From Telmatocola sphagniphila (GTDB lineage: Bacteria; Planctomycetota; Planctomycetia; Gemmatales; Gemmataceae): 32,000 nt of DNA. This document shows, piece after piece, positions 1 to 32,000 of this stretch (position 1 is the stretch's first letter; each line of letters begins with the position of its first letter). The notes under the pieces were generated by a model. That model was not told where the DNA came from. It did no database searches and saw only the letters and a list, made by a program, of their open reading frames with translations. The DNA lies in NCBI RefSeq assembly GCF_018398935.1, contig NZ_CP074694.1:2010001-2042000 (forward strand), written 5' to 3'. The translations under genes and the position numbers were made by a program.

Positions 1-93
1 GTGCGTTGGAAAAGTCGCACGAAAGTAATGCGAATTTTAGAGGATTTTTGCAGACAAAAATTTGATTTATTTCGAAAGAAATGTGCCGTCGCC

Positions 94-654
94 TTAATCG
101 CTATTAATTCGTCGGTATAACCACGCACGGCCAACCGCCCATAATCGGTCGGCCACGCCGCGCGTGATGCCCAGAGCATCTGCTGCTTCCTGATGCGTCA
201 ATCCGGCAAAGTAACGCAGCTTGATCAACTGGGCGGTTTGTGCGTCGCACTCAGACAGTTCAGTCAAAGCTTCGTCAATTGCCAGCAACTCGACGGAGCG
301 TTCGGATTCATCCGCGACGGCAAGCAGGTCAAAGTTCCGTCGCTGTCGATCTCCCCCTCTTTTGAGGGTGGCTTTACGGCGTGCGGATTCTACCAATATT
401 CGACGCATCGCTTCCGCCGCAGCTGCGAAAAAATGACCGCGATTACTCCAGTGGGAACTATCTGAAGTATCCACAAGGCGAATGTAGGCTTCGTGGACGA
501 GAGCCGTGGGATTGAGAGAATGCCCGCAAGCTTCACTCGCCATGCGGGAGGCCGCCAGTTTGCGCAGCTCTTCGTAGACCTGAGGCAATAACTCGACTGC
601 GGCCCGTTGATCGCCTTTAGCGGCTGCATCCAGAAGTATCGAAACGCTGCTCAT
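94..654 (-). CDS. ECF-type RNA polymerase sigma-70 factor (TIGR02999-like group)
   Basis: 186-aa ORF. The N-terminal DAAAKGDQRAAVELLPQVYEELRKLA...LNPTALVHEAYIRLVD matches region 2. The C-terminal LIKLRYFAGLTHQEAADALGITRGVADRLW matches the region 4 HTH. This layout is typical of the ECF group abundant in Planctomycetota and Acidobacteriota. Confidence 0.9.
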   Translation of the reverse strand: MSSVSILLDAAAKGDQRAAVELLPQVYEELRKLAASRMASEACGHSLNPTALVHEAYIRLVDTSDSSHWSNRGHFFAAAAEAMRRILVESARRKATLKRGGDRQRRNFDLLAVADESERSVELLAIDEALTELSECDAQTAQLIKLRYFAGLTHQEAADALGITRGVADRLWAVGRAWLYRRINSD

Positions 655-729
655 AGCCTATTCGTAATCATCCGAAGACATAAACAGGTGTCGAATTCAA
701 CCCATGTTGCGAAGAGAGACCCATGCTAA

Positions 730-847
730 CTCACAAGTTTCCCCGTGTAAATAATTTGTGAGTTTGATTAGTCGGGACTACGTTACTTCTTATGCATCAA
801 AATCAAACTTTTTATTAAAACCAATTTATTTATTGGAAACTTGTGAG
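730..847. repeat. Nested inverted repeats between the sigma-factor gene and the ISL3 end
   Basis: Perfect 13-bp arms: ctcacaagtttcc (730-742) and ggaaacttgtgag (835-847). Perfect inner 9-bp arms: agtttgatt (761-769) and aatcaaact (801-809). The intervening DNA is AT-rich. Confidence 0.7.
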
Positions 848-857
848 ATAATTTGAA

Positions 858-1177
858 TGGCTCATCCGTTTTTAGTTGTAAAGTTGAGTGAAAATGCTCT
901 AGATTTGGTTGACGAAGCCGCGAATCTCTGCAATGGTCGGCCCTATTTTTTTCGAGGCCCAATTCACGTCCAGAACGTACTCTCGTCCAGAGCGTAGTTA
1001 GACTCTGAATTCCATAACTTCGGCGTAGCACTACCCGAATCTTGGTATTGAGACCCTCCACTGGGCCGCTGCTTTTGCGTTCCTCGAAGTAGGCTAAAAT
1101 CCCGTCCCAATTATTCTTGAGCATCGTGATGAACGGCTCCCAATCCATCTCAGTCTCGCGGGCCTGACTGATCGCGT
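858..1177 (-). mobile_element. ISL3-family IS, 3' remnant (transposase C-terminus plus terminal inverted repeat)
   Basis: The ORF 783..1148 translation MDWEPFITMLKNNWDGILAYFEERKSSGPVEGLNTKIRVVLRRSYG matches the ISL3 transposase C-terminal motif (xGxxEGxNxKIKxxKRxxYG). A 1-nt frameshift after WTRV restores VLDVNWASKKIGPTIAEIRGFVNQI*, with its stop at 899-901. GG-initiated terminal sequence ggctcatccgtttttagttg begins at 858. The ORF extension below 858 is read-through into flanking DNA. Confidence 0.75.
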
Positions 1178-1828
1178 TTAAATTTCGGGGATATTGAGGA
1201 ATTCTTGAAGCATGAGTTCCCGCCGTTGATCACTGGCACAGGCGGCCAAGCGTTTCTTGTTTAGGGATTCTTTGCCGCTGGCATTAACTAATATACTTAG
1301 AGCCAATCGTTTCAGACGCGTGAAATTCTGAGGTCCATCGCCCTCTCGAACTCGGCTGTCGTCATCGCCAAACGTCACATCCAAATGCCAATGCAAACCG
1401 TTTTCTACACCCCAGTGATTGCGAACGGCCTGGGCGAAGACTTCCGCGGTCGCTTTCCGGCGGCTGATGTAATATCGAATTTCACTCGTGCTCCGACCTT
1501 TATCGCGGCGATCGGTTACCACAACCCCCACGCTCTTGAGTCCCTGCCAATCCTTCCGGGACGACAGGAATTTCAGATCCGAAAATACCCGGCAACCCCG
1601 GTACTCTTCCCGACCTTGATTCTTCTCGGTCGATTCGCACAACGTCGTCGCCACCTCCGTAAAACCCGACTCCAGATGCTTCTGAAAATGGGACGATATT
1701 TCCGCAGGCAAGCTCGGCTGATTTTCTTTCAGCGCCAAAAGGTAATCCGCTTTCCGCCGACGGATAGCCCGCGCGATTTCCTTCGGGCAGCCCATCGCGT
1801 CAATGGTCCCGATTGAACCGGCGAACCG
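1178..1828 (-). pseudogene. ISAs1-family transposase, N-terminally truncated fragment
   Basis: TIDAMGCPKEIARAIRRRKADYLLALKENQPSL ... IRYYISRRKATAEVFAQAVRNHWGVENGLHWHLDVTFGDDDSRVREG is the conserved ISAs1 (H-repeat associated) catalytic C-terminal half. The frame opens only at 1828, where IS66-derived sequence begins. Confidence 0.8.
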
Positions 1829-1829
1829 T

Positions 1830-2175
1830 CACGACGTGCCCCGATGGGCAGCGGACTTCGATCATCGTCGGGGACGGCTTTGTTGAATCGGAAGCGGTGG
1901 GAACTTCCGTGATCGGAACGAACGCGGGAGACGCCTCGGCCCCCCGACGCTTGAGTTCCCGTTGCCAGTAATAATAGGCCGCCTCGCTGATTCGATGCCG
2001 TTGACAGAAGGCTCGAATGGATTCGTTGCTGGAACGCTGATCTAAAATTCGTCTTCTTCCAAAATGCTTCCCGCTGGGGATCTCGAACACGACGCTTCGA
2101 CATGACTCCGACTCCTGAGGGTTAAAAACCTCCAGGATAACTCATCTGACAAGAACGGAGTTCACCAGCCGGATA
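1830..2175 (-). pseudogene. IS66-family left-end copy A: tnpA (orfA) with frameshift and truncated 3' end
   Basis: Near-identical at the nucleotide level to the intact copy at 10756-11184. The MSKRRVRDPQREAFWKKT start is retained (ORF 1729..2103). One extra A (acgaatttta versus acgattttg) shifts the frame, and the remainder reads in ORF 1800..2090. Homology stops after ...CPSGHVV at about 1830. The last 9 nt of the IS end are missing. Confidence 0.8.
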
Positions 2176-2571
2176 CAAAGAGGGCTCGAAAGGTCGATTC
2201 CTCGATACTGTGAACAGTCACAACGTGTCTCGACGGACAGCGAACTTCGATCATCGTCGGGACCGGCTTTGTTGAATCGGAAGCGGTGGGAACTACCGTG
2301 ATCGGAACGAACGCGGGAGACGCCTCGGCCTCCCGACGCTTCAGTTCCCGTTGCCAGAAATAGTAGGCGCCTCACTGACTCGATGCCGCTGACAGTAGGA
2401 TCGAATGGATTCGTTGCTGGAACGCCGATCCTGAATAGTCTGCTTCCAAAATGCTTCTAACTGGGGATCTCGGACACGACGCTTCGACATGACTCCGACT
2501 CCTGAGGGTTAAAAACCATCAGGATAAATCAACCGATAAGAAGGGAGTTCACCAGCCGGATACTCTTTTTC
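2176..2571 (-). pseudogene. IS66-family left-end copy B: degenerate tnpA plus complete IS terminus
   Basis: Aligns to 10790-11184 with multiple substitutions and frameshifts (ORF 2142..2375 is an out-of-frame reading). It shares the terminal string ggagttcacca(g/a)ccggatactctttttc with the copy ending at 11184. The sequences diverge immediately after 2571 and 11184. Confidence 0.75.
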
Positions 2572-4837
2572 GATCTAGAACTTCCCTCACCTTTGAGCCT
2601 AAAGTACTGGGCGTGAATGGTTTTTGAAGAAAATCCACTTCCTCTCTTTGAACACCGTGTCGAATCACCGCATCATCATTGTAGCCGGACACATAGATCA
2701 CAGGAAGATTCGGAAAGACTTTTATTACCCTTTCAAATATAGCACGTCCGCCCATTCCAGGCATCACAATATCGGTGATCAGTAAATCGATAGAAAATTG
2801 TTTTCTTGCAAGTATTTGATCCACCTGGGGACTATTCGCGGCTTCTACTACCGAGTAGCCATAGTTCATAAGAATCCGCTTTGTCAACGCTCGCACGGAA
2901 TCTTCATCTTCGACAATGAGAATTGTTTCCTTGCCTGGCACTAATTTCGAAGGACTTTTACTGGATATACTTGATATATTCTCATCTACACGGGGAAAGA
3001 ATATTTCAAAGGTAGTTCCTTTCCCGATTTCACTTATTACATTCAAAAAACTTCCGCTTTGTTTCACAATGCCGTAAACCGTTGCCAGTCCCAAACCAGT
3101 GCCTTTGCCAGGTGCTTTTGTCGTAAAAAAAGGCTCAAAGATCTTTCTTTTGATCTCGTCGGACATTCCAGTGCCACTATCCGAGACACTCAGTTTAACA
3201 AACTCACCTTCGCTTGCTTCAGCATAGTCTACTAATTGCTCTTGATTTAATTCAACATTCTGAGTCCGAATGACAAGTGAGCCGCCTGAGGGCATTGCAT
3301 CGCGGGCATTGACCACCAGATTCATGAGTACTTGCTCAAATTGTCCTTTATCGATTCGAATTGCCCAAAGTCCCACTTGTAAATTCTTCGAGAGCTCAAC
3401 ATCTTCACCAATCAATCTCTTGAGCATTTTTTCTAGATTAATTACGACCTCATTGATGATCAGAACTTTCGGAGAGAGAACTTGTTGGCGACTAAATGCC
3501 AGGAGTTGGCTGGTGAGACCCGCAGATCGTTCCCCGGCCGCATGAATTTCTTTCAAAAGTTCTCGCGATGGATCATTTTCGGGCATTTTGCTCAGAAGCA
3601 TGTCACTGTAACCAATGATTATCGTGAGAAGGTTGTTGAAATCGTGAGCCACTCCACCCGCGAGTTGACCGATTGCTTCCATTTTCTGCGATTGGTTTAA
3701 TTGTTGCTCCAGTTTTTTTCTTGCAGTAATATCGGATTGTACTCCCACGAAGTGCGTGGTTTTTCCTTGAGCATCTCTAATCGGGGATATCGATAACTCG
3801 ATCCAAAAAGAAGACCCATCCTTACGGTAATTAATCAGTTCCTCTTTGCAGTCAATACTGGAGAGAACGGCATTCCGTACGCGAGCAACCGCCGCTGGAT
3901 CCGTCTCATTCCCTTGCAAAAATCGACAATTTCTGCCCAGGACTTCGTCAACGGAATAACCTGTAATTTTCGAAAACGCCGGACTGGCAAAGACCACGGG
4001 ATTATCGGGAAGAGTCACATCCGAAATCAGCAATCCCTGAGTGGCTGCCTGGATGGCCCTATCCCGGAGTCGAAGCGCCTCTTGCGATTGAATGCGTTCA
4101 GTGATATCTCGAAAGAATCTGCATTCCGCAACGATCCGGTCGTGTATCCGTACGGCAAAAGAAGTAACTGAAACGGGGAAGCTCACTCCATTTTTTCGGA
4201 TTCTTACAGATTCAAAGGGCGGGATTTCGTCTCCCCTGAAGATGCTTTCGCTTCTGAGTCGAATTTCAGGGATTAGTTCTGGGGGCGCAAGCAGATAGCT
4301 AGAGTTCCCTATCATTTCCGCAGAGGAATAACCAAACATCTTTTCTGCCGAATTATTCCAGGAAAGAATATGGCCATTGGAGTCTACCGTCAGGATGGCG
4401 TCCACGGAGGAACTCACTACGGCGGCCAACTGGAGGGCTTGTTCTTCTGCCTGCCTACGCGCACTTCGATTTTCGGCCTCTCGCAGAGCTCTCTGAATAG
4501 ATGATGCCAGTCTAATCATGGAGGTTTTAAGTATAAAATCTTGAGCTCCCGCTTGCAACATTTCTACAGCGGACTCTTCACCCACTGTTCCGGAAACAAC
4601 AATAAAAGGCATATCGGGCGCGATCGATTTCGATATTTTCAGGAGCGCTTTCGCGTCGAATGAAACCAAGTTATAATCTGAAAGAATCGCATCCCATGGC
4701 TTTGCGGTTACCACCAATCTGAAATCTTCTATCGTATCGACGCGCTCGGCATAAACTACTAAATCTGCTCTGCGGAGAGCTAATAGCATAAGTTCGACAT
4801 CGTCCGGAGAATCTTCAATGAACAGAATCCGTATCAC
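2549..4837 (-). CDS. Hybrid sensor histidine kinase with LOV domain (REC-PAS-LOV-HisKA-HATPase_c-REC)
   Basis: 762 aa. N-terminal receiver ([10 protein letters not shown]...LSDYNL...VVSG). PAS. LOV ([31 protein letters not shown]...[11 protein letters not shown]...FVGVQSDIT). H-box [12 protein letters not shown]-box [11 protein letters not shown]-boxes DSGTGM and GTGLGLA. C-terminal receiver ([11 protein letters not shown]...DIVMPGMGG...LQKPF). The GTG start overlaps the upstream RR stop (GTGA). Confidence 0.92.
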
Positions 4838-5292
4838 GTCTTTCCGTCCTCTCGGTAAGAATCTGGCGGTGGTTCATTCAAAACTAACCAGTACATCTGC
4901 AGCTGCTTCACAGCTTCTACAAATTGATTAAAATCGACTGGCTTGCGAACATAGGAATTTGCACCGAGGTCGTAACTCCTGATCATATCCTCATCTTCCT
5001 TGGAAGAAGTCAAAATGACTACGGGTAGTCGACGAGTTCGGGGGTTGGCACGGATTCTCTTTAAAACTTCAAGTCCATCGAGTTTCCGTAGTTTGAGATC
5101 GAGTAGTATCAAAACGGGTAGAGGATTTTCTTTGCCGGTATAGGAGCCAGTGCTATTGAGGTAATCGAGCGATTCCACTCCGTCCCGAGCCACTATCACC
5201 TTATTTAGCAGTTTTCCTTTTTTTAAAGCCATTAATGCCAATTCTTCATCATCTTGATTATCCTCAACCAGCAATACCACTTTTTCGCTCAT
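4834..5292 (-). CDS. Single-domain response regulator (Rcp1/CheY-like, phytochrome-type partner)
   Basis: MSEKVVLLVEDNQDDEELALMALKK...LLDLKLRKLDG...VVILTSS...GANSYVRKPVDF...LNEPPP. I chose ATG 5292 because it has a GAGGAA SD about 6 nt upstream. The longer ORF to 5361 would overlap the upstream kinase. Confidence 0.9.
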   Translation of the reverse strand: MSEKVVLLVEDNQDDEELALMALKKGKLLNKVIVARDGVESLDYLNSTGSYTGKENPLPVLILLDLKLRKLDGLEVLKRIRANPRTRRLPVVILTSSKEDEDMIRSYDLGANSYVRKPVDFNQFVEAVKQLQMYWLVLNEPPPDSYREDGKT

Positions 5293-5306
5293 GCTCGATT
5301 CCTCTG

Positions 5307-6506
5307 TTACGATAGGGTAAAGTAAAATGACGCACCCTCCCCAACGACCGATTCGGCCCAAATTGTTCCGCCATGTCGGTGGATGATTCTCTTGACTGTG
5401 GCCAAGCCAATCCCGGTTCCTGTAAATTCCTGGTCCGAGTGCAATCTCTGAAAAGCTCCGAACAACTTGGACGCATAGGTCATGTCAAATCCAGAGCCGT
5501 TATCGCGGACAACAAAGGTAGCGGTGCCATTTTTTTTAATTTGGTCGAGAGCGACCTTGGATACCGCTTTTTTGGATGAGAATTTAAAGGCATTATCTAA
5601 AAGGTTCTGCAAGGCGATACGCATTAAATGCGCATCGCAGTAGGCTTGAAGCCCAGGTTGGACTTCAAATTCGATTGATCGCTTTGGTGCCTGCTCAACT
5701 AGTTCCTTACAGATACTATTTGCGAGCGAGGTCAGATCAACGATCTCTTTTCGTAGCTCCAGGCGTGTCACTTTGGACAACTTCAATAAATCGTCTATCA
5801 ACTGTCCCATTCTTTGGGTGTTTGCGCGCACGCGATTGAGGAAATGTCGACCATCTGGATCAAGCCGCTCAGCATATCTGATGATTAATTCTTGGCTAAA
5901 ACCGTCTATCGCTCGGAGGGGACTTCTGAGATCGTGACTCACCGAATAGCAAAACGCTTCTAACTCGCTGTTGGCGGAGGCCAGTTCCCGATTAGATTGT
6001 AATAGTTCCAAGTTAGATGTCTCAAGCTGAGCCGTTCTTTCCGCAACCTTACTTTCGAGTTCCGAATTAAGCCGTATCAAATCATTCTGCATTTGCCTTC
6101 GAAGAGTATTGTCTTGGATCGAAATCAAAATCATCGGATTTCCAGAGTTATCAAGAACTTTTCGGCCGCTGAGACTCAATACCCGAATGTTAGGGGAAGA
6201 GGGGGAAATCCAATCCAACTCAAAGTTTGAAAACATCTCCCCTTTCGGAACGACATTCTCGAGAAGACCTCTCAACTTGGGACAATCCCAGGTGTGACCC
6301 GCCAAAGTAAAGATGCTTAAACCTTTGACGCTTTGATGATCTAATTCAAGCATGTCAACGAATTTTGAGTTCGCTTCTACGACTTCAAACTGTTCATTCA
6401 ATATTACTAGGGGATTCGGAACCGTCTCCACAATACTTTTCGCAAAGTTACGCATGGCCTCCTCAAGGCTTTGGCGGGAATCGATTTCCAATGTGGTCAG
6501 AGACAT
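5307..6506 (-). CDS. PAS-domain sensor histidine kinase
   Basis: 399 aa. N-terminal PAS, coiled-coil linker, H-box FCYSVSHDLRSPLR, N-box NLLDNAFKF, DNGSGF, GTGIGLA. GAGGAA lies 6 nt upstream of the ATG. Confidence 0.92.
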   Translation of the reverse strand: MSLTTLEIDSRQSLEEAMRNFAKSIVETVPNPLVILNEQFEVVEANSKFVDMLELDHQSVKGLSIFTLAGHTWDCPKLRGLLENVVPKGEMFSNFELDWISPSSPNIRVLSLSGRKVLDNSGNPMILISIQDNTLRRQMQNDLIRLNSELESKVAERTAQLETSNLELLQSNRELASANSELEAFCYSVSHDLRSPLRAIDGFSQELIIRYAERLDPDGRHFLNRVRANTQRMGQLIDDLLKLSKVTRLELRKEIVDLTSLANSICKELVEQAPKRSIEFEVQPGLQAYCDAHLMRIALQNLLDNAFKFSSKKAVSKVALDQIKKNGTATFVVRDNGSGFDMTYASKLFGAFQRLHSDQEFTGTGIGLATVKRIIHRHGGTIWAESVVGEGASFYFTLS

Positions 6507-6977
6507 GGCAGATTCCTCATGAATTCTTCATAAAATCCAAAGCTTACTGTGGGAAAACCGAAATTGCTAGTGCTTTTATTGACTTTTTGATAAATCTTGG
6601 ACGTGACTATAGATCTCGTGGAGTACTTGAAATCTACTATTGTAAAGCAATTATTAGACATTTGTAATAAATTACGAATGTCCTAGCGATCTCGGAGCCA
6701 TCCAAGTTTCCCACCGCCTTGCCAAAAAGGCTAGTAGTAAGCTGACTCAAAGGGGTGCACATGATCCGGCTACGAGATTAATCCTAGACTTGTAAGTGCA
6801 AAATGACTTGCCCTTTTAAAAGGAGGAACAAACCTATAGCGGCCAAAAGAAAGCAATTATTGGGTGACTACTTTCACGATGAGTTTTATTGGCTTAATTC
6901 GAATATTTGCTTATGTGAATAAAAATCATTACAAATCTCTCAATTAGCGTCTCTCAGGCCCGGTATTTATTGGAAAA

Positions 6978-7346
6978 CTATTGTTCCAGTAATGCTTTGA
7001 CTTTCTCGAGTAGATCCTCTTGTTTGAAAGGTTTCTGAAGAATTTCAGTGGCGCCAAAATGAAGAGCCGTGGGAAGTAAATCCATCGTGCCATCAAATCC
7101 GCCTCCGCTAATCGCAAGAATTTTGACTTCGTCGAACTCTTTTTTCAAAACGCTGATAAGCTCGAGACCGTCTTTGTCCGGCATAAACACGTCGCATATC
7201 ACCAACTCCGCGTGACATGATCTATAGGATCGAAGGGCTTCGTAACCATCAGCCGCTTCCTCGATTTCCAGCCCCAGGGGCTCCAACATTCTTCGAATGG
7301 CAGATCTAAGTTTAGCCTCATCATCGACCAAAAGTATTCGCTTCAC
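6978..7346 (-). CDS. Stand-alone CheY-like response regulator
   Basis: 122 aa. ILLVDDE...VICDVFMPDKDG...ILAISG...LQKPF. GTG start. Confidence 0.85.
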   Translation of the reverse strand: MKRILLVDDEAKLRSAIRRMLEPLGLEIEEAADGYEALRSYRSCHAELVICDVFMPDKDGLELISVLKKEFDEVKILAISGGGFDGTMDLLPTALHFGATEILQKPFKQEDLLEKVKALLEQ

Positions 7347-7742
7347 GGAGTATATCGCTTCAAAAAATGTGTATAGGTTTGAATTAATTGCGTGTACGAA
7401 TTAACAAATTCTACAGACTTTCGAAGGGAAATTTAATAAAGATCGAATATTTTGTCATTTTTCAGCAGAAAAACTTCGCTCCTGATTATAGCCTTCCTAG
7501 TTTTGAGGGTATTCAAATAGCCTGCTGTCACGGGGAGCGATCTTATAAGGCAATACAAAAAGCCGCGCGAATCGGGCTAATTCCGCGTGATAAGACGCCA
7601 ATTCCAATCATTCAATCTTTTTTATACCACGCAATAAATTCCACCTAATCCTTCACTCAGCTGCACTTTTCTTGCCCGCTAGCGTCGTCAGTTTACCCGT
7701 AAAAGTATAGCCGCGGATAGCCGATTCGGTCACTTCGGGTTA

Positions 7743-8183
7743 CTACCATCTTCTCTGAGTGAGGGTACGATAAATACTCAACAGAATATTCTCCAATCTC
7801 TGGGCGCACCGGTTCGTCCGCGCCCGCGCCGCCAGATCGGTGATCCCCGTCTGAAGCTGCATTAATCGACTTTCGTAACTCACTTGTTGCAACTCATTGA
7901 AGCCGGCCGCCAAACGGAACGAATCGGCGTAAGTCCACCACTGTTTCAAGGAAAATTCCGGCCAATTCGCGCCGCTTTCAGGGCCTTCATCGACTTGGGT
8001 CAGATCCTGTAAAAGATGAGCCCCACACATCCGGCGCGGGCGGGGCAGGATGTCGTACGATTTCCAGAAGTCGCTTACTAGTGCTTACTTAGCGGCTTCC
8101 GTGAAGAAGACCCTCCATGTCTCACGCCCCCGCTTCGGGTCAATCCCTGTATAGTTTGCATCGTCGCAAGCGAAGCACCTCAG
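7743..8183 (-). pseudogene. IS66-family transposase (TnpC) C-terminal fragment with in-frame stop
   Basis: One frame reads ...ANYTGIDPKRGRETWRVFFTEAAK*ALVSDFWKSYDILPRPRRMCGAHLLQDL... This matches the IS66 TnpC pattern YxIDPSRG ... LVSDxWxxY ... QxCWAHLLRDL, with W to G and a TAA at 8085-8087. About two thirds of a full TnpC is missing. Confidence 0.55.
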
Positions 8184-8533
8184 TCAGGAAGTAACTCCGG
8201 TATTTCACCGAACATCAGAGCCGGAGATCTTCCCCCAAGTCATTCGCCGGTATTTACTTATCGCTGACGGCCATTTTGAGATATTGATCCAAATCGAAAG
8301 CGTGCTTGGGAAAAGGGAGCTTTCGCACTCCTTGCACCAGAGGTGACTTTCAACTCTTACTTTACCTTGCAAGAAGCATGATTCTGAACTAATTTTGTCT
8401 GGGCTGAGTATCGTGCCATCTTGATCCGAGTGAGTCAACCGATCCTGGCACTTAAATTTCAGGGGAAATCCTGGGGTATTTTATCCTCTCGCCACAAATC
8501 GTAGAGGATGAGTTAAGGAAATCGGCAAATCTA

Positions 8534-10003
8534 ATGACAGCACCAACTCCTCCCCGTGAGGTCGAGCGTTTATCCGCCCTGCGCTCGTTGGGAATACTCG
8601 ATACGCCGCCCGAACCAGAATATGATGATCTCACGAGGCTGACGGCCGCGGTGTGTGGGGTTCCCATCGCCATCGTCAGTTTCATCGATTCGTGTCGACA
8701 GTGGTTCAAGTCTCGCATTGGTCTGGATGCCACCGAGACGCACCGAGACTCTGCTTTTTGCGCCTATGCCATCCTTCAACCTGACTTATTCGTTGTCCCC
8801 GACGCCATTTCGGATGCGCGGTTCCAGAATAATCCTCTAGTGACTGATGAGCCCCGTATTAGGTTCTACGCCGGGATGCCGCTGGCTACTCCGGAAGGCC
8901 ATAACCTCGGAACGCTTTGCGTCATCGACCGGGTACCGCGGACCCTAACCAATACTCAATCGGACGCTTTACGGGTTCTGGCCAGGCATGTCGTCACGCA
9001 ATTAATGTTGAGGAGGCAACTCGAATGGTCGAAGGTCATTGAGGCCGAACTGCGGGCAAGCGAAGCGAAATTTCGCAACACGGTGGATCGACTGGCCGAG
9101 GGAGTCTTCGTCGTTGACCCACTTGCAAGAAAGATCATTGACGCAAATTTGGCTGTTCTGGCAATACTCGGCTATACCAAATCTGAATTTGTGGGGCGTT
9201 CTCCGGAAGACATCATGGCTCAGGAAATCCCGGAAGTTACCACTAGGAATTTTTCCCGAATTGACAGCGAATTGGCGACCACGGGCCGCCGCAACCTGGG
9301 GCGGAAGTGCCTTCGGGGTAAGGATGGGTCGCTAATCTCTGTGGATGTTCGGATTACCCTTATCCCCAATGACGGCGTGGGATTGCAGGCATTCGTCATT
9401 CGGGATTTGACGGAGCAGTGCGCTTACGAAGATCGACTATTCCTTTACCAAACAGAACTCGAAAATGCAAATGCCAAGCTTAAGCAGCTGGCAAACACCG
9501 ACGGGCTCACCGGGGTGCGAAATCGTTCCGCATTCAATGCCAAACTGCTCGAGGAGTACGATCGGGCCAATCGTTACAATCATCCGTTATCAGTTATTCT
9601 AATGGACGTGGACCACTTCAAAATTTTCAATGACACCTTTGGCCACCCAGCCGGGGATGAAGTTCTGAAGGCCGTAGGTCGGACTTTGCAGGAAACCGCT
9701 CGGAGTACAGATTTCGTGGCTCGTTACGGCGGTGAAGAATTCGCCGTTCTACTGCCCGACACCGAATTATCCGGTGCCATGGTTCTGGCCGAGCGTTTTC
9801 GCCGAGCCATTGCAAGCGTTTCGTGGGACAAGCGAGCTGTTACGGTAAGCGTAGGTGTCAGTACATCCACCAAGCAGACACCCGAAGCCTCGAAGTTAGT
9901 CCAAGAGGCTGATGAAGCCCTTTATCGCTCCAAAAAAAATGGACGCAATCGAGTGAATCACAGCAACTTATCGAGCCTTTCCATCAGGAACACGATAGCT
10001 TGA
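8534..10003 (+). CDS. GAF-PAS-GGDEF diguanylate cyclase
   Basis: 489 aa. GAF-like N-terminus (RLSALRSLGILDTPPEPEYDDLTRL...FYAGMPL). PAS. GGDEF domain with active-site GGEEF (nt 9728-9742) and an RxxD I-site (RSTD) five residues upstream. Confidence 0.92.
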   Translation: MTAPTPPREVERLSALRSLGILDTPPEPEYDDLTRLTAAVCGVPIAIVSFIDSCRQWFKSRIGLDATETHRDSAFCAYAILQPDLFVVPDAISDARFQNNPLVTDEPRIRFYAGMPLATPEGHNLGTLCVIDRVPRTLTNTQSDALRVLARHVVTQLMLRRQLEWSKVIEAELRASEAKFRNTVDRLAEGVFVVDPLARKIIDANLAVLAILGYTKSEFVGRSPEDIMAQEIPEVTTRNFSRIDSELATTGRRNLGRKCLRGKDGSLISVDVRITLIPNDGVGLQAFVIRDLTEQCAYEDRLFLYQTELENANAKLKQLANTDGLTGVRNRSAFNAKLLEEYDRANRYNHPLSVILMDVDHFKIFNDTFGHPAGDEVLKAVGRTLQETARSTDFVARYGGEEFAVLLPDTELSGAMVLAERFRRAIASVSWDKRAVTVSVGVSTSTKQTPEASKLVQEADEALYRSKKNGRNRVNHSNLSSLSIRNTIA

Positions 10004-10139
10004 AAGTGATCTGAGGGGCACATCGCTCCCGCCACTCGCTCAATCTCGCGACTGAAAATCTTGGTTCGAGTGCCGGTTTACATTTACTTCAAGAATTAAT
10101 CGACTAGTTTGGTCTGTATACCAAACTTAAAAAGTGCCT

Positions 10140-10244
10140 TTAAGCCTTATCCGTTATTGCGGTCGATCGCTTCAACTCGTCCAAAATCTCCCGTACCTTC
10201 CGGGTAAAGCTGGTCGAAGTGTATGGCTTGGGTGGGACGGCCAC
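10140..10244 (-). pseudogene. Relic 3' end of a receiver domain (hybrid-kinase or RR tail)
   Basis: The reading ...AHVAVPPKPYTSTSFTRKVREILDELKRSTAITDKA* resembles the C-termini of the two hybrid kinases in this window ([19 protein letters not shown] and [19 protein letters not shown]). It ends abruptly where transposase-derived sequence starts. Confidence 0.4.
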
Positions 10245-10245
10245 A

Positions 10246-10560
10246 TGCGCTTGGCGGCAGGGATCGAAAGGCAAGATGACCGGTCGTTTCGCCGCATGGC
10301 AGGTACCTCCCGCTCCCAAACTGTCGGCTGGAAAAGAGCCACTTGCCCTCTGCTGGTTACTCGCCGAATGACCAGAAGGCGAATCACAACCCGCCAAATA
10401 TTTTTTCAGCAATCTTCCTGCAGGTACAAGCCTCAAACAACTGGTTTCCACGGCCAAAAATCGATGGTGGATCGAACACAGCTATCGAGAACTCAAGGCC
10501 GAACTCAGTTTGGATCACTTCGAAGGTCGTTCTTGGAGAGGGTGGATTCACCAAGTCGTG
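10246..10560 (+). pseudogene. IS701-like (IS4/IS701 DDE) transposase C-terminal fragment with in-frame TGA
   Basis: Frame 1 reads CAWRQGSKGKMTGRFAAWQVPPAPKLSAGKEPLALCWLLAE*PEGESQPAKYFFSNLPAGTSLKQLVSTAKNRWWIEHSYRELKAELSLDHFEGRSWRGWIHQVV. This matches the IS701 pattern TWREGTKG..SRFAA.RVRPA...WLL.EWP...YWLSNLP...RW.IE..Y.ELK.ELGLDHFEGRSWRG. The TGA at 10369-10371 replaces the expected Trp codon. The fragment is truncated at both ends and too short or broken to appear in the ORF track. Confidence 0.7.
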
Positions 10561-10762
10561 TTTTGCCAAACCGCGTAGCCATCTCGGTCCGACAGAGCAG
10601 CTTCAATTTGTCGCCGCGGCGGTTGCGGAAGACGAACCAGGTTCCCGACAGCGGGTCGCTTTTGAGATGTTCGCGGGCCAATGCCGCCAGACCGTCGAAG
10701 CTCTTCCGCATGTCGGTCGGGGCCACGCACAGAAGAATCTTCGCCGAAGTGTAGTTTAGCAT
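10561..10762 (-). pseudogene. IS66-family tnpB (orfB), frameshifted and 3'-truncated
   Basis: MLNYTSAKILLCVAPTDMRKSFDGLAALAREHLKSDPLSGTWFVFRNRRGDKLKLL matches the TnpB core (DMRKxFDGL...vFxNrrxdxlKlL). The next conserved block, SDRDGYAVWQ, continues in another frame (ORF 10548..10787). Homology ends at about 10560. Confidence 0.75.
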
Positions 10763-11103
10763 GACGCCTCCTGAGCGGACAACGCACTGAAGAGGGCTCG
10801 GAAGGTCGAATCTTCGACGCCGTTTATCACCACAACGTGGCCCGACGGACAGCGAACTTCGATCATCGTCGGGGACGGCTTTGTTGAATCGGAAGCGGTG
10901 GGAACTACCGTGATCGCAACGAACGCGGGGAGAGCTTCGGTCTCTCGGCGTTTGAGTTCTCGTTGCCAGTAATAATAGGCCGCCTCGCTGATTCGAAGCC
11001 GTTGACAGTAGGCTCGAATGGATTCATTGCTGGATCGCTGATCCAAAATCGTCTTCTTCCAAAATGCTTCCCGCTGGGGATCTCGAACACGACGCTTCGA
11101 CAT
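10756..11103 (-). CDS. tnpA: IS66-family accessory protein TnpA (orfA), apparently intact
   Basis: 115 aa. MSKRRVRDPQREAFWKKTILDQRSSNESIRAYCQRLRISEAAYYYWQRELKRR is the HTH typical of IS66 and IS3-type orfA. It overlaps the tnpB start by 7 nt. The IS terminus lies at 11184. Confidence 0.8.
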   Translation of the reverse strand: MSKRRVRDPQREAFWKKTILDQRSSNESIRAYCQRLRISEAAYYYWQRELKRRETEALPAFVAITVVPTASDSTKPSPTMIEVRCPSGHVVVINGVEDSTFRALFSALSAQEASC

Positions 11104-11310
11104 GACTCCGACTCCTGAGGGTTAAAAACCACCAGGATAACTCATCTGACAAGAAGGGAGTTCACCAACCGGATACTCTTTTTCCATAGTTTTGAGTAAA
11201 TTCCTTACTTCACTGTAGAGAAATCGCGTATTCAATTTCACGGTTTTGGAATAATCTGTTTCGCTCAAATCTCAGCAGTTAAGATTCGTGAATCAACCTG
11301 GGAGGTTTAT

Positions 11311-11562
11311 ATGTCGAATCAACAACTCGTTAGTGGGGATGCTCCCGAACTCAGCGTCCAGATACAGTCCCGAGATTTTCAGAATTGGGCTTCGTATATG
11401 GCTGCCTGGAGCAATCGACTTGATACGCATCCCAGAAATTGGGATGAATTAGAGCTTCTCGATTTCGTCGATCAGTTGCAAAGAAGAACTTACTTTTGGC
11501 AAAAGGAGATCGAAGATAACTTCGTGGAGATGGATAGCACTGACGAAACAATTATTGACTGA
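11311..11562 (+). CDS. Hypothetical small protein
   Basis: 83-aa ORF with GGGAGG 5 nt upstream of the ATG. It heads the plus-strand sensory operon. No domain recognised. Confidence 0.5.
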   Translation: MSNQQLVSGDAPELSVQIQSRDFQNWASYMAAWSNRLDTHPRNWDELELLDFVDQLQRRTYFWQKEIEDNFVEMDSTDETIID

Positions 11563-11708
11563 ACGGAAAGCTCCCAGGCTGACTTGGTCCTGGTTGTACA
11601 CTTGTCGATTGGAGTTCGAAGAAGTTCTCGAAATTCATTTCCAGGGCATTGAGAGGTTCAATATGGAAATCCGGAAGTTTCTCGAAAAAAAATAACGGAT
11701 GTGAATCG

Positions 11709-13157
11709 ATGCAGGCCTCGGCGCGAAATATTATCGATACGGTACCTCACCCTCTCCTCGTCCTCGACGCGAATTTGCGATTGATACTCGCCAACCCCGC
11801 GTATTGTCTCACCTTCGGTTGCACTTCGCCCGCTGTCGAAGGTTACAGTCTCTTCGAGATTGATGGCGGTCGGTGGAATCGGCCCAGCTTACGCACCTTG
11901 CTTGGGGATGTAATCAACCGAAACAGTTTCTTCATCGACTACGAACTCGAGTGCGATTGCCCCCGCGTCGGTCGGCGCGAGTTTGTTCTAAAGGCCCATC
12001 GAGTGTTTCGCGACGAGGGCGGTCGTCATATGGTCCTGTTGGCCATCGAAGACGACACCGAACTGCACCGGATCAAAGACGAACTCCGCCAATCGAAGAT
12101 CGAGTTGGAAGACCAAGGCAAGGCCATGGATCGCCAGCTACGAGATTTGGCTCGGTCCGTTGAATCCACGCGCCATCAAACCCTGTTGCAATCGGAGCTC
12201 AAAATCGCGGCTCTGGAACAAAAAGCGCGCGATCTGGCAAACTTCGTCGAAGGATTGCGAAATCAAACGAGACTGCAGGCGGACGCTAAAATTGCACTCC
12301 TGATGCAGAAAGCACAAGATTTAGCCGTATCAGTGGAGGCGTTGCGCGAAATTACTCTCCAACATTCAGATTCCCAGATCGCGGCGCTCGATCAATCGGA
12401 GAAAGTGACCAGCAGACTCAATGAAGAACTGGAGCGGAGCGCCCTGGAACGGAATCGGCAATTGGAAGCCGCGAACCGGGAGTTGGAAGCATTTTGCTAC
12501 TCAGTGAGTCACGACCTGCGGACCCCGTTGCGGGCCCTGGATGGGTTCAGTCGAGAACTGATCGAGTCGCATTCCGACCGTCTAGACGAGCAAGGGCTTC
12601 ACTATCTTCGCCGGATCCGAGCTGGAACCCAGCGGATGGGACGCCTCATCGATGACCTTCTGAAGTTATCCCGAGTCACGCGAGTTGAGATGACGCGGGA
12701 GCGGGTAGATCTCTCGGCACTTGCCGAGACCGTTTTCGCCGAGTTGCAAGAGCTCGAGCCTGGGCGAGTGGTTTCCTTCACCGTCGGACCCGGACTGTTC
12801 GCCGAATGCGATTTCGCACTCATGCGTGTGGTATTTGAAAATTTACTCGGGAACGCCTGGAAGTTCACTTCCAAGAATCCGACGGCGGCGATCACTTTCG
12901 ACCAAACCGAAGTCGAGGGTCAACGAGCGTTTGTTATCCGTGATGATGGAGCCGGGTTCGACTCCGCGTACATGGGGAAACTGTTCGGCGCGTTCCAACG
13001 GTTACATTCCGACCGCGATTTTCCTGGAACGGGGATAGGCCTGGCGACGGTTCAGCGCGTAGTCCATCGGCACGGTGGAAGAGTTTGGGCCGAGGGGGCG
13101 GTCGGCCGCGGAGCCGCCCTCTACTTCACCATGCCCGGCTCGGAGTATCGCATATGA
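11709..13157 (+). CDS. PAS-domain sensor histidine kinase (paralogue of 5307..6506) with repeat-expanded linker
   Basis: PAS (IIDTVPHPLLVLD...). Long coiled coil. H-box FCYSVSHDLRTPLR, NLLGNAWKF, DDGAGF, GTGIGLA. The start is uncertain: ATG 11709 is chosen here, and TTG 11649 is the longest ORF. The stop overlaps the next start (ATGA). Confidence 0.88.
   Translation: MQASARNIIDTVPHPLLVLDANLRLILANPAYCLTFGCTSPAVEGYSLFEIDGGRWNRPSLRTLLGDVINRNSFFIDYELECDCPRVGRREFVLKAHRVFRDEGGRHMVLLAIEDDTELHRIKDELRQSKIELEDQGKAMDRQLRDLARSVESTRHQTLLQSELKIAALEQKARDLANFVEGLRNQTRLQADAKIALLMQKAQDLAVSVEALREITLQHSDSQIAALDQSEKVTSRLNEELERSALERNRQLEAANRELEAFCYSVSHDLRTPLRALDGFSRELIESHSDRLDEQGLHYLRRIRAGTQRMGRLIDDLLKLSRVTRVEMTRERVDLSALAETVFAELQELEPGRVVSFTVGPGLFAECDFALMRVVFENLLGNAWKFTSKNPTAAITFDQTEVEGQRAFVIRDDGAGFDSAYMGKLFGAFQRLHSDRDFPGTGIGLATVQRVVHRHGGRVWAEGAVGRGAALYFTMPGSEYRI
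12141..12401 (+). repeat. Intragenic tandem repeat, 3 x 87 bp (3 x 29 aa) in the kinase signalling helix
   Basis: RDLARSVESTRHQTLLQSELKIAALEQKA / RDLANFVEGLRNQTRLQADAKIALLMQKA / QDLAVSVEALREITLQHSDSQIAALDQSE. The repeat is absent from the 399-aa paralogue. Confidence 0.75.
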
Positions 13158-13597
13158 CTGGGAAGGTGATTCTGCTGGTCGAAGACAACCAGGACGATGA
13201 AGAACTCGCCCTGCTCGCATTCAAGAAAGGACTAGTGCTGAACGAAGTGGTCGTCGCGAGGGACGGGGTGGAAGCGATCGATTACCTCTTTGGCACTGGC
13301 CCCCATGCCGGTCGAAATGTCAGCGAGCTGCCGCAAATGATGCTTCTCGATCTGAAATTGCCAAGGATGGACGGGCACGAGGTTCTTCGGCGGGTCCGGG
13401 CCGATCCCCGCACCCGCCGGTTGCCGGTAGTCATCCTCACTTCGTCGCGCGAGGAGGAAGATCTGATCCAAGGTTACGATTTGGGGGCCAACTCGTACGT
13501 CCGTAAGCCGGTGGATTTCACTCACTTCGTGGATGCTGTCCGCCAACTCCAGATGTATTGGCTCATACTTAACGAACCGCCTCCGGTGAGAGGTTGA
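13154..13597 (+). CDS. Single-domain response regulator (paralogue of 4834..5292)
   Basis: MTGKVILLVEDNQDDEELALLAFKK...LLDLKLPRMDG...VVILTSS...GANSYVRKPVDF...LNEPPP. ATG 13154 overlaps the kinase stop (ATGA). The longer ORF from 13085 would run inside the kinase gene. Confidence 0.9.
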   Translation: MTGKVILLVEDNQDDEELALLAFKKGLVLNEVVVARDGVEAIDYLFGTGPHAGRNVSELPQMMLLDLKLPRMDGHEVLRRVRADPRTRRLPVVILTSSREEEDLIQGYDLGANSYVRKPVDFTHFVDAVRQLQMYWLILNEPPPVRG

Positions 13598-14610
13598 TCT
13601 CCATCGAACGAACTCCAAGGCTAGTCCTGGTCGTGGACGATGATGTCAAGGTCACCGAATTGCTCCGGAGGGTGCTGGAGGCGGACGGGCACGAGGTTGT
13701 CGTTGCTTTTGACGGTCGAACGGTGGTGGATGAAGTGGCTACGCGCTGTGCCGATTTGGTAATCCTCGATATCGACATGCCCTACTCGAACGGGTTCGAG
13801 ATCTGTCGGCAAATCAAGAGTGATCCCAGGACTCGCATAATTCCGATCCTGATTCTGACAGGAGTCGCCGCCGGCGACCGCATACGAGCTTGGGAGCTTG
13901 GGGCCGACGAGTTCCTGACCAAGCCGTTTAAGCCACAGGAAGTCGCGGCCCGCGCGCGTTCTCTCCTACGCCATAAGGATCTGGTGGACGCACTAGACTC
14001 GGCGGAATCCGTAGTCTTCAGCTTGGTCCGCGCCTTGGAAGGGAAATCTCCGTACACCCATGGTCATTCGGGGCGGGTGATGCAATACGCTCTGGCTCTT
14101 GCGAAATCGTTTGGCCTTAGCGAGGCCGATATGGATATCTTACGTCGCGGAGTCTTGCTCCACGATATCGGCAAGATCAGTACACCCGATGTGATTCTCA
14201 ACAAGCCGGGGCAACTCACGCCCGAGGAAATTGAAGTGATTCGGTTGCATCCCATCGAGGGGGCCAGGATCGTCGGGCCGCTTCGCTCGGCCAGAGACGC
14301 AATTCCACTAATCCGTTGGCATCACGAACGCATGGATGGCAAGGGCTATCCGGATGGTTTGATGGGCGGCATGATCCCACTGTCGGTCCGAGTGCTGTCA
14401 GTGGCGGATATGTACGATGCTCTTTCTAGCGACCGTCCCTACCGCTCGGCGATGACACACAATCAATGCCAGGAAGTAATGGTGGAGAACGCGAAGTCCG
14501 GCGGACTTGATCCTGAGTTGGTTCGCGCCTTCTTTAAGTGCTTCACTGGGCGAATAGGCGCGGCGTCCGTGGCCGAACCGAAGGGGATGGCATCCGAATT
14601 TCCGCGCTAG
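13594..14610 (+). CDS. Response regulator with HD-GYP domain (putative c-di-GMP phosphodiesterase)
   Basis: 338 aa. REC (LVLVVDDD...ILDIDMPYSNG...ILTG...TKPF). HD-GYP (HGHSGRV...LLHDIGK...HPIEG...WHHERMDGKGYPDG). The TTG start overlaps the upstream stop (TTGA). Confidence 0.9.
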   Translation: MISIERTPRLVLVVDDDVKVTELLRRVLEADGHEVVVAFDGRTVVDEVATRCADLVILDIDMPYSNGFEICRQIKSDPRTRIIPILILTGVAAGDRIRAWELGADEFLTKPFKPQEVAARARSLLRHKDLVDALDSAESVVFSLVRALEGKSPYTHGHSGRVMQYALALAKSFGLSEADMDILRRGVLLHDIGKISTPDVILNKPGQLTPEEIEVIRLHPIEGARIVGPLRSARDAIPLIRWHHERMDGKGYPDGLMGGMIPLSVRVLSVADMYDALSSDRPYRSAMTHNQCQEVMVENAKSGGLDPELVRAFFKCFTGRIGAASVAEPKGMASEFPR

Positions 14611-14661
14611 GCTAAAGGCTATTGAACGAAACCGAAGGTATATCGTCTGATTTCGCCACTT

Positions 14662-17600
14662 GTGACAGTTGAACCTAGTCATATTCCCGAGTTTACGGTG
14701 AACCAAATGTCCCAACCCATGCGACTGCTTATTGTTGAGGATAAGCCCGACGATGCGGAACTAGTCGTTCTTGCCCTGAAACAACAAGGTCTTAACACAA
14801 CGTGGCGGCGGGTCGAGACAGCGGACGAAATGCGGTTGGCTCTCGCGACCGGAGCGTGGGACGCGGTACTGTCGGACTATACTTTGCCGGTTTTCGGTGC
14901 TGCGGCCAGCCTTGCGGTCGTACGGGAATTCGACCCGGATCTCCCTTTTATTGTCGTTTCGGGAACGGTCGGTGAAGACGTGGCGGTCCGGATTATGCGA
15001 GCGGGAGCAAACGACTACGTCTTAAAGCACTCACTCACCCGACTGGCACCCGCCCTCGTCCGAGAGCTGCGTGAAGCAGAGAACCGCCGGGCCCTCAAGT
15101 TGGCCGATAAGGTAGTGCGGGCAAGCGAGATTCGTTACCGCCGCCTGTTTGAGGCCGCGCAAGACGGCATCCTTATCGTCGATGTGGTATCACGTCAAAT
15201 TCTCGACATAAACCCGTTTCTAGAGAAACTAATCGGCTACCGACACGAAGAACTGGTAGGTAAAGAATTGTGGGAGATAGGCCTGTTCCGCGACATCGAA
15301 GCCAACAAGACGGCGTTCCACACGCTTCAGGAGCAAGGCTACATCCGCTACGATGACCTGCCACTTGCGACCAAGAACGGACTCCTGATCGACGTCGAAT
15401 TTGTCAGCAACATTTATCGCGAAGGCGACGAGCAAGTGATCCAGTGCAATATCCGCGACATCAGTGCGCGCAAGAGAGCGGAAAAAGTCCTGCTTGAAAA
15501 GGACCTGGAGTTGACCCAAGCGGTCCGCTTGGCCCGGCTCGGCTACTGGAATCGCGACCTCGTAACAGAATATGTGGAGTGGTCGGAGATGCTGTATGAG
15601 ATTTTTGGCATTTCCCGAACTCGTCTGGAACTGACATTTGAGACGTTCCTGGCGACCGTCCACCCGGATGACCGTCAGGCGGTAGCCAACCGAATCGAAG
15701 CGGCCGTAGCCACGATCGGTTCGTTTGAACACTCTTATAGAATTCTCGTTGATGGCGCAGTTAGGGTGATCCACGAAGTGGGCCGCGTAATCGCGTCGGA
15801 GGATGGGATCCCGATCCGCCTTGCCGGCTCTGCACAGGACATTACCGAACAGTCGAAGGCGACGGCGACCATCCAGGCGAGTGAGGAAAGATACCGGACG
15901 CTGATCACCGCGACCACTGCAATCGTTTGGAGCTCTCCACCTTCCGGGGCATTTGACACTTTTCAACCAGCTTGGACGGCATTCACAGGCCAGACAGTCG
16001 AACAACACATGGGGTGGGGATGGCTGGATGCAATTCACCCAGACGATCGGGAAATGAGCGCACAAGCATGGGCGGCGGCGGTGAAGGACCGATGTACCTA
16101 TCAGTTGGAACACAAAATCCGCCGTGCGGATGGGGAGTATCGCGACATGTCCGCTCGGGCCTTGCCAATCTTGGAACCCGAAGGAACGGTACGGGAGTGG
16201 GTCGGCATCCACACTGATATCACCGATCAGAAGCGGGCGAAAGAGAGATTGTACCAGAGCCAGGAGCGGCTAAGCCTGGCGACTGAATCGGCGAGAATCG
16301 GAATTTGGGATTGGAATGTATCATCGAACGAGATGGACTGGGATGCCCGGATGCTCGCGCTATACGGCATTAGAGAGCAGGAGTTTTCGGGTGCGTATAA
16401 TACGTGGAGGAATGGCCTGCACCCGGACGACCGGGACCGCGCGGAAGCCGAGATCGCGGCCGCACTTGCCGGAGTTGAGGATTTCCACACCGAATTTCGG
16501 GTCGTCTGGCCCAATGGCGAGGTTCGCCATATTGAAGCTCACGCCCTGGTACAGCTTGTGCCCGGAGGTCCGGCGACCCGAATGACCGGGGTCAACTGGG
16601 ACATCACCGATCGCAAACGGGCGGAAGACAACTTACACATGCGGGATCGGGCCATTCAGGCGGCGACCCAGGGACTCATGATCACGGACTCCAGTCAGGC
16701 GGACAATCCACTGGTTTTCGTCAATCACGGGTTCGAGCAGATGACCGGGTACGCTTCGGAAGACATCCTTGGCCTCAACTGCCGGTTCCTTCAAGGCGTG
16801 GACACAGACCCAGTCGCGATTGCTCGGATTCGAGAAGCGATTCTCGCCGAAGAATCATATACTCTCGAGATCTTGAACTATCGTAAAGATGGAACTCCAT
16901 TCTGGAACAAACTATCGGTCGCGCCGGTTCGCGGTGCCCTTGGGCAACTGACGCACTTCGTGGGAGTTCAAGAGGACGTTACCGCTCGGAAAAGCCTCGA
17001 AGCACAGTTTCGACAATCCCAAAAGATGGACGCATTCGGGCAACTCGCTGGTGGCGTGGCCCACGACTTCAATAACCTGCTGACCGTGATCAATGGATAC
17101 AGCGACCTCCTCCTCCAGAGCCTTCCCTCAGGTGATCCATCCCGGGAACTGGTCTCAGAGATTCTTAAGGCCGGCGAACGATCGGCCCAACTAACTCGCC
17201 AACTCTTGGCGTTCAGTCGCCAGCAAGTCCTCGCCCCGCGAGTGCTCAACCTGAATGAGGTTGTGAATGAAATAGACAAGATGCTCCGTCGGCTGATTGG
17301 GGAGGACATTCGGCTGACTAGGACTTTGGAATCCAAACTTTGGGCAGTCCAGGCCGATACTGGGCAAGTCGAGCAGGTGCTACTCAACCTCTGTGTGAAC
17401 GCGCGGGACGCGATGCCCAAGGGAGGCCGACTGACAATCGAGACCCAAAACATCAATCTGGACGAGAACTACGCTCGAACCCATTCTGACGTCCCTTCCG
17501 GCCCTTACGTTTTGTTAAGCGTTACGGACACCGGGAGTGGAATGTCAATGGAAGTGCAAGAACGGATCTTCGAGCCGTTCTTCACCACTAAGGGAATCGG

Positions 17601-18144
17601 AAATGGGACCGGATTGGGCCTGGCAACGGTTTTCGGGATCGTCAAACAGAGTGCTGGCCACATCGCCGTGTACAGCGAGGTCGGGGTCGGCACCTCGTTC
17701 AAAGTGTACCTGCCTAGAATCGAGCAACAATCTAAAGTCTTGAAAGCCCCGTCTCGAATTCTGACGCCCCCGCGCGGAACGGAGACAATCCTGTTTGCGG
17801 AAGACGAACCCGGCGTACGAAACTTGACGTACCGAATTCTGGCAGGCTGTGGCTATAAGGTTCTGTTAGCAGGAGATGGAGAAGAAGCTCTGCGAATTGC
17901 CGAAGCGGATCGTGGGCCGATCCATTTGCTGATCAGCGATGTTGTCATGCCTGGAGCGGGCGGGCGCACGACTGCAGATCAAATCACTCGGATGCACCCC
18001 GAGGCTCGGGTTCTGTACATTTCCGGATACACCGACGACGCGGTCATCCGACATGGGGTTCTAAGGGAGGGTGTACATTTCCTTCAGAAGCCGTTTTCCC
18101 CAGCCGCGCTTGCAACCATTGTGCGGGAGATACTTGATTCGTAA
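14662..18144 (+). CDS. Hybrid sensor histidine kinase with LOV domain (REC-PAS x4-LOV-HisKA-HATPase_c-REC)
   Basis: 1160-aa longest ORF (GTG 14662). ATG 14707 and ATG 14719 are equally plausible starts, since the receiver begins at [12 protein letters not shown]. Four PAS-like modules. LOV ([31 protein letters not shown]...[11 protein letters not shown]...FVGVQEDVT). [35 protein letters not shown]-terminal REC. Confidence 0.92.
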
Positions 18145-18254
18145 TTTTGCCCTCAATGCCAGGTTGAAGCTCTGGACCAGACTACCTCTGCCTTAGAGTC
18201 TGTTCCAAAAGCCGGTTTAAGCAGCTAGCGCTTTAGAGTCTTTCTTCTTATCTT

Positions 18255-18280
18255 TTGCGCTTTTTGCGCAAACTTTTTGT
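18255..18280 (+). terminator. Weak hairpin plus T-run between convergent genes
   Basis: ttgcgc-ttttt-gcgcaa (6-bp stem) followed by actttttgt. The stem is short and lies about 110 nt after the kinase stop. Confidence 0.25.
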
Positions 18281-18288
18281 GTATTTTA

Positions 18289-19836
18289 TTAAATCGCGGT
18301 TTTGAGTTCTTTCGGGAACTCTTTGATGCGGATACGAACGGCCGCCGCCATCACCGCATTGCCTTTATCCGTCACGTGATAGCGATGCGCCCGCGGGACT
18401 TTCCGAATCAATCCATGAGCGCGCAACCTTCCCAATTGTCGCGAGACTCGTTGCGTTTGCCGACGCCGTTCAGCGGCATCCCGGGCGGGCTCGTTCAACG
18501 CTTTCAGGATGTCGTGGTTGCGAAACCCATTGATGCGATTATCGCCGCATAAGACAGCCAGGAATAGCTTCTGTTCTTCGGCGTGCATCAAGTTCAAGCC
18601 GCGTCGCTTCCGGTTACCCAGAGAGACGGGTTGACTCAGTTGGTCGAGTTGACGCACGGTGACCGAAGGAGCGTCCACAACGGCCAAAGCCTCGAGATAG
18701 CGTCGATTCGAAGCGCGGGCGACTTCGAGGTAGCGATAGAAATTAGACACGCCTTTGTTCATGGGGCACCAGGCCATTTTTTCGACCCCTTTGCGGATGC
18801 ATCGACGGCGGACGTGGAACTCGCCTGGCTGGTTGATTACTGTTTCAATGCGGAGAATCCGTTCGAATTTGTCGTACATTTTCAGCCAATTGCCTTTCAT
18901 GCGGTGCTTGACGCGTGTGCCCGGTGCCCGTTTCTTGCGGCCCAGAGTAAGAATTTCTCCGTCGAATTGAGGATAGAGCTTGCGTCCCAGGAATTTCATA
19001 AGGTCGTCGGCAGAGAACTGTTGAATCGAGTGATCGACCAGACGCGGGTAAAGAGCTTGTAAGTCTTCACGACTTCGGAACAAAACGTCCGTGCTGTACT
19101 CGGCTCGATCGATCACCCAGTAGTATTGGCAGCGGTTCAGCCAGTCTTTTTTCAATAGCGGATTGGCCCGGCGGACCCAACGGTCGAGAATTTTGATCCA
19201 ATTCAAATGGGCAAAGCGATCGGCCAGACGTTGAGCGGCTTCGGGATTGTCGAGTTGAACGAAGGCATTATCGCTTTGAAGGAAGCCGATCTGCTTTTCG
19301 TTCATCTGGCGGGCCAGCCAGTCGTGACCGTTGACGTAGACTTGGACGCTGTAAGGAAAGAAGGTTTGGATGCGGACATGGATCAGTCCGAACTCGGGAT
19401 CGAGAGAATAGAAATAGACGACGCGTTGCGGGCGAGACGTGAAGTACAATTCCGGTCGATCCTTGCCGGGACGCAGCTTGACGCCGCGACCGGTTTCCAT
19501 GCAGCACAGCACGGCGACCAGTCCTTCCTTTAGACTGCGTTTGGCAATCTCCTCGCGGATGATCTGCTCTTTGGTGTGCTCCCCTTGGAGAAACTGATAA
19601 GGAGCACCGGCTTCGGCGGCGACTCGTTTGCCATGTTCCACCAGTTCTTCGGACAGACCTTCCAGGAAGGGAACGAAGTCTTTGCGACGCATGCCCAGTC
19701 CGCTATCGCAGAGACGGTGGAGATCTCCATTCTTGAAAAAGGGAAGATATCCTTTGAAAATCACGCGGTCGTGACATTCCAGAACGGATAGAATGGAATC
19801 GGCGAACTTCTTCGTAAATGAGTTGATCGTCGGCAT
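18289..19836 (-). CDS. Conserved-looking hypothetical protein, 515 aa (function unknown; C-terminal winged-helix-like segment)
   Basis: Long uninterrupted ORF with host-like codon composition. The C-terminal RQLGRLRAHGLIRKVPRAHRYHVTDKG resembles a wHTH recognition segment. I could identify no catalytic motif. Confidence 0.7.
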   Translation of the reverse strand: MPTINSFTKKFADSILSVLECHDRVIFKGYLPFFKNGDLHRLCDSGLGMRRKDFVPFLEGLSEELVEHGKRVAAEAGAPYQFLQGEHTKEQIIREEIAKRSLKEGLVAVLCCMETGRGVKLRPGKDRPELYFTSRPQRVVYFYSLDPEFGLIHVRIQTFFPYSVQVYVNGHDWLARQMNEKQIGFLQSDNAFVQLDNPEAAQRLADRFAHLNWIKILDRWVRRANPLLKKDWLNRCQYYWVIDRAEYSTDVLFRSREDLQALYPRLVDHSIQQFSADDLMKFLGRKLYPQFDGEILTLGRKKRAPGTRVKHRMKGNWLKMYDKFERILRIETVINQPGEFHVRRRCIRKGVEKMAWCPMNKGVSNFYRYLEVARASNRRYLEALAVVDAPSVTVRQLDQLSQPVSLGNRKRRGLNLMHAEEQKLFLAVLCGDNRINGFRNHDILKALNEPARDAAERRRQTQRVSRQLGRLRAHGLIRKVPRAHRYHVTDKGNAVMAAAVRIRIKEFPKELKTAI

Positions 19837-19911
19837 GGCGTCGAGTCTCCAACGGTTGTGTGGTTACTTCCATTGGATAAACCGACGCCATGTTCGTTAA
19901 TACCTAGGGTT

Positions 19912-19947
19912 GCGGGCATTGCCCGCGTTAAGAAATATTCGTATATA
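19912..19947 (+). promoter_or_regulatory. 15-bp perfect palindrome overlapping a sigma70-like promoter candidate
   Basis: The palindrome gcgggcattgcccgc spans 19912-19926. TTGCCC (19919-19924), a 17-nt spacer and TATATA (19942-19947) lie about 65 nt upstream of the CBS-HEPN start. The site sits in the divergent intergenic region. Confidence 0.3.
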
Positions 19948-20011
19948 TGTCTAAAATCCCCGAAGTCCCGCTCTATGGCCCACAGAGATTTTTACACCCG
20001 GAACCCCACCC

Positions 20012-20863
20012 GTGGACAGTTTCTTACCAGGAACCGAACCAAGCCTGAATGGCCAACCGCGTGAGCCCCACTCCTTTACAAATGTCGTCTCACTCATCGA
20101 CCTCGCTCTGACACAGTACAAAGACGTTGTTACTGTCACGCCAGCCACGTCCGCTCGGGAAGCGATTCGGCTCCTCACTCAACACCGTTTCTCGCAAGTC
20201 CCCGTTGTAGACCGGGGTCAGATCGCTGGGTTATTCTCCTACCGATCCTTTTCACTCGCCGTAGTGAACGCCTTTGATCTGCCAGGGCGACACAGGGCAG
20301 ATGGACTGTCTGTCTGGGAGTGCATTGAGAGTCCCAGCTTTGTGCAAGGAACTGACGAGTTCCAACGTTTGTTCGATCTACTCGATCATCGCGATGCGGT
20401 TCTTGTTGGAACACAGGGGCGGTGTAATGGCATCGTAACCGCGATGGGCGTGTTGCGGTATCTTTTTGAGACGACAAGCCCATTCCTGCTTGTGGCCGAA
20501 ATCGAACTCTCCCTCCGAGCAGTCATCGAACTTTCCCTGGATCCTGATGAACTGAGCCTTTTCGCCAGCTCGAGTCTCGTGCATTATACACCGGAGAAAA
20601 TGCCGACGAAGCTTGAAGATATGACCTTCAGCGATTACGTCGTACTGATTGGGCACGGCAGCAACTGGGACCGTTTCAATCGAGTCTTTCATGGGGACCG
20701 TGCACTCACACATGCGAAATTGAAACAGCTCAAAGATCTGAGAAATGATGTCTTCCATTTCCGCCGAAGACTGGCCGACAGGGACCGCGACATCTTGACC
20801 GAGTCGCGTGATTGGATGCGTCGATTGGTAACACTTGCTGGCGGACTGGAGGACTGGACATGA
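20012..20863 (+). CDS. CBS-pair domain protein fused to a Swt1-like HEPN domain (predicted ligand-regulated RNase)
   Basis: 283 aa, GTG start. Two CBS motifs (VVTVTPATSAREAIRLLTQHRFSQVPVVDRGQIAGLFS; SFVQGTDEFQRLFDLLDHRDAVLVGTQGRCNGIVTAMGVLRYL). The C-terminal half carries AEIELSLRAVIE...MTFSDYVVLIGHGSNWDRF...LKDLRNDVFHF, with the HEPN Rx4H motif (R244-H249, nt 20741-20758). Confidence 0.8.
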   Translation: MDSFLPGTEPSLNGQPREPHSFTNVVSLIDLALTQYKDVVTVTPATSAREAIRLLTQHRFSQVPVVDRGQIAGLFSYRSFSLAVVNAFDLPGRHRADGLSVWECIESPSFVQGTDEFQRLFDLLDHRDAVLVGTQGRCNGIVTAMGVLRYLFETTSPFLLVAEIELSLRAVIELSLDPDELSLFASSSLVHYTPEKMPTKLEDMTFSDYVVLIGHGSNWDRFNRVFHGDRALTHAKLKQLKDLRNDVFHFRRRLADRDRDILTESRDWMRRLVTLAGGLEDWT

Positions 20864-21021
20864 CCCATCGAGTTCCTGAACCAGCTTCTCACAAAAAAAA
20901 GGCTACCCCCAGATCAAAAAGTGGTGATCGAAGCCGGATGTTTCGATCCACCTACCGTTAATGAACTATCAAGGGATACTTAACCGAACCGCCATCATAC
21001 TTCATAGAATCCGGTACCCAC

Positions 21022-23472
21022 ATGAGTAAACCCCACGAATCCGAATCCGTCCCTTCTAACGCCAACCTAGGAAACGATCCTGAAAAGCTCATAAGTTGGT
21101 TCCAGTCCGACGTAAAACCGTTCCTCGAAAACATCCAACCTGAAAAGGTCGGCCCTCTCGAGGCCGATGCACATAACTTAGAGGCGGTAGCCCAAACGGC
21201 TGATCAAGAACTAACCGTCTGTTTTCTAGGTAACGCTGGAGTTGGTAAGAGTACCCTCATCAACTCGTTAGTGGCCGGCAAGGACGTCATCCTGCCTGCT
21301 GGCGGCATCGGCCCGCTTACCGCTCAGGCGCTTGCTGTACGATATGCCCCCCAACGCCGGTTCGAGGTTGAGTATCATCCGCCCCAGAACTTATGGCAAC
21401 TCACGTTTGCCCTTGAGAGTGTCTTGCAAAGGGAGGCCCGCCGGGATCGGTCGGTGAGTGGAGAAGACGAACTGAAGCAGGAGAGTGGCAACGAGACCCG
21501 TACCGAATCGGAGTTAGGGGCCGTTAGCGGTCCTCAGCTCGGTAAAACTCTCGAAGAGCTAAAACGGCAGGCTCAACTGCTCGTTACGGGCGATCAAGAC
21601 CAGCAGACTGATCTCGACTACCTCGTCGACACTCTCCGAGAAGCGACAGCAAACAAACGGATCTGGGGGACTACCCCACGTCCTGAGGATGAAGCACGTG
21701 TGCGACAGATCCGCGAGGCCCTTTCCTGGGCGTCAGAAACTGGCAAGCCGTGTACTTTCACGGCCGAGGATGCAGGGTTCCAGGCCGCACTAGGCCACCA
21801 CGCATCCGGGTTCCTTGCCCCGCTTATAAAGGAACTACGCGTCTACTGGGATAGCCCACTTCTATCGGAAGGGGTGACTCTCGTCGATCTCCCCGGTGTC
21901 GGGATCGTCAACGACGTATACGAGGCGACAACTAGCAAGTGGATACGCGAACGGGCTCGAGCCGTCATTCTGGTGGTTGAGACCCGCGGGCTGAACGCGA
22001 CTCACGCTGAACTCCTTCGTAGTAGCGGCTTTCTCAACCGACTTTTATACGCGGCAGACGATCCAACTGCCGACCCCGTGGTACTCATGGTGGTTGTAGT
22101 AAAGGGAGACTTAGTTGCCGAAGAGGAGTACATCAAAGATCGGTCACGGAAGAAGCGCGAGCACTTCGCCGACGTCCGCTCAAAGTCGATTGAGCACATT
22201 CGGCATCAACTCCGAAGTCAACTCGAGGAAGTGTGGGCATCCGATGATGTAACCCGTGAGCGGACACGTAAGGGTGTCATCGAGACGATACTTGCCGGAC
22301 TCCAGGTGCATCCGGTATCCGCACCTCAGTACCGTAAGCTGCTAGAGGCCGATGAGGACGACCGTGCCTTCATCAGTGAATCCCATCAGAGTGGAATCCC
22401 GGGATTAGTTGCCGGCCTGACCGATCTGGCTCGCAGCCAGCGGCAGGCGCAAGCCCTTCGCCTGCGGGAGGTGGGCGGGGATTTTTTTCAACGTGTCCTG
22501 GCCACAGTCCGGGTGAATCAGGCGAAGTGGCGTGAGGAGGCTCGGGCAAGTCAGGAGGCGGAGCGGCTTCGCAGTGAGCTCGATGAGTTCCTGGAGCCGC
22601 TCCGACGGGAGTTTCATGCTCGGCAAGGGGCATTCCGCGAGTTCCTCCGTGAGACGTTACCGTCTAACATTCGGGAACTCGTAGAGAAGGCCAAGGGCCA
22701 GTCGAGCCGTGACATTGAGAAGTATTTGAACACACTACAGGACGCCCATTGGGCCACTCTGCGAGCTGCGGTTCGAAAAGGTGGTGCATTTGACGGCGCT
22801 CGCAACATTAACCTTCCACTTGATTTCGCAATCCGTTTCGAAGAGCCAATCGCTGAAGTGTGGGGGAAATCAGTCCTCAAAGAGATCCGCGGGCGTACTC
22901 AGCAGTTCGCCCGGGACTGCGTTACGTTCGTCGATCAGGTGGTAGAGTGGGCAAAAAAGCAAGGGGCGAGGGTCCAGACCCAGCTTGTCCTCGCCCAGCG
23001 GGAAGAGATCATTGCCGACGCAAAGCGGTTGGAGGCGGTGGGCCGGGAAATGGTTAACGAGCTCCGGGACCAGGTGAAGAACACCCTTATACGCAAGGTC
23101 GAGGGGCCTATCAGGAAAAAGTGTGAGAAGTTTGTAAAGGATAACGAGGATCGTGGGAGTGGGGTAAAGGTTCGAATCCTCGGCTTATTTAACCAGCTGG
23201 CGCGGGATGCGACCGAGGCCGCCAGTGTCCCTGCTATCGAAATCCTAACCGCGCAGTTCAGGGAGGTAGAAAAGGAGATCCTGGTTGTCTTTGAGCAGCA
23301 TACGGATCCGCTAACATCAGCTGCTGACTCGATCGTCGCTTCACACGAACTCCGTGTCAAGCGAAGTGACGCGCAGAAACGAAAGAAGGTATTGGCTGAC
23401 GTCGACGCAGTATTGACCGCGTGCCCGTGGCCCTTGCCAGCAGAAACCAGTAACGAGGGAGGTGGTCAGTGA
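21022..23472 (+). CDS. Dynamin-superfamily large GTPase (bacterial dynamin-like protein)
   Basis: 816 aa. G1 GNAGVGKS (nt 21229-21252). G2 region GPLT. G3 LVDLPG. G4 VVKGD. A roughly 190-aa insert lies between G2 and G3. The C-terminal region of about 450 aa is highly charged and helical. I saw no strongly hydrophobic paddle or TM segment. Confidence 0.85.
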   Translation: MSKPHESESVPSNANLGNDPEKLISWFQSDVKPFLENIQPEKVGPLEADAHNLEAVAQTADQELTVCFLGNAGVGKSTLINSLVAGKDVILPAGGIGPLTAQALAVRYAPQRRFEVEYHPPQNLWQLTFALESVLQREARRDRSVSGEDELKQESGNETRTESELGAVSGPQLGKTLEELKRQAQLLVTGDQDQQTDLDYLVDTLREATANKRIWGTTPRPEDEARVRQIREALSWASETGKPCTFTAEDAGFQAALGHHASGFLAPLIKELRVYWDSPLLSEGVTLVDLPGVGIVNDVYEATTSKWIRERARAVILVVETRGLNATHAELLRSSGFLNRLLYAADDPTADPVVLMVVVVKGDLVAEEEYIKDRSRKKREHFADVRSKSIEHIRHQLRSQLEEVWASDDVTRERTRKGVIETILAGLQVHPVSAPQYRKLLEADEDDRAFISESHQSGIPGLVAGLTDLARSQRQAQALRLREVGGDFFQRVLATVRVNQAKWREEARASQEAERLRSELDEFLEPLRREFHARQGAFREFLRETLPSNIRELVEKAKGQSSRDIEKYLNTLQDAHWATLRAAVRKGGAFDGARNINLPLDFAIRFEEPIAEVWGKSVLKEIRGRTQQFARDCVTFVDQVVEWAKKQGARVQTQLVLAQREEIIADAKRLEAVGREMVNELRDQVKNTLIRKVEGPIRKKCEKFVKDNEDRGSGVKVRILGLFNQLARDATEAASVPAIEILTAQFREVEKEILVVFEQHTDPLTSAADSIVASHELRVKRSDAQKRKKVLADVDAVLTACPWPLPAETSNEGGGQ

Positions 23473-26216
23473 GTCCACTAGTAACGCGTGAAGGCCAGAA
23501 TTCGCCCGCAACAATCCTCCGCAAATTCGAGGACTTCGGATTCCCGTCTGTCGACCTTGTGAACCCCCCCCGGAGGTTCTGGGCCGACAGAGATGCGCCA
23601 GGACCGGTGGTCGAGACGCAGGTCGACGCTCGCCGGGTAACTCCGCTCCCAAGCCCCTCCGGTCTTCTTGCGAACCTTCCAGTGGATGATAACTGGCCAG
23701 CCCAAACTCGGCGTAGCCTCGCCCGGTTGTGGGCTTACTATCTTGTGTGTGAAGACCCGCTCCGAAGACTCGACGCCCGGCCCGTTAACACACTTGCCCA
23801 TCAGGTTAGCCTAGTGCAACATGTGCTCGAGACCGAGCACCTCCGGCGCGTCCTTGTGGCGGATGAGGTCGGGTTAGGAAAGACGGTCGAGGCAGGATTA
23901 ATAATCCAGCACCTGCTCGAACAGTCACCGGGTCTGCGGGTACTGTATCTCGCTCCTGCCCGGTTAGTCACAAACGTATGGCGCGAATTTGAACGGCTGG
24001 GATTACACTTCCGGCAATGGTCGGCGAGTGAAAATACAGCCAATCTGACTGACCCACTCGTCGTTGCGAGTATCCATCGGGCGGTTCATGGCAGCAATGT
24101 CGAACGAGTGCTCAGCACTTGGCCCTGGGACGTGATCGTGGTAGACGAATGCCACCACTTGTCAGACTGGGCGGCGGGAGGCGGTGACCCACGAGAAAAG
24201 TTTAGACTGGTGAGGGATTTGATCGCTCATCAGCCTTCAGGTGCTCGAGTGATCTTTCTGAGCGGCACTCCGCATCAAGGGCATGCCAACCGGTTCGAGA
24301 ATCTGCTCGGATTGTTGCGAAAACCGGACGAACCAGCCGAGGCGTTGGCCGGACGAGTTATCTACAGGACGAAGGAGGACGTTCGCGACTGGAACGGTAA
24401 CCCGCTTTTCCCGACTAGGCAAGTAAACCCCCCAATCCTAGTAGACTTAGGACCCGAATACCGGGAATGGGTGCAGCACATACACGACTTCTTCCGACCA
24501 CCGCCCGGCGACCCAGGCCGGGCAGATGCCAAGCGGCGTGCGGCTGGATGGCGATGCGCGCAGGCGCTCCAGTGGGCAACGTCTAGCCCGCAGGCTGGTC
24601 TCGGTTATCTAGTAAGACAGGCGATTCGAGCACGCTGCGACCTTGGCGATGAGCCGCTCGAGCAGGCTATTGCCGCACTCAGACCATACCGCCGCGGACC
24701 GGTCGACGAACCTGTTGAAAAACTCTTTAAGCGAATCCAGCGTGAGGTCGGTCCGTCTAACGAAACGGACGAAATCGAGGACATTGAGGAGGAGGGCCAG
24801 AACGAAACGCGTGAGTACGGACGCGCACTAACCAGGCTATTAGCTGAGGGGGTTCGCCTAGTCAGGTCATCGGCGGATGAGAAATGGGCAATCGTAAAGA
24901 GGGAGTTGCTAGATCCTCACGGTGACGAAAAGGTAGTGCTATTTGCCCAGCCAATCGAAACGGTGATGGCGATTGCCCAATACCTAGAGCGAACGAGTGG
25001 AGCTCGCCCGGCTCTAATCATCGGCGGCCAAAGTGAAGCCGAGCGGGAAGCCGAAGTAGCAGCATTCTGGCGGCCTGATGGGCCACGGTTTCTAGTGTCA
25101 TCGCGCGCTGGTGGCGAGGGGATCAACTTGCAGATCGCTCGGCGTTTAATTCACATTGATGTTCCGTGGAATCCGATGGACATGGAGCAGCGAGTCGGTC
25201 GTGTCCACCGGTTTGGATCACGGCGAACCATTATTGTGGACACTGTAGTTGTTACCGACAGCCGGGAGGCTCACGCCTATCGAGTCGCTCGCCAGAAGTT
25301 GGAGTTGATCGCCCGCGCCCTCGTACCTTCGGAACGATTCGAGGCTGTGTTCTCTCGGGTGATGGGGCTAGTTCCCCCGGAAGAACTACAGGATGTTTTG
25401 ATACAAGCGGCCGCCGGGCCACTCTCCGACCGGGATCAGGATGCAATTAATCGGATGGTTCAAGAAGGTTTCGGGGCCTGGCAGGCCTTCCATGATCGGT
25501 TCGCCGATAGACAGCGACAGATTCGACAACAAGATCCTGGGCTGGCGACCTGGGAGGATGTAAGCCGATTTCTTGCGGAATATGGAAACGTCGAGACTCG
25601 TGAAGGGTTCAGAGCGCTTCGATTCACTCGGACGGGCGATCAAGTCGATCCAATCGAACAGCCGGTGAATGTGGTAAACCTCGGTGACCAAGAGCAGTAC
25701 GTCTGCGGAGACGTCGGTGGTGCGCCCGTCTTCGGGCCGGACGGCAAACAAGCTCGTCAGCTTGGTCTCAACCTTCCTCCCGTTGCAGAACTTCTTCGCC
25801 GTCTTGCATTCGCTACACCAGCGGGCGCCGCCGTGCTAAGGGTGACTAACGAACTTACACTTCCGGGCGTGGACAACTCCACGCCATTAGGAGTTTTGAT
25901 CTTTGCACGGCAGACGGTTCGCCCGGACCCCCGTTCTGGACACATCGAGATCGGGTGTTCGCTGCCATGTTACATCCTCACCGCTGATAGTAACCCTGTA
26001 CCTGTCGAAGGGCCTCTGAAGCGGGCTCTCCTCTACGCCCTATTTGACGCCACCGTCGCGCGGGTCAGGCCAGAGCCGGTTGACCAGTTGATTGCAGCTA
26101 TCGGAAGGTCTGAAACCGAGATCGGGAATCAGCTCCGTTTTCCGTCGGAACAGGAAATGCAGTCTGGAGTGCGACATGCCGTCACTCCGCTTCTTGCTGC
26201 CTTGGTACTCAGGTAA
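23469..26216 (+). CDS. SNF2-family (SWI2/SNF2, RapA-like) helicase/ATPase with unassigned N- and C-terminal regions
   Basis: 915 aa. Motif I ADEVGLGKT (nt 23862-23885). Motif II VVDECHHL (DECH at 24144-24155). Motif III FLSGTPHQG. Motif V SRAGGEGINLQ. Motif VI WNPMDMEQRVGRVHRFG. The GTG start overlaps the GTPase stop (GTGA). Confidence 0.9.
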   Translation: MSPLVTREGQNSPATILRKFEDFGFPSVDLVNPPRRFWADRDAPGPVVETQVDARRVTPLPSPSGLLANLPVDDNWPAQTRRSLARLWAYYLVCEDPLRRLDARPVNTLAHQVSLVQHVLETEHLRRVLVADEVGLGKTVEAGLIIQHLLEQSPGLRVLYLAPARLVTNVWREFERLGLHFRQWSASENTANLTDPLVVASIHRAVHGSNVERVLSTWPWDVIVVDECHHLSDWAAGGGDPREKFRLVRDLIAHQPSGARVIFLSGTPHQGHANRFENLLGLLRKPDEPAEALAGRVIYRTKEDVRDWNGNPLFPTRQVNPPILVDLGPEYREWVQHIHDFFRPPPGDPGRADAKRRAAGWRCAQALQWATSSPQAGLGYLVRQAIRARCDLGDEPLEQAIAALRPYRRGPVDEPVEKLFKRIQREVGPSNETDEIEDIEEEGQNETREYGRALTRLLAEGVRLVRSSADEKWAIVKRELLDPHGDEKVVLFAQPIETVMAIAQYLERTSGARPALIIGGQSEAEREAEVAAFWRPDGPRFLVSSRAGGEGINLQIARRLIHIDVPWNPMDMEQRVGRVHRFGSRRTIIVDTVVVTDSREAHAYRVARQKLELIARALVPSERFEAVFSRVMGLVPPEELQDVLIQAAAGPLSDRDQDAINRMVQEGFGAWQAFHDRFADRQRQIRQQDPGLATWEDVSRFLAEYGNVETREGFRALRFTRTGDQVDPIEQPVNVVNLGDQEQYVCGDVGGAPVFGPDGKQARQLGLNLPPVAELLRRLAFATPAGAAVLRVTNELTLPGVDNSTPLGVLIFARQTVRPDPRSGHIEIGCSLPCYILTADSNPVPVEGPLKRALLYALFDATVARVRPEPVDQLIAAIGRSETEIGNQLRFPSEQEMQSGVRHAVTPLLAALVLR

Positions 26217-26267
26217 GTCACTCAATCGTATTCTCCAAAGCAATATGTGTAAACGCCGGTCGAAAAG

Positions 26268-26650
26268 GGGTTCTGTCGCACAGTTGGTGACGAGCGTTGG
26301 TTAGAATGTCTTTAGGAATTCATTCTGACAGGACGCAGCATCATGACTATGCAGGACCTCTTTCCTCAAGAGGCCGGTTTGGTCGTTACCGATTTCGCTC
26401 TCACTCCGGAACTCTTGGCAATCGCCATTCAATCCACCAAGCCCCATTCTGCCTGTCCCAACTGCGGTCGAATATCGGACCGCATTCACAGCCATTATCA
26501 GCGTGTATTGGCGGACTTACCCTGGCAAGCTCGCCGAGTACTACTCAGGATCGAACTGCGAAAATTTCGATGCATGAATGCCGCTTGTCCCAGGCAAATC
26601 TTCTGTGAACGGCTACCTCATGTATTTGCTTCCCATGCTCGAACAACTGG
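26268..26650 (+). mobile_element. ISL3-family IS, 5' remnant (IR plus transposase N-terminal zinc-finger region)
   Basis: ORF 26343.. reads ...CPNCGRISDRIHSHYQRVLADLPWQARRVLLRIELRKFRCMNAACPRQIFCERLPHVFASHARTT. This is the zf-ISL3 signature (CPxCG...RxLxDLPxxGxxVxLxxxxRRFxCxNxxCxxxxFxERLP). Homology ends at about 26650. The GG-initiated putative IR ggttctgtcgcacagttgg at about 26268 resembles the end at 858. Confidence 0.75.
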
Positions 26651-27030
26651 TAATCCTTGTCGAAAACGGGCCCAGGTACTCATTAAAATCCTTGTCGAAA
26701 ACGGGCCCACCCCTCAACGTCTTCCTGTAAACTGGTTTCCCCTGGAGGGATCCCAGACTGCAGGAGGCAGAGGATGGTCAAGGTGGACGAATACGCGAGA
26801 ATACGTCAGGCTCATCGAATAGATAAGATGGGCATCCGTGCACTGGCCCGGACTTTTCATCATTCCCGGCGGAAGATCCGTCAGATTCTCGACGAGCCGG
26901 AACCCAAGCCGTACCAGCGACGAGCCATGCCATCGCTGCTCGACTCTTTCACGGCGATTATTGAGGAGATCCTGCGGAGCGATCGAGAAGCTCCCCGCAA
27001 GCAGCGACACACCGTCGCTTACTATGAACA
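26651..27030 (+). mobile_element. IS21-family IS, left end with subterminal direct repeats and istA 5' fragment
   Basis: Two copies of aatccttgtcgaaaacgggccca contain a TGTCG... terminus-like motif. They are followed by an IstA N-terminal HTH reading MVKVDEYARIRQAHRIDKMGIRALARTFHHSRRKIRQILDEPEPKPYQRR..PSLLDSF...APRKQRHT. IstA homology stops near 27020-27035. Confidence 0.7.
26652..26709 (+). repeat. 23-bp direct repeat x2 (IS21-type multiple terminal repeats)
   Basis: aatccttgtcgaaaacgggccca occurs at 26652-26674 and 26687-26709, both perfect. Confidence 0.85.
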
Positions 27031-28141
27031 AGGTAATCCGGAATATCGGCGATTGATTGCAGAACTTGAAGGATTGACCGTCTCCTCGGCAGAGGACAAG
27101 CTTTTCAAAGGAAATGCTCTGGCACTCCACTACCCCGCGGACGGACTGCGGCTGATAGACCAAGCGCTAGCGGTACGCCCCTCCACTCTCGGACACCTGC
27201 TTCGGGCCGATGCGCGGTCAGAGCTTTCCCAAGTTGTAGGTGATGTTGCTAGTGCCGAGGACGCCGTTTCCTCCACAGAACTCGCTAAGCAACTCTTGCC
27301 TGACAACCCTGCCCGATTGGGGAAAAACTGCACCGCCCATTTGACTGCTATGGCGGCGTATGAAAGAGCCGGTAATTCGACAAAAGGTGCCGAACACTTG
27401 ACTACGGCGGCCGCTGACGCCGCGAAAATGGCTCGCTTCGAAAGAAATCCGACAGCCATCCTCTATCGCTACGATGTGGCCGCTATTATTGACGGGCTTG
27501 AAGGCAAACTGGACCGTACGTCGGAACTGCGTGCTGCACGTTCCGGTCGCCACGACCTGCTCTTGACGATCTACGAGGCGGACAACTGGCTTGCCCTGGG
27601 CAACGATCAAGAAGCCGAGAAAGTGGCGAGCGAACTCCCAAGTTCAGGAACCGGATCCTTAAGAGTCTTGGCGGCCCTGGGGAGAATAGACGGTCGCACT
27701 GTTGCTCTAAATGCCATTGATCGTTATGCCGGTCCTGATTCGAAATGGAAAGCCCGTTATACAGCCGCTCCCTTCCTATTCGCGTTGGATCGGGCGCGAT
27801 GTAGCACTCTCCTTAAGCCGCTTCTCCAGGAAAATGACCCTATCGCCCGACCGGACGAACTCGCCGAGTCCAAACGAAACCTCTCGATGTTGGCGGGTAC
27901 GATCTCGGAATCGGATCTGCTATCCGCTCCGGCTCGTGGCCCGGTGGAGCTGTGCAACCGTCAATACTTTGTTGCCTGGAAGCGAATGGGGGAAGGAGAT
28001 CGCGAGGGGGCTATCAAAGCATTTGAAGAGTGCTATCGTTACAAGTTGGTCGATCACGCCGCGTGGGTGCACGCTCGGATCATCCTCATCCGAATGAAGG
28101 ATCCGAATTGGCCGCAGGCCCTTTTGACGAAAAAGCATTGA
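26774..28141 (+). CDS. Chimeric ORF: IS21 IstA N-terminal HTH (about 82 aa) fused in frame to a TPR-like helical-repeat protein C-terminus
   Basis: 455-aa open frame. The first about 82 aa are IstA-like. The rest (...LCNRQYFVAWKRMGEGDREGAIKAFEECYRYKLVDHAAWVHARIILIRMKD) looks like TPR or Sel1-type helical repeats. It is probably a truncated host gene captured behind an IS fragment. Expression is unknown. Confidence 0.55.
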   Translation: MVKVDEYARIRQAHRIDKMGIRALARTFHHSRRKIRQILDEPEPKPYQRRAMPSLLDSFTAIIEEILRSDREAPRKQRHTVAYYEQGNPEYRRLIAELEGLTVSSAEDKLFKGNALALHYPADGLRLIDQALAVRPSTLGHLLRADARSELSQVVGDVASAEDAVSSTELAKQLLPDNPARLGKNCTAHLTAMAAYERAGNSTKGAEHLTTAAADAAKMARFERNPTAILYRYDVAAIIDGLEGKLDRTSELRAARSGRHDLLLTIYEADNWLALGNDQEAEKVASELPSSGTGSLRVLAALGRIDGRTVALNAIDRYAGPDSKWKARYTAAPFLFALDRARCSTLLKPLLQENDPIARPDELAESKRNLSMLAGTISESDLLSAPARGPVELCNRQYFVAWKRMGEGDREGAIKAFEECYRYKLVDHAAWVHARIILIRMKDPNWPQALLTKKH

Positions 28142-28488
28142 ACGAAAGACGTTTCACGATTCGAGCCAATGAACTCGCATTGCGCCGCGAAGCCGAACGC
28201 GAGAAAGCTCCTCGATCAACTTGAGATGATCAAAATACCTGCCGAGCCGGCACGACCTTGCCGTTTTCATTTGTTAGAGAGACCGTATTTTGATATGCAT
28301 TCCGATCGTTTCCAAAGTCCCGCGCTGGGGTTCCGACTTTATGGGTGGTTGGTGAAGGAACGTATACTTCGACTAACTAATCAGATCGGGGAAAGGCTAC
28401 TTTTCAAAATTCAGACTCTTTCAGAGTTCCTAATTAATCCACAACTTTCGGATCTTCTGGCGTCGACTCAAGATCTCAAGACCGACTG

Positions 28489-30780
28489 TCACTTCCCTTC
28501 CTTTAAGAACTTAATTGCACGTTCCAGCACTTCGTCTTTGTTTTCACGGATACCTGCGATAGTTGGTTTCACTTCTATGTGCGGTACCAAGCCGATTCGT
28601 TGAATTTGTCGGCCATCCACATGCCGAACTTCGTGGCCTGAAAAACGAACGGATAACCCACCGGGAAGGGTGAAATTGGTGACGTCGCCATTAGCGCCGG
28701 CGGTGTGACTGCCGATGAATGTGGTGCCGCAAGCTGCCTCAAAATACAAACCGGAATGTTCGGCTTGGCTGATCGAACGTTCGTCGATCAGCGTGACCGT
28801 CTTACCTTTGTATATCCACTTATCTGTTTTCGGTAACGGCTGGTAAAAGCTGACCCGGCCTTGATCCTGAAGGTGATCGTCGTCGACCTTTAAGAAACCA
28901 TCCAATAGCTGACGGTAGTAGAGAGCGCCATTTCGAGCCCCCTTAAGATTCAAACGAGGAGCGATCGCCCAGGCCGTACCCTGCGGATAGCTGCGTAAAT
29001 CGAAAATAATCGACTCCGTCTCTTTAAATTCCTCGAACATGGCATCGACCTGCCCTGTCGTCAATCGCTCGAGATCGACGTAACCTATGTTGCCGGGAAG
29101 TACTCGAAAAATTTTGTCTTCTGAGTGCAACGGCGTTTGCAATAAATACTTTTTCTTTCGCGCCAAAACCACTTCTGTCGTTTTGTTGTTGCCGTCGAGC
29201 AAACCAATTTTGACTGCAGTTCCTTCACGGCCGTTTAAAAGTCGTCTCAGAGTAACATACTCGTGCCATTGAGCCGTTGAGGAAGGTAGATACTTGCCGA
29301 TTCTTTTCATGCTTGCATTTACGGGTTCGCCTTCGACAGACACTAAAACGTCGCCAACATGCATGCCGGCCTCTTTCGCCATGGCCTCATCTAACAATTG
29401 TGAAATGACCGGAACTTTCTCGACGTAACAAAGTCGGATAGGAACCGTCGCATCGCCAAAAAACTTTGTCAGTTCAGGCCCGGAAACTCCCGTATGACCA
29501 TCCGGTACGTGAGTGGAAAGTTCGGCAACTGTGAGTTCATATTCGCGAGCATTGGCGGCTGACTCAAATTTTGGGATAAACCGGGTTAAAATCGTGTCCC
29601 AATCGTCATCTAACAAAGACATATAAGGGTAGAAATAATGAATAACGTTCCAGAAGCGGAACAAGGCTAGCAATCGATACTCTGCGTCGGGAAAGTGCAT
29701 TTCATCGTATTTTTTGTCCGTCCGCCAGTCAGGTGTCATCGCAATCGGGGCCGCCTTGATGGCGGACTTGGATTTGGGAGAATTTTGAATCAACTCGAGG
29801 GCCGTTTTAAATGCTGGACCTTTTAGGCTCCAATCGCCATTTACCGGAACCTCTTTATCGGCGGTTATTGGAACAACTCCTTCCGAAGAGATCATCTCAG
29901 ATGTTCGCACGGAGACAATGATGCCCTTGGATAAATCCACTGTTTTCGCTGAGAAGAGCGATTCTTCAGGGAACCGTCCCTGCGACACTATGTACGCATT
30001 ACCGGCACGCTGAAGCGCAATAGCGAGCATTGGGATAACTGAATCGGGATTGACGAGAAAGACGATTTTTTCTGCTTTGACGTTGTCGGCGGCAAAGAAA
30101 ACTTCGGGGGCTTTGGTAGAAAAAGCGGAGTAATATTCTCCCGATGTAATACCAATCTGTGGTCGATAACCCGAATGAATAAGACTCCGCAAAGCCGGTG
30201 CCTGAACTTGCTTTGCATGAAGGAGATCTTGAATATCGATAAGTGCAAGCTCACTAAAAAAAGTCAGTCCGCCGGCTTCGGGATTTCGAAGGTCTATGAT
30301 CACGGCCCTCGCTTTCAGAACCTCTTTCCGAAGTTCTTCACGCCAGGTGATACTCTTCGCATAATCCGTAACTGCATTCGGGAAAATCGCCAACACTTCA
30401 TTTTCGATCCAGCTGAAAAACTTCGGAGCATTTTTGCCGTTGTTCAGATCAGGAAAACCGTTCTTCGACACGATAGGCTTGCGAACCACCCGCGTAGCGG
30501 AATCGCCGAGAGTGTTGAGCATTTCCTGAACGACCTGCACAAATTCGTCCGCATCTTTTGCGGCACGCACTTTGGGCAGCGCCTTGATTAAAGCCGCATC
30601 CCAGTCAATCTCCTTGTAAGCGAGAGAGGGATGCAAATAACGAACAGTTCCCCAGACTTTGCAGAGCCTAGCGATTCGATCGATGCGAGCTTCATCTAAG
30701 GGAGGAGGTTCAAATGCAAAACTAGTTTTACCAAATATCGCGAGTGATAGAGCCAGAGCTATGAAGTGGGAGTACAGCAT
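28489..30780 (-). CDS. Secreted S41-family (C-terminal processing / tricorn-core-like) peptidase with PDZ-like insert
   Basis: Signal peptide MLYSHFIALALSLAIFGKTSFA. PDZ-like VGDVLVSVEGEPVN. S41 core GKTVTLIDERSISQAEHSGLYF...FIGSHTAGANG...GLVPHIEV. I chose ATG 30780 because GGAGG lies 5 nt upstream. The ORF track extends to 30792. Confidence 0.8.
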   Translation of the reverse strand: MLYSHFIALALSLAIFGKTSFAFEPPPLDEARIDRIARLCKVWGTVRYLHPSLAYKEIDWDAALIKALPKVRAAKDADEFVQVVQEMLNTLGDSATRVVRKPIVSKNGFPDLNNGKNAPKFFSWIENEVLAIFPNAVTDYAKSITWREELRKEVLKARAVIIDLRNPEAGGLTFFSELALIDIQDLLHAKQVQAPALRSLIHSGYRPQIGITSGEYYSAFSTKAPEVFFAADNVKAEKIVFLVNPDSVIPMLAIALQRAGNAYIVSQGRFPEESLFSAKTVDLSKGIIVSVRTSEMISSEGVVPITADKEVPVNGDWSLKGPAFKTALELIQNSPKSKSAIKAAPIAMTPDWRTDKKYDEMHFPDAEYRLLALFRFWNVIHYFYPYMSLLDDDWDTILTRFIPKFESAANAREYELTVAELSTHVPDGHTGVSGPELTKFFGDATVPIRLCYVEKVPVISQLLDEAMAKEAGMHVGDVLVSVEGEPVNASMKRIGKYLPSSTAQWHEYVTLRRLLNGREGTAVKIGLLDGNNKTTEVVLARKKKYLLQTPLHSEDKIFRVLPGNIGYVDLERLTTGQVDAMFEEFKETESIIFDLRSYPQGTAWAIAPRLNLKGARNGALYYRQLLDGFLKVDDDHLQDQGRVSFYQPLPKTDKWIYKGKTVTLIDERSISQAEHSGLYFEAACGTTFIGSHTAGANGDVTNFTLPGGLSVRFSGHEVRHVDGRQIQRIGLVPHIEVKPTIAGIRENKDEVLERAIKFLKEGK

Positions 30781-31013
30781 GTTGACCTCCATTGGTTTAC
30801 GGCAAATTTGTCGAGTATAGCAGTTCCCGATTGCTGATCGCGTTTTAGATTACGGCCACTATTGCGATATTCGGTGAATCCATATGTTTACAGAGGTCTA
30901 ACGCGACACTCGAAAACTGCATCGATTTTGATACTGCAGTAATATAAGCTATTGGCGATTCTGTGCCAGTAGCTGGTAAAGTTTCTCACGAGTCGGGTAT
31001 ATGGAGGGGCTTG

Positions 31014-31535
31014 ATGGGGGATGAACAAAAGATCCGGCGATGGTTGCTTGCGGTCAGCGTCCTAGCAGTTGTCGCAGCGGTTGCAGCCTGGTGGTTCTCC
31101 CCCGGACAGCAGCAGAAGAGGTGGACCGCTGCACTGATCAACGCCGTACAATCTGGCAACCAAAAAGCCGTTCAGGCAGCCTTCGATGATGGGGCTGACG
31201 TCAACTCCCGCGACTCCGATGGCATCACTATTCTGATGCATGCAGCCCGTGGAGACCAACCGGATATTGCCAACCCTGCCCCCAGTGACAACCCCGAGAT
31301 CGTGGAGCTGCTAATCCATCGTGGGGCAGACGTCAACGCCAAGACGGACTCGGGGTTCGTAGCATTGTTCTGGGCCGCTCGATATGGACACGCGCGGGTC
31401 GCCAAAGTGCTCATAGCCAATGGCGCGGAGGTGAACGTCAAGGATAAAGAATCCATGACGGCCCTACGGTGGGCTAATACCAACCAGCATACCAAGCTGG
31501 TCGAGTTGCTAAAGGAGGCCGGGGCCAAGGAGTAA
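31014..31535 (+). CDS. Membrane-anchored ankyrin-repeat protein
   Basis: N-terminal TM helix (WLLAVSVLAVVAAVAAWWF). At least three ANK repeats (DSDGITILMHAARGD; NPEIVELLIHRGADVNAKTDSGFVALFWAARYGHARVAKVLIANGAEVNVKDKESMTALRWA). I chose ATG 31014 because GGAGGGG lies just upstream. The longest ORF starts at GTG 30963. Confidence 0.8.
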   Translation: MGDEQKIRRWLLAVSVLAVVAAVAAWWFSPGQQQKRWTAALINAVQSGNQKAVQAAFDDGADVNSRDSDGITILMHAARGDQPDIANPAPSDNPEIVELLIHRGADVNAKTDSGFVALFWAARYGHARVAKVLIANGAEVNVKDKESMTALRWANTNQHTKLVELLKEAGAKE

Positions 31536-32000
31536 GCCTCGGGCTGCACAATCCGTGGCAACTGTCAAGAAAGCATTTAAGTCGATTGCGAAGCAATATC
31601 TAAGAAGAGACAACTCGAGGTGAGCTGCAGCGCTTCTCGCCTCCTCAGTTTACATTAGCCAAGTGAAGCTTTTTCAAAAAAACGCTTTCCTCCCGGGCAC
31701 TTTTCTCTTCCATCCGGCATTTAACAGATAGCCCTATTTTCAGTCCCCGTCCATACGAGTGATCGTGAGGCGAACGTCGCTGAGGATTCGGGAAAGGACC
31801 GACAACACGAAGCCCCCTCGTGAAGCTGGATCTGAATCGGTTCTGGTGATTTTTAAGACCACCGATTCTTAGCACTGCAAAGGCCTAGATTGCCGGCGAA
31901 GCCCTGCTTGCAACCCATCTTTCCACTGATAGAAATCTAGCAAGCGTCCTATTCCCGCGAAAGCAAAAGATGACACGCGATCAAATGGATCGGCGAATTG

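What the first reader, a model, noticed from the sequence alone, without database searches (positions are those of the whole stretch)
20012..26216. Candidate undescribed three-gene conflict/defence module: CBS-HEPN + dynamin-like GTPase + SNF2 helicase
Three co-directional genes have no housekeeping context. Gene 1 is a CBS nucleotide-binding pair fused to a HEPN domain with an intact Rx4H RNase motif. Gene 2 is a large dynamin-superfamily GTPase. Gene 3 is an SNF2 ATPase with about 110 aa (N-terminal) and about 300 aa (C-terminal) that I could not assign. Genes 2 and 3 share a GTGA stop/start overlap (23469-23472). That implies co-translation and probably a complex.

Each domain class occurs separately in known anti-phage systems. 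HEPN RNases occur in Abi systems and CRISPR accessory nucleases. Dynamin-like LeoA occurs in Eleos. SNF2 occurs in DISARM DrmD, Zorya ZorD and Hna. I know of no named system with this trio.

An ISL3 end lies about 50 bp after the helicase stop, and an orphan 515-aa gene is transcribed divergently at the 5' side. The composition is host-like (about 52-65% GC in spot counts), so there is no compositional evidence of recent transfer.
Basis: partly seen in the sequence, partly recalled or inferred. Interest (0 to 1): 0.88.

Follow-up and report, generated by a model that had tools for sequence, protein, structure and literature searches.

The report
GTPase–SNF2 defence pair plus CBS-HEPN
Three neighbouring genes in a planctomycete are real: a dynamin-like GTPase and an SNF2 motor form a conserved pair, not found described in the libraries and literature searched, that sits among anti-phage genes in four phyla, and in this lineage only they are joined by an RNA-cutting CBS-HEPN protein related to the validated DS-11 defence gene.

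Summary
All three ORFs, their domains, their catalytic motifs and the GTGA stop/start overlap are present in a window from Telmatocola sphagniphila.

- The conserved unit is two genes, not three. The ~815-aa dynamin-superfamily GTPase is followed by the ~915-aa SNF2 ATPase in every locus with downstream sequence (32 loci, 40-84% identity, four phyla). In gene calls shown for 5 loci the two genes overlap.
- Neighbours are nearly always defence genes: Type I/III RM, DISARM/Druantia-like genes, GmrSD, PDC-S68.
- PADLOC v2, NCBIfam 2026 and the literature searched contain no model or description of this pair.
- The CBS-HEPN gene is a sub-threshold relative of DS-11, a one-gene anti-phage system validated in 2026. 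It accompanies the pair only in the near clade (GTPase at least 69% identical).

Two results still link it to the pair. Its more distant relatives are followed, with overlapping reading frames, by a short SNF2 helicase in 4 of 4 loci. In one metagenomic locus, exactly the three genes are bracketed by a duplicated hsdR 3' end, so they inserted as one cassette.

Most likely this is an undescribed GTPase-SNF2 module that captured a CBS-HEPN RNase effector in one lineage. Function is untested.

The parts
20012..20863 (+). Gene 1: CBS-pair + HEPN (Swt1-like) predicted RNase, 283 aa. It is a DS-11-related subfamily. The CBS pair covers about aa 32-151 (nt 20105-20464). The HEPN domain covers about aa 152-283 (nt 20465-20863).
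   Evidence: - Pfam CBS 46 bits.
- NCBIfam DS11_antiphage 105 bits, E 3.8e-30, aa 35-265 against profile positions 81-301 of 305, below the 260 cutoff.
- R244/N245/H249 and E163/E165 are invariant in 34 homologues.
- HEPN_Swt1 gives weak hits in 8 of 34 members.
- The AF2 model of aa 152-283 is all-helical, pLDDT 88.
- F60 aligns with DS-11 Y157, and this position is aromatic in 33 of 34 members.
- NCBI annotates only a 164-aa fragment (P0141).
20864..21021 (+). 158-nt spacer between gene 1 and gene 2. There is no overlap here, unlike the gene 2/gene 3 junction.
   Evidence: Sequence. No convincing terminator or promoter was found. In near-clade relatives the spacer varies in length (158, 113, 84 and 43 nt) and is only partly conserved.
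21022..23472 (+). Gene 2: dynamin-superfamily GTPase, 816 aa. It has a G domain with a ~120-aa insertion followed by a long, conserved helical region. No membrane-like segment was detected.
   Evidence: - Pfam Dynamin_N 42.5 bits.
- The family profile finds mitofusin-2 at E 9.5e-6, and SynDLP.
- P-loop residues, T100, DLPG289-292 and D363 are invariant.
- Maximum 19-residue hydropathy is 1.44.
- The family has 288 clusters (50% identity) at E <= 1e-30.
- The PADLOC LeoBC hit covers the P-loop only, 27 bits.
23469..23472 (+). GTGA stop/start overlap of genes 2 and 3, indicating translational coupling.
   Evidence: The gene calls shown for relatives also overlap. L001/L002, L003, L004 and L044 overlap by 4 nt; L005/L006 overlap by 11 nt.
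23469..26216 (+). Gene 3: SNF2-family ATPase/translocase, 915 aa, of the RapA/BrxHII/DrmD/DpdE-like group. Its N-terminal ~110 aa and C-terminal ~300 aa are unassigned but conserved.
   Evidence: - Pfam Helicase_C 71 bits and SNF2-rel_dom 31 bits.
- PADLOC: DrmD 159, BrxH 156, HmaA 147 bits.
- NCBIfam: DpdE 179 (cutoff 500), DrmD 174 (cutoff 610), RapA 143 (cutoff 576).
- Best PDB relative is RapA at 7e-31, over the helicase lobes only.
- Homologues align over aa 1-915.
- The C-terminal AF2 model is poor, pLDDT 64.

Best explanation
The locus is a composite anti-mobile-element module.

Core. The core is a conserved two-gene unit not found described in the resources searched. It consists of a soluble dynamin-superfamily GTPase translationally coupled to a RapA/BrxHII/DrmD-like SNF2 DNA translocase. 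The two most likely form a complex.

Add-on. In one planctomycete-centred clade this core acquired, immediately upstream, a CBS-HEPN RNase. That RNase belongs to a subfamily that normally works with its own short SNF2 helicase.

Proposed mechanism (inferred).
1. The SNF2 motor engages invading or aberrant DNA using ATP.
2. The GTPase acts as an oligomerising switch or scaffold on that complex.
3. Activation is passed to the CBS-HEPN dimer. As in DS-11, its CBS pair binds an adenine nucleotide and gates the HEPN RNase.
4. RNA cleavage causes growth arrest or abortive infection.

In lineages without the CBS-HEPN gene, the pair presumably acts alone or alongside neighbouring restriction-type systems.

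Shown: domain identities, intact catalytic motifs, strict pair synteny, defence-island context, clade-restricted trio, cassette insertion.
Inferred: complex formation, the trigger, the signal to CBS-HEPN, and the defence phenotype itself.
For: Pair synteny.
- The GTPase is followed by the long SNF2 in 28 of 28 loci with downstream sequence.
- Four further loci show the same.
- The two genes overlap in the gene calls for L001-L006 and L044.
- Their divergence is tightly correlated, r = 0.97, n = 26.

Distribution.
- Planctomycetota, Acidobacteriota, Bacteroidota and Pseudomonadota.
- Absent from viral contigs and plasmids.

Defence context of relatives.
- Type I RM.
- Type III Mod/Res-like genes and PDC-S68.
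- GmrSD.
- DrmD/DrmMI/DruE-like genes.
- Reverse transcriptase.
- NERD-kinase, WYL and a REase.
- GTPase family members are fused to NERD, a Ser/Thr kinase or FHA domains.

CBS-HEPN.
- Homologous to validated DS-11 across both the CBS and HEPN regions.
- RNx3H is invariant, and the position equivalent to DS-11 Y157 is aromatic. DS-11 needs both for defence (PMC13092281).

Link of CBS-HEPN to SNF2.
- Relatives at 42-49% identity are followed by a 465-526-aa SNF2 helicase with a 4-8 nt overlap in 4 of 4 loci.
- Swt1-type HEPN domains fused to SWI2/SNF2 are on record (PMC3710099).

Trio as a unit.
- It is conserved in all five near-clade loci examined directly. Matching contig lengths between searches suggest six more.
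- Flanks differ between loci.
- In L001 a ~127-nt duplicate of the hsdR 3' end (84-nt core, 93% identical) brackets exactly the three genes.
Against: - The pair lacks CBS-HEPN in 21 of 21 loci outside the near clade, so the RNase is not an obligate component.
- DS-11 defends as a single gene. True DS-11 orthologues have no helicase neighbour. Gene 1 could therefore be autonomous.
- Genes 1 and 2 are separated by 158 nt with no coupling.
- Near-clade contigs share synteny beyond the trio, with Type I RM upstream. Co-occurrence could therefore be plain island inheritance.
- Gene 1 and gene 2 identities are not perfectly concordant across contigs.
- In Telmatocola itself the neighbours are signalling genes and IS debris, not defence genes.
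- The structural search did not significantly confirm the HEPN fold.
- No effector is identifiable in the pair alone.
- There is no experimental evidence of any phenotype.
Confidence: 0.5

Rival explanations
1. Two independent systems lie side by side. One is a DS-11-like single-gene CBS-HEPN abortive-infection system. The other is a separate two-gene GTPase-SNF2 system. They are juxtaposed and co-inherited only because defence genes cluster.
For: - DS-11 works alone.
- The pair exists without CBS-HEPN in most lineages.
- There is a 158-nt gap with no overlap between genes 1 and 2.
- Near-clade loci also share Type I RM and other neighbours.
- Gene 1 and gene 2 divergence is partly discordant. 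On the 5348-bp contig they are 69% and 84% identical to the window; on the 36047-bp contig 89% and 81%.
Against: - Gene 1's own subfamily differs from true DS-11. It scores 105-124 bits against a 260 cutoff and lacks the ~110-aa N-terminal domain.
- That subfamily is gene-overlapped with an SNF2 helicase in 4 of 4 loci outside the near clade.
- In the near clade it has no short SNF2 of its own and always sits directly upstream of the pair.
- The L001 duplication delimits exactly the three genes.
Confidence: 0.3
2. The GTPase-SNF2 pair is not autonomous. It is an accessory module of methylation-based systems (Type I/III RM, DISARM/Druantia/ARMADA-like). It might remodel or load those complexes on DNA. 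The Telmatocola copy would then be an orphaned remnant.
For: - Methyltransferase-containing systems lie adjacent in most long loci: Type I RM, Type III-like Mod/Res, DrmD-like + DrmMI/Type IIG + DruE-like.
- In L004 the pair lies between the methyltransferase and the DruE-like helicase.
- In the window the trio abuts IS fragments.
Against: - The associated systems are of several unrelated types, and their position varies (upstream or downstream).
- Several loci lack any adjacent methyltransferase: L003, L010 and the window.
- All catalytic motifs remain intact in the window copy, which argues against a decaying remnant.
Confidence: 0.12
3. The pair is a non-defence nucleic-acid housekeeping or stress module, for example a RapA-like RNA-polymerase recycling ATPase with a regulatory GTPase. 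CBS-HEPN would be a nucleotide-sensing regulator of RNA stability.
For: - RapA is the closest solved relative of gene 3 and a notable NCBIfam hit.
- The window's own neighbourhood is signal transduction.
- The 2013 HEPN survey proposed that CBS-HEPN proteins regulate RNA stability in response to ligands.
Against: - The distribution is patchy across four phyla and shows no conserved housekeeping synteny.
- Neighbours are almost always defence genes.
- The RapA score is far below its equivalog cutoff, 143 against 576, and covers only the helicase lobes.
- A relative of gene 1 has been shown experimentally to be anti-phage.
Confidence: 0.06

Closest known systems
DS-11 (DefensePredictor; NCBIfam NF053863 'CBS domain-containing anti-phage protein')
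   Same: - Both have a CBS pair followed by a HEPN domain.
- They share the core residues SQxPV, GIxT, EIE...R and RNDxxHF.
- The aromatic residue at the position of the essential Y157 is conserved.
- The likely logic is the same: adenine-nucleotide binding by the CBS pair gates a dimeric HEPN RNase.
   Different: - Gene 1 scores 105 bits against the 260-bit equivalog cutoff.
- It is only 23-25% identical to true DS-11.
- It lacks DS-11's ~110-aa N-terminal domain.
- Its subfamily is gene-coupled to SNF2 helicases, whereas DS-11 is a one-protein system with no helicase neighbour.
Eleos / Leo dynamin-like system (LeoA + LeoBC; Millman et al. 2022)
   Same: It uses dynamin-superfamily GTPases in defence islands, and the GTPase P-loop is required for defence.
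   Different: - Eleos is two consecutive dynamin-like genes. Here a single dynamin-like gene is paired with an SNF2 ATPase.
- Similarity to LeoBC is limited to the P-loop, 27 bits.
- No membrane-like segment was detected.
Defence SNF2 helicases: DISARM DrmD, BREX type 3 BrxHII / ARMADA ArmA, Dpd DpdE (RapA-like group)
   Same: Gene 3's helicase core is most similar to these. Its overall length and the presence of extra N- and C-terminal regions resemble the RapA/BrxHII layout described in PMC12839542.
   Different: - Every equivalog cutoff is missed by a wide margin: DrmD 174 of 610, DpdE 179 of 500, RapA 143 of 576.
- None of the partner genes is in the window (DrmA/B/C, DrmMI, PglX/PglZ/BrxC, dpd genes).
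- The obligate partner here is a dynamin-like GTPase, which none of those systems has.
HEPN-SNF2 associations (Swt1/Abi2-family HEPN fused to SWI2/SNF2 ATPase, e.g. WQE_15321; Anantharaman et al. 2013)
   Same: A Swt1-like HEPN RNase is functionally tied to an SNF2 motor in RM-like conflict systems. This matches the overlap of CBS-HEPN with a short SNF2 gene seen here.
   Different: Those cases are single-polypeptide fusions without a CBS domain. Here the proteins are separate, a CBS sensor is present, and in the window's clade a GTPase is interposed.

Membership tests
DS-11 (NF053863 equivalog) | Whole-protein score at or above the curated cutoff (260 bits) | tested here: not met
   Gene 1 scores 105 bits. 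True DS-11 from E. coli scores 405 and from Rhizobium 382.
DS-11 (NF053863 equivalog) | CBS pair + HEPN architecture with the catalytic Rx4-6H motif and the adenine-contact aromatic residue (Y157) | tested here: met
   The alignment to the profile covers positions 81-301 of 305. RNDVFH is invariant. F60 aligns with Y157, and this position is aromatic in 33 of 34 members.
DS-11 (NF053863 equivalog) | One-protein system, with the N-terminal ~110-aa region present | tested here: not met
   The N-terminal region is absent from gene 1. The subfamily is coupled to an SNF2 gene in 4 of 4 loci. True DS-11 loci lack a helicase neighbour.
HEPN superfamily | Rx4-6H motif in an all-alpha domain | tested here: met
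   R244-x4-H249 is invariant. The AF2 model of aa 152-283 has six helices, pLDDT 88 and pTM 0.81.
HEPN superfamily | Significant profile or fold match to a recognised HEPN family | tested here: inconclusive
   - Pfam HEPN_Swt1 hits only 8 of 34 members, best E 0.017.
- Foldseek against PDB gives no hit at E < 0.79. The best TM-scores belong to HEPN proteins: Csm6 0.40 and HepT 0.35.
- The domain profile finds nothing in PDB sequences.
- Indirect support comes from DS-11 homology.
Dynamin superfamily | Dynamin-type G domain above the Pfam cutoff, with G1-G4 motifs | tested here: met
   Dynamin_N scores 42.5 against 27. GxxxxGKS, T100, DLPG and D363 are invariant. The profile finds mitofusin-1/2 and SynDLP.
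Dynamin superfamily | Membrane-binding paddle or hydrophobic segment, as in BDLP/DynA/LeoA | tested here: not met
   Maximum 19-residue Kyte-Doolittle mean is 1.44, and that peak lies in the G-domain core strand. This is a crude test, and no structure was predicted.
Eleos (LeoA/LeoBC) | [quoted passage not shown] | tested here: not met
   There is one dynamin-like gene followed by an SNF2 gene. The LeoBC hit is 27 bits over the P-loop only, and there is no LeoA hit.
DISARM (DrmD) | DrmD equivalog score, plus DrmA/DrmB (DUF1998) and a methyltransferase in the locus | tested here: not met
   DrmD scores 174 against a cutoff of 610. No DrmA/B/C or methyltransferase is present in the window.
BREX type 3 / ARMADA (BrxHII / ArmA) | BrxHII-like SNF2 together with a PglX-like methyltransferase and PglZ/BrxC or a YprA-like helicase | tested here: not met
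   PADLOC BrxH models give 128-156 bits as partial cross-hits. None of the partner genes is in the window.
Dpd (DpdE) | DpdE equivalog score and a dpd gene cluster | tested here: not met
   DpdE scores 179 against a cutoff of 500. There are no dpd genes.
RapA | RapA equivalog score and a full-length match including the N-terminal Tudor domains and the C-terminal domain | tested here: not met
   RapA scores 143 against a cutoff of 576. The PDB alignment covers only aa 102-278 and 481-598. For the C-terminal model, RapA ranks 2 but is not significant, E 0.07.
SNF2 family | SNF2-related and Helicase_C domains above cutoff, with motifs I, II and VI | tested here: met

The most novel reading that the evidence does not exclude
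A dynamin-superfamily GTPase without an obvious membrane paddle forms an obligate complex with an SNF2 DNA translocase. Together they would constitute a new class of nucleic-acid-directed (not membrane-directed) dynamin machine in prokaryotic immunity. In the Telmatocola clade, this machine would directly license a CBS-HEPN RNase, for example by handing over a nucleotide ligand or by releasing it from the complex. The trio would then be a true three-component sensor-switch-effector system.
Probability: 0.2. Interest if true: 0.85.

Novelty: new variant of a known kind. Interest (0 to 1): 0.62.

Why it matters
If validated, the GTPase-SNF2 pair would add a widespread defence module: about 290 clusters at 50% identity, in at least four phyla. 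Its logic differs from the only known dynamin-based system (Eleos) and from the SNF2-containing systems DISARM, BREX, Dpd, Zorya and Hna. It would tie a dynamin-like mechanochemical GTPase to a DNA motor rather than to membranes. That bears on how Mx-like antiviral dynamins might have originated.

The finding also separates a DS-11-related CBS-HEPN subfamily that is systematically coupled to SNF2 helicases. This suggests a testable route by which CBS-gated HEPN RNases are activated, a step left open in the DS-11 study.

Tried and rejected
Structural test of HEPN.
- Foldseek against PDB gave no significant hit.
- The HEPN-only profile found nothing in PDB sequences.

Gene 3 C-terminal region.
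- The homologue search with the C-terminal region alone returned only 13 mostly fragmentary proteins.
- The AF2 model was therefore weak, pLDDT 64.
- Its fold search was uninformative. RapA ranks 2 but is not significant. No nuclease or other effector could be assigned.

Collection scans.
- I redid the metagenome scan with a family-specific C-terminal alignment.

'Variable effector slot' idea.
- I asked whether the position upstream of the GTPase holds varied effectors in other lineages. I rejected this.
- Upstream genes are heterogeneous (methyltransferases, a WYL-like regulator, a DnaQ-like exonuclease, unknowns), and no family recurs.

Other checks that led nowhere.
- The short SNF2 partner of distant CBS-HEPN genes is not an orthologue of gene 3: only 21% identity.
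- Neither the GTPase nor the CBS-HEPN family occurs in viral contigs. There are no GTPase hits in plasmids.
- There are no flanking repeats around the trio in the window, L044 or L049.
- There is no tRNA or Rfam element in the window.
- The promoter/terminator scan was uninformative.
- Five literature searches for a dynamin/GTPase + SNF2 system or for 'CBS-HEPN' found nothing relevant. The library holds open-access papers only.

Full report
**1. Origin and observation**

The window comes from Telmatocola sphagniphila (Planctomycetota). Gene 2's product is 100% identical to an NCBI 'dynamin family protein' on a 6.59-Mb contig of that species.

Genes 2 and 3 share a GTGA stop/start overlap.

The domain calls all hold:
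- **Gene 1.** It has a Pfam CBS hit above cutoff. Profile matches to Bateman CBS pairs span about aa 31-151. The motif RNDVFH occupies R244-H249.
- **Gene 2.** It has Dynamin_N above cutoff and intact G1, G3 and G4-like motifs. The best solved relatives of its family profile are mitofusin-1/2 and the cyanobacterial SynDLP.
- **Gene 3.** It has SNF2-rel_dom and Helicase_C above cutoff, with GLGKT, DECH (D226/E227) and QRVGRVHR present.

Downstream of gene 3 lie an ISL3 transposase fragment and an IS21-like fragment. Upstream lies a divergent 515-aa orphan with no match in any library.

**2. The conserved unit is a pair**

I collected relatives of the GTPase in three ways: by contig look-up, from named genomes and from metagenomes using a family-specific C-terminal alignment.
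- In 28 of 28 loci with sequence downstream of the GTPase, the next gene is the long SNF2.
- Four further loci agree. The five apparent exceptions are contigs that end inside or just after the GTPase gene.
- The SNF2 aligns over its whole length, including the unassigned N- and C-terminal regions.
- The gene calls shown for relatives overlap: by 4 nt in L001/L002, L003, L004 and L044, and by 11 nt in L005/L006.
- GTPase and SNF2 divergence track each other closely, r = 0.97, n = 26.

Hosts named in the records belong to Planctomycetota, Acidobacteriota, Bacteroidota and Pseudomonadota. An exhaustive search finds 288 clusters at 50% identity with E <= 1e-30. The family is absent from viral contigs and plasmids.

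**3. Context of the pair**

Neighbours of the pair are almost always defence genes:
- Type I RM.
- Large Type III-like methyltransferases, a Res-like enzyme and the PADLOC candidate PDC-S68.
- GmrSD.
- A reverse transcriptase.
- DrmD-like SNF2 + DrmMI/Type IIG methyltransferase + a DruE-like giant helicase. In L004 the pair is nested between these.
- NERD-kinase, WYL and a REase.

Some family members are fused to NERD, a Ser/Thr kinase, FHA domains or a second dynamin G domain.

No third gene is universal. The position upstream of the GTPase is heterogeneous. In Telmatocola itself the neighbourhood is signal-transduction genes and IS debris.

**4. Gene 1**

Gene 1 hits NCBIfam NF053863, 'DS11_antiphage', at 105 bits (E 3.8e-30) over aa 35-265. 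This is below the equivalog cutoff of 260.

DS-11 is a one-protein CBS+HEPN anti-phage system validated in the DefensePredictor study. Defence there required Y157 in the CBS domain and the HEPN catalytic residues (PMC13092281).

I recovered true DS-11 orthologues from E. coli (405 bits) and Rhizobium (382 bits) and aligned them with gene 1:
- Identity is only 23-25%, but the core residues are shared: SQxPV, GIxT, EIE...R and RNDxxHF.
- Y157 aligns with gene 1 F60. That position is aromatic in 33 of 34 family members.
- DS-11 carries an extra ~110-aa N-terminal region that gene 1 lacks.

Across 34 homologues of gene 1, R244, N245 and H249 are invariant. Pfam HEPN_Swt1 gives weak hits in 8 of 34 members.

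An AF2 model of aa 152-283 is confident and all-helical (pLDDT 88). However, Foldseek against PDB was not significant. The best TM-scores belonged to the HEPN proteins Csm6 and HepT. The other fold libraries were unavailable.

The HEPN call is therefore well supported by homology and motif, and only weakly by structure.

**5. Is gene 1 part of the system?**

Evidence against:
- CBS-HEPN is upstream of the pair only in the near clade (GTPase at least 69% identical). I saw this directly in L001/L002, L044, L049 and the P0008 contig.
- Matching contig lengths between the hit lists suggest six more such contigs.
- It is absent in 21 other loci with at least 1 kb of upstream sequence.
- Genes 1 and 2 are 158 nt apart.
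- True DS-11 loci have no helicase neighbour.

Evidence for:
- CBS-HEPN relatives at 42-49% identity are followed, with a 4-8 nt overlap, by a short (465-526 aa) SNF2-type helicase in 4 of 4 loci. That helicase is only 21% identical to gene 3. So this subfamily habitually partners an SNF2 motor. In the near clade it has none of its own.
- Swt1-type HEPN domains fused to SWI2/SNF2 ATPases, and to CBS domains, were recorded in 2013 (PMC3710099).
- In L001 a ~127-nt copy of the hsdR 3' end reappears 22 nt after the SNF2 stop codon. Its 84-nt core is 93% identical to the original, and it is frameshifted. The DNA between the two copies holds exactly the three genes. In that lineage the trio therefore arrived as one cassette.
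- Flanks differ between the window, L001 and L044/L049.

**6. Known systems**

- PADLOC v2 has no model for gene 1. For the GTPase it gives only a P-loop cross-hit to LeoBC. For gene 3 it gives only generic SNF2 cross-hits.
- NCBIfam (June 2026) equivalog cutoffs for DrmD, DpdE, RapA and ZorD are all missed by wide margins.
- Eleos is defined as two consecutive dynamin-like genes, which is not the case here.
- Five literature searches found no description of a dynamin/GTPase-SNF2 pair or of 'CBS-HEPN'. The DefensePredictor paper has no GTPase, SNF2 or helicase system.
- The RapA/BrxHII architecture described in PMC12839542 may account for gene 3's unassigned ends. My C-terminal model was too weak to test this.

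**7. Verdict**

The most likely reading (about 0.5) is an undescribed GTPase-SNF2 defence-island module that captured a CBS-HEPN RNase effector in one planctomycete-centred clade.

The main rival (about 0.3) is simple adjacency of a DS-11-like single-gene system and the pair. Less likely readings are an accessory role for methylation-based systems (about 0.12) or a non-defence function (about 0.06).

All mechanistic steps beyond domain identity, synteny and cassette structure are inferred, and there is no phenotype. I rate it a new variant of a known kind, of moderate-to-high interest.

Noticed in passing
L018:7001-9354, L019:7001-9453, L020:7001-9270, L021:7001-9410: This is a separate two-gene module. 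A CBS-HEPN gene (283-295 aa) overlaps by 4-8 nt a short SNF2-type helicase (465-526 aa). All four loci lie in defence islands (TIR, PLD+SNF2, MmeI-type enzymes, GmrSD, PIN). Neither gene has a PADLOC model, apart from generic SNF2 cross-hits. It looks like a candidate system in its own right.
   Followed up: partly
L001:4963-5090 and L001:11590-11717: The hsdR 3' end is duplicated over ~127 nt (84-nt core, 93% identical). The right-hand copy is frameshifted. The two copies bracket the CBS-HEPN/GTPase/SNF2 cassette. This suggests that defence cassettes are exchanged by recombination at the end of hsdR.
   Followed up: yes
window 20012-20863: The public annotation of this gene appears truncated. 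NCBI lists only a 164-aa 'hypothetical protein' (P0141, 58% coverage). Homologues support the full 283-aa ORF with its GTG start and the CBS pair.
   Followed up: partly
L007:12408-13199 and L008:12408-13199: In two acidobacterial loci an extra 263-aa ORF with no Pfam or PADLOC match sits between the GTPase and the SNF2 and overlaps both. The SNF2 there also carries a ~190-aa N-terminal extension.
   Followed up: no
window 18289-19836 (- strand): This divergent 515-aa ORF has no significant match in Pfam, NCBIfam, PADLOC, PHROGs or PDB sequences. There is only a weak wHTH-like hit at aa 459-501. It is absent from all related loci, so it is not part of the module.
   Followed up: partly
window 26343-28141: This is IS debris. 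An ISL3 transposase N-terminal fragment (Zn ribbon, profile positions 2-83 of 370) overlaps a 455-aa ORF. Only the first ~80 aa of that ORF match an IS21 transposase. The remainder is unrelated, so the ORF is probably chimeric or disrupted.
   Followed up: partly
P0342, P0331, P0310, P0380 (GTPase family members): Some members of the GTPase family carry N-terminal fusions: a NERD nuclease-related domain, a Ser/Thr protein kinase, two FHA domains plus an extra P-loop, or a second dynamin G domain (DynA-like tandem).
   Followed up: partly
L003:13899-17585, L010:5496-9089, L035:2-1321: The PADLOC candidate PDC-S68 is a ~1200-aa AAA_30/UvrD_C_2 helicase. It lies next to the GTPase-SNF2 pair in three unrelated loci, on either side. 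In L003 a small cpYpsA-like gene lies between the pair and PDC-S68. In L010 an unannotated 189-aa ORF lies between them.
   Followed up: no
L044:13610-17638 and L049:14227-16849: Several near-clade contigs share a conserved three-gene block downstream of the trio: ~390 aa, ~489 aa and a 461-aa AAA_30/AAA_12 SF1 helicase. The block has no PADLOC match. It is missing in the window and in L001. It may be another uncharacterised system.
   Followed up: partly
L045:10580-13335: In this locus the long SNF2 is called as two ORFs (645 + 285 aa). This could be a frameshift, a pseudogene or an assembly error.
   Followed up: no
window 1-18144: This stretch holds a dense cluster of signalling genes: four PAS histidine kinases (one of them the 1160-aa hybrid kinase), a GAF-PAS-GGDEF cyclase, an HD-GYP-type response regulator and an ECF sigma factor. 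It also holds a DDE transposase fragment at 1178-1795. GC is lower (0.41-0.49) in the first 8 kb than around the trio.
   Followed up: no

Follow-up and report, generated by a model that had tools for sequence, protein, structure and literature searches.

The gene at positions 20012..20863 (+ strand) of the 32,000-nt stretch of Telmatocola sphagniphila DNA analyzed here (the window) encodes a 283-aa protein distantly homologous to DS-11, an anti-phage protein, with a CBS pair followed by a domain that we interpret as a HEPN RNase domain of the Swt1-like type. From sequence comparisons, we consider it probable that this protein serves as RNase effector in an anti-phage cassette of three genes, the other two of which encode a dynamin-like GTPase and an SNF2-type helicase. 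An earlier sequence-only reading of the locus described the CBS-HEPN protein and overlooked that it is linked to helicases and to the GTPase.

The open reading frame, recovered with the extent and strand previously described, starts with a GTG at 20012 and ends with a TGA at 20863. The public annotation of T. sphagniphila (P0021) holds only the C-terminal 164 aa, beginning at an internal TTG, and this truncation conceals the CBS pair of the gene. Alignment with homologues supports the full 283-aa reading over the annotated 164 aa. A weak sigma-70-like promoter match (TTAAGA-18-TAAAAT; 19928..19957, + strand) lies 55 nt 5′ of the GTG and scores 9/12; coming from a consensus scan alone, it is no evidence of function. 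The internal TTG of the public annotation, the lack of a strong signal upstream of the GTG, and the insertion sequence (IS) elements that flank the cassette could together indicate a decaying gene, from which only NCBI's 164-aa C-terminal fragment is made or in which the HEPN domain has become a catalytically dead RNA-binding module. We regard this as extremely improbable, given that the 283-aa frame is open and aligns end to end with >100 homologues of equal length, that the catalytic and CBS core residues are all intact with the exception of D146, and that an internal start would split the second CBS motif in two.

The architecture recurs too often to be due to chance: homologue searches recovered 202 proteins at E ≤ 1e-3, mostly of ∼283 aa, and 308 clusters (50% identity) reached E ≤ 1e-30. 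Residue-conservation counts given below refer to 115 full-length homologues and profile-scan counts to 36 aligned homologues. In one representative (P0423), the helicase is fused to CBS-HEPN, and further CBS-HEPN fusions carry the restriction-modification (R-M)-associated domains DUF4268, HARE-HTH, and RAMA. Neither PADLOC v2 nor PHROGs contained a match to the CBS-HEPN protein, and a tblastn search of phage genomes gave no match for it either. Some homologues are labeled "predicted transcriptional regulator" by JGI.

Two CBS motifs had been proposed for the N-terminal half, and Pfam CBS, profile matches, and Foldseek agree that they are real; the tandem motifs form one module, a Bateman module of residues ∼23 to 153 (20078..20470, + strand), with which the secondary structure of the AF2 model is also in accord. 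Pfam CBS matched residues 37 to 80 (E = 6.3e-12, 46 bits versus a cut-off of 24), and the family profile, when compared with solved CBS pairs, was matched over residues 27 to 153, for example by MJ1225 (5e-16), and over 29 to 149 by AMPK gamma. With the full model as query, Foldseek retrieved a CBS regulatory domain, CbpB, AcuB, and DarB, all of them CBS pairs and all with a probability of 1.00.

For the helical C-terminal domain (residues ∼156 to 276; 20477..20839, + strand), a Swt1-like HEPN RNase identity is suggested by its AF2 model, its homology to DS-11, and sub-threshold profile hits. HEPN domains in general are up-down bundles of four helices, made of two alpha-hairpins with an insert between helices 2 and 3. 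Modeled alone, the domain of the window protein formed six helices with a pLDDT of 88 and a pTM of 0.83. The first helix contains EIELSLR (residues 163 to 169; 20498..20518, + strand), whose charged residues are conserved: E163 and E165 are kept in 115/115 and R169 in 114/115 full-length homologues, and E165 and R169 are still invariant when DS-11 is added to the alignment. The N-terminal part of the domain thus carries the acidic residues expected of a HEPN domain, with E163 and E165 in the first modeled helix and not in helix 2. The motif SNWDRF (residues 217 to 222) contains W219, which is kept in 115/115 homologues, as are R244, N245, and H249 of the predicted Rx4H catalytic motif, R244-N245-D-V-F-H249 (20741..20758, + strand). 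All three motifs lay where the sequence-only reading had placed them, with R244 at nt 20741-20743 and H249 at nt 20756-20758, and the conservation of R244 and H249 on which its HEPN call depended was borne out. In the model, the Rx4H motif falls at the end of helix 230-248, the penultimate long helix, with a loop and helix 256-276 after it. The HEPN definition requires Rx4H at such a helix-end position (PMC3710099), and it is this position that R244-x4-H249 occupies.

Searches with established HEPN profiles and structures gave weaker results. In a Pfam scan of the window protein there was no HEPN match at E ≤ 1, and the gathering threshold of the Swt1-like HEPN family PF18731 (27.5 bits) was not reached. 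Among the 36 aligned homologues, HEPN_Swt1 gave sub-threshold matches in 9 (best E = 0.017), an example being P0108, where residues 197 to 258 lay on profile positions 47 to 103, likewise below threshold, and DUF4145 gave matches in 5. Foldseek comparison of the full model with the PDB returned CBS pairs and nothing else, and the confident model of the C-terminal domain retrieved no significant structure, HEPN included, from the PDB and BFVD. A profile search of PDB sequences with this domain found no relative, and a second homologue search with a HEPN-only profile found fragments of the same family alone and no other HEPN family. Support for the proposed Swt1-type HEPN assignment is indirect and comes through homology to DS-11.

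DS-11 of Escherichia coli defends against phage and acts as one protein, a single-gene system (DeWeirdt et al., DefensePredictor, bioRxiv 2025 / Science 2026; PMC13092281). Its residues 252 to 359 were assigned to HEPN_Swt1 by the authors' HHpred search (probability 0.98), Y157 touches adenine in their AF3 model, and the mutants Y157A in the CBS pair and R330A and H335A in the HEPN domain each lose defense (PMC13092281). The NCBIfam model NF053863 (DS11_antiphage) matched residues 35 to 265 of the window protein (E = 3.8e-30, 105 bits) and all 36 aligned homologues (best E = 5.7e-38), and BLASTP against DS-11 itself (WP_000257686.1, L009) gave 26% identity over 215 aa (E = 2e-18). Because 105 bits is less than the 260-bit cut-off of the model, we class the window protein as a DS-11 homologue and not as an equivalog. 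Both proteins have a CBS pair and then a Swt1-like HEPN domain in one chain, and, as judged by sequence, both domains are homologous, so that homology links the C-terminal half of the window protein with the HEPN half of DS-11. In the pairwise alignment, R244, H249, and F60 (20189..20191, + strand) align with DS-11 R330, H335, and Y157. The HEPN arginine and histidine needed for DS-11 defense are thus present in the window protein, and the position of Y157 is aromatic in 114/115 homologues (F in 77, Y in 37, and V in 1). The E-x3-R of the first HEPN helix is also common to both. The two proteins differ in that the ∼130-aa region preceding the CBS pair of DS-11, which is partly common to the Rhizobium homologue, is absent from the window protein, where only ∼22 poorly modeled residues are found; in that DS-11 has an Asp where the window protein has G146; and in that DS-11 is a single gene in E. 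coli, whereas the window gene has a GTPase gene and a helicase gene as neighbors.

The CBS-HEPN architecture is not new. It had been called unusual in the sequence-only reading, but CBS-HEPN fusions of the Swt1-like family, including alr3009 and a Pelobacter protein (gi 118580987), were predicted in 2013 by Anantharaman et al. (PMC3710099), and the architecture has since been validated as DS-11 (PMC13092281). The 2013 proposal was that the CBS domains sense a nucleotide-derived ligand and regulate the HEPN RNase and thereby RNA stability (PMC3710099). Compared by description only, the CBS(+HD)-HEPN proteins of that study share their domain logic and proposed mechanism with the window protein; they differ in having been predicted computationally, in that some of them also contain an HD domain, and in that no helicase or GTPase linkage was described for them.

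Ligand-regulated RNA stability, as proposed by Anantharaman et al. (PMC3710099), would also suit a housekeeping or stress regulator, in which a CBS energy sensor tunes RNA stability or the protein acts as a transcriptional regulator and not in phage defense. The JGI names of some homologues point the same way, as does the wider window, whose remainder consists of two-component signaling genes (PAS kinases, a GGDEF protein, and a REC-HD protein) and not of a classical defense island, which counts against a role in defense. On the other hand, the closest characterized relative is a defense protein, the family is distributed patchily over >10 phyla with mobile-element flanks, related loci have defense-type neighbors (R-M, DISARM-like, PLD, GmrSD, SIR2, and retron-type genes), and the Pfam scan of the window protein found no DNA-binding domain. 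A housekeeping role is, in our judgment, decidedly unlikely.

We now return to the defense reading and to the genes that accompany the CBS-HEPN gene. The second gene of the putative cassette (21022..23472, + strand) encodes an 816-aa dynamin-like GTPase (Pfam Dynamin_N, 8.9e-11) with the G1 motif GNAGVGKS, 100% identical to a "dynamin family protein" of T. sphagniphila. The third (23469..26216, + strand) encodes a 915-aa SNF2/DrmD/DpdE-like helicase that matched Pfam Helicase_C, DEAD, ResIII, and SNF2-rel_dom as well as PADLOC DrmD and BrxH, and in which motifs I (GLGKT), II (DECH), and VI (QRVGRVHRFG) are intact. The NCBIfam models DpdE and DrmD also matched this helicase, both under their cut-offs (DrmD, 174 versus 610 bits). 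The start of the helicase gene overlaps the stop of the GTPase gene by 4 nt, and the CBS-HEPN gene is separated from the GTPase gene by 158 nt in the window and by 84 to 163 nt over the four window-clade loci; because of this 158-nt gap, cotranscription of the CBS-HEPN and GTPase genes stays putative, a point against our main reading. The order CBS-HEPN, GTPase, helicase is kept in all four of these loci, and 7 further contigs, matched between two homologue searches by their identical lengths, contain close homologues of both CBS-HEPN and GTPase. In loci L001 and L012, the 3′ end of hsdR is duplicated, with the cassette lying between the copies. In the window genome, insertion-sequence remnants (26343..28141, + strand; Zn_ribbon_ISL3 and an IS21-family N-terminus) delimit the cassette on its right side, and in L001 and L012 other genes come after the helicase; a search of the window for terminal repeats bounding the cassette found none.

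Linkage to a helicase extends beyond the window clade. In the other clades, a small SF2 helicase gene lies directly downstream of the CBS-HEPN gene in 36/38 genome loci (33 intact, 3 fragmented), and in 21 of the 33 loci with an intact helicase its start precedes the stop of CBS-HEPN by 4 nt. At 18 of the 38, the locus lies at the 3′ end of a DISARM-like operon, where the CBS-HEPN and small helicase genes directly follow a DrmD-like helicase gene and a gene for a large Eco57I/MmeI-type methyltransferase. In the window clade, the small helicase is replaced by the dynamin-like GTPase and the 915-aa SNF2 helicase. The family branch that includes the window protein is almost never a single gene.

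These loci bear on whether the window protein might instead be a self-contained, ligand-gated abortive-infection RNase like single-gene DS-11, with the GTPase and helicase forming a separate system in a shared island. DS-11 does function as one protein, no helicase adjoins the homologues of E. coli, Rhizobium, and Halobaculum, and the spacing within the cassette (a gap of 84 to 163 nt before the GTPase gene versus the 4-nt overlap after it) sets the CBS-HEPN gene apart. The GTPase-helicase pair is also widespread without CBS-HEPN and may for that reason be an independent neighboring system, which again speaks against the main reading; the genes upstream of other such pairs were checked as candidates for divergent CBS-HEPN genes and are not CBS-HEPN. 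Yet the three genes occur together in every window-clade locus and contig that is long enough, the duplicated hsdR end brackets all three, the gene is translationally coupled to a helicase in 33 to 36 of the 38 loci of the parent family and fused to it once, and D146 was lost in exactly the clade that changed partners. We consider the stand-alone alternative unlikely and retain the three-gene cassette as the preferred reading.

Position 146 lies in the part of the CBS pair that would be expected to contact a ligand. In CBS domains, the ribose-phosphate motif G-h-h-[ST]-x-x-[DN] provides an Asp through which the ribose of an adenosine ligand is bound, as in AMPK-gamma and other CBS-ligand structures. 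The corresponding motifs of the window CBS pair are G73-L-F-S76-Y-R-S79 and G140-I-V-T143-A-M-G146, and neither has the Asp. In the first motif, GLFSYRS, a Ser is found at the Asp position in all homologues. At the Asp position of the second, G146 (20447..20449, + strand), 95/115 full-length homologues have D and 20/115 have G; Gly is confined to the window protein and the 19 full-length relatives closest to it (≥60% identity), and every other clade has Asp at this position, as seen in DS-11 and in the homologues from rhizobia, archaea, and actinobacteria. The CBS module of the window clade may no longer bind nucleotide. Gating of the RNase by a small molecule, as the sequence-only reading suggested, is proposed by analogy with DS-11, and it is weakened in the window clade because the Asp of G-h-h-T-x-x-D is Gly. 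Since the Asp expected to hold the ligand ribose has been replaced in this way, control has probably shifted, at least partly, from free ligand to the GTPase and helicase.

The same reading had also found no nucleotide-signal synthase nearby. It missed a GGDEF cyclase gene ∼10 kb upstream (8534-10003), which is not syntenic in relatives. This gene and a REC-HD gene (13594-14610) suggested c-di-GMP as a ligand, and we rejected that candidate as unsupported because both genes are absent from L001, L002, and L012.

We propose that the CBS pairs dimerize and would thereby join two HEPN domains into a composite Rx4H active site. In the uninfected cell, the CBS module would keep the RNase off, and on infection a signal would turn the dimer on. 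For DS-11, an adenine-nucleotide-type ligand has been proposed as the signal, and such a ligand could serve here too; alternatively, the partner NTPases could pass on a conformational change upon encountering phage nucleic acid. Once active, the RNase would cleave cellular or phage RNA and halt phage production.

Several known systems resemble parts of this arrangement. The partner helicase is DrmD/BrxH/DpdE-like, as in DISARM, BREX, and Dpd. DISARM (DrmA/B/C/D/E, DrmMI/II) combines the helicase DrmA, DrmB (DUF1998/MZB), and a methyltransferase with DrmC (PLD), DrmD, or DrmE, but of these the window has the DrmD-like helicase alone, with no methyltransferase, DUF1998/MZB, or PLD gene within the 32 kb, and the PADLOC DISARM models have no CBS-HEPN component. 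With HepT/MNT, PD-T4-5, Csm6/Csx1, RnlA, and PrrC, the window protein would share a metal-independent Rx4-6H RNase, here predicted, that needs dimerization and is off until infection; none of these proteins gave a significant sequence or Foldseek match to it. In Csm6/Csx1, a fused CARF sensor binds a nucleotide signal, whereas the sensor of the window protein is a CBS pair and not a CARF domain or an MNT antitoxin; unlike other HEPN abortive-infection effectors, the window gene has no linked signal synthase. A HEPN/MNT toxin-antitoxin interpretation was rejected, as a nucleotidyltransferase partner was found in no locus. Eleos (LeoA-LeoBC) likewise places a dynamin-family GTPase in a defense context, but the partner in the window is an SNF2 helicase and not a second dynamin, and PADLOC LeoBC matched the window GTPase (E = 5.7e-7, 27 bits) over P-loop residues 52 to 91 only and not over its full length.

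A more far-reaching version of our reading is possible, if doubtful. It holds that the window cassette is an undescribed three-component system, in which a widespread GTPase and SNF2 helicase module captured the CBS-HEPN RNase as its effector; that the CBS pair, having lost its ribose-binding Asp, was turned from a sensor of free nucleotide into an adaptor that reads the partner NTPases; and that CBS-HEPN with a small SF2 helicase is a common, unrecognized effector module of DISARM-like systems.

DS-11 is the sole CBS-domain defense protein tested experimentally so far, and its single-gene form in E. coli is atypical of the wider family (∼300 clusters at 50% identity, >10 phyla), whose usual form is coupled to an SF2 helicase, once by fusion, and often closes DISARM-like operons. 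The family gives a handle on what switches a CBS-HEPN RNase on and on a possible RNA-level response of DISARM-like systems, whose mode of killing is little understood. The natural Asp-to-Gly variant, together with its change of partner, offers a ready comparison for telling apart whether it is free nucleotide or partner proteins that the CBS module senses.

The gene for the CBS-HEPN protein starts with a GTG at 20012 and runs on the plus strand through a 283-codon frame that ends at 20863, as the sequence-only reading had placed it. The motifs named there were also correctly located, with EIELSLR at residues 163-169, SNWDRF at residues 217-222, and LRNDVFHF carrying R244 at nt 20741 and H249 at nt 20756-20758. 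The NCBI record of the Telmatocola sphagniphila protein (P0021) covers only the last 164 aa of this frame, with an internal TTG as its start. The public annotation thus does not reveal the CBS pair, because this TTG falls within the second CBS motif. In favor of the full-length reading, more than 100 homologues of ∼283 aa align with it end to end. We regard a decaying or truncated gene as very improbable, as both the frame and its residues are intact. Only a weak promoter match was found 5′ of the gene, and no terminator-like site lies within the 158-nt gap that separates it from the following GTPase gene.

The CBS pair claimed for the N-terminal half proved to be a complete Bateman module at approximately residues 23-153. 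Three results establish this: a Pfam CBS match at residues 37-80 (E 6.3e-12), a match of the family profile to solved CBS pairs across residues 27-153, and a Foldseek search in which the AlphaFold model aligned, at probability 1.00, to many CBS pairs with bound ligands, among them the regulatory domain of cystathionine beta-synthase (SAM), CbpB (c-di-AMP), AcuB (Ap4A or AMP), and DarB. Modeled alone, residues 152-283 form a confident all-helical domain (pLDDT 88, pTM 0.83), in which a long helix (230-248) terminates at R244-N-x3-H249 and gives way to a loop and a further helix (256-276). R244 and H249, the proposed HEPN signature, are both present in 115/115 full-length homologues, as is each of N245, E163, E165, W219, R266, and W268. 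Direct family assignment of this half is weak: Pfam gave the window protein no HEPN match at E<=1, sub-threshold matches among 36 homologues were to HEPN_Swt1 (nine) or DUF4145 (five), and Foldseek found no significant structural neighbor of the domain model in the PDB or BFVD.

The protein is nevertheless homologous to a validated defense RNase and keeps its functional residues. The NCBIfam model NF053863 (DS11_antiphage, "CBS domain-containing anti-phage protein") matches residues 35-265 of the window protein (E 3.8e-30) and all 36 aligned homologues. Its namesake DS-11 (WP_000257686.1; 365 aa) was described in the DefensePredictor study as a one-protein CBS + HEPN system of E. coli, whose defense is abolished by Y157A in the CBS part and by R330A and H335A in the HEPN part; an HHpred table there assigns residues 252-359 to HEPN_Swt1 with probability 0.98 (PMC13092281). 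For comparison, we retrieved DS-11 from an E. coli chromosome (L009). BLASTP aligned the two proteins over 215 residues covering both domains (26% identity, E 2e-18), pairing R244 with R330, H249 with H335, and F60 with Y157, and E165, R169, R244, N245, and H249 are invariant in a joint alignment that includes DS-11. However, the NF053863 score of 105 bits is far under the 260-bit equivalog cutoff, and DS-11 has a ∼130-residue N-terminal region ahead of its CBS pair that the window protein lacks. A CBS-HEPN architecture, with a nucleotide-ligand-sensing CBS part controlling a HEPN RNase, had been proposed computationally in 2013 for Swt1-like HEPN proteins (PMC3710099). With this prediction and DS-11 in hand, the fusion is not new, as "unusual" would imply, and both the domain call and the guess at a gated RNase appear essentially right, although the gating part is weakened for this particular protein, as described below. 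Our literature search found no paper besides DefensePredictor linking CBS-HEPN proteins to phage.

We scanned one genome per species and obtained 38 loci from more than 10 phyla. ORF calling with phmmer and hmmsearch revealed tight helicase coupling at these loci. In 33/38 loci an intact SF2 helicase of 417-569 aa lies directly 3′ of the CBS-HEPN gene, and in 21 of these 33 its start precedes the CBS-HEPN stop by 4 nt; the remaining five comprise three with a fragmented helicase, one that is truncated, and one (L012) that belongs to the window's clade. The small helicases are mutually homologous and DrmD/BrxH/HmaA/DpdE-like. Most keep motifs I and II, and the Walker A lysine is lost in ∼9/33. 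The lysine, or motif II as well, is missing in L005 (GLGSVWT), L017, L018, L019, L022, L023, L031, and L041; such proteins may be pseudo-helicases that keep just the C-terminal RecA lobe. In one cluster representative (P0423), CBS-HEPN and helicase form a single chain. Other relatives carry domains that are all restriction associated: DUF4268 fused to the CBS-HEPN core (P0374, P0382), an N-terminal HARE-HTH (P0394), and RAMA (P0373). No adjacent helicase was found at the E. coli DS-11, Rhizobium, and Halobaculum homologue loci.

The context of these relatives is of a defense type. In 18/38 loci (L013, L016, L020-L025, L028-L030, L032, L033, L035, L038, L039, L041, and L047) the CBS-HEPN/small-helicase pair lies directly 3′ of, and on the same strand as, the gene for a large methyltransferase of Eco57I/MmeI type (1300-1550 aa) or DUF1156 type, and 15 of these 18 also contain a DrmD-like SNF2 helicase, which places the pair at the 3′ end of a DISARM-like operon. 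The helicase-coupled, often DISARM-associated arrangement is the prevailing form of the family. This context, together with a patchy distribution, speaks against a housekeeping regulator of RNA stability or transcription, which we consider quite improbable.

The window and its clade (L001, L002, and L012) have, in place of the small helicase, a dynamin-like GTPase of 816-819 aa, which starts 84-163 nt after CBS-HEPN, and a larger helicase of ∼915 aa that overlaps the GTPase stop by 4 nt. The window copies lie at 21022-23472 and 23469-26216 on the plus strand; the GTPase is 100% identical to a Telmatocola sphagniphila "dynamin family protein," and the helicase has motifs I, II, and VI intact. 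Seven further short contigs were judged to carry close homologues of both CBS-HEPN and GTPase, since hits from the two homologue searches fell on contigs of identical length. In L001 and L012, the last ∼46 codons of an upstream hsdR are repeated immediately 3′ of the helicase (11590-11718 and 15241-15388, respectively), which suggests joint insertion of all three genes into this type I restriction gene, at its 3′ end. The gene that follows there (L001 11787-12962, 392 aa; L012 15437-16612) ends in ...LNELRRLVGHP, an R-x4-H-like sequence, and may encode a second HEPN-type domain. The window lacks this gene and has IS remnants just 3′ of the helicase instead (26343-28141; an ISL3-type zinc ribbon ORF and a second ORF whose N terminus is IS21-like), with a perfect 23-nt direct repeat at 26652-26674 and 26687-26709; a DDE_Tnp_1 fragment lies near the window's left end (1178-1795). 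On the other side, divergent from CBS-HEPN, a 515-aa ORF (18289-19836, minus strand) has no Pfam or NCBIfam family. Its homologues, one annotated as an "ArsR family regulator," are carried by Rhodococcus, Mycobacterium, and Burkholderia plasmids, with several copies on each replicon; it is not syntenic in relatives and is possibly a mobile-element gene.

The GTPase-helicase pair is widespread, with 704 GTPase homologues, and forms a two-gene module (GTPase, ∼810 aa; SNF2 helicase, ∼917 aa; 4-nt overlap) both at window 21022-26216 and at L050-L053. Pairs without CBS-HEPN adjoin type I R-M, AAA_15, SIR2, reverse-transcriptase, and UvrD-like genes, and the genes 5′ of such pairs, considered as possible counterparts, are unrelated to CBS-HEPN. 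The pair matched no named system above cutoff in PADLOC or NCBIfam, and our literature search found no paper tying dynamin-like GTPases to SNF2 helicases in defense.

The change of partner coincides with a change in the CBS pair. The second CBS motif reads G-h-h-T-x-x-D in 95/115 full-length homologues, and its Asp also occurs in DS-11 and in rhizobial, archaeal, and actinobacterial relatives; the window's clade, 20 sequences and no others, has G-I-V-T-A-M-G instead, with G146 at the Asp position. CBS-adenosine complexes such as that of AMPK-gamma have this Asp bound to the ribose hydroxyls, with the adenine pocket supplied by the x-S-x-L-P-V segment of the partner motif, where DS-11 Y157 and window F60 presumably both sit. 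If this geometry is correct, the change of partners and the alteration of the site implicated in DS-11 fall in precisely the same clade; this weakens the case for simple small-molecule gating of the window protein and favors a controlling role of the GTPase and helicase. Alternatively, a self-contained DS-11-like protein might simply lie next to an independent GTPase-helicase system, a reading favored by the separate occurrence of that pair and by the intergenic gap. We think this rather unlikely, given the strict co-occurrence of the three genes within the clade, the family's history of helicase coupling, and the coincidence of D146G with the new partner. As to a source of ligand, the neighborhood had been said to lack a nucleotide-signal synthase, but the window does contain a GAF-PAS-GGDEF diguanylate cyclase (8534-10003). 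This gene and one for a REC-HD(HD_5) protein (13594-14610) are situated 6-10 kb upstream of CBS-HEPN with many PAS histidine kinases around them, and no such synthase is present in L001, L002, or L012.

In the mechanism we propose for this three-gene cassette, CBS-mediated dimerization would create a composite HEPN active site, and the RNase would be held off in uninfected cells. Activation would come from a nucleotide-type ligand and/or from the partner NTPases sensing phage nucleic acid, and RNA cleavage would then arrest growth or deplete phage transcripts. For the CBS-HEPN family, our analysis adds the link to DS-11, the helicase-coupled and often DISARM-associated prevailing form, and a three-gene variant in which the partners are a GTPase and a helicase and the CBS site is altered.
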